Positions 1 to 64,000 of a stretch of 64,000 nucleotides of DNA are shown piece by piece. The translations under genes were made by a program, and so were the position numbers. Positions within the stretch are counted from its first letter, which is position 1. Each line of letters begins with the position of its first letter. Under the pieces are notes generated by a model that saw only the letters and a list, made by a program, of their open reading frames with translations, had not been told where the DNA came from and did not search any database. Origin of the DNA: Bdellovibrionota bacterium (GTDB taxonomy: Bacteria > Bdellovibrionota_C > UBA2361 > JBGSMV01); assembly GCA_041739995.1 (NCBI GenBank), contig JBGSMV010000047.1, forward strand, positions 1 through 64,000, given 5' to 3'.

Positions 1-141
1 GAGCTATTCAGGAAGGACTACTTCGAGGAGCGCCCACACGGTAGCCTCAGAGACATGACCCCACTGGAAGTCGAGAATGAGTTCTATAAAAATAACAAGG
101 AAAACTTACTCAGGACTGGTACATAATTCGGGGGGAGGTCA
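1..141 (+). mobile_element. Right end of an IS3-family (IS407-group-like) insertion sequence, cut by the window edge
   Basis: Frame 1 reads ELFRKDYFEERPHGSLRDMTPLEVENEFYK...* (stop at 124-126), matching the IS3 integrase-core C-terminus (W/F-R-x-D-Y-N-E-x-R-P-H-x-S-L-x3-T-P). It is followed by ...GGGGGAGGTCA (reverse complement TGACCTCCCC), a typical IS3 terminal TG...CA inverted repeat ending at 141. Confidence 0.8.
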
Positions 142-821
142 CTCTCGCTCCGATCACAGGAATCTCTCCTGAGTCACTAGAAACCTTTGCCAATCCAAGT
201 GTGCTGTTACGCCAAAACGGCACATACATGATGCTCTATGAGAAGATTCGACACATCTCCTCCGCCGCAACAGAGATAAACAATCTGATGCGCGCAGTTT
301 CGGCTGATGGCGTATCGTTCGCAAACAGCCCGGAAACCTCCCCCATTCCAGGAGGTAGTACGATTGCTTCGAACTTTGACCCTTCGTTAGTGCGAGTACA
401 AGACGCGACGGTTCGTCTCTATTATTCAGCTAGCGCTAAGGTGTATTCGGCCCTATCCACCGATGATGGAGAGTCCTGGACAGAAGAGGGCAGAGTTCCG
501 ATTCTTGGAAGAAGCACCAGCTTCGCTCCATTTCCTATCGAAGCCTCCGTTGTCAAAGACCCAAGCGGCAACTTCCTTATGTTCTTCGCTTCGCCTTTGG
601 ACAGCGAGACATCAAGCTATAGTATCTTTTTAGCAAAGTCCGATGACGGAACTAACTTTCATGTCTTTGATGAAGCTCTGCTTATCCCACCCGAGGGATC
701 TTCTTATCGAGACCCGAATGCGATTCAACTGCAAAATGGCTCTATTCGACTCTACTTTGTTGAGCGGACGGGAGATCTCAATTCTCAAACTCGGGCAACA
801 AAGAGCGGGATAGTGCAGTAG
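142..821 (+). pseudogene. 5'-truncated beta-propeller protein (glycoside hydrolase GH32/43/130-like fold), interrupted by the IS
   Basis: The frame of ORF 201..821 stays open back to the IS end (LAPITGISPESLETFANPSVLLRQNGTYMMLY). Repeated blade motifs NPSV/DPSLV/EASVV/DPNAI and Asp-box-like S-x-D-G motifs. No RBS/start between the IS and the first blade. Confidence 0.6.
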
Positions 822-862
822 ACAGGAAGAATCAGCCGCTCAAACCTCTTGCTCTGTTCAAT

Positions 863-1333
863 TCACTGACTCTTCCGTGTTCGCGAGACAAGCAGCCGCA
901 ACCGGTCGAGGAACTTGGTCCGTCCTAATCGCCATGCAACGACACCAGAAAGATTGCGAGAATATCGACTATACTCCTCTACAGAAACCGTATCTCTCGA
1001 CTGTCCCCCTGTCTGCACTGCTAAGTCAATCTGATAGACCTGCACCAAGTGTCCAAGCTGTCCATTTTTTGAGAATGGATCTAGGTCGTCGTAGTTCACT
1101 TCCTGAAAATAGAAGGGGTGCAGCGACAATTCGAAAAACTCTTTGGTCCCTCGCGGAAAGCCCTGCGCTTGTAAAAATCTCTTCACGCGCTCGAGTTGTC
1201 CGCAACGCGCAGCCGAAATACCGACTTCGCTTTGCCCCGATTTCTGGTGCTTCTGCAGCTCAAGCTCGATCATTCCCACGATCTCGTCGGCCGTGAACTT
1301 TCGAGCCCGTTTATCGTCATGCATACAATTCAT
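863..1333 (-). CDS. Hypothetical protein
   Basis: 156-aa ORF filling the gap with protein-like composition; no family recognised. Confidence 0.5.
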   Translation of the reverse strand: MNCMHDDKRARKFTADEIVGMIELELQKHQKSGQSEVGISAARCGQLERVKRFLQAQGFPRGTKEFFELSLHPFYFQEVNYDDLDPFSKNGQLGHLVQVYQIDLAVQTGGQSRDTVSVEEYSRYSRNLSGVVAWRLGRTKFLDRLRLLVSRTRKSQ

Positions 1334-1469
1334 GAAGTGAGTGGGTTAGACATTCATGATGGTACATTGACTGACAAAAAGAGACAGCCATAGAAAGCTA
1401 TTGAAGCAGGCGAGGAGCAAGACTCCGAAAGGAGCTCTTGGTACCAGTGATATATGTTTCCGGCATTAC

Positions 1470-3764
1470 TTAGATGTCACTTCCCCAGCATGCCAAAACA
1501 CGAGTTAGATCATCAAAGTTAATAGTTCCGTCACCTGTAGGATCTAAACTCACCGCTTGCCCCCAAAGGGCTAGTACTTGGGTAAGATCATCGAATTCAA
1601 TGACTCCGTTGCCACTCAAGTCAGAACCCAGGCAAGGATCATCGCCCTCAATGACGAATGGAAAGTTAAAGCTTCCGCCTTCGATTCCATCGCCGGAAGG
1701 GATCGCCATACCGACAATTCCTCCGGGCATTTCGCCATCGAGCTTTAAACCTGTTGCTTCACTGATCGAATCTAAAACGATAAGCTGATATGAATCAGGT
1801 TCGAGGTCGCTCGGAAGGTTTACCGTCAAACGAAAAGTGCTCGCATTATAGACAGTCGAGACTTGCTTCTCCCCTACTATGTCACCCACGAGGCGCACCG
1901 CATCTGCTGGAATTGTCACCGCAGCGCTAAAATCAAAGGTGATCGACTGAGGTGCCGTCTCTGATACCAAATGTGGCTGCTCAGAAACCGCAATAATCTT
2001 TGGAGATCCCCACACAAAAGAGGCGGATTGGGGGAACATCGGATTTTTCAGTACATGATTCTCCGGATCAACCTGTATCGATTGGTACGAACCCTGGATA
2101 GGAATGAGAAAATTCTGCCGTGCCGCCGTACTATGAACAAGATACGTAAAAGTGCCCGCCGTAGTGTTGATTCTTACCGGAATTTCTAGGTCAAAAAGTC
2201 GTGTGGTCTGACTCTGTTTGATCATCACATTGATATACTTATTGCCATTGACTGTTGTCTGAAACAGGCCATATTCGATCTTGGGCGCGCCATAGCTGTA
2301 TACCCATTGATCGAAGAAGTAGCCCAGATCACGTCCGCTGACCTCTTCAAATACAGCTTGAAAGTCTTCCGTGATCGCTGACTGATAGGCATGCCGCTCA
2401 AGATATGTCCGCAGCCCCTGAAAGAAGGTCTCATCGCCCAACATCTGCCGAAGCATGTGCAAAATCCATGCGCCCTTCTTGTACTGAGCGCTACTAAATG
2501 TGTTTGCGGTACTCGTCGGATTTGCCACGTACACAACACCCGAACTCGCTGATCCTGGGTGTTTGCTGACCATAGCGCTCAAATACGCCCCTCTACCGCT
2601 CGACCCAGGCTTAAATTCTTCCCAGATAGCTTCCATGTAGGTGGCGAAGCTCTCATTCAACCAAATGTGATTGAGCGACTGACAGGTGACGCTGTTTCCA
2701 AACCACTGATGCGCTAACTCGTGTACGGTTAACTTCTCTCCGCCCAAATCATCTGGGCCGCCACTGTTCCTTCGTCTTTGCCCAGAGATCGTCTGATGCT
2801 CCATTCCCCCAACAGAAGTATCCCAAGCAGCGATACCATACTTCTCCAAAAGAAAGGGGTATGGACCTAGAAGGCTAGAGAGCGTGGTAAGCATCGAATT
2901 CACCTGCAGGGTCTCGGGCAGGGCACTACTCATGCCGGGAAGAAGATAGAACTCAACCGGCATCGTAGTATTTTCGTAGGTAAAGGTCCTGGTCACTTTG
3001 CTGTAGGCGGCAGCACTAAAGGCCAGCAGATACGGGGCAGTTGGATAGCTCGTTTTCCAATGAAATGCCTTCGTTCCACCAGCGTTTGTTGTCTCGCTTA
3101 TCAGGGACCCATTCGACGCAACTTTTAAAGTGGAAGGAACCGTGTATCTCAGATCGGCAGTAGACTTATCCTCATAGACACCAGGGGGTTCTTTGACAGC
3201 TAACCAGTGATGAGTGTTCCAAGGTTGGGCATAGGAATAAACCATGCCATTCACCACATTCACTCCGCCAAACCATGTGGGGTCCGATGCAGGAATGCTT
3301 CCTTGGTAGAAAACCGAGAGGGTCGCCGAATCACCAATGTTCAGCGATCCGGGCCAGAAGGCTCGCACTTCCGGATTACTTAGGCGCTCAAACGAAACTG
3401 GGCTGCCATTTAATTCCACTTTCGAGATTACGTACGAACTATGCAATCGAAATAGAAATTCACTTAGACCCTCAGCTAGGCTCTTAAAGTGCATAACTAC
3501 ACTTCCACCAATGGTGGGCGGAGACACCGTAATGTTTAAGTCGGCATCGTAGTGCTCTACGTCTGTGAGTAAGGCATTAGAGGAATATGCGCTTGAGTAT
3601 GCCTGGTGGCTCACTGCCTCGTCCGCCCTGCTCAAGGCTTTTTGCGTACTCTGTAGATGTGAGCACTTATCATCGATTGATTGCGCAAATGCTGACGAAG
3701 AATGGACAACAAGCAGCACACTCAGTAGTGCTGTGCGTGAAATGGAGTTCATATAGAAGATCAC
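1470..3764 (-). CDS. Secreted M1-family zinc aminopeptidase with Ig-like and C-terminal dockerin-like repeats
   Basis: Signal peptide (SSAFA-Q), GGMEH exopeptidase motif, HELAH-x18-E zinc motif, YKKGAWILHMLR; C-terminal DLSGNGVIEFDDL..WG / DPTGDGTINFDDL..WG pair. Start may be 3752. Confidence 0.9.
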   Translation of the reverse strand: MIFYMNSISRTALLSVLLVVHSSSAFAQSIDDKCSHLQSTQKALSRADEAVSHQAYSSAYSSNALLTDVEHYDADLNITVSPPTIGGSVVMHFKSLAEGLSEFLFRLHSSYVISKVELNGSPVSFERLSNPEVRAFWPGSLNIGDSATLSVFYQGSIPASDPTWFGGVNVVNGMVYSYAQPWNTHHWLAVKEPPGVYEDKSTADLRYTVPSTLKVASNGSLISETTNAGGTKAFHWKTSYPTAPYLLAFSAAAYSKVTRTFTYENTTMPVEFYLLPGMSSALPETLQVNSMLTTLSSLLGPYPFLLEKYGIAAWDTSVGGMEHQTISGQRRRNSGGPDDLGGEKLTVHELAHQWFGNSVTCQSLNHIWLNESFATYMEAIWEEFKPGSSGRGAYLSAMVSKHPGSASSGVVYVANPTSTANTFSSAQYKKGAWILHMLRQMLGDETFFQGLRTYLERHAYQSAITEDFQAVFEEVSGRDLGYFFDQWVYSYGAPKIEYGLFQTTVNGNKYINVMIKQSQTTRLFDLEIPVRINTTAGTFTYLVHSTAARQNFLIPIQGSYQSIQVDPENHVLKNPMFPQSASFVWGSPKIIAVSEQPHLVSETAPQSITFDFSAAVTIPADAVRLVGDIVGEKQVSTVYNASTFRLTVNLPSDLEPDSYQLIVLDSISEATGLKLDGEMPGGIVGMAIPSGDGIEGGSFNFPFVIEGDDPCLGSDLSGNGVIEFDDLTQVLALWGQAVSLDPTGDGTINFDDLTRVLACWGSDI

Positions 3765-4032
3765 AACCCATTAGAGACCCACGGCACCACGCGCAGCCTA
3801 CCCAATAATAATGGTCTCCCTGCCCCCAGGGAGAGATGTACTTGGGAGGAAGCACTGCAAATAATATGCCGCTTCAATCCTGCTTGACTAAGACTGCAGG
3901 TTACTGAACCACTCGTTTGATTAAGACAATTTCGTAAAGGTGAGCCTGCGGCCTAGAAGACGATACGGACAAGGACCTTAGGTGTTCGAATCAGTTATTG
4001 ACTGGTTTGGCCACTACTTTTGTGAGCTAGAT

Positions 4033-4419
4033 CTACCAGGAGAGTACTGCTCGTAGATGGGGCGGCAATCTGTGTCCGATAATCTCTCGGATCGATCCAC
4101 CAAAGCGAACATGAAAGGCCACGCGCACCGCGCGTCGTAGCGGAAGCTCTAGCGCCTCCCATATTTGCACCACTGACTCTAGGCTATTACTTTCTGGGGT
4201 AACAACTGCGAGGTAGATGGTCGTCGCAACTTCTTCAGATAGAAGATGGCGTGGCGCATGCTCAGCAAGGTCTCGCACTTGTGCTCGAATTAGCGCTGGA
4301 GGTAACTGCAAAAGCGTTCGTACGCGCTCGGACAAGAAGGATCGCTCTAGTTTCGTCCAGTGGCCCAAATCACTCTGGATTTCGGTATTAACAATTTTCT
4401 CTGCTGAGTTGTGCGACAT
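4033..4419 (-). CDS. Hypothetical protein
   Basis: 128-aa ORF with GGAG just upstream of the ATG; no family recognised. Confidence 0.5.
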   Translation of the reverse strand: MSHNSAEKIVNTEIQSDLGHWTKLERSFLSERVRTLLQLPPALIRAQVRDLAEHAPRHLLSEEVATTIYLAVVTPESNSLESVVQIWEALELPLRRAVRVAFHVRFGGSIREIIGHRLPPHLRAVLSW

Positions 4420-4541
4420 ATGCTCCAGTCCTGATTAACTGAACACTAGTCGCGACTATGCGGCGAATTGCTCCATATTTGAGCGTAAGTGCTTGAATTG
4501 GTAAGGGGTCTCGCCTTCTCAGGGCGCCGCGATGTTTCTGC

Positions 4542-5468
4542 TTAAGAACATTCCGTCTCAAGACTCAGCGTCGGTATACGGGGTCCCGCCCGACGCTGAC
4601 CCAGAGCGGCAAGCACCGCCCCGACGACGATAACCAGACCACCGATCACATGCTGAGCTGAAGGAAGCTCACCATACAACGCCCATGCGATTCCAAGCGC
4701 AAAAATCGCTTCGGTAGTAAGTACACTCCCCGAGATCGCGCCCGACACATTTCGAAAAGCGATACTTTGTATCCAACTAATCAGCGCTACCAGAGCGCCT
4801 CCAAAAAGCAGCACCCCCAATAGTCGTGCGTCGGCGTGAAAGGTCAGAGGCTCTCCAGCCACAAACGAAGCCAGCAACAGCCACCCCGTACCCACCAAGA
4901 CAAACGCCGCCGAAAGGGTACGGTCATCAATCTCAGTCCTATGATATCGCCGTGAAACGAGTGCGAATGAGAAGCCAAGGGCAGAAAGAAAAGCATAGAC
5001 TTCTCCTCGACCAACGGAAAGAATGTTGGTGAAGTCTTGAAGGGTGACCAGTGCTAAACCGACCGTCGAGGTCAACAACCCCACCACGCTGACGGCACTC
5101 GGGCGCTCGCCAAACAGAAGGATCGACCATGCCGCGGTAAGCGGGAGGGCACATATAAACGAAACATTTGCTAAATGTGTTGTCGTCGCCGCTAGAACGA
5201 AAAAGCCGACGCCGAACAGATAGCCCATGAAAGTTCGAAGTAACAAAATCGCATAATCTCTGGGGCTAATCTTTTTTAGCTCCAGGATCGAAACCCAGGA
5301 TCTAAAAAATATAGTAGCAAGCCCAAAGGCAATAATCGTTCTCAGATATGTCTGTTGAAACACAGCGAGTTCGCGCGCAAGTTCTCGTGCAATGACCCCA
5401 AAACAGGCATAGCCAAGTGTCACTATAAACAGAAGAAATATTGCGCGGCGAGGTACGTCGGCGACCAT
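4542..5468 (-). CDS. DMT/EamA family transporter
   Basis: About 10 TM helices in two repeats; motifs LLFGERP and LYGELPS..GGLVI. Confidence 0.85.
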   Translation of the reverse strand: MVADVPRRAIFLLFIVTLGYACFGVIARELARELAVFQQTYLRTIIAFGLATIFFRSWVSILELKKISPRDYAILLLRTFMGYLFGVGFFVLAATTTHLANVSFICALPLTAAWSILLFGERPSAVSVVGLLTSTVGLALVTLQDFTNILSVGRGEVYAFLSALGFSFALVSRRYHRTEIDDRTLSAAFVLVGTGWLLLASFVAGEPLTFHADARLLGVLLFGGALVALISWIQSIAFRNVSGAISGSVLTTEAIFALGIAWALYGELPSAQHVIGGLVIVVGAVLAALGQRRAGPRIPTLSLETECS

Positions 5469-5531
5469 GCACGACTGTATCCGCTTCCTCCATCATATCA
5501 AGAGCTCCCACTTTGACCCCTGCTGCGCCGT

Positions 5532-5563
5532 CAACTCACCACTCTGGCAACTCACCACTCTGG
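5532..5563. repeat. Perfect 16-bp tandem duplication (CAACTCACCACTCTGG x2)
   Basis: Read directly in intergenic DNA. Confidence 0.9.
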
Positions 5564-5637
5564 GCTGACCCCCATGCTCGAATTTCAATCAGCGAGATGA
5601 CTCAACGCATCTACGAATGGCACGAGGCGCCTGGCGT

Positions 5638-5799
5638 TCAAATCCTTCCCATCATCAGCAGAATCGCGGCGATCGAAGCAATCACTATGAAAATTCCACT
5701 TCCGAACGAGATTAACGCTCCGTTCCATCCAGGCTCATTCGGATAGTCGATCCCGAACCTTCGCTTACGCCGACTGTATATATGCCCTATCATTCCCAT
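5638..5799 (-). CDS. Small single-pass membrane protein (53 aa, not in the ORF track)
   Basis: GGAGG upstream of ATG; MGMIGHIYSRRKRRFGIDYPNEPGWNGALISFGSGIFIVIASIAAILLMMGRI*, a basic N-terminus followed by one hydrophobic helix. Confidence 0.5.
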   Translation of the reverse strand: MGMIGHIYSRRKRRFGIDYPNEPGWNGALISFGSGIFIVIASIAAILLMMGRI

Positions 5800-5930
5800 A
5801 ACGCCTCCGTTGAATCTGTAAATATTACGTGATAAATGCTGCGCATGGCATGAGCGGAGTCATGTCGAACGGAATGCTTATTTGAATATAAAGGCTGAAA
5901 ACTACTAGAGAATTAATTACGGACTATTAG

Positions 5931-6563
5931 ATGGCACTGCCAAGGCAAGTTTCAAGCTCGGCCGACCTCAAGCTGCTCGATACGCCGCTTCATCGGTCAC
6001 ATTCATTAATTCGCAATCTTCTGACCGATGGTAATGTCGCATCGGTATGCAACTCCTCCTCCCATGCGACGAATGCGATCTGTAACCTTATCAATTTCTC
6101 AAGCGCACTTGTCGTAGTCGAGTATGGACCGGGGAGCGGGGCTATCACCGTTCCAGTCCTTAAGCACCTACCAGCAGATGGGCAGATCATCGCCTTAGAA
6201 ACCAATCTCAATCTTGCGGAAGGACTTTCATACGATATAAATGACCGTCGTTTGCGTGTGATTCATGGCACCGCTGAACTTGTCGATAAGTTCGTGCCAA
6301 GAATGACAGCAGACGTGGTGATCTCAGGCATTCCATTCAGCATGATGAGTGACCAAGCGGTAGAGAATATTCTTCATAAAACCCGTATGATTTTAAAACC
6401 GGGTGGTAGGTTTATTGTCTATCAGGCTTGGCTGCCACCATTTTTCACGACCGATCGCTTGCAGAGATTGTTAGCTAAACATTTCGAGATTTTGTCTGTC
6501 ACGAAGGTTCTGCGTAACATTCCACCGCTGCAATTATTTACGTGCGGCGCTACGGGCAAGTAA
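5931..6563 (+). CDS. Class I SAM-dependent methyltransferase, phospholipid N-methyltransferase (PmtA)-like
   Basis: VVEYGPGSGAIT SAM motif, ADVVISGIPF, LKPGGRFIVYQ, RNIPP C-terminus. Confidence 0.8.
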   Translation: MALPRQVSSSADLKLLDTPLHRSHSLIRNLLTDGNVASVCNSSSHATNAICNLINFSSALVVVEYGPGSGAITVPVLKHLPADGQIIALETNLNLAEGLSYDINDRRLRVIHGTAELVDKFVPRMTADVVISGIPFSMMSDQAVENILHKTRMILKPGGRFIVYQAWLPPFFTTDRLQRLLAKHFEILSVTKVLRNIPPLQLFTCGATGK

Positions 6564-6742
6564 CCAGGATCGGGGACTCTACAAATCTTATCAATTTATT
6601 ACTCCGACGCTATCGGCGGTAAGTTGGCACGAATGACGCTTAAAAAGGCATTTGCGATTCGTTCATACCCATGTTCGTTTGGATGAAAGCCGTCGCCTGT
6701 AACTTCTACATCTGAGACCGGCTGATTTGCTAGCTCGACAAT

Positions 6743-6776
6743 GTTGGCTCCAAATCGCGGTTGGCTCCAAATCGCG
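6743..6776. repeat. Perfect 17-bp tandem duplication (GTTGGCTCCAAATCGCG x2)
   Basis: Read directly in a stretch without a convincing ORF. Confidence 0.9.
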
Positions 6777-7233
6777 CCGCCTCACCTCTAATGACGTCGT
6801 TGGAAGCATCGACTCTCGAGTTTGTAACGTCGCCATCAGGATCATCTTAAAATCGCGGGAGTTGGGTAAGGTCAGGCATAGTTCCTACTACTACGAGCGC
6901 GGGCGTTTGGGACGTTAGTTCATCCCACATTCCTGAGACCTATCAAGCTTGCGAATGTTGACCATCGTGACGTTAGGTATTTTCCTGACGGATAGGGAGA
7001 CCGATAACTTCTGTTGAGAGATCTGTAAGTTGAGACTGACCTTGAGCCTCTGAAGTTTAAGCTGGCTGGAGTAGATGGTGAATAAGAGAGTTAGCCCGTA
7101 GCGGTAGTGACTCCTTCGAAAAAGGAACGCTCAAGGGACAATAGAAACTGCTCGGGCTCACTTCTGCAAGGACTGTCGAATGTTCTGACCGAGCAATCAT
7201 CAGAAACGCCCGTTAAAGTCCCGAATCACCCAA

Positions 7234-7947
7234 CTAAGGGTTGAGCGTCTGATTTCGCTGCGTGCCATGCTCTGGACGCGGAAAGTCCGCGCACCTCGAG
7301 GGCTCCAGCACCTCCCGCGACTCTACTACCTCACATCCCGCCGCCGTGAGTTTACGTAACATCTGTAGACCATCGTCAGGAAAAATATTAACCGCTCGGC
7401 ATGCATCAAGTACCACTCGCGTTTTTAGACCAAGTGAACACGCATCTAGTGCAGTAAACCCAACGCAGTAGTCCAGCGCGAGACCAACTACATCTAATTC
7501 AATGTCCTCGAATCGTTCTCCACGAGCCGCCGCTTGTTCTCTCAGCCATGACGCAAGTCCCGTCTCCGCCTCTCGTGCATTATCAAAGAATCCGCTGTAG
7601 CTATCGATCGCTGCCTGCTCTCCCTTCGGTACAGTAAAATTTATTCGATGCACTTCAAGGTCGCCGTGAATCTCGGCACCTCTGGAGCCCTGCACACAGT
7701 GTCTGGGCCACAGGGTCTGTGAGCGTCCGCCAAGGTCCTTTTTTTCGAATGGCTTCGCACCGGGATATCTATCCGCAAAGCTGGAATGATCCTCAGGATG
7801 CCAGTCCTTGGTTGCCACTATCAGGTCATAGTTCCCCGACCTCATCAAGCGATTTGCCACGGCAACGACTTGGTCTCCTTCGGGCACTGCAAGGCCTCCT
7901 CCTGGACAAAAATCATTTTGCACATCAACGACGAGTAACACTCTCAT
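7234..7947 (-). CDS. pncA: Nicotinamidase/pyrazinamidase
   Basis: VDVQNDFCPGG, DWHP, WPRHCVQG, YSGF, GLALDYCV; catalytic D-K-C present. GGAGG precedes ATG 7947. Confidence 0.95.
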   Translation of the reverse strand: MRVLLVVDVQNDFCPGGGLAVPEGDQVVAVANRLMRSGNYDLIVATKDWHPEDHSSFADRYPGAKPFEKKDLGGRSQTLWPRHCVQGSRGAEIHGDLEVHRINFTVPKGEQAAIDSYSGFFDNAREAETGLASWLREQAAARGERFEDIELDVVGLALDYCVGFTALDACSLGLKTRVVLDACRAVNIFPDDGLQMLRKLTAAGCEVVESREVLEPSRCADFPRPEHGTQRNQTLNP

Positions 7948-7984
7948 ATAGTCCTCCAAAAGAATGTTGGTAAACGTTCAAAAA

Positions 7985-9835
7985 CTAGGAGAGAAAGCCA
8001 TGGTTCATGGGAACGCGACGTCCGTTGCCAAAAGAATGCGGGGTAACGCGAATCGCTGGAGCGGCCTGCCTTCGTTTCCACTCAGAACGATCAAGCTTTC
8101 GAAAGGCGCCCTCGATAACCTGGCGAGTGAATTGAGTGCCGTATTTTTCAAGGGTTTCAGAGAACGAGAGTCCGGTCTCAACCATGTCTCTCACCATGGG
8201 GGCTATCTCTTGAGGAGGTGCTCCCATGACGTGCGCGTCAACTTGACCGTTCTTGAGTTCAGCCGAAGGCACTCGGTCAATCGTCGTTTGCGGAATGATT
8301 TCGCGGCCTGCGCGCTGGTTAATAAAGCGAGCTAGATCAAATACTCGATCTTTGTCGACATCTCCGAGAACACTAAAGCCTCCGACCATGTCGCCATAAA
8401 TCGTGCAGTTGTCCAATGCAAGTTCAGTTTTGTTCCCGGTATTAAGCACCAGCCCATGCATCTTGTTTCCGTAGAACATGAGGCCAAGCATGCGAAGCCT
8501 TGCTTGCACGTTCTCTTCAGACACGTCCTCGGGAAGTGCGCTGACGTCTGGGTCTTCTCGAAAGACACTCAAACACGCTTCGGTTTGCTCTTGGATAGGA
8601 CTTGTTTTGAATCGAATACCAAGGTTTCGTGCCAGAATCTCAGCATCCGACTTTGTCTCAGTAGAGTTGAACTTTGACGGCATAGTGATGCCCAGCACCT
8701 TCTCTTGGCCAAGTGCCTCAACTGCAAGCGCGGCCACCACCGCTGAATCGATCCCACCACTTAATCCAATGATTGCTTGTGCAAAGCGTCCTTTCCTTGG
8801 ATTTCCACCGTCGAGGAAGTAGTCCTTGATTCCCAGAACTAGGGCATCAAAAAGTTCCTCAACTTCTGGAACTACCGGCAATGCCACGGCTTGAGGCCCA
8901 AAGACATCAACTATGAGCAGATCCTCTGCGAATCCTTTTCCCATTGCTTTCGGAATCGCATCTGCACCTAAGATTATGCTTCTGCCGTCAAAGACGATCT
9001 GTCCTTCAAATCCGTCATAACTTCCCACCAGATTCGCGTACACGAACGGAACACCGGTCTGTTCGACCACCTTCTTCAGCAGGTCAGTCCGAACCGGGAG
9101 CTTTCCGATGTGAAATGGAGAGGCTGACAGATTTACAATCAGGTCTGGATTCTGAGACTTCAGCTCTCTACTCGGATCGATCTCATAGCCATTCGACCAC
9201 AAGTCCTCACAGATTTGCGTACCAAGTCGGACACCTCCCACATCAACCACGCGTCGCTCACGCGCTGGCTGAAAATATCGGTTCTCAAAGAAAATATCGT
9301 AATCGGGAAGTAGCGACTTATCCTGGACTGAAACAATCTTTCCGTCATGGATAATGGCCGCAGAGTTAAAGAGTATCGGTCGACCGTTCGGTCCGCTTTT
9401 GCTTAGATCGGTATCGACGAAACCAACGATTGCGGTAATTCCCTCAGTCGCCTCCCTCACCTTCTGCAACGCGCGTATGTTTTCAGCGATGTATTCGCGA
9501 CTCAAAAGCAGGTCCATTGAGCAGTAGCCGGGGATGGCGAGTTCCGGAAATACCACAAGTTGAGCACCGTGGCGTTTTGCCTCACGAATTGCGTCGATTA
9601 TCTTGTTTGCATTTGCCGTTATCTGACCGGGGTAAGTGGCAATCTGCGCTACTGCGACTCGATATTGCTGCTTTGATCCTTTGAGGACTCTGCTGACCTC
9701 CATTGCGCTCTGTGGCAAAGAGACCTCAATCTGAGTGTTCGGCGCTCCTGACGCGTCGAACAAACCCTCTCTCTCCTTCGCTGTGTTCTCTGATTGCCCT
9801 TTCACTGTTTCAGCAAAACTCGCCCGCGTGTTCAC
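7985..9835 (-). CDS. nadE: Glutamine-dependent NAD+ synthetase
   Basis: Nitrilase-fold glutaminase (FPEL, K..LPDY, ICEDLW) plus synthetase (GLSGGIDS, NVQARLR, PSAEL, EWKRRQAAP). Start reassigned to GTG 9835 behind AAGGAG. Confidence 0.93.
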   Translation of the reverse strand: MNTRASFAETVKGQSENTAKEREGLFDASGAPNTQIEVSLPQSAMEVSRVLKGSKQQYRVAVAQIATYPGQITANANKIIDAIREAKRHGAQLVVFPELAIPGYCSMDLLLSREYIAENIRALQKVREATEGITAIVGFVDTDLSKSGPNGRPILFNSAAIIHDGKIVSVQDKSLLPDYDIFFENRYFQPARERRVVDVGGVRLGTQICEDLWSNGYEIDPSRELKSQNPDLIVNLSASPFHIGKLPVRTDLLKKVVEQTGVPFVYANLVGSYDGFEGQIVFDGRSIILGADAIPKAMGKGFAEDLLIVDVFGPQAVALPVVPEVEELFDALVLGIKDYFLDGGNPRKGRFAQAIIGLSGGIDSAVVAALAVEALGQEKVLGITMPSKFNSTETKSDAEILARNLGIRFKTSPIQEQTEACLSVFREDPDVSALPEDVSEENVQARLRMLGLMFYGNKMHGLVLNTGNKTELALDNCTIYGDMVGGFSVLGDVDKDRVFDLARFINQRAGREIIPQTTIDRVPSAELKNGQVDAHVMGAPPQEIAPMVRDMVETGLSFSETLEKYGTQFTRQVIEGAFRKLDRSEWKRRQAAPAIRVTPHSFGNGRRVPMNHGFLS

Positions 9836-10013
9836 TTGGTGTCTCCTTAAATTCTCGCCACACCAGGAAGTTGGCAAATTTAGTAGATATTTGCGATTTG
9901 ATGACTGTATTAGCAGCTTATTAAGCAATTTCTGCTCATATATGCGGTCTTTTTGAAGTTCGAGGTTCTGCTCTCACACTCCGGGGTGAAAGGCACTTAA
10001 CGGAGGTATGTCT

Positions 10014-11426
10014 ATGTTCCCTGGTACTGAGAGAGTTGAACCTACGATGAGTAACCCCGCTTCTCCGTCTTCGAGAGAAGCTCGCCCGCGACAGGAAATA
10101 AATGTTGCCCCGGATTCCCTTCAGGTGCTTGGGAGTAATGAGACTCGTGCGCAACATAGGCTTGAAGCACGCATTGCCGCACTGCCAGAGAGCGCTCGGC
10201 CGTATGCCGACAAATACTTCCTCAATACCGAAGAGATTTTAAAGTCTGAAGGGTTAAATCCCTGGGTAAGAGCTCAGGTCATGATTCGCAAGGGTCCAGG
10301 GGAAGTCGGAGGAATTACTGAGGCACTAGCTCAGGTGGTAAAATACTCTGATTTTGCTCGCAACGGTGGACGAGCTTTTGCACTCTCTGATGGTGACTCC
10401 TACAACTCATCGGAAACACTGCTTGTGCTTGAAGGACGTATTCAAGACATAGTGGCACTCGAAACCATGTATCTTGGCGTCATTAGCGCCGAAAGCACGC
10501 TACTTACAGAGGGTAAGAACTCGATAGATCTTGAAGAAGTGAAGACGCGCATGACCAAAGTCTGCGATACTGCCGAAGGTCGACCGGTGATATATTTTGG
10601 TGCTCGTCACTGGCGATATGATGAGGACCGCGCAATTTCGTCTGCTGCGTTTGAGGGTGGTGCGAGTGCCGCTTCCACTGACGCCGGCGCGAGCAGTGTT
10701 GGTAAAGTTGGCATTGGAACCATTCCTCATGTGCTTGAGAACATTTACGCGTGGAAGGTCGGGCGAGAGGCTGCGGTGGTAGAGGCCACTAAGGCTTTTG
10801 ATCGTGTGATCGATAGAGAAGTGCCACGTATTGCGCTGATTGACTATGCCAATCGTGAGATTAGTGATTCACTTGCCACCGCCAACGCACTCCGTGGTCG
10901 TCTACACGGCGTGCGAGTCGATACCTGCGGAGAGAACATTGCGCAGGGCGCGCTCACTTCGGGCAACGGTCCAGAGGCGGCCATAATGAGGGCCCAGGGA
11001 TTGAATTTTCCTCGCGACGAGGATGCCGATTCTAAATATTGGTACGGGTCTGGCGTCACCATCAGTGGAGTATTCGCACTTCGGCAAGCACTCGACTGCG
11101 CCGGATATGAGAAAGTACAGATCGTGCTCTCCTCAGGTTTTGGAAGTGCCAATAAAGTTGCTGCTTTTGTTCGAGCTGAAAAGATCCTCGGAATTAAGCT
11201 ATTTGACTCTCTAGGCGTCGGCGGAGTGTATGACTCTCGCTCGGCCAAGATGGATATTGTTCGAGTGGGCAATTCTGCAGAGGATTGGCGCGAAGTGTCC
11301 AAGGTAGGAAGAAAAGAGAGATTAAATCCAAGATTGCGTGAGGTGGATTTAACACAAATCGAGAGACTGCTTACACCTTCGTCTAGTGCGCCCTCTAGTA
11401 CGGAACAAGAAAGTGGGGCACTCTGA
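10014..11426 (+). CDS. pncB: Nicotinate phosphoribosyltransferase-like type II PRTase
   Basis: DKYF, FGARH, GTIPH, LIDY, GVRVDT, SSGF, DSLGVG motifs. GGAGG spacing favours ATG 10014. Confidence 0.85.
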   Translation: MFPGTERVEPTMSNPASPSSREARPRQEINVAPDSLQVLGSNETRAQHRLEARIAALPESARPYADKYFLNTEEILKSEGLNPWVRAQVMIRKGPGEVGGITEALAQVVKYSDFARNGGRAFALSDGDSYNSSETLLVLEGRIQDIVALETMYLGVISAESTLLTEGKNSIDLEEVKTRMTKVCDTAEGRPVIYFGARHWRYDEDRAISSAAFEGGASAASTDAGASSVGKVGIGTIPHVLENIYAWKVGREAAVVEATKAFDRVIDREVPRIALIDYANREISDSLATANALRGRLHGVRVDTCGENIAQGALTSGNGPEAAIMRAQGLNFPRDEDADSKYWYGSGVTISGVFALRQALDCAGYEKVQIVLSSGFGSANKVAAFVRAEKILGIKLFDSLGVGGVYDSRSAKMDIVRVGNSAEDWREVSKVGRKERLNPRLREVDLTQIERLLTPSSSAPSSTEQESGAL

Positions 11427-12739
11427 TGATCAGCGTTATGCCAGGTGGTGCCTCCTCGAACATTGACCCTCGAAGCGACAAGGAACTGCGTCCCCCGCGG
11501 CCCATTGAGCACGAGCCACTCGACCAAGTAATGGAGCTTGTTGGTAAAGACTCGCCCCTACAGCACTTTCGCGTGACGCTTCTGAATCACACGGGAACCG
11601 CGCTCGACGCCCCTAGAAACTATACACTGGACTGCCGTGCACTTTCTCCTACAGTTTCAGCGGTCGCGGTTACTCCTGAGAGAGACGGAATTTTTCTACA
11701 ACTTCAAACATTCCCTATCCTGGAAATTCGGGCACATGTTCTGGAAAGCGATCCGCTTCCGGAATCCGGGAAGTTTTTTGCTCTTCCAGATTTAGATAAA
11801 TGTGGCGAGCCAGGCGCTGCGATCGGACACGAGTTCTTTCCATCGGTCGGCGGGTCGACTGAGTTTAGCTCCCTAAAACACTGTACTCTTCATAAGTGTC
11901 CGAACGACGCTACTACGAAAATCTCAGCTTTTTCATTCCAAGAGGTCATAGATGGTTTCTTTGCTGGCTCTGTAAGAGACCTGCGCGCAGTTCTGGCAAC
12001 CTTTCGGCTTGCTCGTGCTTCGCAAATTCCACTTCAATGGCCAAAGGCAATTCCTTTTGAAAACAATCATTCCGATTATCAGGGATTAATTCCTAGATTA
12101 TCTCTTCAGCAAGCACTTCAGTGGATTGTGTCGACTCCAGAACCCGACAGGGTTGCGCAGGTGGCGGTCAGCGCATCGGAGAGCGGTCAGAGTCCTTTTC
12201 TTCGAGCATTCGCATTGGAAGAAAATGGACAACAGCACATCGCTTCCGTGAGAAGGGGGGTCGACGCAGTAGACGTGGTTGCGGCATGTGTTATCGAGGG
12301 TCATCACTACCTAGTCGTAAAGCGAGAAATTCGTCCTGCGCTGGCAGCTGCGCGCATTGCCGCAGGAGATGAGTCCTGCATTCTTCCTGCAACGTCAATT
12401 GGCGGAGTTGCTGAATCATTAGAGGGGGAAACGACTCTAGAAGCGGTCGGGCAGCGAGCAGTTCAGGGAGTCAGAGAAGAAGCAGGTTGTGAGTGCCAGG
12501 GAAAACCACACTATCTCGGCATGTCATACCCTTCGCCGAAATTTGGAGTTGAGAGGGTTTACCTCTTCGCTACAGAAGTCGATCCCTACACCCCGAGCGG
12601 TCTAACGCCAGAACTTGATGAGGTGGTCGATCTTGCTTTGATTGACGCCGAAGACGTTCTACGACTTAGCGACATGGGCCTCGTGCATGACCCAAGGCTT
12701 GAGATCTCGGCCCACATTCTGAGCCTATTAGGAAATTAG
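11426..12739 (+). CDS. Tandem Nudix-fold protein (ADP-ribose/nucleotide-sugar pyrophosphatase-like, degenerate Nudix box)
   Basis: C-half: DAVDVV, REIRP, AVQGVREEAG, YPSP..VERVYLF, E..DL, D.RL. The N-half repeats the pattern (FFPSVGGSTE, GSVRDLR). Overlaps the pncB stop (TGATG). Confidence 0.65.
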   Translation: MISVMPGGASSNIDPRSDKELRPPRPIEHEPLDQVMELVGKDSPLQHFRVTLLNHTGTALDAPRNYTLDCRALSPTVSAVAVTPERDGIFLQLQTFPILEIRAHVLESDPLPESGKFFALPDLDKCGEPGAAIGHEFFPSVGGSTEFSSLKHCTLHKCPNDATTKISAFSFQEVIDGFFAGSVRDLRAVLATFRLARASQIPLQWPKAIPFENNHSDYQGLIPRLSLQQALQWIVSTPEPDRVAQVAVSASESGQSPFLRAFALEENGQQHIASVRRGVDAVDVVAACVIEGHHYLVVKREIRPALAAARIAAGDESCILPATSIGGVAESLEGETTLEAVGQRAVQGVREEAGCECQGKPHYLGMSYPSPKFGVERVYLFATEVDPYTPSGLTPELDEVVDLALIDAEDVLRLSDMGLVHDPRLEISAHILSLLGN

Positions 12740-12807
12740 TGCTATCGATGTAAGTGAGAAACCTCAGCACTTGTCTGTAAATCGGTATGCGAGGAACCGA
12801 AATGCAA

Positions 12808-12844
12808 CCCGAGAACCTCCCATCAAAGACGAAAGGTTCCCGGG
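12808..12844. terminator. Hairpin between convergent genes, possible terminator
   Basis: CCCGAGAACCT...AGGTTCCCGGG imperfect stem; weak U-tract. Confidence 0.35.
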
Positions 12845-12866
12845 AGTTTCAGAGTCGTCAGGATTC

Positions 12867-13670
12867 TTAGAGATGAATTCCTACGATGAGGCGAATCTCT
12901 ACTTCCTCTTCATGCACTAGGTTACGTCCTCCTTGGGAACCGTCGCCATTACCCCACACTTGTGGCAGCACAGTGAGCGTTGTCCACCACTTCGGAGTTG
13001 CATAGTGCACATTCGGACCAACAGACCATGTCTGGTACTCTTGACCGTTAAGATCTAGTCCGTCTGGGTAAGCTGCCTTATTGCGCGCCTCTATTCCCAT
13101 GCTCCATTGTGGGGAAAGCTTGTAAGCTGCGCCAAATGCGAATTCTAAATATGCTTCCTCTTCGGTGCGCTGATTCTCTCGTTCCCACTCCATTTCATAC
13201 TCGGCGTGCGCCGCAAGCACGAAGCTGCCGAGGTCCTTGCTAAGAATTATCTTGGTCTCTGCCTCGTAGTCAGTACCGTCGGTCGTTACCTCTCCATAGA
13301 CCGCAAGGCCTACTGGATCGATGACCGGACTAAGCAGAGAATAAAATAGCTCACCGGATACGCCCTTAAAATCCGTGTCGTTCTCTGACTCTCCATTACT
13401 GCGATCAATCCGCGTTGAGTTCCAGTTCAAGTACACCGCACCCGTCAAGTTAGAGGTGATGCCATGCTCAATCTCTGTACGAAAATCCCAAGCTGAATAG
13501 TCCTGGTCCTTGCGTCCATTTTGCTGAGTGATCCACTGCTCAAATTCCCATCCGCCCTCAGGCATTGGGTCAGCTTCATACACATAGGTAAAAAATCTCT
13601 CGTCCGCTGAAGCCGAGAGAGGAAGAAGAACAATAGTGGCCAGAGCCAACATCGCGCTAATTAATCGCAT
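12867..13670 (-). CDS. Exported putative outer-membrane beta-barrel protein associated with the ApbE/FMN-binding cluster
   Basis: Signal peptide (SASA-D), amphipathic beta-strands rich in W/Y/E, C-terminal strand EIRLIVGIHL; divergent from the FMN-binding gene. Confidence 0.6.
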   Translation of the reverse strand: MRLISAMLALATIVLLPLSASADERFFTYVYEADPMPEGGWEFEQWITQQNGRKDQDYSAWDFRTEIEHGITSNLTGAVYLNWNSTRIDRSNGESENDTDFKGVSGELFYSLLSPVIDPVGLAVYGEVTTDGTDYEAETKIILSKDLGSFVLAAHAEYEMEWERENQRTEEEAYLEFAFGAAYKLSPQWSMGIEARNKAAYPDGLDLNGQEYQTWSVGPNVHYATPKWWTTLTVLPQVWGNGDGSQGGRNLVHEEEVEIRLIVGIHL

Positions 13671-13839
13671 ATAACTATATATATTTACTCAATAAAAATT
13701 GTTGCTAGGTCATCCATCTCACCTACTATGAGATGACGCAGTGGATATAGCGATACTGTTATCGGTATGTCAAGCACCCGCTTGAAATATGTCGCTATGC
13801 CTGCCATAGCTTAGGCCCCCTGGGTAAGGAACTTTTGAA

Positions 13840-14394
13840 ATGTCACGATCGTTTGAGCAATCTTTGTGGTGTATTATCGGTGCAGCTTTATCACCAGTGG
13901 TGCTGATTGCCCCGAGTTACGCCACTCAATACCTCAGCATAGAGGAGGCTAAGCAGGTTTGTTTTCCCACCGCGACACACTTCGATGGCGCCACTTTAAC
14001 GCTCTCTGATGAGCAGCAGGACCAAATCGAATTATTGAGCGGCATAAGACCGCCCTCCTCAACAGTAAGAACCTGGCGCGCTTTCATCGATTCTGAACTG
14101 ATTGGAACCCTCCTGCTCGACCATGTGATCGGTAAGCATCTCCTCATCGACTACGTGCTTGCGATTAATCCTGATGGCTCCGTCAAACAGATTGAAATAC
14201 TCGAGTATCGAGAAAACTATGGTGACGAAGTTCGTAACGCCGCATGGCGCGAAGCATTCGTAGGAAAGACCGTCGATTCACGCCTAGAACTTAGGGAGGA
14301 CATTCCTAGAATTTCAGGTGCCACCTACTCCACGCTCCATGTCACCGAAGGAGTTCGCCGACTTTTGAGAACCTATGCAGTACTCTTCAAATAA
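13840..14394 (+). CDS. Exported FMN-binding (flavinylated) protein
   Basis: Signal peptide; VIGKH..IDY, EILEYRENYG, flavinylation motif ISGAT. Confidence 0.85.
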   Translation: MSRSFEQSLWCIIGAALSPVVLIAPSYATQYLSIEEAKQVCFPTATHFDGATLTLSDEQQDQIELLSGIRPPSSTVRTWRAFIDSELIGTLLLDHVIGKHLLIDYVLAINPDGSVKQIEILEYRENYGDEVRNAAWREAFVGKTVDSRLELREDIPRISGATYSTLHVTEGVRRLLRTYAVLFK

Positions 14395-15316
14395 CATAAC
14401 GCGCGCGCGCCCTTTGCTTGGCACTCTTGTTGAAATTCAAGTGGGTGGCGTGCACACCCGCGCTGCTCACGATGCGATCGACAAAGCTTTTGCTCAATTT
14501 CAGCTTGTGCATAACCTCATGAGTTTTCATCAGCCGCAAAGTGACCTTTCCCGGATAAATGCCGCCAAGCTTGGCGAAGAAGTTGCAGTGCACGCTTGGA
14601 CTGCTCAGGTTCTGCAATTCTGCCTTGAACTCAACCGCACCTCTTTTGGCGCTTTCGACCCTGGCATCGCGCCGCTCTTGATGAATAGCGGCCTTTTACC
14701 TAATAGTCTGGGTGCGAAACCTAAAATGGCGTGCGGGTCAATTTCAGAGGGGAGCTCTATTCGAAACCTCTCCATTTCTCGCGTGGCTCACTGCGTGAAT
14801 GAATCCGTAATTGTAAAGAAGAGCGCTGCTTGCATTCTAGATCTCGGAGGTTGCGCCAAGGGGTTTGCCGTAGACTGTGCGATAGCGGCACTTCAGGAAG
14901 CGGGCATTCCCTTCGGGCTCGCTAATGCGGGCGGAGACCTGCGCTGTTTTGGAGACCACACCTTCCCAGTAGTTTTTCGAGCTGCGCGTGAACAGGGCAT
15001 GTTCGATGGGCGTATAAACCTGAAGAACCAAGCACTCGCGACTTCCGCCCTAACCTTTACCGCTCCGCTTAGCCCCATTCTGGACCCTCGCACGCAGATC
15101 GCGCTGCACTTTGACCACAGCGTGTCAGTCCTGGCCCCGAGCGCCCTAGTTGCCGATGCGCTTACCAAGGTAGTAATAGTTGACTCTTTGGAGGCCCTAC
15201 CGCTGCTTTCAAAGTACCAAGCGCTATGGCTGCAACACGAGATGCTCAGCTATCAGCAAAGTGATTCTGCGCAAAACAACGATGCCGTTGAGGCGAGCTC
15301 TCTCCATGAAACTTAG
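14375..15316 (+). CDS. apbE: FAD:protein FMN transferase
   Basis: LLGTLVEI, SDLSRIN, GAFDP, DLGGCAKGFAVD, NAGGDLR, ATS, ADALTK. Confidence 0.9.
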   Translation: MQYSSNNITRARPLLGTLVEIQVGGVHTRAAHDAIDKAFAQFQLVHNLMSFHQPQSDLSRINAAKLGEEVAVHAWTAQVLQFCLELNRTSFGAFDPGIAPLLMNSGLLPNSLGAKPKMACGSISEGSSIRNLSISRVAHCVNESVIVKKSAACILDLGGCAKGFAVDCAIAALQEAGIPFGLANAGGDLRCFGDHTFPVVFRAAREQGMFDGRINLKNQALATSALTFTAPLSPILDPRTQIALHFDHSVSVLAPSALVADALTKVVIVDSLEALPLLSKYQALWLQHEMLSYQQSDSAQNNDAVEASSLHET

Positions 15317-15734
15317 TAAGTCTCAAAAAGTCATTCTCTACGTTTTATGCTCTGCACTCTTTATTAGCGGCGCAGCCAAAGCACTCTATCAATACATCCT
15401 GCAACCGGACGGCCCCTTCACTCCTGGATACTCCGAACTAGAACAAGTCTGGCTCACCGCACACGGCATCCTCTCTCCGCTATACCTTGTGGCACTTGGC
15501 GCATTGATTCCAGTGCACATGAAGCGTAGCTGGGCAGCAGGACGAAACCAGGCTTCAGGGGTGTTCATCGTGACCATTCATCTCGTGCTGATTGCAACTG
15601 GCCTCGGCCTCTACTACGCAGGCACAGAGTCGCTGCGCGCCATTAGTGTGTCGGTGCACCTTTGGATTGGTCTAGGGCTACCTTTGATACTGATTGGGCA
15701 TGTGCTGCTGGGTCGAACAAGTCGAAAGTTCTAG
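15306..15734 (+). CDS. Small 4-TM membrane protein with His residues in helices (possible heme-b electron-transfer subunit)
   Basis: ATG 15306 overlaps the apbE end; TM helices with LTAHG, PVHM..W, GLYY, SVHLWIG, IGH. Confidence 0.65.
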   Translation: MKLSKSQKVILYVLCSALFISGAAKALYQYILQPDGPFTPGYSELEQVWLTAHGILSPLYLVALGALIPVHMKRSWAAGRNQASGVFIVTIHLVLIATGLGLYYAGTESLRAISVSVHLWIGLGLPLILIGHVLLGRTSRKF

Positions 15735-15853
15735 GAGTCTGAGACATAGGCACAGACGACGTCCCGCGGAAGCCTCTTGAAATTAAATGGCAGCACTAGA
15801 ACGTGCGAGCGAAGGCGGACCCTCATAAACAAGACTATGTCATAGACTCCTAA
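15731..15853 (+). mobile_element. MITE-like element, copy 1
   Basis: CTAG-GAGTCTGAGACATAG...CTATGTCATAGACTC-CTAA terminal inverted repeats; the body aligns with copies at 32133 (inverted) and 41988. Confidence 0.8.
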
Positions 15854-15890
15854 GCCTGCATGGGTCCTGCTTCTTATCGCCATCAAATCA

Positions 15891-17360
15891 TCAATGTGCA
15901 AGTAGAGGGTGGGATTCAATCTTCTCGCGTAACGCTGAGAGCTCAGGAAACTGAGCGTCTATTGCCGAAACGCGGGCGAGTTCACGACTTGCCTCCATCA
16001 TTTGCGAAGCATCACTTCTCATGCTCCCTCTGGTAGCAAGCGCCTTGGCCTTTTCAAAAGTAAGCTGCAACATGACTTTACTTTTCCAAGGCTGCCGTTC
16101 CTCTTCTGGTATCGTAGCCTGCACCCGTTCACAAACGGCGAGCACCTCCTCCACCCTACCCATCTGCGCAAAAGCTCTCACAAGCAGCACCAACGTTTCA
16201 CGCGAAGAACCATCAAGCGCGAGTGAGCGCTGGAGACTCGACACTGCAACTTCCGCAGAGTCTGGTACCCGTAAATGGAGCGCTCCAAGATCTCGATAAA
16301 GCATAGCTGCATCCGGATCCACCTCAACTCTGCGTTTCATCTCAGCAATTCTAAGCCCGAGCAGCCGCGCTCTAGCCTCATCACTCAATCCACCCGGTTC
16401 CTTCGACCGTAGCCGCGCCTCCTCGACTTTCACTCGCAAATCACTTGCCTGGTGAAATACTCTTTTCTCTCGCGTCTCTTCGTAGGCATTCTCAAGTACT
16501 CTTAATGCTTCGGTCTCATTTCCCGCTTGAAGCAGCCGCGAAACATATTTTTCTACCGCTTGGAGATGTTTGGGGTTCTCAAGGTACTCAGCCCGTGAGA
16601 TCTTTAATTGCTCGTCAAGCGATTCACTCGACAGAACCCGTTGCTCAGCCTCTCTCGCAGCTCTTTGACCCGCTGAATCTCTCACTAGTTCCCTAAAGCC
16701 ACCGCCCTCGCGAGCGGAAACGGCCTTAAGCTCGAAGAGCTTACTCTCAATTTCAGTTCCAATTTTTGAAATTTCAGCAAAGTCTTTAGCACCAGAGAAA
16801 TGATTAAGGTTGTCTCGAACAATCTTGCCAGCCCTATCGAAATCGTCGGCCGACATCAGAATTCGAATAGCTCTGATAAAGACTGGGCTCTGCTTACGAA
16901 GCTGTGCGGTATCCAAGGTCACACGCTCAATAACTGACGACGCGATCGCTGCTGCCGGCGCTTTGAGCTCCAGCTTTAGGGCCTCGTCGGCAGCCTGCAA
17001 TAGCACGGTTCCGTCACATTTCCTTTTGAGCGCTTCGCTCAGACTTCGAATGAATGGCTCGGCAGTAAGATCCATGCCTCGTGGCCGTTTCACCGCACCC
17101 ACCGCCTGAACCAACACTTCCGAAGTGAGACGAACCGCCGATTGCAGCAAGGCGCTCACCTTATCCGCTCTAGTGCAATCAAGGCTCAGTCCATAGAGAA
17201 TATAGACTACTTTGTTCATTGGATTGGATGAGCCATCGGCGCGCTGGAACTGCTCTTCCGCTCCCGCCGCATCTACCCTTAAAGCTACGGGGATTCCATA
17301 GCCTTCGGGACGGGGCCCAGAGCTCGGCTGCAGCGGGTAACCTGGTTCGGAAGCCGGCAT
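15891..17360 (-). CDS. TPR/alpha-solenoid protein
   Basis: Helical repeats such as LLQAGNETEALRVLENAY, YRDLGALHL, FAQMGRVEEVLAVCE. Confidence 0.65.
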   Translation of the reverse strand: MPASEPGYPLQPSSGPRPEGYGIPVALRVDAAGAEEQFQRADGSSNPMNKVVYILYGLSLDCTRADKVSALLQSAVRLTSEVLVQAVGAVKRPRGMDLTAEPFIRSLSEALKRKCDGTVLLQAADEALKLELKAPAAAIASSVIERVTLDTAQLRKQSPVFIRAIRILMSADDFDRAGKIVRDNLNHFSGAKDFAEISKIGTEIESKLFELKAVSAREGGGFRELVRDSAGQRAAREAEQRVLSSESLDEQLKISRAEYLENPKHLQAVEKYVSRLLQAGNETEALRVLENAYEETREKRVFHQASDLRVKVEEARLRSKEPGGLSDEARARLLGLRIAEMKRRVEVDPDAAMLYRDLGALHLRVPDSAEVAVSSLQRSLALDGSSRETLVLLVRAFAQMGRVEEVLAVCERVQATIPEEERQPWKSKVMLQLTFEKAKALATRGSMRSDASQMMEASRELARVSAIDAQFPELSALREKIESHPLLAH

Positions 17361-17596
17361 TGATATCTCCTATAAATTTGTGCACAGAAGCGCACGCCGC
17401 CTCTGAGCGCCTAAAGCGCCCATGCGTGAATAGAAGCAAAAATATGTCGTTGCTGAGATCTAACCAAACGGATTCTACAACTTTCGGTTCTGCGGGCCGG
17501 GAGTTGTACGAATTGCTCTGTAGAAAGCAGTAGAGCTTCGCAGCAGCCATTGGTTCAGCCAAGAATTTTTTGGCAGGCAGCTGTACGTAGAACTAC

Positions 17597-18553
17597 TTAA
17601 AAGAACCAGCGAAACTTAACGTCTGAAAACTTATTCAACAGCCGGATGGTATGTACTAAAGATCCAAACTCTTCGTATAGCTCTTGAACAATTTCGGTGA
17701 CCTCTTGTGGATGAGTTACTTCTACGCCGACTTCAAAATCCCATGACCCTATACATTCAATCAGATAGACCACATTGCGGTGTTGTTCGCAGAATCTTCC
17801 CAAGCCACGGGCAAGCTCTAAATTCATTCCCTTCGCGTAGACCAACAGCTTGTAACCTTGCATGCCAAAAGCAGCACAATTAACTGCGAGAATCTGCCCA
17901 ACGATAACTCCGGCCTCTTTCAACTTAGTCACCCTCAGCTCGAAAGTAGAAAGCGGAATGTGGAGCTTGAGTGCAATTTGCCGATGGGAGTCCTGGCCGT
18001 GCGAAGCCAGGCCAGTGAGGATTTTTCGGTCGAGATCGTCTATCTCAACTATCTCGCGGGTGTAACGACAGGTCAGTGGTTTTACGGAGAAGCGCTTAGA
18101 CGAAAGGTATTTGCGGTGGTAAACGGTCACACTTGACTGGATAGCGACCGACTTTTCGAAGAACACATTCTGATATTTCTTGGAAAGCTGCGCGAGCAGA
18201 TCCAGGGCGGTCCCGATGTGCGTCCCTACCACTGCAATACCGTACTGATATTCGCCGCCGAACTCTCCGACCCAAACGACTTCAGGTGCATCGATAAGCG
18301 CTTTCAGCAAGCCCTGCCGAGCGCTGCGCTTTTCGGCGCCTACCGAAAAAAAGATATTAAAAATCGTGTGCCCAAGGATTTGGAGATTTACCAGCGGAAT
18401 TGGAGTGGCGACTTCCCGTTGGATGAGACGACGCAACGCATATCGAATCGTATGTTCTCGAAGGCCGGTCTCCTTGCGTAGTAGAGGCATTGGAGCCTCG
18501 ACTTGCAACTCAGCTGCAGCGAGCACTACGCGTTCCTTATCGGTAAGTTTCAT
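17597..18553 (-). CDS. Duplicated Lrp/AsnC-family regulator (two HTH+RAM units)
   Basis: MKLTDKERVVL..HTH and IDDLDRKILTGL..IALKL..RVTKLKEAGVI; G.YQY and GSWDFEV RAM motifs. ATG 18553 follows GGGAG. Confidence 0.8.
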   Translation of the reverse strand: MKLTDKERVVLAAAELQVEAPMPLLRKETGLREHTIRYALRRLIQREVATPIPLVNLQILGHTIFNIFFSVGAEKRSARQGLLKALIDAPEVVWVGEFGGEYQYGIAVVGTHIGTALDLLAQLSKKYQNVFFEKSVAIQSSVTVYHRKYLSSKRFSVKPLTCRYTREIVEIDDLDRKILTGLASHGQDSHRQIALKLHIPLSTFELRVTKLKEAGVIVGQILAVNCAAFGMQGYKLLVYAKGMNLELARGLGRFCEQHRNVVYLIECIGSWDFEVGVEVTHPQEVTEIVQELYEEFGSLVHTIRLLNKFSDVKFRWFF

Positions 18554-18819
18554 GAAGACTCTCCCTCTACAGAAATACAAGCTATTAGTGCCCGCAACGC
18601 ACAGGGACTGCAAGAGTATTGGTGGAAGCCAGGAGGTCACAACCAACGCATGCGCTTAAAGAGGACCGCTTGCACAGATCCAGGCTCGCACTTCACTCAA
18701 CTGGAGGCGCGCCACCACCGCAGCCATCCAAAAGGTAGGCGGTATTCAGTCCAGCATTTTTCTCGACTCGCGCTTCCTCACTAAACTTAGAAGAACCCGA
18801 GCTTGTCGCTCAATTCGTT

Positions 18820-19254
18820 TTAGGCCGTACCTTTGGGCCAGACCAATATCATCGCCCCAGCAGCGAGCCCTCCAAACACGTGCGCATGTGAAGTGTCCCC
18901 AGTGCTATTGGTTAGTACAAACCCAAGTATTGCGCAGGTTTCCATGAGCGCCAGTGACACAATATGTGCGGTGAAGCGCTGCTGACGAGGATTCTTTGAA
19001 GGGACCTTCAAAAGTACAGACCGCAGGAAGAACGCAACGCACAGCATGCCAATCGCCACAACACTGAGCGCCGTAGTCGCCACTGCAGCACCCTCCTTAG
19101 GTTCCACAAGAGGAAACATCCCGACTGTGTGTCCGAGCGCGAACAGCAGTGTCGAGGCAAGCATTGCAAATGAGATAACCAAAATTTGCTGATTACCCCT
19201 TGGCTGCAGGCCGGACTGCGAAGATCCAATTTCATTTCCCATCATATTGCTCAC
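18820..19254 (-). CDS. Hypothetical 4-TM membrane protein
   Basis: Four hydrophobic segments; ALME..AILG motif. Confidence 0.65.
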   Translation of the reverse strand: MSNMMGNEIGSSQSGLQPRGNQQILVISFAMLASTLLFALGHTVGMFPLVEPKEGAAVATTALSVVAIGMLCVAFFLRSVLLKVPSKNPRQQRFTAHIVSLALMETCAILGFVLTNSTGDTSHAHVFGGLAAGAMILVWPKGTA

Positions 19255-19369
19255 AGGAATACCTCACGAAAGTGTTCCGAAGACGATGCGCTGCGAAGCG
19301 CGTTAATGAGAAGAATTACAAGCCTTTTGGGGCGGAAGAAAGTAGTCAATTACTTGCTGCGAATTCGGG

Positions 19370-20065
19370 CTACGGCAAATCAAACACAAGCAGCTCTGCC
19401 TCAGCATTGCCCCGGATCGAACAAAGGCGCTCTTCAGACACCGCTAAGCCATCTCCGGCGGAGAGTGCGACACCCATCACAGAACTGGTGCCACGCACGC
19501 ACTGAACCCACAGCGAGCGCTCGATCTCAATCGACATCTCGAGCGAAGAGTCCGTAGAAAGCAAAAGTGAATAAAGCCTAACGTCTTGATTAACCACCAG
19601 CGATCCTTGCTCCCCGGTTCGACTGACCACCAAGCGCGGCTCTCCCACCGTTTGATCGGGAAATGCTTTTTGATCATAACTAGACGGGAGATTCTGCGCC
19701 TCTGGAAGCAGCCAGATTTGATAGAGATGTAGCGACTCGGTCTCTGAAGGGTTGAACTCACTATGAGTTACCCCTCGACCTGCAGACATGCGTTGAAACT
19801 CTCCGGCTTTAATTTCTGAACCATTACCCATGCTATCTTTGTGGGCCAGGCGTCCCTCTAACACGTAGGTGATAATTTCCATGTTGCGATGCGGATGGGT
19901 ATCGAAGCCCTTCCCAGGAGCTACTCTATCCTCATTCATCACGCGCAGAACGCGAAAACCCATGTGATCAGGATCGTGGTAGCTTCCAAATGAAAATGTG
20001 TGCTTAGCCTGGAGCCAGCCGTGGTCAGCAGAGCCCCTTTCGTCAGAACGCCTTAGATATTTCAT
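19370..20065 (-). CDS. Pirin-family protein (YhhW-like)
   Basis: HGWL..HTFSF, GFDTHPHRNMEIITYV, HKDSMGN, MSAGRGVTHSEFN. Confidence 0.93.
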   Translation of the reverse strand: MKYLRRSDERGSADHGWLQAKHTFSFGSYHDPDHMGFRVLRVMNEDRVAPGKGFDTHPHRNMEIITYVLEGRLAHKDSMGNGSEIKAGEFQRMSAGRGVTHSEFNPSETESLHLYQIWLLPEAQNLPSSYDQKAFPDQTVGEPRLVVSRTGEQGSLVVNQDVRLYSLLLSTDSSLEMSIEIERSLWVQCVRGTSSVMGVALSAGDGLAVSEERLCSIRGNAEAELLVFDLP

Positions 20066-20095
20066 GCAGCAGCCCTTCGAGGAGAATTCTAGGAC

Positions 20096-20140
20096 TTAGC
20101 CAACACAGCCTCAGCCCACAGAGCCTCAGCCCACAGAGCC
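20096..20140 (-). repeat. Three tandem 15-bp copies of the sufB 3' end
   Basis: Minus strand reads GGCTCTGTGGGCTGA GGCTCTGTGGGCTGA GGCTGTGTTGGCTAA (GSVG* GSVG* GCVG*). Confidence 0.85.
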
Positions 20141-21556
20141 TTCCATCTCAAGTTCAATGAGGCGGTTTAATTCGACCGCATACTCAAGCGGCAACTCTTT
20201 AGAGATTGGTTCAATGAATCCGCGCACAATCATCGCACTTGCTTCCTCTTCAGGAATGCCACGACTCATCAAATAGAAGAGCTGTTCCTCCGAGATTTTC
20301 GAAACGCTCGCTTCGTGTCCAATGCTCGAGCGTTTTTCTTGAATCTCGATGTAGGGATACGTATCGGTTCGGCTGTTCTCATCCAACAATAGAGCGTCGC
20401 ACTCCACGTTCGACTTCGCGCCCACTGCGCCGCTATACACCTTACACAGACCACGATAGCTCGAACGACCGCTGCCCTTACTGATGGACTTTGAAATAAT
20501 GCGTGAGGTTGTGTTCGGCGCGGCATGAACGACCTTACCGCCAGCGTCTTGGTGCTGGCCGTCTTTGGCAAAGGCCACGCTCAATATCTCTCCATGCGCC
20601 CGGTCGCCAAGCAAATAAACTGCCGGGTATTTCATGGTGAGCTTGGAACCAAGATTCCCATCAATCCACTCCATGGTCGCATCTTGATAAGCAACTGCTC
20701 GCTTAGTGACCAAGTTGTATACATTGGTGGACCAGTTCTGAATCGTAGAATAGCGAAAGCGCGCGCCTTGTTTTACTACAATCTCAACAACCGCGCTGTG
20801 TAGCGAGTTAGAGCTATAGGTCGGAGCGGTGCAGCCTTCGATGTAGTGACCGTAGGCGCCTTCATCAACGATGATGAGGGTACGCTCGAACTGGCCCATG
20901 TTTTCGGCATTAATTCTGAAATAAGCCTGAAGCGGCACATCGACATTCACTCCCTTGGGGATGTAGATGAAGCTTCCGCCGGACCACACCGCAGAATTCA
21001 ACGCCGCAAACTTGTTGTCGCTCGGAGGAATAACGGAAGCCCAATATTGCTTGAAAAGATCAGGGACTTCCTTGAGCGCCATGTCGGTGTCCATGAAGAT
21101 GACACCTTTGTCTTCCCATTCCTTCTTCAAGGAATGATAAACCACTTCACTCTCATACTGAGCGCCAACACCCGCCAACACGGTTCTCTCGGCTTCGGGA
21201 ATACCAAGACGATCAAAAGTGTTTTTGATATCGGCAGGAACATCCTCCCAAGTTCGACCCTGCTCCTGCACTGGCTTCAGGTAGTAGTAAATTTGCTCGA
21301 AGTCCAAATCTTTGAGTGCGGGGCCACCCCAAGTCGGCATTGGTTTTGAAAGAAAAATATCCAGGCTCTGATGCCTAAATGCACGCATCCAGTCTGGCTC
21401 GTTCTTATGATCTGAAATCTGATCAACAACGGCGTGATCGAGGCCTTTGCGAGTTTTAAATATCGGTGCCGACGGGTCGCTGAATCCGTACTTATAGTCC
21501 TTACCGATCTCGCGGATGGCCTCTGCTTCGATTTCTGCGCGTCCTTGGCTTTCCAT
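20126..21556 (-). CDS. sufB: Fe-S cluster assembly scaffold SufB
   Basis: [50 protein letters not shown]. Confidence 0.97.
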
Positions 21557-21920
21557 TCTCTACATCGCCCTTATTTGACTGCCCTATACCGGGTCGCCGC
21601 TACAAATGCGCGGCAACCACCTTGAAGGCGCTAGCCCTCATATCCTAACTAAGCATCTCTCACTCAAAACAGCCGCACTCCATGAGACAGCTGCCACAAG
21701 CGAGAACCCGCCAGAAGGAGCCTAGTGTAGCTAATTCCACTCACACTACTCCAGCTATTGTTGAGTGTGTCATTCAATTACTATTCTGTCAAACAAACCA
21801 GATTCTATCATATTGAAAAGATTTATATTCTCTGTCTGGGTCGCCCTTGCTCGGGCGTATTGCGGTGACAAATAGTAACGACCACCATTATAGTTAAATA
21901 GTACACGGGAAATACTCTAC

Positions 21921-22304
21921 ATGCAGAACCAAGCTCCTACCAAAAAAACCATTCTCGTAGTCGAAGATGATGGCGATATTCGTGCGGCACTTTCGACCAT
22001 GCTCGAAGCACTCGGGTTTAATCATGCCTGCTTTGGTTCCGCGCGTGAGGCGCTCGAGGCGCTTGCTGGACTACAAATTGACTTGGCGTTGCTCGACATC
22101 ATGATGCCAGAAATGAATGGCTACGAGCTTCTGCGCGAGATTAAAAAAATTCCTCAGTACAAAGATTTACCTATCATAATGGTGACCGCCAAAGACCAGG
22201 ACAGCGAGATCCTAGAAGGGTACCAGTTCGGAGCCGACTACTATATTACCAAGCCCTTCACTACCAAGCAGCTCGAATATGGCTTGAAGATTTTTTTAAG
22301 CTAG
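21921..22304 (+). CDS. Single-domain response regulator
   Basis: VVEDD, LDIMMPEMNG, TAK, KPF. Confidence 0.9.
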   Translation: MQNQAPTKKTILVVEDDGDIRAALSTMLEALGFNHACFGSAREALEALAGLQIDLALLDIMMPEMNGYELLREIKKIPQYKDLPIIMVTAKDQDSEILEGYQFGADYYITKPFTTKQLEYGLKIFLS

Positions 22305-22331
22305 TTCTTCCACCTCAACCTCAGTCACCAC

Positions 22332-23033
22332 ATGTTTGCTACCGTTGACTCACTGCACTTTGAACATCCGCGTGGATTCGTGGTGCTCGAAGGAGTGAAC
22401 GGTGCAGGAAAATCAACTCTCCGTGACCGATTACAGGCCTTTCTTGTTGAGAAAGTACAGCGCGTCGTCTGTACCTTCGAACCCGGCGCCACTTCACAGG
22501 GCAAAGAACTAAGAAAGGCCCTTCTGTCGCACTCTGCCGGAAAGCTTGCCCCTCTTTCTGAACTGTTTCTCTTTGCTGCCGATCGACATGAGCACGTCAC
22601 TCAGATTATCGACCCCGCCATCAAGCGTGGCGAGTTTGTGCTGTGCGACCGCTACCTGTACTCGACACTCGTGTTTCAAGGCTACGGTCGCGGCCTAGAC
22701 CTCGCCGCAATCAACACGCTAAATGACTTGGCGGTCTGCGGGACCTTGCCCGATCTGGTCTTACTACTCGACCTTGATCCTCTCGAAGGACTGGCGCGCA
22801 CCAAGGCTCGCGCCAGTGCGGGAACTAAGAACTCTGGTCCGACCACCGAGGACGCTTTTGAACGCGAGCACGCTGATTTTCAGCACAGGCTGCGTGATGG
22901 GTTTTTAAAAATCGCGAAAGAACGCCCCGAACCGTTTATTGTGATTGATGCCTCGCTCTCAGCCGATGAGGTTTTTCGCGTTGCGGCAAAAGCCCTTACC
23001 AGCCTTTTGCAGGCGAAATTGCCGCAAAAATAG
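22332..23033 (+). CDS. tmk: Thymidylate kinase
   Basis: EGVNGAGKST, EPG, LFAADR, CDRY..S..FQGYGRG. Confidence 0.95.
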   Translation: MFATVDSLHFEHPRGFVVLEGVNGAGKSTLRDRLQAFLVEKVQRVVCTFEPGATSQGKELRKALLSHSAGKLAPLSELFLFAADRHEHVTQIIDPAIKRGEFVLCDRYLYSTLVFQGYGRGLDLAAINTLNDLAVCGTLPDLVLLLDLDPLEGLARTKARASAGTKNSGPTTEDAFEREHADFQHRLRDGFLKIAKERPEPFIVIDASLSADEVFRVAAKALTSLLQAKLPQK

Positions 23034-23137
23034 CCCAGATATCACCTTAACTCCGTGGGCAAAGTACCGCAAAAAAGTACTCTCACCGCCCCATTTCCAT
23101 TTCGACATTTACAGGTCTCTCGCGCTAGTGTTCACCC

Positions 23138-24169
23138 ATGCCGGAAGAGATCGTTGGACACCGCACACAACGCGACGTACTAAGTCGCCTCTTTCACCAA
23201 GGCAAGCTGCCATCGACGATTCTGCTCGCCGGTCCAGGGGGGATTGGGAAGAGCCTGGCCGCCAAAGAACTCGCCAGAAGTTTAGTGTGCGAACACTCCG
23301 GCTCTCAGTCTCAATCTGGCTCTCGTTCGGAATACGGCGGATGCACGACTAGTGCGACTTGTCATGGGTGCCGCGTATTTGATGCGAGCAATCATCCTGA
23401 CGTGCATTGGGTTTCTGTAGCAGATAAGGAACTCGCCAGCGTTGAGTCCTGTCGCGAACTACTCTTTTCTCTTCACCTCGCTCCACTGAGTGCGAAGGTT
23501 CGTGTCGTAGTATTCGATCAGGCCGAACGCTTAACTCTTGCGGTCGCCAATACTCTGCTGAAAATCCTAGAAGAGCCTCCCGCTAATACATACTTTATTC
23601 TGGTCGCGTCCAATGCCTCACGGCTACCACCGACGCTACTGTCGCGATGCCAAATCTGGTTTTTCGATGTTCTCACTGTCGCACAGATCAAAGAAATACT
23701 TTCGAGACAAGACACGCTCTCATCGGAAGAAATTAATGCGTTGGCACTTATAGCAGACGGTGCCCTTGAAGACCTCGACCAGATTCGAGCGCACATTGGA
23801 GAGTGGCAGCGACTGTGCAGTGCTATCGATGAGATCATAGGCGGCTCAAGAGCCCAGGCAGCACTGCTTGCTTCGGAACTCAGCAAGAGCAAAGACTCCC
23901 TTCCCACCGCTTTGAAGCTCATTCGCATACATGCGAGACAGCGCCTTCTTCAGTATGCACATGAGGGCGCTTCGCGTCGCGAAGTGTCCAGCCGACTATC
24001 GGTTTTTGTCACAAACCTAATGAGCGCTGAGTACTTCCTTTTTGAGCGCAACCTCGCGCCCGTATCTGTATTGTCAGTGATCTTCGACGCTTTAGCGGGC
24101 CAGTCCTACGCCGCGTTTACGAGCGTAACCAACAGTGCTACCGTTTTATCCAGAATTGCGGCGAGCTAG
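23138..24169 (+). CDS. holB: DNA polymerase III delta' subunit
   Basis: GPGGIGK, zinc-binding Cys cluster, HPD, ANTLLKILEEPP, LLSRC; follows tmk. Confidence 0.9.
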   Translation: MPEEIVGHRTQRDVLSRLFHQGKLPSTILLAGPGGIGKSLAAKELARSLVCEHSGSQSQSGSRSEYGGCTTSATCHGCRVFDASNHPDVHWVSVADKELASVESCRELLFSLHLAPLSAKVRVVVFDQAERLTLAVANTLLKILEEPPANTYFILVASNASRLPPTLLSRCQIWFFDVLTVAQIKEILSRQDTLSSEEINALALIADGALEDLDQIRAHIGEWQRLCSAIDEIIGGSRAQAALLASELSKSKDSLPTALKLIRIHARQRLLQYAHEGASRREVSSRLSVFVTNLMSAEYFLFERNLAPVSVLSVIFDALAGQSYAAFTSVTNSATVLSRIAAS

Positions 24170-24317
24170 AGCACTGCCGAGTCGAGCGTTGGCATGTCGA
24201 GAGAACTACGTGTGGCGTCATTTGATTACACCGCGAAACAAATATCGCTTAGGCGAAAACCTCTCTCACTTGAGTATAGCGATTTTAACTAGGCCCTTGA
24301 TAATCAAAGAGCGAACT

Positions 24318-24791
24318 ATGAGCACAGATGCACCTCCCTCAGCGTTACCCACTCCCGTACCCGTGAATCCGGATCCGTCGACCCCTAACTTGTCGACCTC
24401 CGCACATGTGAGCCCAGATACCACCACGACTACGCCAGCTGCGGCCCCTGTTCCGTTTGAACAAGTTGACATTGATCATTTTGCGAAAGTGAAACTCCGC
24501 GTTGCTCGCATAGAGAGTGCCGAGGCGATCCCAAAATCCAAAAAGCTACTCAAGCTACAGGTGGATGTAGGCCCGCTGGGCAAACGACAGATCCTTGCCG
24601 GAATTGCCCAGCATTATCAGCCTGAAACTCTTATCGGCAGAAAAATCGTGATCGTAGCAAACCTTAAGCCCGCATCACTGATGGGACATGAGAGTCAGGG
24701 AATGTTGCTTGCAGGTTCTAGTCCTGATGGATCCATCCTGGCTTTGCTCGCCCCTGATTCAACACTTCCTGAGGGCAGCGAAGTAAGGTAG
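24318..24791 (+). CDS. Stand-alone MetRS C-terminal tRNA-binding OB domain (Trbp111/CsaA-like)
   Basis: IDHFAKVKLRVARI, KLLKLQVDVG, RQILAGIA..Y, NLKP..LMG.ESQGMLL; occupies the metG slot between holB and tatD. Confidence 0.85.
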   Translation: MSTDAPPSALPTPVPVNPDPSTPNLSTSAHVSPDTTTTTPAAAPVPFEQVDIDHFAKVKLRVARIESAEAIPKSKKLLKLQVDVGPLGKRQILAGIAQHYQPETLIGRKIVIVANLKPASLMGHESQGMLLAGSSPDGSILALLAPDSTLPEGSEVR

Positions 24792-24864
24792 CGCTCGACA
24801 CGATCAACAGACTCGCATGTCTTATGTTCAAACCTGACAGTGAGAATCACCGCGGGGGATTGCT

Positions 24865-25653
24865 TTGAACTCGTTACCCTGTCTCATTGACTCCCACACC
24901 CACCTAACTGCCAAAGAGTTTGACGCAGATCGCCAACAGGTGCTTGATCGCGCTCGCGCGCTGGGGGTGACTTGCTTTGTCTCTGTCGGAGCAGGTTACG
25001 GCATAGAGTCAGCTTCGGCAGCAGTGAAGCTAGCCGAGCAGCAGACGGATGTTTATGCCAGTGTCGGCCTGCACCCCAATGATGCTGCCGCTGCGTTTGA
25101 CGATTCATTGCTACCCGCACTTGCGACACACTCCAAAGTGGTAGCAATTGGTGAAACTGGTTTCGATTTCTATTGGAAGCACGCCACAAAAGAGCAGCAA
25201 GAGCGTTGGTTCCGGCACCAAGTAGAACTTGCTCTGAGTGTCAGAAAACCGATCATCATTCATTCAAGAGAGGCAGGGCTTGAATGTCTTGCATTGCTTA
25301 AGGAATACCCAGTACATGAGGTCGGTGGCGTATTCCACTGTTTTGCTGAAGATCTTGAGTTTGCTAAGCGCCTGCGAGACATAAACTTTAGTATCTCGAT
25401 TCCGGGAACTGTTACTTTCAAAAAGGCCGACAACGTGAGGACCGTAGCCGAGGGAATTCCGCTGGACCAACTTCTGATTGAAACCGACGCACCCTTTCTG
25501 GCTCCAGAGCCCTTTCGCGGGAAAAGAAATGAGAGTAGCTACATGACGCACACCGCCGAGCGAATCGCCGCCGTACGCAATATTTCGGTAGCGGAACTTG
25601 CGGCGGCGACCGCAGAAAATGCTCGTAAGCTTTTTAACCTTCCCCAATCCTAG
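24865..25653 (+). CDS. tatD: TatD-family nuclease
   Basis: IDSHTHL, GLHP, AIGETGFD, IIHSRE, FHCF, ETDAPFLAP. Confidence 0.93.
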   Translation: MNSLPCLIDSHTHLTAKEFDADRQQVLDRARALGVTCFVSVGAGYGIESASAAVKLAEQQTDVYASVGLHPNDAAAAFDDSLLPALATHSKVVAIGETGFDFYWKHATKEQQERWFRHQVELALSVRKPIIIHSREAGLECLALLKEYPVHEVGGVFHCFAEDLEFAKRLRDINFSISIPGTVTFKKADNVRTVAEGIPLDQLLIETDAPFLAPEPFRGKRNESSYMTHTAERIAAVRNISVAELAAATAENARKLFNLPQS

Positions 25654-25667
25654 AAAAGTTTTACGCT

Positions 25668-26648
25668 ATGATGTTGATGGCTCGTCCGGTCCTTGCACAG
25701 CTGCTCCTACTCCTTCTTACCTGCGGTGAGTGCTTGAGTGCTCCACTCAAGGTCGTCACCACTACAGGAATGATCGGAGATACCGCCAAACAAATTGGGG
25801 GCCCGTTAGTCGAAGTCACTGCATTAATGGGCGAAGGCGTTGATCCGCACTTATACAAACCTGCTCCCGGCGATATTCGACTTCTTAGTCAGGCAGATGT
25901 GGTCCTTTTTAATGGTCTTCATCTAGAAGGCCGTATGGGTGAGGTTCTTGAAAAATTAGCTCCTCGTCAACCTGTCTATTCGGTGACAGACGCAATTGAT
26001 CGCGCATCCTTAAGGAGCCCTCCAGAGTTCGAGGGCAACTATGATCCGCATGTCTGGTTCGACGTCGCCTTGTGGTCACAAGTCGCTCAGCACATAACTG
26101 AACTTCTTGTGAAGCACCTCCCCAACGAGCACGCTCAACTCACGGCACAGTCTGCCGCCTACATTGCCGAACTCACTGCGCTGGATGCCTGGGTGCGAGA
26201 GTCTATTCATTCCATACCTGAGTCGTCTCGAGTTCTCGTTACCGCCCACGATGCGTTTGGATACTTTGGACGAGCGTATCAGATCGAGGTGCTTGGTATT
26301 CAAGGAATTAGCACTGATAGTGAAGCCAGTATTCGCGAAGTCTCGAAGCTTGTTTCCATAATTGCGGATAGAAAGGTGCCTGCCGTCTTCGTAGAGTCTT
26401 CTGTGCCTCAGAAAACGATTCAATCACTAGTTGAAGGTGCCGCCGCAAGAGGTTGGACCGTGCGCATCGGCGGCGAGCTATTTAGCGACGCCATGGGAGC
26501 GCCAGGAACACCGGAGGGAACTTACATTGGAATGGTGCAACATAACGTGCGCCTCGTTTCAACGGCGCTTGGCGGCCGAATGCTTAAATTAAGTGCTCCC
26601 CAACATTCCGGTTCCAACTCAGCAGATTCTATTGTCAGAGCAAGTTAG
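25668..26648 (+). CDS. troA: Mn/Zn/Fe ABC transporter substrate-binding protein (TroA-like)
   Basis: GVDPHLY, NGLHLEG, DPHVWFD, TAHDAFGYFG, FVESS, LFSDAMG. Confidence 0.9.
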   Translation: MMLMARPVLAQLLLLLLTCGECLSAPLKVVTTTGMIGDTAKQIGGPLVEVTALMGEGVDPHLYKPAPGDIRLLSQADVVLFNGLHLEGRMGEVLEKLAPRQPVYSVTDAIDRASLRSPPEFEGNYDPHVWFDVALWSQVAQHITELLVKHLPNEHAQLTAQSAAYIAELTALDAWVRESIHSIPESSRVLVTAHDAFGYFGRAYQIEVLGIQGISTDSEASIREVSKLVSIIADRKVPAVFVESSVPQKTIQSLVEGAAARGWTVRIGGELFSDAMGAPGTPEGTYIGMVQHNVRLVSTALGGRMLKLSAPQHSGSNSADSIVRAS

Positions 26649-26649
26649 G

Positions 26650-28521
26650 CTACCCTGGCGCACTCAAGAGCTGAATCGCTAATGCGGGCTGTTGATTTGC
26701 CTGAGCGAGGATAGCCGCCGCCGAACTTCTAAGTATGTTGAGCCTTGCAAGTTCGGCACTCTCAAGCGCGATATCAGCATCAACAATTCGCGAGCGAGCA
26801 GCGGCGTAGTTCTCTGTAGTTGCTTGTAAGGTACCCAGTGCACTACCAAGGCGGCTTTGAAAGGCCCCAAGAACTCCGCGCTGAACGGCAAGTTGGTCTT
26901 GCTTGTTCTTGAATATACCAAAAGCTTCCCTCGCCTCTGCCATGGTTTCAAGACTGAACTCGAGCAGTGGCGCTACTCCACTTTCGGTTTGCGAAGTAAG
27001 AACAGAGGTTGCCCCAGTGCGAACTCCAGCAACATCAAGGACACCGTCTCCATTGAAGTCGGCAAGTGTAAATCGACCGAGCTTGCCTGGAGCAGACGAA
27101 GTTTGCCTATCGTTAAAAGTACCATCGCCGTTACCTAAGGCAATCTTAACTTCATTGGTTCCAGAGCCAATGAGATCCAAAATTCCATCTCCATTAATAT
27201 CAGCGAGTTCAACGGAGTTGTTCACATCTCCGAATGCGATACTCGTTGCTGCTGCAAAGCCTCCGCTACCGTTGCCCAAGCGAATCTCAATATCTCCCTC
27301 GTTAAAGCTGCTATCAACGATGTCGAGGATGCCGTCCCCATTTACATCGCCGACAGAAATATCGTTGACGTCGATTCCAAAATTAGTGCCGAGCGAAGTC
27401 GCAACTCCAAAATTCCCATCACCACTGCCGACGCTGGTCCATAAATTTCCTCCAGCAAATCCACTCGAGCTTGCAGCAAGATCGAGAGTACCGTTTCCAT
27501 CGAAGTCTCCAAGCACGACCCGGTTAATAGTGAACTGTCCACCGATGACCACCTGGTCCGAAAATGAGAACGAGCCATCGCCATCATTGGTAAGAATATT
27601 GACTCCCTGACTGTTCGCCATGGCAAGGTCAAGTCTGCCATCGCCGTTCAAATCACCCGCCACAAGGTCAGTGGGACTGAGGCTATTGGCCGAGACTACA
27701 GGCGCAGCAAACGTCCCATCGCCATTATTCGCATACGACAGAATCTGCGTAGCGCTTGCCACAACGATATCTTGGAAACCACTGCCGGTAAAATCTCCTA
27801 CGACAAGTCGCGAAACGTTGCCAGAGAAGCTGGCAATAAGCGCTGCGTTTGAGAACGTGCCGTCACCGTTTCCGTAGCTGACATTAATGCTGGAATTACC
27901 ACCTCCACTGCTCAAGCTCACAAGGTCTTGAATCCCGTCACCGTTAATGTCCGCCGACTCTACTCCATTTCCGTTGGTTCCTGCAGTGAATGAGTAGCTC
28001 GTAGCCGCTGACAGAGCACCAGTACCAAGTGCACCTCCAACACGCGAAAAAAGAGAGCCCGCTTCGCCGTATCCAGCCTGAAGCCTCAGCCCATCTACCG
28101 ACCCATCAAAAAGGTTAACGCCATTGAATTTGGTAGTGCGTGCGATACGAAAGAACTCGTCGCGCAGTGCTTGAGCTTCGTTGTTCAGTGATGATCGCTG
28201 GGATTGGCCGAGAGTGCCTGAAAGGGCTTGTTGCCCAAGCTCCTTTAGTCGTTCAACTACTCCACCAAGCTGACCAAGAGCGCTCTCTGCTATGTTGATA
28301 GCTGATACGCCATCTCCGATGTTACGAATTGCCTGGGTATATACTCTTCGATCGGCACCGAGGGACTCAGAAATTGCAAGACCTGCCGCATCATCACTCG
28401 CACGATTGATACGTTGCCCAGATGACAGGCGCTCAAACACGCCACCGAGCGCTTGCTCACTACGAGTGAGTCTAGTCTGCGCCTGGAGTGACGCAATGTT
28501 TGAGCCAATGGTGATAGCCAT
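26650..28521 (-). CDS. Flagellin with an internal 7x FG-GAP/VCBS beta-propeller
   Basis: Flagellin N domain (ERLSSGQRINRASDDAAGLAIS, TKFNG) and C domain (LGAFQSRL, SRIVDADIA.E, LAQANQQP); seven D-x-N/D/T-G-D/S/N-G-x-x-D repeats in between. Confidence 0.92.
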   Translation of the reverse strand: MAITIGSNIASLQAQTRLTRSEQALGGVFERLSSGQRINRASDDAAGLAISESLGADRRVYTQAIRNIGDGVSAINIAESALGQLGGVVERLKELGQQALSGTLGQSQRSSLNNEAQALRDEFFRIARTTKFNGVNLFDGSVDGLRLQAGYGEAGSLFSRVGGALGTGALSAATSYSFTAGTNGNGVESADINGDGIQDLVSLSSGGGNSSINVSYGNGDGTFSNAALIASFSGNVSRLVVGDFTGSGFQDIVVASATQILSYANNGDGTFAAPVVSANSLSPTDLVAGDLNGDGRLDLAMANSQGVNILTNDGDGSFSFSDQVVIGGQFTINRVVLGDFDGNGTLDLAASSSGFAGGNLWTSVGSGDGNFGVATSLGTNFGIDVNDISVGDVNGDGILDIVDSSFNEGDIEIRLGNGSGGFAAATSIAFGDVNNSVELADINGDGILDLIGSGTNEVKIALGNGDGTFNDRQTSSAPGKLGRFTLADFNGDGVLDVAGVRTGATSVLTSQTESGVAPLLEFSLETMAEAREAFGIFKNKQDQLAVQRGVLGAFQSRLGSALGTLQATTENYAAARSRIVDADIALESAELARLNILRSSAAAILAQANQQPALAIQLLSAPG

Positions 28522-28570
28522 TTCCTTGGCGTTCCTTTAAATCCCCGAGCGGCAAATCCTTTCACCGCTC
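28522..28570 (-). promoter_or_regulatory. Putative CsrA-binding leader of the flagellin mRNA
   Basis: Four GGA motifs in about 50 nt; the first lies in the loop of a GAGCGG/CCGCTC hairpin and the last ones overlap the RBS region. Confidence 0.55.
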
Positions 28571-28576
28571 TCTATG

Positions 28577-28604
28577 AGGTCGGAAGGATGAGTTAACTTC
28601 TTTA
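28577..28604 (-). promoter_or_regulatory. Putative sigma28 (FliA/SigD) promoter of the flagellin
   Basis: TAAA-N16-TCCGACCT versus consensus TAAA-N15/16-GCCGATAA. Confidence 0.55.
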
Positions 28605-28715
28605 TAAACCGAGGAGATTAGCTGAGAGTCTCGGATCGATAACCGGGCTTATTCCGATATTCTAATCATTTTTTGTAGGAAGTTCCCGTAGAGCAGCGCT
28701 ACTGAACTTGGAACA

Positions 28716-28734
28716 TGGTGCCCGGCCGTGGACT
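28716..28734 (-). other. Possible tRNA 3'-end fragment (att-site-like remnant)
   Basis: Minus strand AGT-CCACG-GCCGGGC-A-CCA fits T-loop end, T-stem, acceptor strand, discriminator and CCA; the rest of a tRNA is absent. Confidence 0.3.
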
Positions 28735-29121
28735 AGACTGACTGACTTAGTGCCCCGCAACTCTCCCTCACCAACACCCTCCTGAACTCTGACTCGCAGT
28801 GAGAACACGTTGTTCGGGTAGCTCTCTCGCTACCAGGAAAGAATTTTGCGTGAGAAACGGATTAGGGTTAGAGATTTTGGTCCGAAATCATTTCCCACTC
28901 CCTCTAGGGAGCCCTCCAGCATTTTGGCCTGGTGTGGCAGCTTGCTTGCGCCTTACTCACCGCGAACTTGAAATGGCCTAGCGCTCGAAGAGTAGCCATT
29001 GTGGATTCAATGCAGCGGATCAATCTGACCTGCAATAGGTAAGGGCTGGCTGATTGCGGCAGCTTTCCGTGGTACTTTTGCTGATGCCCCAAACGCAATA
29101 ATTTGGGTGTCAAAATTGTAC

Positions 29122-29149
29122 TCTAGCAACCACCTACTCGTACCGACTC
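29122..29149 (+). promoter_or_regulatory. Possible sigma28 promoter of the YjfB-like gene
   Basis: TCTAG-N15-ACCGACTC, same spacing as the flagellin promoter; downstream GGGAA-ttggat-TTCCC hairpin with GGA in the loop. Confidence 0.35.
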
Positions 29150-29221
29150 ACTAGTGGGAATTGGATTTCCCTCGCTTGCGACCCCTCCCGTGAACGCTTG
29201 CGGCTAAAACAAGGAGTTAGT

Positions 29222-29413
29222 GTGGCCAGTGACGATCTCTCGATATCTGGAATCTCTGCCAACAAGCTGGATGCCATCGCTCAAAAGTTTCAAGTAGCTA
29301 TCGTCAAAAAGGCGATTGATTCTCAGGGCCAGGTTGCGAAGCTGTTGATTGACTCCGCCACCTCCTCCGCTCCTCCTCCCGGCAAAGGACAAAGGATCAA
29401 CACGGTCGCCTAA
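29222..29413 (+). CDS. YjfB-like small putative motility protein
   Basis: AAGGAG then GTG; VAIVKKAIDSQ...LI...PGKGQRINTVA matches the YjfB_motility pattern. Confidence 0.7.
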   Translation: MASDDLSISGISANKLDAIAQKFQVAIVKKAIDSQGQVAKLLIDSATSSAPPPGKGQRINTVA

Positions 29414-29549
29414 GCCCTGGTACCTTGGGACAAGCGAGCAAGGCCTCTTATTTCTCTTCGAGCATAACGTCCGACTTGTCTCGACGGCGCTTCGGCCCTA
29501 AGTTCGGTTTGGGGCACGGCTAAGGAAGGGAACCCCTTGGAGGACAAGC

Positions 29550-31238
29550 ATGGACACCACTCGACGACAAGCAGTGCGGGTACTTCTCGCAGGCGGCGCC
29601 GCACTTTATCTGCAACCTTGGATGGTCGGTTGTAGCTCTTCGCAACTCCGAAACAGGTCCGTCGTTCGAGAAAAGCAGCGTCATTTTTCCCCGATAGATA
29701 GAACTCTCGCTGATATCGCCCCGCGCAAATTCTTTGCCGACAACCCCGATCGATCGCATGCGGTGCTTTGGGACAAACATGTGTTTCTTAAATCAAATGG
29801 CCTCGTCATTCCCCCACCGACACAAGAAGTTCCACTCATAATTATTGGTGGCGGCATCGCGGGGCTCTTCTCTGCCTATCTTCTTCGCGAGCATCAGCCC
29901 GTAATTCTCGAACAAGACAGTCACTTTGGTGGAAACTCAAAAGGCCAATCCTGGCGTGACATTGATTACTCAATCGGCGCTGCATACTTCATCGAACCAG
30001 AGGGCGGAAGCGACATCGATACACTTTTGAGAGAACTAGAAATCGATAAACTTTGGACCATCAAAGAGGAAGAGGACCCCGTCGCAGTTAACGGATCGAT
30101 TTATAAGGGATTTTGGACTGGGGAAAGCCTGGCAGGAGACCCCGCGGGACTCGCTCAGATTGAAAAGCTTAGTCAGTATTTTTCTGCAGTGAACGAAGGT
30201 GAGGAAATCGCCTTCCCCGATATTCCAATCACTGACCCCGACAGCGTTTCCTACATACACGATCTCGACAGCCTCTCCTTCCGAGCTCATCTAGAAAGCA
30301 TCGTCGGAGGAAAACTACATGCACAAATTGACACTGCTATTGAGCAGTATTGCTGGTCTTCTCTCGGCGCATCTGCGTCAGAGTTAAGTGCCGCAGGCGG
30401 GGTCAATTTCTATGCCTCAGAATTTGGCAAGATTGCAGTGCTTCCCGGCGGTAATGCCGCCGTCGCAGAGCGGGTGCTCGAACGATTGGGCGAGCATCTT
30501 CCACAAGAAAATCTAAGACCAAGCTCACTCGTGTTTGATGTGCAGGTTACCGAGAGTGGCGTCCAAGTCGCGTATCTCGATGCCTCTGGAGCCGTACAGT
30601 GTATTGCCGCTAAAGCCGTAGTGATGGCCTGCCCTAAATTTATCGCCGCAAAAATTCTGCGTGACATTGAGCCAGAGCGAGTAGCCGCGATACAAAAGTT
30701 AAAATATCGAAGCTATTTAGTCGCCAACCTATGCCTCGGCGAAACTAGTCTCGATCCGTTCTATGACTTGTATGTATTGGGTGACGGTAAAATCGACTCC
30801 CAGAACCCAATGGCTGCTTCCAAAGAGCAGAAAGTAACCGACGTGGTTCTTGCGAATTACGCGCGTGCTGGTGCCAGTGACACGGTTCTTAGTTTATACA
30901 GAGGGCTTCCCTACGATGGAGCAAGAGGCGAGCTTTATGTCCCCGGTGCCTATGACAGATATCGTGCTGAATTCGAGCAACAAATCCTCGGATCAATCTT
31001 GCCTGCACTTCAGCTTAAGCCTGAACAAATAGTTGATTTAAGAATTGCACGCTGGGGGCATCCACTGGTTGTCTCAGCTCCGGGATTAATCAAAGGCGGT
31101 ACCATTGACCAGCTCCGCAAACCTTTTAAGCATCGGGTTTTCTTCGTTGAACAAGACAATTGGGCGCTCCCTGCTTTTGAGACCTCGGTCACCGAGGCGA
31201 TGTATTGGGCTCCTCAGGTGAAACAAGCACTCGCTTAG
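29550..31238 (+). CDS. Tat-exported (lipo)protein FAD-dependent oxidoreductase, amine-oxidase-like
   Basis: TRRQAV twin-arginine, MVGC lipobox-like, IIGGGIAGL dinucleotide fold, GAAY, RWGHP. Confidence 0.8.
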   Translation: MDTTRRQAVRVLLAGGAALYLQPWMVGCSSSQLRNRSVVREKQRHFSPIDRTLADIAPRKFFADNPDRSHAVLWDKHVFLKSNGLVIPPPTQEVPLIIIGGGIAGLFSAYLLREHQPVILEQDSHFGGNSKGQSWRDIDYSIGAAYFIEPEGGSDIDTLLRELEIDKLWTIKEEEDPVAVNGSIYKGFWTGESLAGDPAGLAQIEKLSQYFSAVNEGEEIAFPDIPITDPDSVSYIHDLDSLSFRAHLESIVGGKLHAQIDTAIEQYCWSSLGASASELSAAGGVNFYASEFGKIAVLPGGNAAVAERVLERLGEHLPQENLRPSSLVFDVQVTESGVQVAYLDASGAVQCIAAKAVVMACPKFIAAKILRDIEPERVAAIQKLKYRSYLVANLCLGETSLDPFYDLYVLGDGKIDSQNPMAASKEQKVTDVVLANYARAGASDTVLSLYRGLPYDGARGELYVPGAYDRYRAEFEQQILGSILPALQLKPEQIVDLRIARWGHPLVVSAPGLIKGGTIDQLRKPFKHRVFFVEQDNWALPAFETSVTEAMYWAPQVKQALA

Positions 31239-31332
31239 GTTTGAGAGCACATGGCGGACAAATCGCTCGGGTCGTCTGAGCGAAGCATCTTGATGAATTT
31301 ACTTTAACTTTGCGACAGGCGATTATGCGAAG

Positions 31333-32088
31333 GTGGAAATCGCTGCTGTTGAAGTTCATGACCTGACCGTTACGTATCATCGTAAGCCGGTGCTTTGGAA
31401 CATCGACGTATCTCTACCGGCGAATAAACTAATCGCGATCGTCGGGCCGAACGGAGCCGGAAAATCTACTCTTCTCAAAGCTGCTCTGGGACTAGTGCCA
31501 ATTGCCACTGGCAAGCTCACCGTCTGCGGAAAGCCAGCCTCAAAGAGCAAAGGACTGATCGGCTACATACCACAACGAGAAAGCGTCGATTGGGATTTTC
31601 CAATAAGTGCCCTCGAAGTAGTGGTCATGGGCAGATACGGAAAAATCGGCTGGATTCGTCGCGCCGGCAAAGCTGACTTTGCGGCGGCACGAGAGTGTTT
31701 AGATGCGGTCGGCATGGCGGATCTTGCGGACCGTCAAATTAGTCAGCTCTCGGGTGGTCAGCAGCAAAGAGTCTTTCTCGCACGAGCTCTCGCACAAGAC
31801 GCCACAGTATATTTGATGGATGAACCTTTCGCAGGCGTCGACGCTGCTACCGAACACGCCATTGTGTCTGTGCTTCAACGTATGCGAGCCGAGGGAAAAA
31901 GTATTATCGCTGTTCACCACGATCTACAAACAATTCCTACCTACTTTGACTGGGTGTTGATGCTTAACGTTCACCTTGTCGCTGTAGGACCCACTGAGCT
32001 GGTATTTACTAAGGAAAATCTGCACGCTACCTACGGTGGCCGTCTGGTCGTGCTCGATAGAGTGGGCGAGGCCATGAGAAAGTCGTAG
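31333..32088 (+). CDS. troB: Mn/Zn/Fe ABC transporter ATPase (TroB-like)
   Basis: GPNGAGKST, YIPQRESVDWDFP, LSGGQQQR, MDEPF, HHDL. Confidence 0.92.
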   Translation: MEIAAVEVHDLTVTYHRKPVLWNIDVSLPANKLIAIVGPNGAGKSTLLKAALGLVPIATGKLTVCGKPASKSKGLIGYIPQRESVDWDFPISALEVVVMGRYGKIGWIRRAGKADFAAARECLDAVGMADLADRQISQLSGGQQQRVFLARALAQDATVYLMDEPFAGVDAATEHAIVSVLQRMRAEGKSIIAVHHDLQTIPTYFDWVLMLNVHLVAVGPTELVFTKENLHATYGGRLVVLDRVGEAMRKS

Positions 32089-32132
32089 ATGAGATCTCCA
32101 CGCACTAAAGGCCCTGTCGGCCCAAGAACTCG

Positions 32133-32331
32133 CTAGGAGTCTGTGACACAGGTCTGTGACACAGCCCTGTTTGTCAGGGTCCGCCTTCGCTCACATGTGC
32201 CTGTGCAGCCATTTAATTTGATTAGGCTTCCCCCTTCGCTTCCTCGTTCGCGAAGGCTACGGAGGATAGGAAAGCTTCGGGGGACGAGTCGGCGGGACGT
32301 CGTCGTCTGTGCCTGTGTCACAGACTCCTAG
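32133..32331 (-). mobile_element. MITE-like element, copy 2 (inverted relative to copy 1; carries nested insertions)
   Basis: CTAG-GAGTCTGTGACACAG ... CTGTGTCACAGACTC-CTAG perfect TIRs; 13-bp internal duplication at 32139-32164; 60-bp insertion at 32232-32291. Confidence 0.85.
32232..32291 (+). repeat. Two nested 30-bp palindromic (REP-like) elements
   Basis: Outer CCCTTCGCT|AAAGCTTCGGGGGACGAGTCG is split by inner TCCTCGTTCGCGAAGGCTACGGAGGATAGG (32241-32270); both are absent from MITE copy 1. Confidence 0.7.
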
Positions 32332-32373
32332 AATTACTCACGAAAATAGCCCCAATAAGTGCGCTCCCAATAC

Positions 32374-32401
32374 TAAGGCGACGGAGAAAAGCTTCCGATT
32401 T
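32374..32401 (+). promoter_or_regulatory. Possible sigma28 promoter of the subtilase
   Basis: TAAG-N16-TCCGATTT ending 10 nt before ATG 32412 (no RBS; near-leaderless). Confidence 0.35.
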
Positions 32402-32411
32402 TCATTATTCG

Positions 32412-34361
32412 ATGAGGAGTCCAGAACGTAAATTACTTTTAAGACTTGTCCTCATCACAGGCTTCCTGGCGTCCAGCGGACTTACTAGCTCCGCATATGC
32501 GGATTCCCACCCCAAGCTCCCACGAATAAGCCCCGACAGAGCCATTCTCTTTCATTCAAGCAACTCAAATATCGCCGCAGCTCATCGGACAATGCGGTTC
32601 GACCGATATCCAGGCCTTGAACCTGAAGCACTAGGCCCACATGCCATCTTGGTACAACGACGTGAGGTTACTCTAAACACCGCGGCAGCACGTGGCGCAC
32701 TAAAGTCAATCCCTCTTTCGCGGCGACATAATCCCTGCCTTAAGGATCGGCGCATCAAGCGATTGGTCAAAAAGCATGGCCTCAACTGTGAACCGGACTT
32801 CATTGTTGAAGCTAGTCTGACTCCAAACGACGCCCTCTACTCAAGTTTGTGGGGCATGCAGGGTGCCTTCGGAATAGGAGCCCCAACGGCATGGAACGTA
32901 AGTAACGGCAGTGGGGTAACCGTCGCGGTCCTCGACACAGGCGTTGATAGAAACCACCCCGATCTTGCCGCTAACATGTGGATCAACACTGGCGAGATAG
33001 CATCAAACGGAATCGATGATGACGCAAACGGATACATCGATGACGTCAATGGTTGGGACTTCTATGACAACGACAATGATCCCTCGGACATGCACGGACA
33101 CGGCACCCACGTTTCAGGAACAATTGCGGGTACCGGCAATAATTCAATTGGCGTGATCGGTGCAGCGTACGGCGCAAAAATCATGGCACTTCGCTTCATT
33201 GGACCAGGTGGAGGACTCACCAGCCATGCTATCTTCGCCCTATACTATGCGATAGATAAGGGCATTCCCATCTCAAATAATTCTTGGGGCGGTGCCGGAT
33301 TTAGCTCTGCACTTCAAGCGGCGATTAGTGATGCGAGCACCTCGGGTATGTTGTTTGTTGCTGCGGCCGGGAATAATGGAACCAATAATGACTCGGTCCC
33401 ATTCTACCCGGCGTCGTATACTTTACCTAATATCGTTTCAGTTGGATCTATCACCAGTACAGGAACGATTTCGAATTTCTCGAACTACGGTGCCACCTCT
33501 GTGGATCTCTTCGCACCAGGCAGCGGAATTTTGAGCAGCCTGCCATCAAACTCCTACGCTTCGTGGGATGGTACCTCAATGGCAAGTCCACACGTGGCGG
33601 GTGTAGCCGCCCAAATTCTTAGTGTAAATTCCGGCTTCTCCACCGCGCAGATAAAGGATGCGCTGTTGAACAACAGCAGCTCGGATGCAACATACCTCGG
33701 AGCCTGTCTCACCTCGGGACGATTGAATGCTGCGACTGCGGTGCAGATTGCGAACACGCCAACACCGACACCGACGCAATCACCCACCACTCCGCAACCG
33801 GGCGCCACGATAACACCCGCTCCTACTTCAACCCCAGTTCCCTCTTCTCCAACCCTTACGCCTACTCCCTTACCACCCCCATCTCCCGAAGATGAAGACG
33901 AGCCGGACGCACCAGATGAACAAGAGTATGGTATCTTCGTTTCCTCCGGCGAGACCGAGAATGTCCTCGTTCCCGGAACGCCTGCAGAGCTCATAGTGTT
34001 GTCACAAACATCCCGCGAACGCGTAAGTCTGTTGCTGGAAAGAACGCTACCAGGTCAAGCTCAGGGCACTAAGGTTCGCTGCGCTCGAACAGGACGCTTT
34101 AGAACAAATACAGAAGACTCGGCCGCATTCCTGCGCACAAGAGTCAGCCCCCTGGCTCGATACCTCCCGGGGCTCTCTATCTCACTACTGAATGCCTCAA
34201 ACCAAGCAGTCGCCAGTGTCGATTTACCAGTCGAGGGAAACATCGCCGACTTAGTAAGCTCTCGCCGAGCTCGAATCCTTGGCCAGCGCGCTTGTCAGAG
34301 TATTGCCGGCAACCTCCGCCTTCTTGGGGCCGCCCGCTCAAGATATAAGAAGGTCGCATAA
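32412..34361 (+). CDS. Secreted S8 subtilisin-like serine protease with PT-rich linker and C-terminal domain
   Basis: VAVLDTG, HGTHVSG, AAAGN, GTSMASPHVAG; PTPTP linker. Confidence 0.93.
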   Translation: MRSPERKLLLRLVLITGFLASSGLTSSAYADSHPKLPRISPDRAILFHSSNSNIAAAHRTMRFDRYPGLEPEALGPHAILVQRREVTLNTAAARGALKSIPLSRRHNPCLKDRRIKRLVKKHGLNCEPDFIVEASLTPNDALYSSLWGMQGAFGIGAPTAWNVSNGSGVTVAVLDTGVDRNHPDLAANMWINTGEIASNGIDDDANGYIDDVNGWDFYDNDNDPSDMHGHGTHVSGTIAGTGNNSIGVIGAAYGAKIMALRFIGPGGGLTSHAIFALYYAIDKGIPISNNSWGGAGFSSALQAAISDASTSGMLFVAAAGNNGTNNDSVPFYPASYTLPNIVSVGSITSTGTISNFSNYGATSVDLFAPGSGILSSLPSNSYASWDGTSMASPHVAGVAAQILSVNSGFSTAQIKDALLNNSSSDATYLGACLTSGRLNAATAVQIANTPTPTPTQSPTTPQPGATITPAPTSTPVPSSPTLTPTPLPPPSPEDEDEPDAPDEQEYGIFVSSGETENVLVPGTPAELIVLSQTSRERVSLLLERTLPGQAQGTKVRCARTGRFRTNTEDSAAFLRTRVSPLARYLPGLSISLLNASNQAVASVDLPVEGNIADLVSSRRARILGQRACQSIAGNLRLLGAARSRYKKVA

Positions 34362-34581
34362 CTTAGGCGTCTTATATCCACCAAGCAGACGCGAGGCCTA
34401 AGCCACAAACCATGTGTAACATGAAGTAAGACAGGAAAATGGCCGCCCAAAACAGCAGCTCTGCGCCATTTTTCAAGAAGCCAAAAATATGTTCGTGAGT
34501 GCCCGCTCAGCTTCAAACTCGCTTAGGTTAGGTCACGCACTATACCTCCCAATCTTTCCCAATACAGGCTAGTTTATTGGG

Positions 34582-35523
34582 GTGTTGAGCCCGATTACCT
34601 TTTCTCTCTTTTCTGACCCCACTGCACGCATCGTTATCTTGGGATGTGGCGTTCTTGGCGCCTGCGCCGGAGCGCTTGGCTGTTTTGCCATTCTGCGCAG
34701 ACGAGCACTGGTCAGCGATGCTGTCGCCCACGCCGCTTTGCCCGGTGTGTGCGTTTCGTACCTCATCTTTGGCGAGAGAAACCTACCCGCGCTAATTTTG
34801 GGAGCCTTCGTCTTCGGACTGCTGGCCGCGGGATCTATTGCACTCGTACAGCGTTACTCACGCATCAAAGACGACGCTGCTACCGCACTAGCAATCGGTG
34901 GATTTTTTGGCTTGGGCATCGTGCTTTCACGGATCATTCAGAACAGCCCCACAGGAAATCGCGCAGGCCTTGATGGGTTTATTTTCGGTAAAGCGGCCAG
35001 CTTAGTCTGGAGTGATGTCGTTTCGATTTCCATTCTTGCCATTTGCATTCTGGGCACTTTAGCTTTGTTCTTCAAAGAATTCTCTGCGGTGTGTTTTGAT
35101 CGAGGCTTTTGCGCCAGCCTTGGTTGGTCGGTGTTACTTTATGAACTTCTACTAGTAGTGCTCGTCACGGCCTGTGCCGTAGTAGCATTACCTGCAACCG
35201 GCGCAGTCTTGATTGTCGCTTTGTTAATCATCCCCGGCATCACCGCCCGATTTTGGACCGACTCACTGCTACGCATGGTGCTGCTGGGCGGATTGATCGG
35301 ATTCTCCAGTGCAGTGCTCGGTACGATTGTGAGTGCAACGGTGCCACCTCCTGGATCTGATGGACGCGGTGGCTGGCCGACAGGTCCGATGATTACTCTG
35401 GTCGCTTCCGCGCTCTTTTTCCTTTCGTTGTTTTTCTCCCCTCGCCGCGGGGTAGTAGCTGATTGGATAAGAACCAGACGCATGCGCAAGCTGCTAGCCA
35501 AACAACTCCCTGAGGTTCTATGA
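34582..35523 (+). CDS. troC: Mn/Zn/Fe ABC transporter permease (TroC-like)
   Basis: LVSDAVAHAALPG, RIKDDAA, FGKAA, PTGP. Confidence 0.88.
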   Translation: MLSPITFSLFSDPTARIVILGCGVLGACAGALGCFAILRRRALVSDAVAHAALPGVCVSYLIFGERNLPALILGAFVFGLLAAGSIALVQRYSRIKDDAATALAIGGFFGLGIVLSRIIQNSPTGNRAGLDGFIFGKAASLVWSDVVSISILAICILGTLALFFKEFSAVCFDRGFCASLGWSVLLYELLLVVLVTACAVVALPATGAVLIVALLIIPGITARFWTDSLLRMVLLGGLIGFSSAVLGTIVSATVPPPGSDGRGGWPTGPMITLVASALFFLSLFFSPRRGVVADWIRTRRMRKLLAKQLPEVL

Positions 35524-36875
35524 GCAGCTTCGCCCAAAACCTCTCGACACTTAGCACGCTACTCACGGAAGATGATTGGTGGAATATGACCACTGGCGTG
35601 GTGTGCGCGGTATCTTGTGCTATTCCGGGGTGTTTTCTTTTACTTCGCAGACTCTCTTTACTTGGAGATGCGCTTTCGCACTCGATTCTTCCCGGCATTG
35701 CACTCGCCTTCATCATTACTGGTTCTCGCAACATTAGCTTCATGCTCTTTGGAGCCCTGCTTGCGGCGATGATAACTGTATTCATTTCAAGAAACATTCA
35801 AGTCTGGGGACGCATTCCTGAAGACTCGGCTCTAGGAGTGGCGTTTACTTCACTCTTCGCGCTCGGGGTAGTTTTGCTAAGCGGTGCTGCCAGACATGTC
35901 GACATAGATCCAGGCTGCGTGCTTTACGGATCGCTTGAGTTTGTCTCCTTTGATCGCATAGACCTCATGGGTTTCGAAATTCCACGTGTGCTCGTGAGCT
36001 TACTGGTGATACTCACGATTTCTATCGTTGCAATCACCACATTCTTCAAGGAGCTGACGCTCGTCTCCTTTGATCCAACACTCGCCAAGACGTTGGGCTT
36101 TCTTCCTTCAATCATCAGCACCGTCTTCTTGCTGCTTGTCTCGAGCGTGATTGTCGCTTCATTCGAAGCAGTTGGTTCCATTCTGGTAGTCACCATGCTG
36201 GTAGCACCTGCGGCAACTGCGCACTTGCTGACTGACAGACTCGTACCACTCCTGCTCTTCGCCGCATTTCAAGCGGTAATTTCCGCAATTCTTGGGTATC
36301 TAGGCGCGGTGATGTTGAACACATCGGTCGCCGGCATGATAAGCGTGGTTTCCTGCGTTCTGTTTCTTGGTGCCTTATGTCTATCCCCTCGCTATGGGTT
36401 TGTCTCGCGCTTAGTTCGACGATGCTTGCTGCTGGTTCGCATTGCAAAGGAAGATATTCTTGGAATCATTTTCAAAATTGAAGAGCGCCTAGGAAAGTCT
36501 CAACCCGTTTCCTCCAAAACTCTATCCGATCTGCTCCGAGATGAAGGGGCGAGCGTCCTGCGGACTTTCGCTCGCTATCAGCTCCTCTCCTCGGGTTTAC
36601 TCAAAGAAGAATCTCGCGGACACTTCAGTCTATCTCCGTCTGGACGAGCCTTCGCCCAAAGCATCGTTCGTGGTCATCGGCTTTGGGAGACCTACCTTGA
36701 ACAGTTTCTTAACCTTCCAAGTGACCATGTACATGCTCCTTCTCACCTAGTTGAGCATTATCTTTCTCCCCCTTTACAGAGCATGATCGCGCGTCAAGTA
36801 AAGACGTCTCAAGATCCTCATGGCTCGATTATCCCAAAAGAACCCATTCCGAAAAAGGATAACGCAGATGACTAG
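35520..36875 (+). CDS. troD: Mn/Zn/Fe ABC permease (TroD-like) fused to a DtxR/TroR-type metal-binding domain
   Basis: [30 protein letters not shown]-terminal [12 protein letters not shown]...HVH....EH...DPHGSIIP. Confidence 0.88.
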
Positions 36876-37242
36876 CGCCTCTATTTCACCAGAGTTGGCC
36901 GAGAAGGTTCATCGCCTTAATATCGCCGGCATTCAACGCCACATTTTTCTTTGTGCAGATCAGAGCAGTCCAAAATGCTGTGCTAAGGAAGCTGGCATCG
37001 CCGCATGGGAGTTCTTAAAGTCGCGCATCTCTGAGCTACAACTGGACGCTAAGGTATTTAGAACCAAGGCGAACTGCTTACGCCTCTGCCGCAGCGGCCC
37101 AATCGCGGTCGTATATCCAGACGGGGTGTGGTACCATTCCTGCTCACCTGAGGTGCTTGAGCGAATTATTAACGAGCACCTGATTGAAGGGAAAATCGTC
37201 GAAGAGTTCCTTTTATCTCGCTCAGAATGTGGGGATCCTTGA
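36868..37242 (+). CDS. Thioredoxin-like [2Fe-2S] ferredoxin
   Basis: [31 protein letters not shown]. Confidence 0.88.
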
Positions 37243-37396
37243 ATTGACCTGCTCAAATCGCTAGTGTTTTGGCCTGGACTGTCGAGCCGAGCTGGGGCCT
37301 CATTGAGCTATCAAACTACTAACTAGGCAGACAAAAAATTAGGCACTCCTCAAGGCGAGTAATTCTCAAGAACAATCAACCAAACCGGAGACAATT

Positions 37397-37927
37397 ATGG
37401 CTATCAATAAAACTAATTCCAATGTGACGTTCAAGGGCGACAAACTCTCACTCGAGGGTCCCGCACTGAAGGAAGGCACTCCGATGCCAACCTTTACCCT
37501 CACCGCACAAGACATGTCCGACCTTTCCAGTGAGAGCCTGAAAGGAAGCGCTCTTTTGATCTCAGTGGTTCCCAGCCTTGATACTCCAGTGTGTAATGTT
37601 CAAACAAAACACTTTAATGACGAAGCTTCAAAATTTGGCTCGGCGGCTCGACTACTTACGGTCAGCCTGGATTTACCGTTCGCCCAAAAGCGCTGGTGCG
37701 GCGCCGAAGGAGTCACACACTCCATTACCGGATCGGACTTTAAGCATCGCTCGTTCGGTACGACCTTTGGATGTTTCATTAAGGAATGGGGCCTACTAGG
37801 AAGAGCGATTTTTGTGGTGAACGGAAAAGGGATCATCACCTATTGCGAGTATGTTGCTGAACTCAGCACCGAACCAAACTACGAAGAGGCCCTCAAGGCT
37901 TTGAGTGCTGCGATAGAAACGAAATAA
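37397..37927 (+). CDS. tpx: Thiol peroxidase
   Basis: VTFKG, VPSLDTPVC, SLDLPFAQKRWCGAEG, EPNYE. Confidence 0.93.
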   Translation: MAINKTNSNVTFKGDKLSLEGPALKEGTPMPTFTLTAQDMSDLSSESLKGSALLISVVPSLDTPVCNVQTKHFNDEASKFGSAARLLTVSLDLPFAQKRWCGAEGVTHSITGSDFKHRSFGTTFGCFIKEWGLLGRAIFVVNGKGIITYCEYVAELSTEPNYEEALKALSAAIETK

Positions 37928-37945
37928 CTTTTGGATAGGTAGTGT

Positions 37946-38743
37946 ATGCGCCTGCTTCACATAGTCGCTGACTATGCCCCAGGAGATCTCGCGTTCTCCG
38001 AGATGATATCTGCTCTCGCCAAGCATTTGCCTGACGATTTCCGTTGGCATTACACAGCGGTGAAGAGTTTTGACACCATCGCCACTGGATTTGTGGTGGC
38101 GCAGCTTGGGCTTCAGAAGGAGTCGTTGCGTGCTCCAAAAACCTATCTCTATGTGAACTGCGCTCCTCGGAAGGACCGCAAAGAGGCCCGCCCACAGAAC
38201 GAAGGCGAGGGGCTCTTGTACGTTCGCTTTGCGACCGGAGTGGAAGGGGTTGTGGTAAATAGCGGTTATTCTCTCTCTTTCGCTCGAGATGGAATCACGG
38301 AGTTATCTACTCTCAATATCGAACGTGGCGGCTCACAGTTCCGTTCACGAGACATCTTTCCACCTGCGGTTGGATTTGTGGCCAACAAGGACTACAGCAT
38401 CTGTGGCGCAAAGCTTACACCTGCAGAAGTAATCCCCGACGCCCCTGTCGGGGTAGTCGGATATGTCGACTCTTTCGGCAATCTTAAAACCACCTACCGC
38501 GAGGGAGATAAGATTGTAGGCGCCCTAAAGCCTGGCCAGCGTGTTCGGGTAGCCATTAATGGGGTTGAACGAACTGCGAGCGTGGCTTCTGGTAGTTTCA
38601 ACGTGGATGAGGGCGATATTGCCTTCGCCCCAGGGAGTAGCGGCCATGAGCGTCGCTTCTGGGAGATATTTCAACGTGGCGGCTCAGCCTCAGAAACCTT
38701 TGGAAACCCGAGGGTCGGCAGCGAAATCCAACTTCTCGACTAA
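37946..38743 (+). CDS. SAM hydroxide adenosyltransferase / halogenase-fold (DUF62-like) protein
   Basis: ADY, NCAPR, SQFRSRDIFP, YVDSFGNLKT. Confidence 0.7.
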   Translation: MRLLHIVADYAPGDLAFSEMISALAKHLPDDFRWHYTAVKSFDTIATGFVVAQLGLQKESLRAPKTYLYVNCAPRKDRKEARPQNEGEGLLYVRFATGVEGVVVNSGYSLSFARDGITELSTLNIERGGSQFRSRDIFPPAVGFVANKDYSICGAKLTPAEVIPDAPVGVVGYVDSFGNLKTTYREGDKIVGALKPGQRVRVAINGVERTASVASGSFNVDEGDIAFAPGSSGHERRFWEIFQRGGSASETFGNPRVGSEIQLLD

Positions 38744-38837
38744 CCTGCTCCAAAAGTTAAACAAGGGAATCTCGTCAATCTCATACGGCTTCTAATCGGG
38801 TATTGTCTGCGCGGCACGTTCTATTTAGCGTGACGGG

Positions 38838-39527
38838 GTGGGATCAAATCAAATGCTTAAAACATCTCTCTTTTTGAAGAACGGTCTAAGAAAACGATGC
38901 CTAGGCACGTTATTTTTGCTCGCTTCGCACTGCTTGCTCGCCTCCTCTACCGTGGTTGCTGAAGAGTCCTCGCCCCCTAACCCAACTCAAGAAGTATCAG
39001 AGGTCGCCAGCCCAGCCACGGCCAAACCCGCTCCAAAGCCAGTCGCAAAATCCGCGCCCACCAACGGAAAGAAGCGCCAGAGACCGCTGGTTGGTTGGAT
39101 TGAGCAAATCGCTCTCACTCGTGGCTCTATCATCTTAAATGCAAAACTTGATACGGGTGCAGATTATTCATCCCTCCACGCCCACGACATTCAAGAGTTT
39201 GAAAAAGACGGCGAGGTGTGGGTTAGATTTGATGTTACCGACAGAGTCGGACGCAGCTTTCCAGTTGAACAAAGAGTCATTCGCACTTCGTCCATCAAGC
39301 GTATGGGCGGCAAACATCAGCGCCGAAATGTAATACGAATGGGAATCTGTCTGGGAAATACTTATCTCAGATCCGATATCAACCTTGTGGATCGATCTGA
39401 CTTCAAACTTCAGATGCTACTTGGCAGAAACTTCCTGGCGGGCACTGTCGCCATCGATCCTGCCATTTCCTTTACTACCGAGCCCGATTGCGAGCTATCT
39501 TGGACTGCTGCCGACTCACAAAAATAA
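38838..39527 (+). CDS. Exported retropepsin-like aspartic peptidase (RimB/RloA-like)
   Basis: VGWIE, AKLDTGADYSSLHA, NLVDRS.F..MLLGRNFL. Start may be 38853. Confidence 0.85.
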   Translation: MGSNQMLKTSLFLKNGLRKRCLGTLFLLASHCLLASSTVVAEESSPPNPTQEVSEVASPATAKPAPKPVAKSAPTNGKKRQRPLVGWIEQIALTRGSIILNAKLDTGADYSSLHAHDIQEFEKDGEVWVRFDVTDRVGRSFPVEQRVIRTSSIKRMGGKHQRRNVIRMGICLGNTYLRSDINLVDRSDFKLQMLLGRNFLAGTVAIDPAISFTTEPDCELSWTAADSQK

Positions 39528-39529
39528 CT

Positions 39530-41056
39530 ATGAAAAATTCAAGAGTGTTTGTTGCCGCTGCGCTACTCATAGCCTCGGGTTTGGGAATTTTCTTCTATAA
39601 GATTTTTTCACTGGGGTTTCCCGTCACTCCGGACACCACCGCGAACATTTGGAATGTAGAGGCAAGCGTCTCATTTTCGACTCAAGGCAAGTCTGCAAAG
39701 GTTTCTTCGTTCATTCCGAAGAGTACCAGTCGGTTTTCGATTCTTGATGAAAGTTTCATTTCGCGAGGATTCGGACTTTCTACCGTTACCCGCGACTCAA
39801 ATCGAGCTGCTGAGTGGTCTATTAGACGAGTCTCTGGAAAACAGACGCTTTTCTATCACGCGGTGGTGCGAGAGCTTGAGCGCTCTAACTCCACGGTCAC
39901 TACTAAGCCGCCTCTTGTGGAAGATCCTCAATTTGAAGGCGCAGAATTAGAAGCTGCCAAGACGATTCTTTCAGAGTCCAAGGCCCAGTCTGCTGATGTC
40001 CTAAGTCAAGTCCGCGAAGTTTTGCAGCGAGTTCAGGCCAAAGATCGCGATGATGCAACCTCGCTGCTGCTTGGGCCTAAACCGTCTGAGCTCGACAAAC
40101 TCTCCCTCGCGTCTAAGGTACTCGCACTAGATCGAATCGTGCTCAGAATCGTCCACGGCATTCAATTAATCGACAATCGAAGGAACGTGCCGCTCATTCG
40201 TTGGCTAGAAGTTCATACTGGCGGTACCTGGGTTTCGCTCGACAGTTTTGGAAACCCTTCGAAAGATCTGGAACTCACGCTCCCTTGGTGGCGCGGCACT
40301 GAAGCGATTGGATATATTTCCGGAGGATCGCGGCTCGGCATTCAGATTGCAGTCAGCCGTCACGAAGAAAGCGCAGTGACTGCGATATTGGATAGCGGTC
40401 AATCTTCAAAACCATTTCTGCTCGAATTCTCCCTGTTTTCACTGCCGCTTCAAACCCAGGGCGTATTTCGTATCATGCTGCTTGTTCCACTGGGTGGTTT
40501 CTTAATAGTACTTCTCAGAAATGTGGTGGGACTTCCGACTTTTGGGACCTTCATGCCAGTGCTGGTTGCGCTTTCCTTTCGAGAAACAGACATTCTGATG
40601 GGCTGCATATTCTTCTCACTCGTAGTCGCCATAGGTCTGGTGGTGCGATTCTGGCTTGAGAAGTTGAAGCTACTGCTCGTTCCTCGACTAGCGGCGGTCT
40701 TAACCTTCGTGGTTCTACTACTGGCTATAGTCGCAATCGCCGCCCACAAGTTTGGCGTCGAACATGGCCTTTCGATTGCGCTATTTCCGATGGTCATTCT
40801 CACGATGACGATCGAACGTATGTCGATTGTATGGGACGAGCTCGGTGCCAGTGACGCGCTCAAACAAGGCTTCGGCAGTCTATTTGCAGCCGTACTTGCT
40901 ACCTTTGTATTTACTTACGAGCCGGTTGAGCATCTGATTTTTGTGTTTCCCGAACTCCTCTTGATCGTTGCCGCGCTCTGTCTCTTGCTTGGACGATACA
41001 GTGGTTACCGATTAACTGAACTTCGTCGCTTTAGGGCTTTTGCGGAGAAACCATGA
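39530..41056 (+). CDS. Inactive transglutaminase fused to a 7-TM domain
   Basis: DESFISRGFG, WLEV, RNVVGLPTFGTFMPVL, LLLVPRL, FPMVILTMTIER, GYRLTELRRF. Confidence 0.88.
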   Translation: MKNSRVFVAAALLIASGLGIFFYKIFSLGFPVTPDTTANIWNVEASVSFSTQGKSAKVSSFIPKSTSRFSILDESFISRGFGLSTVTRDSNRAAEWSIRRVSGKQTLFYHAVVRELERSNSTVTTKPPLVEDPQFEGAELEAAKTILSESKAQSADVLSQVREVLQRVQAKDRDDATSLLLGPKPSELDKLSLASKVLALDRIVLRIVHGIQLIDNRRNVPLIRWLEVHTGGTWVSLDSFGNPSKDLELTLPWWRGTEAIGYISGGSRLGIQIAVSRHEESAVTAILDSGQSSKPFLLEFSLFSLPLQTQGVFRIMLLVPLGGFLIVLLRNVVGLPTFGTFMPVLVALSFRETDILMGCIFFSLVVAIGLVVRFWLEKLKLLLVPRLAAVLTFVVLLLAIVAIAAHKFGVEHGLSIALFPMVILTMTIERMSIVWDELGASDALKQGFGSLFAAVLATFVFTYEPVEHLIFVFPELLLIVAALCLLLGRYSGYRLTELRRFRAFAEKP

Positions 41057-41991
41057 GATTCGCCTGGCCCTGGGAACTCGCAGCGAAAGGCGTGGTGGGA
41101 ATAAACCAGCGCAATGCTGATTTCGTCCTGCCCTTCAACGACCGAGAAAGATATCCCCTCGTCGATGACAAACTACGTACCAAAACGCTGGCCCTGGAGC
41201 ACGGGATAGCAGCTCCTGAACTCTATGCGCTAATCGAGAGCAATCATCAGGTCAGCTCACTTCGATCTCGCATTGGAGACATTCAAAGTTTTGTCATTAA
41301 GCCCGCCGGCGGCAGTGGTGGACAAGGTATTCTAGTCTTTACTGCGGCGACCAAAGATCGATTTCGTACCATCCATGGCCCCATGCTTCCGTTGGAGCAA
41401 CTTGAACACCATGTCTTGAATATCCTTACCGGGATGTTCAGTTTGGGTGGACAGCCTGACAAGGCGATAATTGAGTACCGAGTAGAATCTGACCCTGTCT
41501 TTGAACCGGTTTCTTATCGTGGCGTTCCTGACGTGCGCATCATTCTCTTTCTTGGCGTTCCTATCATGGCGATGTTGCGGCTCCCTACTAGCACCTCAGA
41601 AGGGAAGGCCAACCTGCACCAAGGCGCGATTGGTGCCGGCGTCTCTATGCGTGATGGCAAAACTACAACTGCGGTGTCCGGAGGTGTCATCGTTTCTGAA
41701 CACCCAGACACCGGACATAGTATTATTGGGCTGCAAATTCCTCACTGGGAGAGACTGCTCGATATTGCGGTGCAGTGTTCGGACTTAGCGCAACTTGGTT
41801 ATATCGGGGTTGATCTCGTTATCGATAAGGACAAAGGGCCACTTCTACTCGAGATGAATGCTCGACCAGGGCTCGCTATTCAACTTGCCAATCGAAGCGG
41901 TCTTGAATCACGTATTCGCAAGGTGCAAAGCTTTCGAAAGGACCTTTCGGATCGCGATTCACGAGTTGCCTTCGCGATAGCTTCCTTCTAG
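41053..41991 (+). CDS. Alpha-L-glutamate ligase-like ATP-grasp protein
   Basis: GINQRN, YPLVDDKL.TK, FVIKP..GSGG.GI, GVPDVRII, ANLHQGAIG, LEMNARPGL.IQ.AN. Confidence 0.9.
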   Translation: MRFAWPWELAAKGVVGINQRNADFVLPFNDRERYPLVDDKLRTKTLALEHGIAAPELYALIESNHQVSSLRSRIGDIQSFVIKPAGGSGGQGILVFTAATKDRFRTIHGPMLPLEQLEHHVLNILTGMFSLGGQPDKAIIEYRVESDPVFEPVSYRGVPDVRIILFLGVPIMAMLRLPTSTSEGKANLHQGAIGAGVSMRDGKTTTAVSGGVIVSEHPDTGHSIIGLQIPHWERLLDIAVQCSDLAQLGYIGVDLVIDKDKGPLLLEMNARPGLAIQLANRSGLESRIRKVQSFRKDLSDRDSRVAFAIASF

Positions 41992-42045
41992 GAGTCTGTG
42001 ACACAGGCACATGGTGAGTGAAGGCGAACCTTATCACAGACCCCT
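41988..42045 (+). mobile_element. MITE-like element, copy 3 (internally deleted)
   Basis: CTAG-GAGTCTGTGACACAGGCACA...GAGTGAAGGCGAACC...TCACAGACCCCT. Confidence 0.7.
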
Positions 42046-42075
42046 CGCCTACAGCGCCACATGCTCACCTGTGGC

Positions 42076-42915
42076 TTAAACTCTAAGCTGCTCGCCCACC
42101 GCATAGTGCCCTCGGTCGTCAAGAATCACCGTGCATGCTTCGAGTGAAGCGTCGTGCTCGAAGACTACTATCGCTTTCTCGGAACGCGCTCGCTCTAGAA
42201 AGCCAGCCTTCTCCTTTAGAACAGTTTCAGCACATGCATCATAACCCATGTGAAACGGAATCGGTAAGTGATGCTGAGTAGGCACGAGGTCAGTCGGATA
42301 GAAAAGCTTCATTCCTCCGCCGTAGATCTCTACCCACTGCTGCCCTCTCGTATGTCCGTTTACCTGATGTACAACAATCCCGGGATGGACTTCCATCTTT
42401 CCTTCAACCTCAAAGAAGTTACTGCCGACGAACGGTTCAAAATTTTCTGGCAGGTAGCTGGCTTTTTCCTTTACTGAAGGAGCTCTCGCATTCCTTAGAT
42501 TATCGCGCTGAAGAATCACTCGCGCAGTTGGATATATGAGTTCGACAGCACTGCTGCCTTCTTGGTATTTTGAAATTCCGCCTGCATGATCAAAGTGCAG
42601 GTGGGTCAGAATAATGTCTGTAATCTCTTCGGCTCGCACGCCTACTTTATCGCTTGGAAGATTCTCAATGGCGAAGATTTCACGCTGCTTAGGAGTCCAC
42701 TTTTCTCCCATACCCACATCGATCAGAAACTTCTTCTTCGCAGAATCATCAGTCACGACCAAACAGCGAGTGGCAAGCCTAATGCAGTTCTCGGCATCTG
42801 CTTCAATGCGACGAGACCAAAGATTCTTTGGCACTGAGCCAAACATTGCCCCACCATCGAGTCGAAAAAATCCGAAGTTGTGCGCCGTAACTTTTAAATT
42901 TCCAAATTCCAACAT
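42076..42915 (-). CDS. MBL-fold metallo-hydrolase (YtnP-like)
   Basis: LDGGAMFG.VP, THLHFDHAGG, GHT.G, MGYD, FEHD. Confidence 0.9.
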   Translation of the reverse strand: MLEFGNLKVTAHNFGFFRLDGGAMFGSVPKNLWSRRIEADAENCIRLATRCLVVTDDSAKKKFLIDVGMGEKWTPKQREIFAIENLPSDKVGVRAEEITDIILTHLHFDHAGGISKYQEGSSAVELIYPTARVILQRDNLRNARAPSVKEKASYLPENFEPFVGSNFFEVEGKMEVHPGIVVHQVNGHTRGQQWVEIYGGGMKLFYPTDLVPTQHHLPIPFHMGYDACAETVLKEKAGFLERARSEKAIVVFEHDASLEACTVILDDRGHYAVGEQLRV

Positions 42916-43201
42916 AGCTAAAGCTTGTACTCTTCTGACCTAGATCTCGGCAAATGAGATTTCTGAACCGCCAATTGCCCGACGTGGGCACCACGTCTAC
43001 TCTATTAATATTGCTCAATATATTTGTAGCGCCGCTCGATTTGGGAGTGCCAGAGGTCCTTATCATTGGGTGAAGTGCTTTCGCACCCAATCTTCCTTCG
43101 AATCTGACCCCGATTAGGGGGGAGCTCCCCCATAATTTGATTAGCCGCTTGAATCTGACAGAATTCTGTCGGTCTCCTATCTCAGGTCTTGTTATTTAAC
43201 C

Positions 43202-43750
43202 ATGGATTCCATGATGTCTCAGCTTTCGCGAAAGGTCGCCATGTTGTCGTTATGCGCGGCCACTCTTCCGAATCTTGTCGGGTGTGACAGAAGTCCTGGG
43301 ACTCCAACCTCTGCAGTAGACGCGTATCCGCAGAGTGTCCCTGTAAAACAGGGATCGCCCAACCAGCTCGACACCGATCTGGCTGCATTTCTCCACAACC
43401 CCACACACTTCATAGGTAAGCGAGTACAATTTCCGATCAACTCGGGGCAGTTAACGTTCGTTGAGCAAAGGCAGTTAGACCCGACCGATGATGGGGCCTC
43501 GCTCTATGTCTACAACCTTGGACTTGGGACTCAGGGAGTTTCCGTCCGCGTCTTTTCAGCTCGGGACCTTGATGGTGCTGCCGCGATCTCAGGTACCTGG
43601 TCAGCATTTGGAAGTACAAATTTCTTGTCGGCCGAAACAATTTTGATGCAGCGGATCGAAAACGGCGACACAAGCTGGCTTTGGAAGAGTCTTTCAGCAC
43701 TCCCGTCCCCCACTGGAGAGCCTCAGTCCTCACAGCCAGCGAGGCCATAG
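43202..43750 (+). CDS. Hypothetical lipoprotein
   Basis: LVGC lipobox after a hydrophobic stretch; beta-rich body. Confidence 0.55.
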   Translation: MDSMMSQLSRKVAMLSLCAATLPNLVGCDRSPGTPTSAVDAYPQSVPVKQGSPNQLDTDLAAFLHNPTHFIGKRVQFPINSGQLTFVEQRQLDPTDDGASLYVYNLGLGTQGVSVRVFSARDLDGAAAISGTWSAFGSTNFLSAETILMQRIENGDTSWLWKSLSALPSPTGEPQSSQPARP

Positions 43751-43828
43751 AGTCGCAGACTCTAGACACGCCAGTCCATACTACTCTCGATTCTCCCGTT
43801 GTGGGGCGTCCCGACTAGCCGCATTTAG

Positions 43829-44959
43829 CTAAGCTCTTCGCTCAAGCCACGCCAACAACTCGACATGCGGAGTGTGAGGAAATTGGTCCACCAGAAGCTG
43901 GGAGCGAACCTCGTAAAGGGCCTGAAGCTGCGGCAACTCTTTCAAATAGCTTAGATAGTTGCATGAAACGTAGAAGATCCTTTGCGGCTGCTTCTCGAGA
44001 ATAGTCTTTAAAACGCGGGGGTGCAGGCCTCCACGTGGCGGATCCACCACAACAGTATCTGCCTCGAAGGTTCCCCAATCGAAGTTCTCACTTGCCGCGA
44101 CTGCAAACTCAATCTCGCGTTGATTCGCCACCGCATTAAAGCGCGCATCTTCCACGGCCGCTTCAAACAACTCTACACCGAACACCCGCTCGCACTCCGA
44201 AGCAAGCCCCACGGCAAAGAAACCAGTGCCACAATACAAATCGAGAAGCCGCTTGGTGCCACTTGCACGCACCCATTGCCGCAGCTGCTCGAGTAATAGC
44301 CCCGCACTATGAGAGTTCGTTTGAAAAAAAGAATGTGGACTTATGCGATACTTTACCCCTGAAATCTCTTCGGCAAGAGTTCCACTGCCCTTGCATACCA
44401 GCTGCGTATTGCCAAATGAGACGTCAGCAACTGTCGGGTTAGTTGACCAAAGCAGCGTTGAAATATGTTCGGTGCTTGAAAGTGTCTCCAATGCGCTGCG
44501 TATCAAAGGAGTTTCTTCAGCAGTAGGAACACTGGTGAGAATGTCGACCAATACTTCCCCAATGGTCGAGGCGCGAATAAGCGCATAACGCAGCAGTCCG
44601 CTATGTCGCTTGCGATCGAAAAAACTAAGATTTGCCTCCTTAACCCAGGTGCGTACAGAAGAAAAAGCCGATTCGATTCGCTTATCGGAGATGAAGCAGG
44701 TGTGATTATCTATAACCCGCCACCATTTACCCTTCTGTCTAAGACCGACTCTTCCCTCAAAGTCGATCACGAAGTCCATTCGATTTCTGTAATGCTCGGT
44801 TTGAGGCGAAGGCAGAATTTCTTCGATTTGATGATCGAGCTCTGCCGTCTTGAATCCAGCGTTCACCTGCTGAATTTTAGTGCTCAGTTGCTCCGCATAA
44901 GGCATTTCTGACCAAGAGCACGAGCCACACACGTCCTTATTTGGGCAAAGTTCTTCCAT
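43829..44959 (-). CDS. RNA m5U methyltransferase, RlmD/TrmA family (no TRAM domain)
   Basis: C-x5-CGSC Fe-S motif, YRNRM, SFFQTN, LDLYCGTG, VDPPRGG, YVSCN, DQFPHTPHVE. Start reassigned to ATG 44959. Confidence 0.9.
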   Translation of the reverse strand: MEELCPNKDVCGSCSWSEMPYAEQLSTKIQQVNAGFKTAELDHQIEEILPSPQTEHYRNRMDFVIDFEGRVGLRQKGKWWRVIDNHTCFISDKRIESAFSSVRTWVKEANLSFFDRKRHSGLLRYALIRASTIGEVLVDILTSVPTAEETPLIRSALETLSSTEHISTLLWSTNPTVADVSFGNTQLVCKGSGTLAEEISGVKYRISPHSFFQTNSHSAGLLLEQLRQWVRASGTKRLLDLYCGTGFFAVGLASECERVFGVELFEAAVEDARFNAVANQREIEFAVAASENFDWGTFEADTVVVDPPRGGLHPRVLKTILEKQPQRIFYVSCNYLSYLKELPQLQALYEVRSQLLVDQFPHTPHVELLAWLERRA

Positions 44960-45142
44960 TCTATGTTTCCGTGGCAGAGGAAGCCTAAGAGAGCTGCCTA
45001 GAGGCGCTCGCGATGAGGCTGCGTTGTCAAAATCTCTCAATCCAAGGAGTATGCATGCTCAACTAATATGAAACAAATCGCCTCTTAGTTCGACTAAGGC
45101 AATGGTGCGATTCAATGCGCTAGAGTACTCAAGGTCGTCCCT

Positions 45143-45814
45143 ATGAAATTTGCGAAACTTAGCACGTTGATAGTCACCGCGGTCTTGGGAGTCGCTGTTA
45201 CTCTCTTGCTGCTTTATAGAGTCGGCCCTTCGAATCTCTCGGCTGACTCGATAAGTTCAATCGAAAGTAAGGGCAAAGATATGAAACAAGTTCTCGCGGT
45301 TGCAACCTTCGCCGGTGGATGCTTCTGGTGCATGCAGCCCCCCTTCGACTCTGCCCCAGGAGTGGTTGAGACTATAGTCGGATACACGGGCGGCGAGGAA
45401 CCCAATCCTAGCTATGAACTCATTAGCACCGGACGCACGAAGTATGCCGAAGCAGTACAGGTGAGATTCGACCCGTCACAGACTACCTACGAACAACTAC
45501 TCGAAGTGTTTTGGAAGAACATTGACCCCACACAAGGTGACGGACAGTTCGCAGATCGTGGCCCTCAATACCGGACCGCGATTTTTTTTCATAACGACGA
45601 GCAGAAGAAGTTAGCTGAAGCATCGAAGAAAGACCTTCAACTCGCTGCAAAGTTTGCAGGATCTATTGTCACTCAGATCGTTCCTGCGACTGAATTCTAC
45701 CGCGCCGAGGAGTATCACCAAGATTACTACAAGAAAAACGAAACTCACTATAACCTGTACAAGGTCGGCTCGGGGCGAGCGGGCTTCATTGAGAAGACCT
45801 GGGGGAAGCCCTAA
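45143..45814 (+). CDS. msrA: Peptide-methionine (S)-S-oxide reductase with N-terminal membrane/export segment
   Basis: FAGGCFWC, GYTGG, GQFADRG.QYR, AEEYHQDYY. Confidence 0.95.
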   Translation: MKFAKLSTLIVTAVLGVAVTLLLLYRVGPSNLSADSISSIESKGKDMKQVLAVATFAGGCFWCMQPPFDSAPGVVETIVGYTGGEEPNPSYELISTGRTKYAEAVQVRFDPSQTTYEQLLEVFWKNIDPTQGDGQFADRGPQYRTAIFFHNDEQKKLAEASKKDLQLAAKFAGSIVTQIVPATEFYRAEEYHQDYYKKNETHYNLYKVGSGRAGFIEKTWGKP

Positions 45815-46032
45815 GCCTGCTTAGAGGTTCCCAGCCGCCGATAGCTGCCCGAATCTCCAACATGGCCGCCTGCAAGGGTAGGAACGAAGCACTGTCCCGT
45901 TCAGATGGTGCCGTTTAGTCATGGCGTCCTTTTGAGTCGCACGAGGCAATTCTCCCTCTTTGTAATGACGCTCCAGAATTATTAGACTACAGGGGCCATA
46001 AATACTCTCACGGACCCTGACGTTACTAGCTC

Positions 46033-48159
46033 ATGACCAATTGCCCTACATATTCCCGCGCCATTCCCGCGCCGTCGATTCTACAGAAGCGAAGCCAGGG
46101 ACACCGCCTCCTGACTTTTACGAGGATTGCCCGTTGGAGTCTGACGGGAGCAATTTGTTTACTTCTTATTTCTTGCTCCTCCCCCGAAAAGGACGCCGAA
46201 GAATTGCTGAAGCAAATGCAGCAAGCTTACAAGGAAGGAGTCTCGATTCCCGAACTCGAGTCACGAGCTGCACGAGAAGAACAACTAAGTGCCTTTGAGA
46301 GAGTACTGTCGCTTTCCCAAAGGCTAGAGAAAAAATTTCCCAACACTTTAGTGGCCCAAGGCATCGAAGCGGGACAGATCGACTTGGGCGGCCTTTCTTT
46401 GAGACAACTTCGAGAAGTGACCCTCCCGCTACTCAGACGCGACCTACTCGCCGGGTCGGATCCTCTGACTGCAGTGCGCGTACTAGCTGAACGAGTTTCG
46501 GATCCGGCCGCGGCAAGCAAGGTACTGGTGGACCTTGCACGTAGCTATGATAACTCCGGGCGAGGTCGAGAAGCCGAATCTGCCCTGGCGGATGCCTTCG
46601 CGCTAACCTCTTCTATTCAAGATCGTACCACTCGAGTTGAACGACTCTCCGCAATCGCCTTCGGACATGCAAATTCAAGCCGACATACTCAAGCACTTGA
46701 AATTGCGTTTTCTGCGCTTGCTGAGGCCAAGCAAGTTGCAGATCTCGAGCGCCGATCTCTTACACTCTCCCAAATCTCTCTCTCCTATTACCTTCTTGGA
46801 GCTCAAGAGCGAGGCTATGAAGCTCTGCTTTCTGTTCCAGACAAGACTCGTCGTCGCCGCGCACTCGCTGAGGTCAGTAGCGAACTTCTCAAGAAGAATC
46901 TTGCCCATCAAGTAGTCGCTGCCTCGACAAGTCTCTTCAACGCCGAAGATCGTGCCGATTTTCTGCTTGAGCAAGCAGAACTCGCGAATACACTGGGAAT
47001 AGCTCCAGGGGTTATTCTTTTAGTCGATCAGGCTCTTCCGCTGTTCTCCCGATCTCGCTCAGCGCAGAAGCGCTGGGTAAGAACGATACAGGCTGCCAGC
47101 CTTTTGCGTCGCGCAGGCCAGACTGCGCGGGCACTTGAGTTACTCCAAGGCGTGGAGCCTCAGATTTCGAGTGATTCATCCTTAGGCGAGGAGGCTGCCA
47201 AGATAGCGCTCGAACTAGCCGAACTTAATCAATCAGCTGAGGCAATAGCACTTGGCCAGCGACTCACGAAGGAGGCTCGCAAAGAACCTCGCGCAAAGCA
47301 GGACGTCGTGTTTGCCATTATCGCCCAGGCATTTTGCGTGGCAGATGAGCCCCAACTATCGTTGCCACTTCTCAAAGATATTTCAGAGGATTCGGAACGA
47401 GTTCGTGCACTTTCAGAGGCCGCGAAAGCAGCGAAAGTGTCCGGAAGCAGCGGTTTCGCTCGAAGAATGCTTGAAGATGCGGCTCTGACGCTCGCCAAGA
47501 TTCCGGATTCGGAGAGTAAGGTCTCCTTGTCTCTTTTTCTGCGCGATGCCTACGTCGATGTTGGACAGCTTGAGGATGCGCGTAAGCTATCTTTCTCTCT
47601 CCAAGCCACAGACAAGCGGTGGCGCACCCATGTTCGCTCCTATCACGCGCAGTTACTTTCAAAAGGTTTTTCCGAAGAAAGCCTGCTGGTAGCACGCTCC
47701 GTCAACGACGCATCTATGCGTGGCCTTCTTTTATCGGAGACGGCCAAGCAGTTCTATCGCGACAACAATCGAAATGACGCATTTCGAATAGTCGAGGAAG
47801 CGGTTGCCGAATTCGATCAGGTGAAGGATTCGAACCGCCTAAGAGCATTGATCGCTTTAGTAGCAGATTCGGTGCTTCAAATTAATTGGCCAACCTATGC
47901 CAACAAGCTAATCGAGAAGTATAAGCTTGATGATACCCCTGTCTGGCTTTGCCGAGTCGCTTCCTCGTTTGCAGAAACTGGCCAGCGCGAAGAGGCTCTG
48001 GGCGTACTTCAAAAAGCACTGGCGAGCGCCCTCGCACTCAAACGACCAGAAGATCGTGCTCAGGTTCTGCTCCGCGTGGGCGAGACCCTCGCCACTCTCG
48101 AAACAGTACTCGATTACGATGCCCAAATGCTGCTCTCCCAAATTCTCGAACAAAACTAA
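46033..48159 (+). CDS. Large TPR-like alpha-solenoid lipoprotein
   Basis: LISC lipobox; recurring A-x-x-I-x-D-x3-R-x3-L helical repeats. Confidence 0.7.
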   Translation: MTNCPTYSRAIPAPSILQKRSQGHRLLTFTRIARWSLTGAICLLLISCSSPEKDAEELLKQMQQAYKEGVSIPELESRAAREEQLSAFERVLSLSQRLEKKFPNTLVAQGIEAGQIDLGGLSLRQLREVTLPLLRRDLLAGSDPLTAVRVLAERVSDPAAASKVLVDLARSYDNSGRGREAESALADAFALTSSIQDRTTRVERLSAIAFGHANSSRHTQALEIAFSALAEAKQVADLERRSLTLSQISLSYYLLGAQERGYEALLSVPDKTRRRRALAEVSSELLKKNLAHQVVAASTSLFNAEDRADFLLEQAELANTLGIAPGVILLVDQALPLFSRSRSAQKRWVRTIQAASLLRRAGQTARALELLQGVEPQISSDSSLGEEAAKIALELAELNQSAEAIALGQRLTKEARKEPRAKQDVVFAIIAQAFCVADEPQLSLPLLKDISEDSERVRALSEAAKAAKVSGSSGFARRMLEDAALTLAKIPDSESKVSLSLFLRDAYVDVGQLEDARKLSFSLQATDKRWRTHVRSYHAQLLSKGFSEESLLVARSVNDASMRGLLLSETAKQFYRDNNRNDAFRIVEEAVAEFDQVKDSNRLRALIALVADSVLQINWPTYANKLIEKYKLDDTPVWLCRVASSFAETGQREEALGVLQKALASALALKRPEDRAQVLLRVGETLATLETVLDYDAQMLLSQILEQN

Positions 48160-48246
48160 GGATTTTCGCCTATTTTTCCCGTATTTCTGGGCTAAAGTGA
48201 GGTTTTACTAAGAATCCCGCCAGCTATACGATGTGGCCACATTTAG

Positions 48247-49434
48247 GTGGCCACATATATGTATACATTCCCGCATGTTCGTTCTGTCCTAGCTTTAGCG
48301 TCTCTGCTCTTCTGCTTGGGTGGATGTTCCAGTAGCTCTTCTCCGGGCGATGGTTCAGCGTCGCCGGCTCTTAATGAACAGCAAATTTCCGCCCAAACTG
48401 GTTCGGGCGGTTTTGTGCAATTTAGCTTTTCGCTTCCACCAGGCAGCGCATCTCTACAGATTGTGGCGGTAAGTCCTTCAAGTGTTCTAGTGCCTCGCTC
48501 CCTACAGAACTCCGCTTCGGTCGAACTACTACCACTCACCACTCAAACAACCGACCAAGCAAGAGAAAACAGCTTGAGCCCTTCAACTCTCAATGCGCCT
48601 TTTTTAGGCGATAGTATTTCGGAAGGAACGTTTACAGTTCAGTATCAACTGAGCTCGAATGCTTCTGGCGTTACTTGCAATTTTTCGATTCTCAGTAAGT
48701 CAGACACAGATTTGGGAAGTGGTACGGTTAGGCTAAATCTTGTGAACGTGGGCCCCGTAGCGAACTCCAACAGTCTTCGCAGCGATTTAGACGCTGTCTT
48801 GGATATAGCAAAAGTAATTTTTGATCGTGCCGGCATCTCCATTGATCCGGTTTGGTACGACTTCGACGGTCCCGAACTGCTTCCCGATCCAAGAAATGGC
48901 GACCCGCTATATCAGGCAATCAGTGCAGCTGTTCGCCCCCATTCGGTCAACATGGTGTTCGGTTCTCGAGTATTGGGCCTGAGATCTGACGATCGTTATG
49001 CCGTGGCTGGGGCGGCGCCAGGTCCAAGCACCACCTCTTCAAGGAGTGCGGTGGTAATGGATCTTATCGAGGTGACTGGAGGAGACGGAGAATTTCAAAC
49101 GGACGACAACGAGGACGACCGCCCCTCATCACATAATGATGAGTATAGGCTCGCTGCCGAAGAGCTAGTAAGAACCGTCTCCAACTATCTAGGGCTTGAA
49201 GATATCGTTTCGTTCTCGGGTAACCGCGTAGTCGATTCGGATGCGCTCTCCGACACCGATTCTTGCCTCACCGAGGAAGCCTGCGAGGAGAAAAAGGACA
49301 CCAGCAATAACGCGATGATGCCTAGACCGCTGCGACAACGCGACAGAGAGTCATCAGGTCGTGGCTTCCATCCACGTCAGTTTTTCACCGATCAACAAAG
49401 TGCCGTGCTAAACAACCACGTGCTGGTCGATTAA
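48247..49434 (+). CDS. Lipoprotein with a degenerate metzincin-like C-terminal domain
   Basis: LGGC lipobox; LAAEELVRTVSNYLGL in place of HExxHxxGxxH; D.LSDT..C and NAMMP Met-turn-like segment. Start may be ATG 48259. Confidence 0.6.
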   Translation: MATYMYTFPHVRSVLALASLLFCLGGCSSSSSPGDGSASPALNEQQISAQTGSGGFVQFSFSLPPGSASLQIVAVSPSSVLVPRSLQNSASVELLPLTTQTTDQARENSLSPSTLNAPFLGDSISEGTFTVQYQLSSNASGVTCNFSILSKSDTDLGSGTVRLNLVNVGPVANSNSLRSDLDAVLDIAKVIFDRAGISIDPVWYDFDGPELLPDPRNGDPLYQAISAAVRPHSVNMVFGSRVLGLRSDDRYAVAGAAPGPSTTSSRSAVVMDLIEVTGGDGEFQTDDNEDDRPSSHNDEYRLAAEELVRTVSNYLGLEDIVSFSGNRVVDSDALSDTDSCLTEEACEEKKDTSNNAMMPRPLRQRDRESSGRGFHPRQFFTDQQSAVLNNHVLVD

Positions 49435-49560
49435 CTCACTGTCCTTATTGAATTATTTTCAATATTGGTGCGTCCCCCCCTGGCGCAAGAAGCTTCTATT
49501 GGGGAATATGCCCTTCGCATTGTAGTGTTACACTTGCACTAGATAGAGGGGTTTTCTGAT

Positions 49561-50145
49561 ATGGGATCAACTGGGCAGGGGCTTAAGCAAGGACCAAGAA
49601 TCGACGACTCTGGTTTCGTCCTCACTACACTAGAAAGTGCCCTCGGCTGGGCGAGAAAGTATTCCCTGTTCTCTTACCCGTTCGTCACCGCTTGCTGCGG
49701 GATGGAATTCATGGCGGTTAGTTGCTCGCACTACGACACGGACAGGTTCGGCGCCGCTCTTCCGCGCTTCACACCGAGACAATCTGATTTGCTTTGGGTA
49801 GTGGGCACTATCAACCACAAGCTCGCCCCGGTTCTGCTTCGCGTCTACGAGCAGATGGCTGAGCCTAAGTGGGTTATTGCCTTCGGTGCTTGTGCTTCAT
49901 CGGGCGGCTTCTACGATAACTACACGACCGTGGCCGGCATCGATAAAATTATCCCGGTTGATATGTACATCCCTGGGTGTCCTCCAAGACCAGAAACTAT
50001 CATCGACTCCCTCTTGCATTTGCAACGCAACATTCAGCGCTCGCGTCAGCCGATAACTCACGACCATGGTGGCAAACAACAGCATCCTGAACTTGCGCCG
50101 CTACTCGGAGATGAAATTGATACAGGGCTCGGACGCCCATCCTAA
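49561..50145 (+). CDS. nuoB: NADH-quinone oxidoreductase subunit B
   Basis: TACCGMEFM, PRQSD, YEQMAEPKWVIAFGACASSGG, YIPGCPPRPE. Confidence 0.93.
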   Translation: MGSTGQGLKQGPRIDDSGFVLTTLESALGWARKYSLFSYPFVTACCGMEFMAVSCSHYDTDRFGAALPRFTPRQSDLLWVVGTINHKLAPVLLRVYEQMAEPKWVIAFGACASSGGFYDNYTTVAGIDKIIPVDMYIPGCPPRPETIIDSLLHLQRNIQRSRQPITHDHGGKQQHPELAPLLGDEIDTGLGRPS

Positions 50146-50175
50146 GACTGGCACCTGGCAGATTTGCAAACCAGG

Positions 50176-52158
50176 TTAGGCAACTTCAGAGTAACGCTCT
50201 GTCCTGCTACTCTTAGAGCTCCTTGAGGCCCCTTCTCTAAATTGGTGAATCGAGTCTTTGAGAGCACCTTCGAGACTTTCAAGCTCTACTGGCTTCATGA
50301 TGAACGCTGCTGCACCTTGAGCAAGAAACCGCGCACCATCACTGTCGCCCGTAAGCACAATGACCGGGAGCGCTCGCTGACTGACTGCCCCGCTCTCCAA
50401 GAGCGCCTCAACACCCCCAAACGGCATGTGCGCATCCGACACTATCGCTTCCACCTCGAAGGCATCGAGGCACTGCAACGCCTGAGCAACTGAATACGCG
50501 CGGACTGCTTCAATCCCACGAGTAGAGAGCGCTCTCGCAAGAGTGTCGACCGAGTCTCGATCATCATCAACCAATAACACTCGCAGCCGCTCAGTCGCGG
50601 CTTGCGGCCTTTCAGCTTGCAGCCCTCGATGAGCAGGGAAGCTCACCGTAAATTCAGAATATTGCCCTGCCTCAGAACGAACAGAAATCTGACCATCGTT
50701 TAGTTCAACCAAGGAGCGCGTTAAGGTAAGCCCCAGTCCAATTCCCTCAGCAAGTTCAGGCTGGAAACGAGTAAACGGTGTAAAGAGCTGCGCGATCTGC
50801 CCCTGCGTCATCCCCGCGCCGGTATCCGACACTACAATCTTCAGTTCCTGAGTGTTCCCATCAGCACTTACGCAAGATTTGAGCTCGAGTCCCACTCGTC
50901 CGGACTCTGTATATTTAAAGGCATTGCTCAATAGGTTGGTGACAATTCGTCTCACATGAACACGATCAGCTAAGACGAACACTTCTCCCTCAGGAATAGA
51001 GACGTCGAAGCGAAGCTTCTTCAGAGAAGCCGCGATCTTAAAGCTCTCCGCCAGGGTGCTTAAGATATCTTGTAAGGCCACAACTTCTAAGCGTTTCGTA
51101 ATAGTGCCAGTTTGCACACGAGAGAAGTCAATCAGGCTGCCCACCATCTCATCAAGCCCGTCGCAGTTGCGCATTGCCACATCAAGCAACTCAGGAAAGT
51201 CGCTCGCCTCTCCTTCAAGCTTAAGCACACTAAGAATCGCTTTTAGATTGCTGAGGGGCGAACGTATGTCATGAGAGATTTCGGTAATAAGTTTACTACT
51301 AGACTTTGAATGCGCCTCAGCCGAGACCACTCTTTCAGAGAGCACTTTCCTTTCACGAAAGAGCTGAAGCGCCTGTTCAAGTTCATGCGCCACTTGTGTA
51401 ATTCGCTCGCGCTCCAGATCTGTCGGAAAGCGGTCAGGCGGATAGCCCAACCACAACATTCCCATATCTCCTTGAACCGTAAAGGTGGCTGAGATCCCAA
51501 ATCGATAGCCAAACAACGCGAGAGCCTCTGACTCCACCATCTCAGAACGCACTAAGGCTGCACCAAACAAAGATTGGCATGCTTGGCGAAATCGGCTGCC
51601 TTGATTCCCCACCACACAGACGCTTGGTCCCAGAGTGACCACCGCACATGAATTTCTAAACCTACCTTTTAGAGCAATTAGGAAGTCTCGCGTTAAGGTT
51701 TCCTCATCTGAACACTGCTGCTCCGGAACTAATGACGTCTTGTGCTCATTAGAAAGTGCCACCGTCGCCAAACGATCGCTGCGCCTCTTAAGGTCCGCCG
51801 CTGCCGACTCTAGTTCCCAATCCTTAATGTTGAGACGACTGCGTAGCGCACCAATAGACGCGAAGAGAGACTTTCCAGTCGAGGATAAGTACTGTTCCGT
51901 TCCTGAACGAATATTGGTTTCGGCCCCAGAGAATGAACGCCAAGGAATGCCCCACACACGAGCAGCGCGCCTCAATCGTAGCCCGTCGTCTCCTATCAGC
52001 ACTCTGGCGGCACGCGCTGCTTGCCACAGGTCAATCCAGATCACGATAGAAGCACCGGCGAGAACTCCTCCTGAGCAGAACACCACGAACGGAAGCTCAT
52101 GGTAAGCGCCCAGGCAAAGCAGCGTAAAGGCCCCTATAATAATTACGAAAAGTCCCAT
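50176..52158 (-). CDS. Membrane hybrid sensor histidine kinase/receiver
   Basis: Two N-terminal TMs, SHDIRSPL H-box, NLLSNAFKY, DTGAGM, GIGLGL, C-terminal receiver (LVDDD, SDAHMP, KP). Confidence 0.9.
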   Translation of the reverse strand: MGLFVIIIGAFTLLCLGAYHELPFVVFCSGGVLAGASIVIWIDLWQAARAARVLIGDDGLRLRRAARVWGIPWRSFSGAETNIRSGTEQYLSSTGKSLFASIGALRSRLNIKDWELESAAADLKRRSDRLATVALSNEHKTSLVPEQQCSDEETLTRDFLIALKGRFRNSCAVVTLGPSVCVVGNQGSRFRQACQSLFGAALVRSEMVESEALALFGYRFGISATFTVQGDMGMLWLGYPPDRFPTDLERERITQVAHELEQALQLFRERKVLSERVVSAEAHSKSSSKLITEISHDIRSPLSNLKAILSVLKLEGEASDFPELLDVAMRNCDGLDEMVGSLIDFSRVQTGTITKRLEVVALQDILSTLAESFKIAASLKKLRFDVSIPEGEVFVLADRVHVRRIVTNLLSNAFKYTESGRVGLELKSCVSADGNTQELKIVVSDTGAGMTQGQIAQLFTPFTRFQPELAEGIGLGLTLTRSLVELNDGQISVRSEAGQYSEFTVSFPAHRGLQAERPQAATERLRVLLVDDDRDSVDTLARALSTRGIEAVRAYSVAQALQCLDAFEVEAIVSDAHMPFGGVEALLESGAVSQRALPVIVLTGDSDGARFLAQGAAAFIMKPVELESLEGALKDSIHQFREGASRSSKSSRTERYSEVA

Positions 52159-52207
52159 ATCTGGCTCAAAAACTTTACTTTCGCTTTGTTACCTCTAAGG
52201 CAACGAC

Positions 52208-53095
52208 TCAAACTGATAGCTCCATGCCAGCAAGACGTTGCGCATGCAGACAAATCAATCTTGGATCCACCGACTTTAACAACAATAGGCTGGCTCCCGA
52301 CCGAAGTGCTCGCAACTCAAGTTCGATATCAGCATCTGACGTTAGCATCAGTATCGGAATATTTTTCAGGGCGGGAATCGCTCGAAGCTTACCGAGGAAC
52401 TCAACCCCATTCATCTTCGGCATGTGAACATCACTGATTATCAACTCAATGGATTCGCCCTGTGAGGCTAGATGCTTCCATGCAGCCTCACCGTTTGAGA
52501 CATGTATCGGCTCGAATCCATGTCGAACGAGAAATCGCGAAACGACGGAAGCAAAGGTTTGATTATCTTCAACCAAAAGAACTCTGGAGCGTTTGGTACT
52601 TTCATTGTGGGCGTGGAAAGATACTTGGTCAGGCGCTCTTTCAGCACAAACAGGAAGCGCAAAAGAAGCTGCGCTGCTCACTGTTTCGCTACTCACTGGC
52701 TCACTACTCACCGCTTGCGCTGGCGCACTGATCTTAAGCTCGATACTCAAGCTACTCGCTCGTGCCACCAGAACACCCATTGACTTCCAGTCATTAGTGG
52801 AACGAACAAAATGACAGGCGGGGGACAGTGCCTCCCATGCACGCGCGCTGATACTACCAATTGCTGGCGCTCCGCTACGAGTTTGAAAGCGGTACTCTCC
52901 TTTTCTCTTTGAGCGGTTTACCAACTCAAGAGTTCTGGTCTCTCCTGAACGAGACAGGATCACTGAGCAAACACCTTCATGAAATAAGCCATGCTCAACT
53001 GCCTCTTCTCGAATGACCTCAATGACGCGCGTCACCAGTGGATCAGACGCGAGTGCGTTAATCTGCGGTGATTCTTGTCCCGTTTCGCTGCTCAT
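52208..53095 (-). CDS. Response regulator (C-terminal receiver, unknown N-terminal domain)
   Basis: LLVEDN, SDVHMPKMNG, MLTS; start overlaps the stop of the TadE-like gene. Confidence 0.8.
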   Translation of the reverse strand: MSSETGQESPQINALASDPLVTRVIEVIREEAVEHGLFHEGVCSVILSRSGETRTLELVNRSKRKGEYRFQTRSGAPAIGSISARAWEALSPACHFVRSTNDWKSMGVLVARASSLSIELKISAPAQAVSSEPVSSETVSSAASFALPVCAERAPDQVSFHAHNESTKRSRVLLVEDNQTFASVVSRFLVRHGFEPIHVSNGEAAWKHLASQGESIELIISDVHMPKMNGVEFLGKLRAIPALKNIPILMLTSDADIELELRALRSGASLLLLKSVDPRLICLHAQRLAGMELSV

Positions 53096-53784
53096 ACGCC
53101 TCCAAACTCCCCTCGAAGCGGTATAACCTTCCAGTCAAAGACCATATCGTGGTCCACCAATCCGAGTGTCGAGAGCGCCCCAGCGGTCGGGGAATTTTCA
53201 AGCGAGACAAACACCCTAATTCCAAGCAGGACCGCGAGCGGTATGTAGGCCTCTTCGGCGCCAGGAGCGCCCGGAAGCGGAAATGCGTACATGCTTGATG
53301 AGCCAGGCTGCCCCGCCAATCGCTCAAACTCTTTCTGAAGTGAAGTCTTCTGGTTTAACTCTGCCGATATCGGAAGGTCGCCTCTTCTAAACGACAAAGA
53401 TGGCCTGACTAAAACTCTTTGCACCGCCCCGTCTCTAGGTGACAAATCTAAGACCGCAACTTCGACCTCGATACGATACTCTCTGGCAGAGGCTGAAGTT
53501 GTTTCCTCAAGCTGAATTCGGGCTCGATCAATTAGTCTTTCAACCCCCGACCTCAAAGCAGATTCATTCACCTCGATTGACCCATCATCACGCAGCACTA
53601 GCGATGTCAGCGCATGGTCATAGCTCGCAAGGTCCGCAACCCTACTCACCTGGTAGCTAGACAGCAGAAGGTCTCCCACTCCAACCGCACCAATCAAGAC
53701 ACTGAGTGAAATGAGCAGCACGACGGCCAGCTCAAACATGCTTGTTCCGGCAGAGGCTCTGCTATGAAATCTGACGGACGTCAT
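53092..53784 (-). CDS. TadE/TadF-like pseudopilin
   Basis: G-TSMFELAVVL prepilin-like cleavage site plus TM; Tad context. Confidence 0.65.
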   Translation of the reverse strand: MTSVRFHSRASAGTSMFELAVVLLISLSVLIGAVGVGDLLLSSYQVSRVADLASYDHALTSLVLRDDGSIEVNESALRSGVERLIDRARIQLEETTSASAREYRIEVEVAVLDLSPRDGAVQRVLVRPSLSFRRGDLPISAELNQKTSLQKEFERLAGQPGSSSMYAFPLPGAPGAEEAYIPLAVLLGIRVFVSLENSPTAGALSTLGLVDHDMVFDWKVIPLRGEFGGV

Positions 53785-55277
53785 TTTGCAAGCACCGCCT
53801 GTCGTCCACTCAAAGCAATCGCGCTGCTCACTTTACGAAGCGCCTCTTCGGGCGACTCAACAAACATGGCGCGTAAGCTTAAATTCGGCAGCGCTCCCCC
53901 AGTGAGGACTCCTTGCGATACCTCAAAAAAGAGTTGCTCCAGCTCTGACTTCTGCGCCAGAACACCGGCACGAAATATCTCATCAAGCAGCACCACATAA
54001 AAAAGTTGAACTCTGCGCGTAGGGTTGCTGAGCGCGAGAGCGCGGTAGCCCATCAATGCTTCCCGAAGTTGATCGGAGACTCTCGAGTCGTCACCAAATT
54101 TTCTAAACTCTGCATTCACGACAGCCCAAGGAAGATCGGGGGAGAACACCACCGCAATATGATCGGTATGGTTCGAGAGTCCGCCTCTTCCATTCTGAAC
54201 TAAAGGAGTGATGCGCGATTTTAATTCATGCAGCACGATATCGATTTGAGGTGGATCAGTATGGGCGACTGCGGACCAGAGCGCTTCAGATGCCCGTAGT
54301 TGCCCGAGGTATGACGGATTGAGTCGGGCATCTGAAGTCACCACAAGACCCGCTTCACCGGGCGGATTGAAGTGGGAGGGGATGCCTGAGAGGCCTGCAG
54401 GAAAGCCAAACTCCTCAAGAGCTACTCTTTCAAACTGTGCAGCTGCCGCACACCACTCTGCATCGCCCAGCGTGCGGTGATACTCAGGAAAGATTCCTTC
54501 GGCTTCACCCGCGCCCACAATATCTTGAACAATCCCGGGTCTGCGCACATCACGAATCGCGAACTGAGAAGGGAACACTCCCATTCCCACACTGTTCAAT
54601 CGAGAGCCAGCTAAATAGTCGTGTAAACCCAGCGCCGTTCGCTTCAATGTCGAGAACACTCTGTTGAAGCACTGTGAGGTTAGATATCTGGAATCATTGG
54701 GTATTTCTGGGTAAATGGCCGGAAAGTCATAAGAGAAAAAGGTCGAATGCAGGCCGCTCTGAAGAAATAGATCTGTTTCGGCAGGAACTCTAGGGGCAAC
54801 GTTTCTAGAAATGTCTACCGCAATGTAGGCGTCAATCGGATCAACTCGAGCCGTTGAAAACGCCGTAAACGGAACTGCCACTCCAGGAAGAAAAAACTGG
54901 GCGAAGGTAAGTGGGGTCGAGCTCGCTAATTCTAAAGTTACCAAATCACTATCAATTCGAATATTTGCGGCTTCAGTCAACTCTCCAAACCGAGAGAGAT
55001 ACATTTGCGCAGCATTACGCGCCCGTGTCACATCAGGAAGCAATCGAGCTGCGTGCAACACTGCTTCATCCACCGCAAGCTGGGCTCGCTGTTGCTCTCT
55101 ATAATAACTGCTTAGGTCCAAAAACAGAGAGAACAGCAAAAAAAACAACGGCACAAAGAGCGCACCGAACATAATCGCCGTGCTACCACTCTCTCGAGCT
55201 CTTCGGGTGCGCGCCTTCAAGCACAGCGCCACTCGCTCCTCATTTGGCTCCTCGAATGTAAAACTACCGACTCTCAT
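53781..55277 (-). CDS. tadG: TadG-like pilus protein with vWA-like domain
   Basis: ESGSTAIMF..TM..D, QLAVDEAVL.AA, YIAVDIS. Confidence 0.7.
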   Translation of the reverse strand: MRVGSFTFEEPNEERVALCLKARTRRARESGSTAIMFGALFVPLFFLLFSLFLDLSSYYREQQRAQLAVDEAVLHAARLLPDVTRARNAAQMYLSRFGELTEAANIRIDSDLVTLELASSTPLTFAQFFLPGVAVPFTAFSTARVDPIDAYIAVDISRNVAPRVPAETDLFLQSGLHSTFFSYDFPAIYPEIPNDSRYLTSQCFNRVFSTLKRTALGLHDYLAGSRLNSVGMGVFPSQFAIRDVRRPGIVQDIVGAGEAEGIFPEYHRTLGDAEWCAAAAQFERVALEEFGFPAGLSGIPSHFNPPGEAGLVVTSDARLNPSYLGQLRASEALWSAVAHTDPPQIDIVLHELKSRITPLVQNGRGGLSNHTDHIAVVFSPDLPWAVVNAEFRKFGDDSRVSDQLREALMGYRALALSNPTRRVQLFYVVLLDEIFRAGVLAQKSELEQLFFEVSQGVLTGGALPNLSLRAMFVESPEEALRKVSSAIALSGRQAVLAK

Positions 55278-55286
55278 TCCAATATC

Positions 55287-56231
55287 CTATTTCGGCATCG
55301 CTTCTGACATCATGCCAAGCACCTGCATTAACGGCGCGGTGATGAAGAACAAAATAAGGCCTGCAAAAGTACTAAGCAGAGGCAGTGTGGCCCGCACTGG
55401 CATGGTTGCTATCTCTTCTTCTACTTGCTCTTGAAAATATAGCTGCGTGGCGTCGCTCAACTCTCGAAGTGGCTTCACCACTTCACCGCCCTCTTGGGTT
55501 GCGACCGAGAGATGCACAAAGGCATGTTTTAATGCTGAGGAATGTACTCCGGCGGCCACATCCTTCAGCGCATCCTCAAATCGCCGGCCACTCTCAACAA
55601 GCGTAACCACTAATTCCAGAAGTTTGGTGACAGGATCTATCCTGCTCGAAACTCGCGAATCTTTGAGCTCCGTGTCACCTACCTCAATCTCAACCACGCG
55701 CTTGATCGCGGGAAATACGTCGATTCCTGCCTCCACCGCCATGACAATTCTCTCCATCACTATCGGCAGAAAAAAATCAATCTCCTTAGTCACTGCTGCG
55801 CTTGCTCGGCGAACCATGGCGCCCTCGATCAAAAGTGCCATTGACGGAACAAGCACCGCCACTGCAACAAGAAAACCCCAAGAGCGCCCCATACCAAAGG
55901 CCAGCAAACACGCAAGCACTACCGCAGCGGACATTCGCACCATCAGTTTTGCTCCAATAATGGACTGAGTGCGGTAGCCAACTAACACATCATCGGCAAG
56001 AGATCGGCTCGCGCCCTTAAGTTCCTTACTACTTGCGCTCCTCACTTCACTGCCCTCTCCATTCGCATCTCCTGCTCGGTCGCCCGATAAGGTGCGTACT
56101 CGGCTATCCTCGTCGGCTCCACGAAGCACGAATGCAGAGCGAACCCCCCAACAAGTCAGGATCACCCCAAGCACCATGCCGATTACAGACATGACCTGAG
56201 CGAGAGATTGTTGGCCCAAAAGAGTTTCCAT
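55287..56231 (-). CDS. tadC: TadC-like T2SSF membrane protein
   Basis: MAVEAG, QEGGEVVKPLR, ATLPL; context. Confidence 0.8.
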   Translation of the reverse strand: METLLGQQSLAQVMSVIGMVLGVILTCWGVRSAFVLRGADEDSRVRTLSGDRAGDANGEGSEVRSASSKELKGASRSLADDVLVGYRTQSIIGAKLMVRMSAAVVLACLLAFGMGRSWGFLVAVAVLVPSMALLIEGAMVRRASAAVTKEIDFFLPIVMERIVMAVEAGIDVFPAIKRVVEIEVGDTELKDSRVSSRIDPVTKLLELVVTLVESGRRFEDALKDVAAGVHSSALKHAFVHLSVATQEGGEVVKPLRELSDATQLYFQEQVEEEIATMPVRATLPLLSTFAGLILFFITAPLMQVLGMMSEAMPK

Positions 56232-56233
56232 AC

Positions 56234-57175
56234 TTAAATTCTCGCGCGAGTCATGCGAAACATTCCTACAAGACCAAGCATCATCAAAATTCCAGCTGCC
56301 ACTAACATTCGAAATCCGAGCGGGTGAGCGGTTGCCATATACAGTGCCTTGTTATTCACCACCGCTTGAAAGAGAACGATCAATAACGCACATCCCGCAA
56401 TTCCGATGGAAGACAGCTTCTGCATGGCAATCGAGGCGCGCATTCTTCTTCTGAATGACTGGCGATTCCTGGTAACTCGCGCGAGGCGATGTAGGCACTT
56501 TGCAAGCGAGGAGCCTTCTTTCCGAGCAAGAAGAAAGGCTGTTCGAAACAGAGGAATGTCTGGGTGGTTTATGGTCTCGCCAAACCGTCGAAGCGCCAAC
56601 TCTTCACCTTGTCCGGCATTTATCGCGTCGACAAACTTGCGTAACTCCTTGCCAAGCTCTGACTCCTGCGAAAACAGCTCAGCAGCTTGTTGCAGCGCCA
56701 CTATCGGATCAAGTCCAGTTCGAATCGAAGACGCGAGTGCGACTAACATTGACGGATAATCGCGCTCAAATCGCTCCGCTCGTCGAAACACTGCGCGACG
56801 TAGCCAACACATAGCGGCGAAGATAACTGCAGGAATGGCCAACAACGGCAGCCCTGTTCTTAACCCCGCAGCGATAAGAATCGAAGTGAGTACGACACAC
56901 AGCACTATCGTGCTTAACGCTTTTAGCTCGACGCGAGATACTTCTGCCTGCGTCGTGAGCCGTAGTAACTCCCGTCTTATCTGATTTTTGACTCCCGTTT
57001 CGGCCGATGAATCAGCCTCTTCAACGCCTCCCGTCGCTCTGCTTCCCATCGATTTGTCCGAGACATTTCGTCCCTCGCCGCGAGACTCTCCTGATAGAGC
57101 GCCGCCCGCATGCCCCATAACGCGGTGAGCCCGGTCACGTTGTGCCTTTTCTCCTACGGCCCAGCTCATCGCCAT
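56234..57175 (-). CDS. tadB: TadB-like T2SSF membrane protein
   Basis: FERDYP, SIRTGL, EGSSLAKCL; context. Confidence 0.8.
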   Translation of the reverse strand: MAMSWAVGEKAQRDRAHRVMGHAGGALSGESRGEGRNVSDKSMGSRATGGVEEADSSAETGVKNQIRRELLRLTTQAEVSRVELKALSTIVLCVVLTSILIAAGLRTGLPLLAIPAVIFAAMCWLRRAVFRRAERFERDYPSMLVALASSIRTGLDPIVALQQAAELFSQESELGKELRKFVDAINAGQGEELALRRFGETINHPDIPLFRTAFLLARKEGSSLAKCLHRLARVTRNRQSFRRRMRASIAMQKLSSIGIAGCALLIVLFQAVVNNKALYMATAHPLGFRMLVAAGILMMLGLVGMFRMTRARI

Positions 57176-57177
57176 AC

Positions 57178-58590
57178 TTATGACCCTCTATACATTGCGC
57201 CGGCAGAGTTCCGCTGACGCAGAGACTCGGCCAGCACGACTTGATCGGGCAGCTCCAGAGAGCTTGGTAGAGAAGAGAGAATTACAGGCTGGTCCAAGAT
57301 CTCAAGCGCTTCGCTGTGTGCGCTCGATTTAGTCACTACACGCCAGGAGGGAACAGAATCGTTTGGTGCGTAGCGAAACATCTCTCGCACTCGCAGCACA
57401 CCATCTGCCACCGGTCCGATCTCGCACACTTCCTGAATTCGCCTCTCTCCGGACATTGCACACACTCCAAGGTGAACCACGACCTGAACCGCCGTGGCGA
57501 TCTGTTCGGTAAGTACCTGTCGTTCTACTCCGCGCTGGGCTCTGCCGAGAAAAAGTTCAAGCCGCACTACCGCTTCTGAAGCACTGCGTGCATGTATCGT
57601 CGAAAGTCCGGGGTGTCCTGACACGCACACATCAATGAACGCTTCAGCAGCTTCTGCGTCTCGCATCTCACCAAAAATGATGCGATTCATAGCCATGCGC
57701 ATCCCTGCCCGAATGCATTCGCTTGGAGAAAGTCTTCCTGCACCATCGGAGTTCGCTTCACGTGTGGTGACATAACGAACATGCGGATGTTCAAGACGGA
57801 TTTCCGGAGTGTCTTCGATTACCAATATTGATTCCTCAGCGGGAATACTTCCAGCCAGACCGCGCGCCAATGTCGTTTTGCCTGTGCCTACTTCTCCGAC
57901 AATCAGAAGGGTTCGTCCGGCGCACACCATGCCTCGCAGATAGCCAAGCACCGCATGCGGCGCGAGCCCACGCTCCAGCAAGTCTTCCAAAGAAACTCTA
58001 GCAAATCGATTCAAGCGAATGGTGAGATAGGGGCCACCTTCACAAACCGAATCGTGCACTGCGTGCACTCGGGCGAAGGAACCTATCATGCCGTCGGCAA
58101 TTGGCTTTCTTGTGGAATAAGTCGTCTCAGCACGATAGAGCAGTCGCTCGACGAACGCTTGGTAGGCCTCGGGGCTTGGAAACTTAAGACTAGTCGCTAC
58201 ATTGTTTCTGCCCTGCTGCACGCAAATCCGTCTGTGGCCGGACACAATGATGTCCGAAACAGTCGGGTCATCGACAAGTTGCTGAAGAATTCCAAAAGGC
58301 TTCTGGTCGCGCTCAAGCAATGAAATGACTTGATCTCGCTCAAAACTTGAGAGATCAAAACCAAGACGCTGAGCAACTTCTTGAACTTTCCACTCTAGTT
58401 CCTGAGGACTAAAAGGCGCTTCACTGTCGCTTTGTGCCCGGCTGAGTCCAAGCTCGCGCTGCACTTCTTCTAATATATATGTCAGTGCCGGAGATAATTG
58501 GGATTGGGCCGATTTTTCCATAGCCCCCTGCCCCGCAGGAAGCAGTCGAAGGGCGCCCGCGGATTCTGGTTGGGGGAGAAGCTTTCTCAT
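57178..58590 (-). CDS. tadA: Tad pilus assembly ATPase CpaF/TadA
   Basis: DPTVSDI, GEVGTGKTT, IEDTPE, RIIFGEMR, GHPGLSTIHA. Confidence 0.92.
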   Translation of the reverse strand: MRKLLPQPESAGALRLLPAGQGAMEKSAQSQLSPALTYILEEVQRELGLSRAQSDSEAPFSPQELEWKVQEVAQRLGFDLSSFERDQVISLLERDQKPFGILQQLVDDPTVSDIIVSGHRRICVQQGRNNVATSLKFPSPEAYQAFVERLLYRAETTYSTRKPIADGMIGSFARVHAVHDSVCEGGPYLTIRLNRFARVSLEDLLERGLAPHAVLGYLRGMVCAGRTLLIVGEVGTGKTTLARGLAGSIPAEESILVIEDTPEIRLEHPHVRYVTTREANSDGAGRLSPSECIRAGMRMAMNRIIFGEMRDAEAAEAFIDVCVSGHPGLSTIHARSASEAVVRLELFLGRAQRGVERQVLTEQIATAVQVVVHLGVCAMSGERRIQEVCEIGPVADGVLRVREMFRYAPNDSVPSWRVVTKSSAHSEALEILDQPVILSSLPSSLELPDQVVLAESLRQRNSAGAMYRGS

Positions 58591-59486
58591 CGCTCCTCAC
58601 CAATTAGCGTACCTTGGGGAATCACTTCAGTTCGAATCCATTTTCCCCGTGAAAGTGCAAATGAACGAACGCCCGCATCATCTTGATAAGACACAAAGCC
58701 ATTGATGCCGTCCCCTTCCCCGTTGCGGCCGTCACGTGCCGTAGTGTTATCTAACTGCTGGGCGGTAAAACTAACGTCACTCCAGTTCTCCTCATCGCGG
58801 CTTCCACGCAGCGCGAAAGCAATACGACCACGAGGAATTGCGGTATTAATTGCTAAGCATTGGTCTTGAGTAACGAGAATGGTCACCGTGCTTGGCACAC
58901 TCGGCGCAGACTGGCCTTCGACAGGAAGTACCGAGCGTTCCGCTGAAAGAATCTTTACTCGCTCAGCGACTACGCTGGTTCTATCTCTTTCGATCAACAA
59001 GACATCGACTATCGATCCAGAGCCTGCCCAACCTTCCACTGCGGCTGTGGCATCCACGCGTATCGTCATGGCTCTCATACCTGACGGAATGCTGTCGAGT
59101 ACTGGATTTGAGCCAGAAGCATTGAGCGAAAAATTCTTCGGAAACATCGGAAGACCGGCCGGCAATGACGCCACCGTAACCGATTCAGCATAGTGCTCAA
59201 CGTCCAAGATACTGTCTGCCGGAACCTGATGCTTAGGAAACGAAACCTTCCGCAATCGGACATCCCGCATGCGAACTCCGGAAGCGACTGGGTCAACCGG
59301 TACCGGCACTGACACGGTATCAAACTCAGCGACCACCGGTGCAAGCACCGGGGCCGCCGCATTCCCGCCCGCACGCGACAATATTGTCGCCGCGGCCACC
59401 AAGCACACACCAATTACGGCACTTGCCGCAAAAGCGGAGCTGCCTCTGCTCTTACGACTAGGAATTGATTGTGAACGCCTTGGCAT
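58587..59486 (-). CDS. cpaB: Flp pilus assembly protein CpaB/RcpC
   Basis: SAF-like domain, IPSGMRAMTIRVD..VEGW..GSIVDVL, TVTILVT, ALRG. GAGG precedes ATG 59486. Confidence 0.88.
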   Translation of the reverse strand: MPRRSQSIPSRKSRGSSAFAASAVIGVCLVAAATILSRAGGNAAAPVLAPVVAEFDTVSVPVPVDPVASGVRMRDVRLRKVSFPKHQVPADSILDVEHYAESVTVASLPAGLPMFPKNFSLNASGSNPVLDSIPSGMRAMTIRVDATAAVEGWAGSGSIVDVLLIERDRTSVVAERVKILSAERSVLPVEGQSAPSVPSTVTILVTQDQCLAINTAIPRGRIAFALRGSRDEENWSDVSFTAQQLDNTTARDGRNGEGDGINGFVSYQDDAGVRSFALSRGKWIRTEVIPQGTLIGEER

Positions 59487-59533
59487 GTGAATCCTCAAAG
59501 ATGGGTGGCACGGGCTTGGAGTTTGGCTCTCGA

Positions 59534-59752
59534 TTACTGTGAACTGCTGCCGTCGATTTCACCGGCACGAGTCGTTGCCCAGTTACCAATCGAATTCAGA
59601 AGTACCTCTATATTCTCTCCCATCAGCGTAAGGGCGCCCCAAATCGTTACCAAGATCACCGCGGCTCCAGCGCAGTACTCGAGTAGCGAGAACCCTCTCT
59701 CTCCTCGACCAGTTCGCTTTGACTTTGCCTTGATGGTTGCTGTGCTTTTCAT
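59534..59752 (-). CDS. flp: Flp (type IVc) pilin
   Basis: ERG-FSLLEY cleavage/Flp motif followed by a hydrophobic helix; GGAG RBS. Confidence 0.85.
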   Translation of the reverse strand: MKSTATIKAKSKRTGRGERGFSLLEYCAGAAVILVTIWGALTLMGENIEVLLNSIGNWATTRAGEIDGSSSQ

Positions 59753-59817
59753 ATGTTTTCTCCGTAATAAATCGTTACCGCTTCAAAGACCTTCTTTGGC
59801 TCTCTATTCTCAATGCA

Positions 59818-61329
59818 TTAGGAGGCGATTTTTACTCGCGAAACGAGCTCGTCCTTTTCGACTAGCACCTCATCCGTTTTGGGCGGTACTTGCGTCTTAG
59901 ACTCAGAGATCAATGCGAGCCGCGCGCCTTCTGCCGGGGCACTCGAAGACGTCAGCGCCTTTCTCGCTTCCAGCGGCAAGCGGCCAGCTATTCCCGAGCC
60001 TCGCGCGTCGTGGCTTAAGGTTCGGATCGCTGGAGCTTGTTTATCCGCTACCACTGCATTCCCTGAAATCCAGCGCGAAACAAGCGCTTTTACTGCACTG
60101 ACTCCTAACGAACTGACCCCTACAACATTGGCCTTAGGAGTGGCTTCAGGTGCAGCGGCTACAGTCCCGTCCACTATCAACTGCTGGGCGATACGTTTGA
60201 TCGTTCTATTCACTCGCGCAGATGAGACAGAAAGAAGTGTTCCTCCTGAGGCGGGCCAACAAGAGCCCTTTCGACAGAACGGAATCGTACAAGACATCCA
60301 ATCAGAAGCGTCAACACGAGCGGCTCGGGCAAACTCTTCTCTTAAGAGTTGATTGGACACTCCCGCACTAAATGAACCATTTTCGACGATTGAGATGCGT
60401 CCATCTGCACCAGCCTGACGACGAATTCTTTCAATGCGATCGATTGACGCAAACAAAGAGGCGGGGTCGTTGTTCACCACACAGATGACTCGATCGGCTA
60501 TGCGATACAACACATCTCTAAAGATCCCTCTAAGAGATCCGACGTCTACCAAAACAATATCGCTGCCAAGCTCGAGAGTTTCAAAAAAGCTGGCAAGCAC
60601 TCGCCCCTGCCGGGCGGTGGGCGCCCAAAGGTCTTCGGTCTCTGGAGGCGGAGGAACTATTCTTAAGCCAGGTGCGTCACCCCACACCGCTGTCGAACAA
60701 TGGTCCACGTATTCTTTGGTGATGGGCCTTTGCTCATCCAGAATTAGACGAAGGTTTTCATTGACGAAGGGCTTCGCTTGAAGAAATCGGGAAAGGTCTT
60801 GGCTTTCGAAGTCACCATCAACCAACGTGACCGACTTTCCAAGTTCAACCAACGCTTCGCCCAGAGCGGCAGTTAGTGAGGTAATCCCCACTCCACCCTT
60901 TGCACCGTCCAGAAGTATGAGGTGCCCACTTGCACGCGCTGGCGCTCTCCTGGAAAGCAGCAAGAGCTTACGCACAAACTCGTCCGAAGAAGTCTCTTCA
61001 AAAAGCACATCATCAGCACCAAGCCGTGCGAGTTGCTCAATTACGCCAAGCGATCGAAACTCTGTGGTAAGTGAGACGAGGATAGAGGCATGCGGAAAGA
61101 GCGCACGAACTCGAGAAACTTCGAGCAGATCCGATCGCAGCATCTCGGGCCCAAGAATGCAGATATCAGGAGTTCCATGAAATCTTAGTTCATTGGGCGA
61201 AAGCGGCTGGATAGAATAGGTCGGGAGAAGTGGAAACTCTTCGAACTGAGAGCGGACATGCTCTTGAAACCTCTCGCACAATTGCTGCCTTGAAGCCGCA
61301 CTCGCGTCTACTACAACAATCTGGAGCAT
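59818..61329 (-). CDS. cpaE: CpaE/TadZ (receiver-like + MinD/ParA-like) protein
   Basis: Atypical receiver N-terminus; degenerate P-loop GAKGGVGITS; LVDGD. Start reassigned to ATG 61329. Confidence 0.8.
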   Translation of the reverse strand: MLQIVVVDASAASRQQLCERFQEHVRSQFEEFPLLPTYSIQPLSPNELRFHGTPDICILGPEMLRSDLLEVSRVRALFPHASILVSLTTEFRSLGVIEQLARLGADDVLFEETSSDEFVRKLLLLSRRAPARASGHLILLDGAKGGVGITSLTAALGEALVELGKSVTLVDGDFESQDLSRFLQAKPFVNENLRLILDEQRPITKEYVDHCSTAVWGDAPGLRIVPPPPETEDLWAPTARQGRVLASFFETLELGSDIVLVDVGSLRGIFRDVLYRIADRVICVVNNDPASLFASIDRIERIRRQAGADGRISIVENGSFSAGVSNQLLREEFARAARVDASDWMSCTIPFCRKGSCWPASGGTLLSVSSARVNRTIKRIAQQLIVDGTVAAAPEATPKANVVGVSSLGVSAVKALVSRWISGNAVVADKQAPAIRTLSHDARGSGIAGRLPLEARKALTSSSAPAEGARLALISESKTQVPPKTDEVLVEKDELVSRVKIAS

Positions 61330-61618
61330 TACAACTCTCCTCAGGGGTTTCAAATAAATGTGGTCCGCGTCGTTGCCGTTCCGAAAAACCACACTTCATA
61401 AGCTCAGGGACACATCCCCGCTTGCTCATGCGGCCCGTTTGCATGCGGATAGTCGGCAATTTGAGAAAAAAGTTTCCTACGGAGAACCGGCGAGGGGCAC
61501 AGGCCAGGAGGACTGCTTCCATCTCCCTTGAAACTCAGAGAGAATCGCCGTTAAGCAAGGTAACAGCGACAAAATCGCTAATCAAAACAATGATTCTATT
61601 TCGAACAGATCCCTACTG

Positions 61619-62377
61619 ATGCACACAGAAAAGCGAACAGTGAGCTCACCGAAGTCGTCGCTCAGCATCAGCCGCGAGTGGCTGCGCGTTTCGTTCTCCA
61701 AAAGGTACGATCTTTCTATTCCACTCCGAGGCACATCACTGAGCGATCTTATTTTTGCCTTACTCTACGGTGTTTTCGACCAAAACGTGTTGGGCCTTCC
61801 AATCCATGAGGAGGCCAGCACAGTGCTACTTGATACCAAGGGACGCGATCCGCTCCACGTGCTCGACCCCAATTCTCCCTCCCCTGCAATGCACGATGAG
61901 CTGCTTTATCTTCGTGGCGTTGTTGTTGATACAGCAAGCGACGGCGAGAAAAACACTCCTGCCCAAGAGCCCTTTGAAGTTCGGTTAGAAACTCGCTTTT
62001 CTGAATTCACTGGGCGCGACCAGATTGCGCACCAAGTTTTTGTTCGCACCACTGGGCCATCAGCCTCATGGCTCTCCACTCTCTGCGTTGGCAACATCTC
62101 GAGAGCCGTTCCACTGCGCATCGATTATCTGCGCATCGGGATAGATCTATTCACTCGAGGAGGTATGTTTGGCTGGGTTTCTCGCACCCCCACAGTTACC
62201 CAAACAATCCTGTTAGAGCTTAGGCCTGATGAGCTTCAGATTCGTATGGTCGCTGAGAAGCTCAAAAATAGAACGGACCTGCCAATTCAGCGCAAATCAG
62301 TGGGCGATGGGCTTCAGCAGGCACTGCTTAAGGAACTACAGTTCGATATTATTTCCGACATAATTTCGAAAACTTAG
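61619..62377 (+). CDS. Hypothetical protein
   Basis: 252-aa ORF filling the gap; no family recognised. Confidence 0.55.
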   Translation: MHTEKRTVSSPKSSLSISREWLRVSFSKRYDLSIPLRGTSLSDLIFALLYGVFDQNVLGLPIHEEASTVLLDTKGRDPLHVLDPNSPSPAMHDELLYLRGVVVDTASDGEKNTPAQEPFEVRLETRFSEFTGRDQIAHQVFVRTTGPSASWLSTLCVGNISRAVPLRIDYLRIGIDLFTRGGMFGWVSRTPTVTQTILLELRPDELQIRMVAEKLKNRTDLPIQRKSVGDGLQQALLKELQFDIISDIISKT

Positions 62378-62515
62378 CGTTTAGGCCACTGTTTGCTGGG
62401 CTTTTACGGGCACGTGATAGTTTTCTCACTTCGTTGACCCAGTAGCTTAGCTACAAACTCGCGCTATACTCCCCGCTCCTGTCATGTCAGGGCATTCGAG
62501 GAGAAGGGGGAGAAT

Positions 62516-64000
62516 TTGAATTCGTCGCGATTTTGCTTTCAACCAGGCAATTCTGGGCTCGTTTTCATCTGCGCCGGAGCCAAGCTCGTACTTTTAAGTA
62601 TCCTTTTCTTTGGCCTCGCCCCTTTCATCGCCTTCGGACAAACTAATTCTTTAAATCAAGACTTCGTGCGCGCGGGCGAGTATGTCGTCGTACGGGCTTC
62701 TGCTCAGGCGCTTCATAGTCAGACACCTCAAAGCAATCAAGCGGTGGGTGTTTACGAACCGGAGTCGGAAACTCAACTCCTTCAAGTTGAGGCGCCTACT
62801 CAGCAAGTGGCCCCCGTTACCGCCTATGCATTAAGTACAAAGGCCGTAGTACCCTTCGATCCTGCTCAGAATGAGTGCGATCATTTACGACAGCTTGACC
62901 CCACCATTCTTGCCTGTAGTCCTAATTTTCTTCGAAAGCGCTTTTTGGTGCCCTCTGATTCCTTTGTGAGCAGTCAAAGTAATCTTCTCAAGGGAAGTCC
63001 CAGTGGTGTTGATGCTCCTCTTGCCTGGGAATATTCAACCGGCTCACGCGAGGTAGTGATCGCAATATTGGACAGCGGACTCGACTACACCCACCCCGAT
63101 CTACTTCCAAACATTTGGGTAAACCCACACGAGATTGCCGGCAACGGCGTGGACGATGACCAGAACGGCTATATTGATGATGTGCATGGGATTGATGCCG
63201 CGGCTGGCTCTGGAGACCCCCAATCTTCTGATGCGCACGGCACACATGTGGCGGGCATCATCGGTGCCGTAGGCAATAACGGTATCGGCGTATCGGGAGT
63301 GAGCTGGTCAGTCTCTCTCCTTGCAATTAAGGCGAGTGACGAAGAAGGGTTTTTCTCGACCTTCGACATTGCCAAAGGACTTGATTATGTCAGGCGCCTA
63401 AAAGTCGAGCGCGGAGCTCGCATCGTCGCGGTCAATGCGTCGTTTGGAGGGTTCAGCCCCTCTGATGTGGAGTTTCGAGCAATTGAGAGACTTCGTTTGG
63501 CCGGTATTCTCTTTGTTGCTGCAGCCGGCAATGAAAGCGCCAATATTGATCGTAACCCGGTTTTCCCCGCCAGCTATCAGCTCGATAATATTATCAGTGT
63601 TCTGGCGACGGATGAACGTGGTGCACGTGCTAATTTTTCGAACTACGGTTTTCTCAACGCCGACATTGCCGCTCCCGGCACTCGAATTTTAAGCACTCTT
63701 CCCTTTGGATCCTATGGAAGACTTGATGGCACCTCGATGGCCACACCAATGGTAGCAGGCGCGTTAGCGCTTGGTGCCGCGGTACGTCCGGACCTCTCTG
63801 GAGAGGAGCTTCGCGCAGCGCTTTTCAGTTCTGGTGCGGTGGTTCCCAGCCTCGATGCGCTCACCTCCACCGGTCGTTTCCTGGACGTAGGAAGCTTTAT
63901 TGCACGAATCTTCGACGGCTCTACTGCGGGCACACCAGATGCAATCCCCGCCTCTCCACGCATAGTTCGCGACATGCCATTTAGGCTTCGCTTTCTGAGT
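62516..64000 (+). CDS. Secreted S8 subtilisin-like protease, 3'-partial (not in the ORF track)
   Basis: Frame 2 from TTG 62516 after GGGGGAG: signal-like helix, IAILDSG, HGTHVAG, AAAGN, DGTSMATP; runs off the window. Confidence 0.9.
   Translation, partial: MNSSRFCFQPGNSGLVFICAGAKLVLLSILFFGLAPFIAFGQTNSLNQDFVRAGEYVVVRASAQALHSQTPQSNQAVGVYEPESETQLLQVEAPTQQVAPVTAYALSTKAVVPFDPAQNECDHLRQLDPTILACSPNFLRKRFLVPSDSFVSSQSNLLKGSPSGVDAPLAWEYSTGSREVVIAILDSGLDYTHPDLLPNIWVNPHEIAGNGVDDDQNGYIDDVHGIDAAAGSGDPQSSDAHGTHVAGIIGAVGNNGIGVSGVSWSVSLLAIKASDEEGFFSTFDIAKGLDYVRRLKVERGARIVAVNASFGGFSPSDVEFRAIERLRLAGILFVAAAGNESANIDRNPVFPASYQLDNIISVLATDERGARANFSNYGFLNADIAAPGTRILSTLPFGSYGRLDGTSMATPMVAGALALGAAVRPDLSGEELRAALFSSGAVVPSLDALTSTGRFLDVGSFIARIFDGSTAGTPDAIPASPRIVRDMPFRLRFLS

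Follow-up and report, generated by a model that had tools for sequence, protein, structure and literature searches.

The window, a 64,000-nucleotide stretch of Bdellovibrionota DNA, encodes a 623-residue flagellin, P0001, in which an insert modeled as a closed, complete seven-bladed FG-GAP/VCBS beta-propeller is enclosed by the N- and C-terminal halves of the flagellin core. This architecture is an uncharacterized flagellin outer-domain class that is present in multiple copies in uncultured Bdellovibrio-like bacteria. The reading that we favor, and consider probable, is that P0001 is a genuine flagellin that is exported and polymerized, that each subunit carries one outward-facing propeller, and that the paralogs amount to a repertoire of filament surfaces.

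The P0001 reading frame contains 0 internal stops (stop codon at 26650-26652), and the Pfam scan proposed in an earlier, sequence-only reading of this DNA placed Flagellin_N, seven FG-GAP repeats, and Flagellin_C in that order, all above cut-off (Table 1). Unitigs from four public sequencing runs, all from one study, showed 0 differences across the gene; because these unitigs tile the gene and span both core/propeller junctions, the fusion of flagellin and propeller is not a product of assembly chimerism. The public DNA runs containing the gene are labeled as biofilm and hot-spring metagenomes (one study, possibly of the source sample); no RNA run containing the gene was listed in the search of public sequencing runs.

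Table 1. Features of the P0001 gene and its upstream region, in window coordinates.
Feature	Position	Strand	Residues and basis
Whole gene, FG-GAP-propeller flagellin P0001	26650..28521	-	623 aa; ORF translation and Pfam
N-terminal D0/D1 core	28033..28521	-	Residues 1-163; contains the invariant LSSGxRINxAxDDAAG signature
Outer domain, predicted seven-bladed FG-GAP/VCBS (integrin-alpha-type) beta-propeller	26971..28032	-	Residues 164-517
Predicted Ca-type loop 1, DINGDGIQD	27925..27951	-	Residues 191-199; D191, N193, D195, G196, and D199 conserved or invariant (alignment, 10 family members)
Loop 2, DFTGSGFQD, two liganding positions degenerate	27769..27795	-	Residues 243-251; D243, G248, and D251 invariant
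Predicted Ca-type loop 3, DLNGDGRLD	27628..27654	-	Residues 290-298; motif search and alignment
Predicted Ca-type loop 4, DFDGNGTLD	27481..27507	-	Residues 339-347; motif search and alignment
Predicted Ca-type loop 5, DVNGDGILD	27322..27348	-	Residues 392-400; motif search and alignment
Predicted Ca-type loop 6, DINGDGILD	27175..27201	-	Residues 441-449; motif search and alignment
Predicted Ca-type loop 7, DFNGDGVLD	27034..27060	-	Residues 488-496; motif search and alignment
Linker and C-terminal D1/D0 core	26653..26970	-	Residues 518-623
Upstream intergenic region, 676 bp	28522..29197		Promoter search
Divergent YjfB_motility ORF, 71 aa	29198..29413	+	Pfam PF14070, 29.5 bits against a cut-off of 27

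The flagellin ends are intact, as the sequence-only reading had claimed: Flagellin_N matched residues 6-141 at 118.6 bits (Pfam gathering score 26.6) and Flagellin_C matched residues 542-619 at 58.7 bits (gathering score 23), the latter below the 88 bits of the short paralogs. In the predicted structure, the N-terminal core comprises helices 9-33, 45-100, and 106-129 together with the D1 hairpin, and the C-terminal core is a single long helix, 527-610. Invariant columns run from R31 to G47 in an alignment of 10 family members, and conservation of the C-terminal part was 0.60 among 32 members. Among NCBIfam models, those for flagellin (E 1.6e-51 and weaker) outranked FlgL (1.2e-20), with every flagellin model below its curated cut-off (best, 175.6 against 332); a separate FlgL-like gene lies elsewhere in the genome (G000:C36:118260-119255). 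A profile of the family aligned with both ends of flagellins whose filaments have been solved, in two stretches each (E 1.5e-73 and weaker); the best matches by sequence were the sheathed Vibrio cholerae flagellins, which may be incidental. Solved filaments include flagellins of 564-792 residues with large outer domains (7sn4, 9n59, 9au6), and the size of P0001 is thus no obstacle to polymerization. Judged by its sequence, P0001 retains the whole D0/D1 core and is most likely a genuine flagellin of the filament type.

The insert matched FG-GAP_3 in 7 stretches (168.8 bits, E 3.6e-50) and FG-GAP in 6 (69.5 bits); by the FG-GAP_3 E-value, these repeat matches are far beyond chance. All seven loops quoted in the sequence-only reading were recovered, between residues 191 and 496, at a period of 47-53 residues. 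Six conform to D-x-[DN]-x-[DN]-G-x-x-D, and the second, DFTGSGFQD, is degenerate; such loops correspond to the DxDxDG-type Ca2+ hairpin between strands A and B as defined in PMC8023676. A motif search predicted 5-7 canonical Ca loops in 39 of 40 family members. The companion motif G-x-G-D-G-x-F follows the first six loops at residues 217, 265, 312, 365, 416, and 463 (four of the six sites by regular expression, all six by reading of the translation), and a related LGTGAL with one strand (residues 164-177) precedes loop 1, with G166 and G168 invariant in 10/10 aligned family members. These positions, and an insert spanning residues 165-510 or so, agree with the earlier placement of the companion motifs and with its estimate of approximately 26990-28030 for the insert.

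Structure prediction supports a closed fold. The propeller was modeled by AlphaFold with a pLDDT of about 80-88, and residues 168-517 of the model superimposed on residues 32-530 of integrin alphaIIb with a Z of 32.3 and an rmsd of 2.5 Å over 323 aligned residues (VIA-align). Three strands derive from the last repeat and one from the N-terminal side, a register that fits velcro closure of a propeller; the earlier claim of a complete, velcro-closed seven-bladed propeller thereby stands at the level of a model. The resemblance extends to the whole integrin alpha head (alphaIIb; 3zdz, 9e8a; Z 32, rmsd 2.5-2.6 Å, about 323 residues), which has the same seven-bladed FG-GAP fold with DxDxDG-type hairpins, at 13-14% identity. 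Integrins keep the loop motif in about four blades, whereas it occurs in all seven blades of P0001; the beta-subunit partner, the thigh and calf legs, and the membrane anchor of integrins are absent, and the P0001 propeller sits inside a flagellin.

The closest solved relatives by sequence are the fungal lectins PVL, AAL2, and PAL (2bwr, 4tqj, 5mb4; AAL2 8.1e-26, PAL 1.7e-21), and PVL and AAL2 also head the Foldseek matches to the P0001 model (E 5.5e-13, about 22% identity over 370 columns), which further include the UmbA4 propeller, complexed with S. griseus TUA according to its entry title (9oee). AAL2 is described as having integrin-like blades, Ca sites, and the 3+1 velcro closure seen in P0001; its blades, of about 56 residues, bear a long connecting segment with an Asn/Asp-Trp-His GlcNAc pocket in six of them (PMC4483166). 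These lectins are free soluble proteins, whereas the blades of P0001 measure 47-53 residues and form a flagellin insert. Assignment of P0001 as a PVL/AAL2-type GlcNAc lectin was rejected: the Asn/Trp/His pocket is absent, the propeller contains 1 Trp and 0 His, and Trp is missing from 26 of 40 family propellers. The sugar-binding residues of AAL2/PVL thus give no ligand site for P0001; by analogy with these nearest solved relatives, the propeller may nonetheless serve a binding role.

Display of a foreign domain at the tip of D1 has parallels. The large-outer-domain flagellins of E. coli O157:H7 (H7, 7sn4) and Geovibrio thiophilus (9au6) share the D0/D1 core with such a domain at the same place; the insert of P0001 is instead a Ca-loop propeller of the integrin, FG-GAP/VCBS type. 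Flagellinolysin (flagella_HEXXH) is a precedent for a filament that displays a functional, non-structural domain on each subunit, a peptidase there and a binding-type scaffold in P0001. An enzyme of this type was rejected for P0001, which has no HEXXH, lacks His altogether, and matched none of Pfam's peptidase families. A survey of AlphaFold flagellin models reports 682 outer-domain clusters, of which cluster #15 comprises flagellinolysin-type enzymatic flagellins and cluster #55 is credited with WD40-repeats in a single sentence (Fields et al. 2024, PMC11532411); its main text mentions neither FG-GAP nor integrin, VCBS, or Bdellovibrio. The genome of P0001 also encodes a separate WD40/PD40-like propeller flagellin, which may belong to cluster #55. 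Our literature search for flagellins with FG-GAP/VCBS or beta-propeller domains, or from Bdellovibrionota, returned no paper describing the architecture, the nearest being that one WD40 sentence.

The sequence-only reading had treated the gene as singular, which it is not; the survey of architecture and paralog number that it proposed instead revealed a large multi-copy family. There are 24 Flagellin_N matches in the 3.8-Mb genome of P0001, among them about seven apparently intact FG-GAP flagellins, several apparently frameshifted or truncated copies, and short paralogs of 286 residues; a relative's genome holds up to 38 such matches, and a tandem flagellin array occurs at G013:C33. Of 124 phylum genomes, 45 carry full-length relatives, as do 23 of 41 relative genomes, in which a single genome has up to 24 matches. 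The same three-domain architecture, under generic names, was present in 101 of the best 120 database matches, and the fusion lay in one reading frame at 26 of 30 retrieved loci. A different middle domain was considered for matches of about 620-650 residues that aligned at their ends only and was rejected, as 16 of 17 such loci carried 6-7 FG-GAP loops and 0 had PD40-like repeats; one locus ran off the end of its contig. In a tree of core columns only (65 rows), a single branch separates the fusion flagellins from the rest (1 change, SH-aLRT 91). The nearest named relatives are recorded as Bdellovibrionota or Bdellovibrionales. Among 19 long-looking Bdellovibrionota loci, the fusion was present in 1 (L015), and the other readable ones were tandem flagellins of 272-291 residues. 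Within the same order, some genomes (e.g., G005-G008) are equipped for swimming with short flagellins only, so the fusion type is dispensable.

Core and propeller have diverged to different extents. Mean pairwise identity over 40 sequences was 0.51 for the N-terminal core, 0.46 for the C-terminal core, and 0.32 for the propeller; among the 7 to >20 paralogs of one genome, propellers are about 32-40% identical and cores 82-86%. Within-genome pairs gave a core dN of 0.12-0.23, with dS from 0.8 to saturated, which indicates strong purifying selection on the D0/D1 core. Recent gene conversion of the cores was rejected as an explanation, since three of the four pairs from within a genome showed a dS that was saturated or >1.7 in core as well as propeller; the sole exception is the tandem pair L115/L154 (core dS about 0.8 against 2.6). 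Across 32 members, the Ca loops and G-x-G-D-G-x-F are conserved and the intervening segments are variable, with indels. In two between-genome pairs, conservation of the propeller equals or exceeds that of the core (dN 0.18 and 0.30); in one of these, L124/L127, the core dN of 0.40-0.44 exceeds the propeller's 0.18, which is unusual for a polymerizing core. No close ortholog of P0001 was found in a same-genus genome, where the best match was 39-41% identical.

Taken together, a model for propeller flagellins emerges. The predicted closed FG-GAP/VCBS propeller, with seven integrin-type Ca2+-loop hairpins of which six are canonical, takes the place that a D2/D3 variable region normally occupies, flanked by the two halves of D1. 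Export would proceed through the canonical flagellar type III apparatus that the genome encodes, and the protein would polymerize through its D0/D1 helices, placing one rigid propeller, about 50 Å across, per subunit on the outside of the filament core, where it would be exposed if the filament is unsheathed. The Ca2+ loops are presumably structural, leaving the variable strands and connectors as the putative interaction surface. Paralogs with conserved cores and unlike propellers would then provide a repertoire of filament surfaces, for which surface polymers or other ligands are the most plausible targets. In a bolder version, the filament would serve members of this phylum as an organ of multivalent recognition: a genome's propeller flagellins, numbering up to two dozen or more, would each have a maintained specificity of their own (e.g., for prey, host, or biofilm-matrix glycans or polymers), and a filament of thousands of subunits would act as a programmable, high-avidity lectin-like array, with the WD40/PD40-type class extending the repertoire. 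We regard this version as a long shot.

The propellers could instead be a structural or hydrodynamic coat that packs together to thicken, stiffen, or stabilize the filament for swimming in viscous media or biofilms, with no external ligand. Conservation is highest in the scaffold motifs, as a coat would have it, and the biofilm and hot-spring labels of the DNA runs with the gene (one study, possibly of the source sample) suit such a role. The flagellar lattice cell at outer-domain radius measures about 52 Å along the protofilament. An AAL2-type propeller, at about 51 x 27 Å (PMC4483166), comes near these dimensions, so that a near-continuous coat is geometrically plausible; outer-domain interactions that tune motility are described for other flagellins (PMC8931119, PMC11532411), and the dimerizing or tetramerizing outer domains of some flagellins offer a model. 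However, a coat leaves unexplained both the disparity between unlike propellers and near-uniform cores among 7 to >20 paralogs and the between-genome conservation of orthologous propellers, and we consider it unlikely. The unlike middles between conserved flanks could also mean that the paralogs are alternative coats, one or a few expressed at a time, that change what flagellotropic phages, grazers, or competitors encounter on the filament, with the propeller as a robust scaffold of variable loops. The number of Flagellin_N matches, the tandem arrays such as that at G013:C33, the frameshifted and truncated copies, which suggest birth-and-death turnover, and the lack of a close P0001 ortholog in the same-genus genome all agree with this. 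Yet synonymous sites are saturated between paralogs, which makes the diversification old rather than an ongoing arms race; no dN/dS above 1 was measurable, neither an invertible promoter nor an arrangement of silent cassettes was found, and orthologous propellers were conserved in both pairs tested. Variation of this kind is, in our view, improbable as the main explanation.

Polymerization itself could be doubted. Secreted flagellin-like proteins are known elsewhere, such as Campylobacter FlaC, and the ends of P0001 could function mainly as an export signal and chaperone site for flagellar type III secretion, with the propeller released as a lectin-like factor, either soluble or associated with the cell. 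The C-terminal domain has diverged further than that of the short paralogs, core branches in the tree are long, cores evolve faster than the propeller in L124/L127, and the gene lies apart from flagellar operons. Against this, full-length D0 and D1 are kept with the universal signature motifs invariant, the purifying selection on the core would be needless for an export signal alone, and the family profile matches polymerized flagellins at both ends; we hold a non-polymerizing homolog to be quite improbable. The flagellins of Bdellovibrio bacteriovorus are short and not known to carry outer domains, resembling the 286-residue paralogs and not the 620-residue class, and the lineage of P0001 is a different, uncultured group. 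Both points speak against a sheathed filament, wrapped in outer membrane as in B. bacteriovorus, with the propellers facing the inner surface of the sheath and spacing or anchoring it; if the lineage of P0001 were sheathed, the propellers would be unexposed. We judge this very improbable, even though the nearest named relatives are Bdellovibrionota or Bdellovibrionales, the best solved-filament matches are the sheathed V. cholerae flagellins, perhaps incidentally, and the single flagellum of B. bacteriovorus is membrane-sheathed and contains six flagellins (PMC13689555). Several paralogs per filament are thus present in a related lineage, six against the 24 Flagellin_N matches of P0001's genome and up to 38 in its relatives; P0001's genome has two propeller-bearing classes, and none is described for B. 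bacteriovorus in the available text of PMC13689555.

Within the favored reading of an exported, polymerized flagellin, the adhesive or prey/host-capturing flagellum with Ca-dependent binding advanced by the sequence-only reading is unsupported: the AAL2/PVL pocket is absent from P0001, and the flagellum of B. bacteriovorus is sheathed, with prey contact at the non-flagellate pole (PMC13689555). An adhesive or prey-capturing role is thus unproven.

Flagellin outer domains are diverse, and functions have been assigned to very few of them, to our knowledge. In the present case, a whole lineage has fixed and multiplied on its flagellins a classical scaffold for ligand binding, the integrin-type Ca-loop propeller, at copy numbers (24 Flagellin_N matches in 3.8 Mb, up to 38 in a relative) that would be among the highest for flagellins that we know of. 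Were the propellers exposed and ligand-binding, they would provide a clear natural case of the flagellum as a multivalent adhesin or lectin array. They would also supply a ready-made scaffold for display, with a rigid domain on every subunit, and a fresh way to approach how Bdellovibrio-like bacteria locate surfaces or prey. Should they merely coat the filament, the packing of a 350-residue disc on an 11-protofilament lattice would be a good target for cryo-EM. Since orthologous propellers are conserved and paralogous ones are unlike, outer-domain function is testable with recombinant domains.

The sequence-only reading had made its proposal depend on a flagellar export apparatus, and the genome encodes a canonical export cluster (fliH-flhB-flhA-flhF-flhG, with a FliA-like sigma factor, on C36) as well as two FliD and one FliS. 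Promoter searches were less informative. No sigma-70-like sites above chance were found in the upstream intergenic region; across 26300-29300, 1 sigma-70 promoter and 3 terminator sites were no excess over shuffles, and none lay upstream of the gene. A sigma-28-like candidate, TAAAG-N17-CCGAC, was spotted by eye upstream of the P0001 gene, and the loose pattern TAA[AG]-N14-17-[CGT]CGA[CT], defined post hoc, matched 5 of the 19 regions upstream of flagellin genes, compared with 53 of 1528 background upstream regions. A -10 box of the E. coli type, CCGATA, preceded just 2 of 22 paralog starts, and among 18 flagellin upstream regions no 7-mer recurred in more than 4; these searches established no sigma-28 promoter. 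The P0001 gene stands alone among housekeeping genes in the annotated interval 19370-36875, which, as the sequence-only reading had noted, holds no other flagellar structural genes, save for the short YjfB_motility ORF. This divergent ORF is the sole PF14070 match in the whole genome, and it is possibly associated with the adjacent flagellin gene.

The flagellin reading frame of the window is genuine, and its 623-residue product (P0001) encloses an FG-GAP propeller between the D0/D1 ends of a flagellin, here called the N core and the C core. The Pfam scan bore out the flagellin ends and seven FG-GAP loops of the sequence-only reading: Flagellin_N, FG-GAP_3, FG-GAP and Flagellin_C all scored well over their gathering scores, and every loop quoted there was located. 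Six of the seven loops follow the canonical D-x-[DN]-x-[DN]-G-x-x-D pattern, loop 2 being degenerate, and a G-x-G-D-G-x-F companion motif comes after each of loops 1–6; LGTGAL, related to the companion motif, and one strand lie N-terminal of loop 1, with G166 and G168 invariant in ten family members. Among NCBIfam models, flagellin models matched down to E 1.6e-51 versus 1.2e-20 for FlgL, with no flagellin model reaching its curated cut-off. A search of P0001 for an HEXXH motif found none. Four public runs of a single study supplied unitigs that span the gene with zero differences and bridge both domain junctions, so the fusion is not an assembly chimera among paralogs.

Coordinates of P0001, its domains and junctions, and neighbouring features (window positions unless residues are stated)
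Feature	Position	Strand	Evidence or remark
Flagellin ORF (P0001)	26650-28521	minus	623 residues
Flagellin_N	residues 6-141	minus	Pfam 118.6 bits
FG-GAP_3	seven stretches	minus	Pfam 168.8 bits
FG-GAP		minus	Pfam 69.5 bits
Flagellin_C	residues 542-619	minus	Pfam 58.7 bits
Ca-type loop starts	residues 191, 243, 290, 339, 392, 441, 488		spacing 47-53 residues
Example unitigs across N-core/propeller junction	27543-28922, 27891-28721		bridging unitigs
Example unitigs across propeller/C-core junction	26670-27035, 26860-27315		bridging unitigs
YjfB_motility ORF	29198-29413		divergent, upstream of the flagellin gene
ZnuA/ABC/ABC-3 genes	25668-36875		

An AlphaFold2 model of P0001, built from a ten-sequence family alignment, has a mean pLDDT of 74 (~80–88 in the middle) and contains the flagellin helices, the D1 hairpin and ~30 strands in residues 166–513. 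Two lines of evidence uphold the complete, velcro-closed seven-bladed propeller first read from the sequence: i) residues 168–517 of the predicted model superpose on the entire seven-bladed integrin alpha head, ranked first by VIA-align (Z 32.3, rmsd 2.5 Å, 323 residues), and ii) by repeat register, the last blade combines three strands of the seventh repeat with one strand N-terminal of the first. The fungal lectin AAL2 closes in the same 3+1 manner, according to the accessible part of PMC4483166. Such closure sets the two ends of the insert side by side, as insertion into D1 needs. The top Foldseek matches were the seven-bladed fungal lectins AAL2 and PVL (E 5.5e-13, ~22% identity, ~370 columns), with solved flagellar filaments among the best matches of the helical part. 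Against solved structures, the family profile matched filament flagellins at both ends (E 1.5e-73 and weaker), and the only non-flagellins among the 60 matches listed were AAL2 (8.1e-26) and PAL (1.7e-21). This evidence supports P0001 as a filament-type flagellin with one rigid ~50 Å propeller per subunit; its size is no bar to assembly, since solved filaments include flagellins of 564–792 residues (Foldseek target lengths) with bulky outer domains.

Flagellin_N is found in 38 of 41 genomes, the window's own (G000) counted in, with highest counts of 38, 30 and 25. P0001 is matched at E ≤ 1e-50 in 23 of the 41 genomes and 13 of 21 families, mostly over residues 1–620 in open frames of 600–690 aa; one genome (G013) has 24 P0001 matches, a tandem array on its contig C33 among them. 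A survey of architecture and paralog number had been proposed with the sequence-only reading, and phylum-wide it gives P0001 matches at E ≤ 1e-60 in at least 45 of 124 genomes (at least 25 of 73 high-quality genomes and at least 35 of 64 genera), the counts being lower bounds with at most ten candidates scored per genome. By the family profile, all 30 fetched loci encode the fusion, 26 of them in a single frame end to end, and 16 of 17 additional long flagellins that are P0001-like at the ends only also have 6–7 FG-GAP loops. Among the best 120 family-profile matches in a large protein collection, 101 combine Flagellin_N, FG-GAP_3 and Flagellin_C; where named, their sources call them ‘flagellin-like hook-associated protein FlgL’, ‘VCBS repeat-containing protein’ or ‘FG-GAP-like repeat-containing protein’.

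G000 (3.81 Mb, 81 contigs, 91% complete) yielded 24 Flagellin_N matches, 23 exceeding the cut-off. Seventeen paralog ORFs were scanned: five have the same N + FG-GAP_3 + C arrangement as the window gene, two combine the N domain with weak remains of FG-GAP, another four are short (called at 264–328 aa; 286 aa if counted from the conserved start), and the others are long with different middles or an FlgL-like gene. Re-inspection revealed a frameshift-split FG-GAP flagellin at C42:107621-109496. An N-terminal fragment on C80 and a 5′-cut ORF at the start of C54 have overlapping sequences and appear to be a single gene that assembly has broken; apparently intact FG-GAP flagellins would number about seven. 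At C42:107621-111787, two divergent flagellins, one of FG-GAP and one of WD40/PD40 type, lie ~360–460 bp apart, the C-terminal part of each in another frame; the N and C parts of a flagellin at C79:156580-158000 are in differing frames, and the copy at C54:9425-10495 is without the C-terminal domain. Depth is low (~3–6), so some frameshifts may be errors, and at this depth genuine pseudogenes among these broken copies on C42, C79 and C54 are indistinguishable from sequencing errors.

A maximum-likelihood tree was built from D0/D1 columns only, the middle being dropped (246 columns; 65 rows comprising 33 fusion, 30 short and two other long flagellins). One branch (one change; SH-aLRT 91, under the 95 that earns a star) separates all fusion flagellins from the rest, a topology that would be consistent with, but is no proof of, one ancient fusion event. 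Within the propellers of 32 fusion proteins, conservation lies in the Ca loops and G-x-G-D-G-x-F motifs, and the outer strands and connectors hold the variation and indels. For the N core, propeller and C core of these proteins, conservation averages 0.64, 0.48 and 0.60; mean identity over all pairs of 40 sequences is 0.51, 0.32 and 0.46, in the same order. P0001 and its closest database relative are 86% identical in the core and 68% over residues 150–540, and in some within-genome pairs the propellers are just 34–40% identical, the cores 82–86%.

Recent gene conversion of the cores was weighed using Nei–Gojobori dN and dS for four within-genome and two between-genome pairs, and is ruled out by dS that is saturated or >1.7 in core and propeller alike in three of the four within-genome pairs; the one exception is the G009 tandem pair, with a lower dS in the core (0.8 vs 2.6). 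Within genomes, core dN is 0.12–0.23 and propeller dN ~0.7, and low core dN alongside saturated dS indicates strong purifying selection on the cores, as expected of polymerising parts. In both between-genome pairs the propeller is conserved at least as well as the core (dN 0.18 vs 0.40–0.44; 0.30 vs 0.27–0.60). In this sample of a few pairs, the substitution patterns would fit paralogs with distinct, maintained propellers. The first between-genome pair, L124 (G039) and L127 (G028), with propeller dN far below core dN, is the opposite of the usual flagellin pattern, and both of its tree rows were flagged for odd composition. A genome of the same genus (G001) lacks a close ortholog of P0001, its best match being 39–41% identical, while two proteins from other public assemblies (P0002, P0003) reach 75%, which suggests that individual paralogs may be gained and lost rapidly.

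The P0001 gene is solitary. Its stop lies 1 nt from that of a convergent ZnuA-family gene, and upstream a 676 bp intergenic region leads to a divergent 71-aa YjfB_motility ORF, the sole match to that family in G000; farther neighbours are an oxidoreductase, an ABC ATPase, a subtilase and ABC-3 permeases. Genes for the ZnuA-family binding protein, the ABC ATPase and two ABC-3 permeases, one of which carries a fused iron-dependent repressor domain, resemble a single metal-uptake set. The flagellin, the YjfB ORF, the FAD/NAD oxidoreductase and the S8 subtilase break up this set, as though they were insertions. No sigma-28 promoter could be established upstream of the P0001 gene and its paralogs, and no sigma-70 sites or terminators rose above chance at the locus. 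Absence of a flagellar export apparatus had been named as fatal to the flagellar interpretation; G000 carries a canonical cluster on C36 (FliH, FlhB, FlhA at 847 bits, FlhF, FlhG and a FliA-like sigma factor), and on C6 two adjacent FliD genes sit beside a short flagellin, with one FliS in the genome. Directly beyond that short flagellin is a TraG/VirD4-type type IV coupling protein gene (C6:54412-62354, L139). Two further FHIPEP (FlhA-family) genes, at C47:35831-37840 (L136) and C5:15130-16863 (L137), are possible orphan or non-flagellar type III remnants; one directly follows Tad/Flp pilus genes (RcpC, a CpaF-like ATPase, two TadB/C) and the other adjoins a YscJ/FliF-family protein, a sigma factor and a TPR protein.

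The repeat along a flagellar protofilament is ~52 Å. Set against this, the AAL2 dimensions of ~51 × 27 Å (accessible part of PMC4483166) make a dense propeller coat on the filament seem feasible. The Ca loops of P0001 are best read as structural. By analogy with integrins, the AAL2/PVL lectins and UmbA4, whose propeller was solved complexed with S. griseus TUA according to the entry title (PDB 9oee, a Foldseek match), the propeller may bind some ligand. As far as the accessible part of PMC4483166 describes it, the AAL2/PVL GlcNAc pocket is formed by Asn/Asp, Trp and His in a long connecting segment, in six blades; in contrast, P0001 has shorter blades and a propeller with one Trp and no His, which rules out a pocket of this type, and 26 of 40 family propellers are without Trp. 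An adhesive, prey-capturing flagellum is a reasonable hypothesis, weighed down by B. bacteriovorus, in which, per the accessible part of PMC13689555, the flagellum is membrane-sheathed and prey is met at the non-flagellate pole.

P0001 belongs to a large, uncharacterised family already in public deposits, a variant among flagellin outer domains rather than a novel type of system; above routine are the extreme copy numbers, two coexisting propeller classes, and orthologous propellers that are conserved while paralogous ones are unlike. Full-text literature searches did not find the flagellin/FG-GAP propeller architecture described. In the accessible part of the paper defining the Ca-loop and FG-GAP features of the VCBS supercluster (PMC8023676), the string ‘flagell’ is absent, and the main text of a flagellin outer-domain survey with 682 structural clusters (PMC11532411) does not mention FG-GAP, integrin, VCBS or Bdellovibrio, its accessible part giving a single sentence to ‘WD40-repeats in cluster #55’. 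That cluster may correspond to the second propeller flagellin class of G000 rather than to the FG-GAP class. The second class is represented by a 622-aa flagellin at C22:86973-88841 (L093/L157), whose middle has no Pfam match and whose model (pLDDT 70) matches S9-peptidase and WD40 seven-bladed propellers (Z 20.7–17.9, ~290–305 residues). Full-length relatives occur in four other genomes (relative loci L158–L161, L167 and L169).
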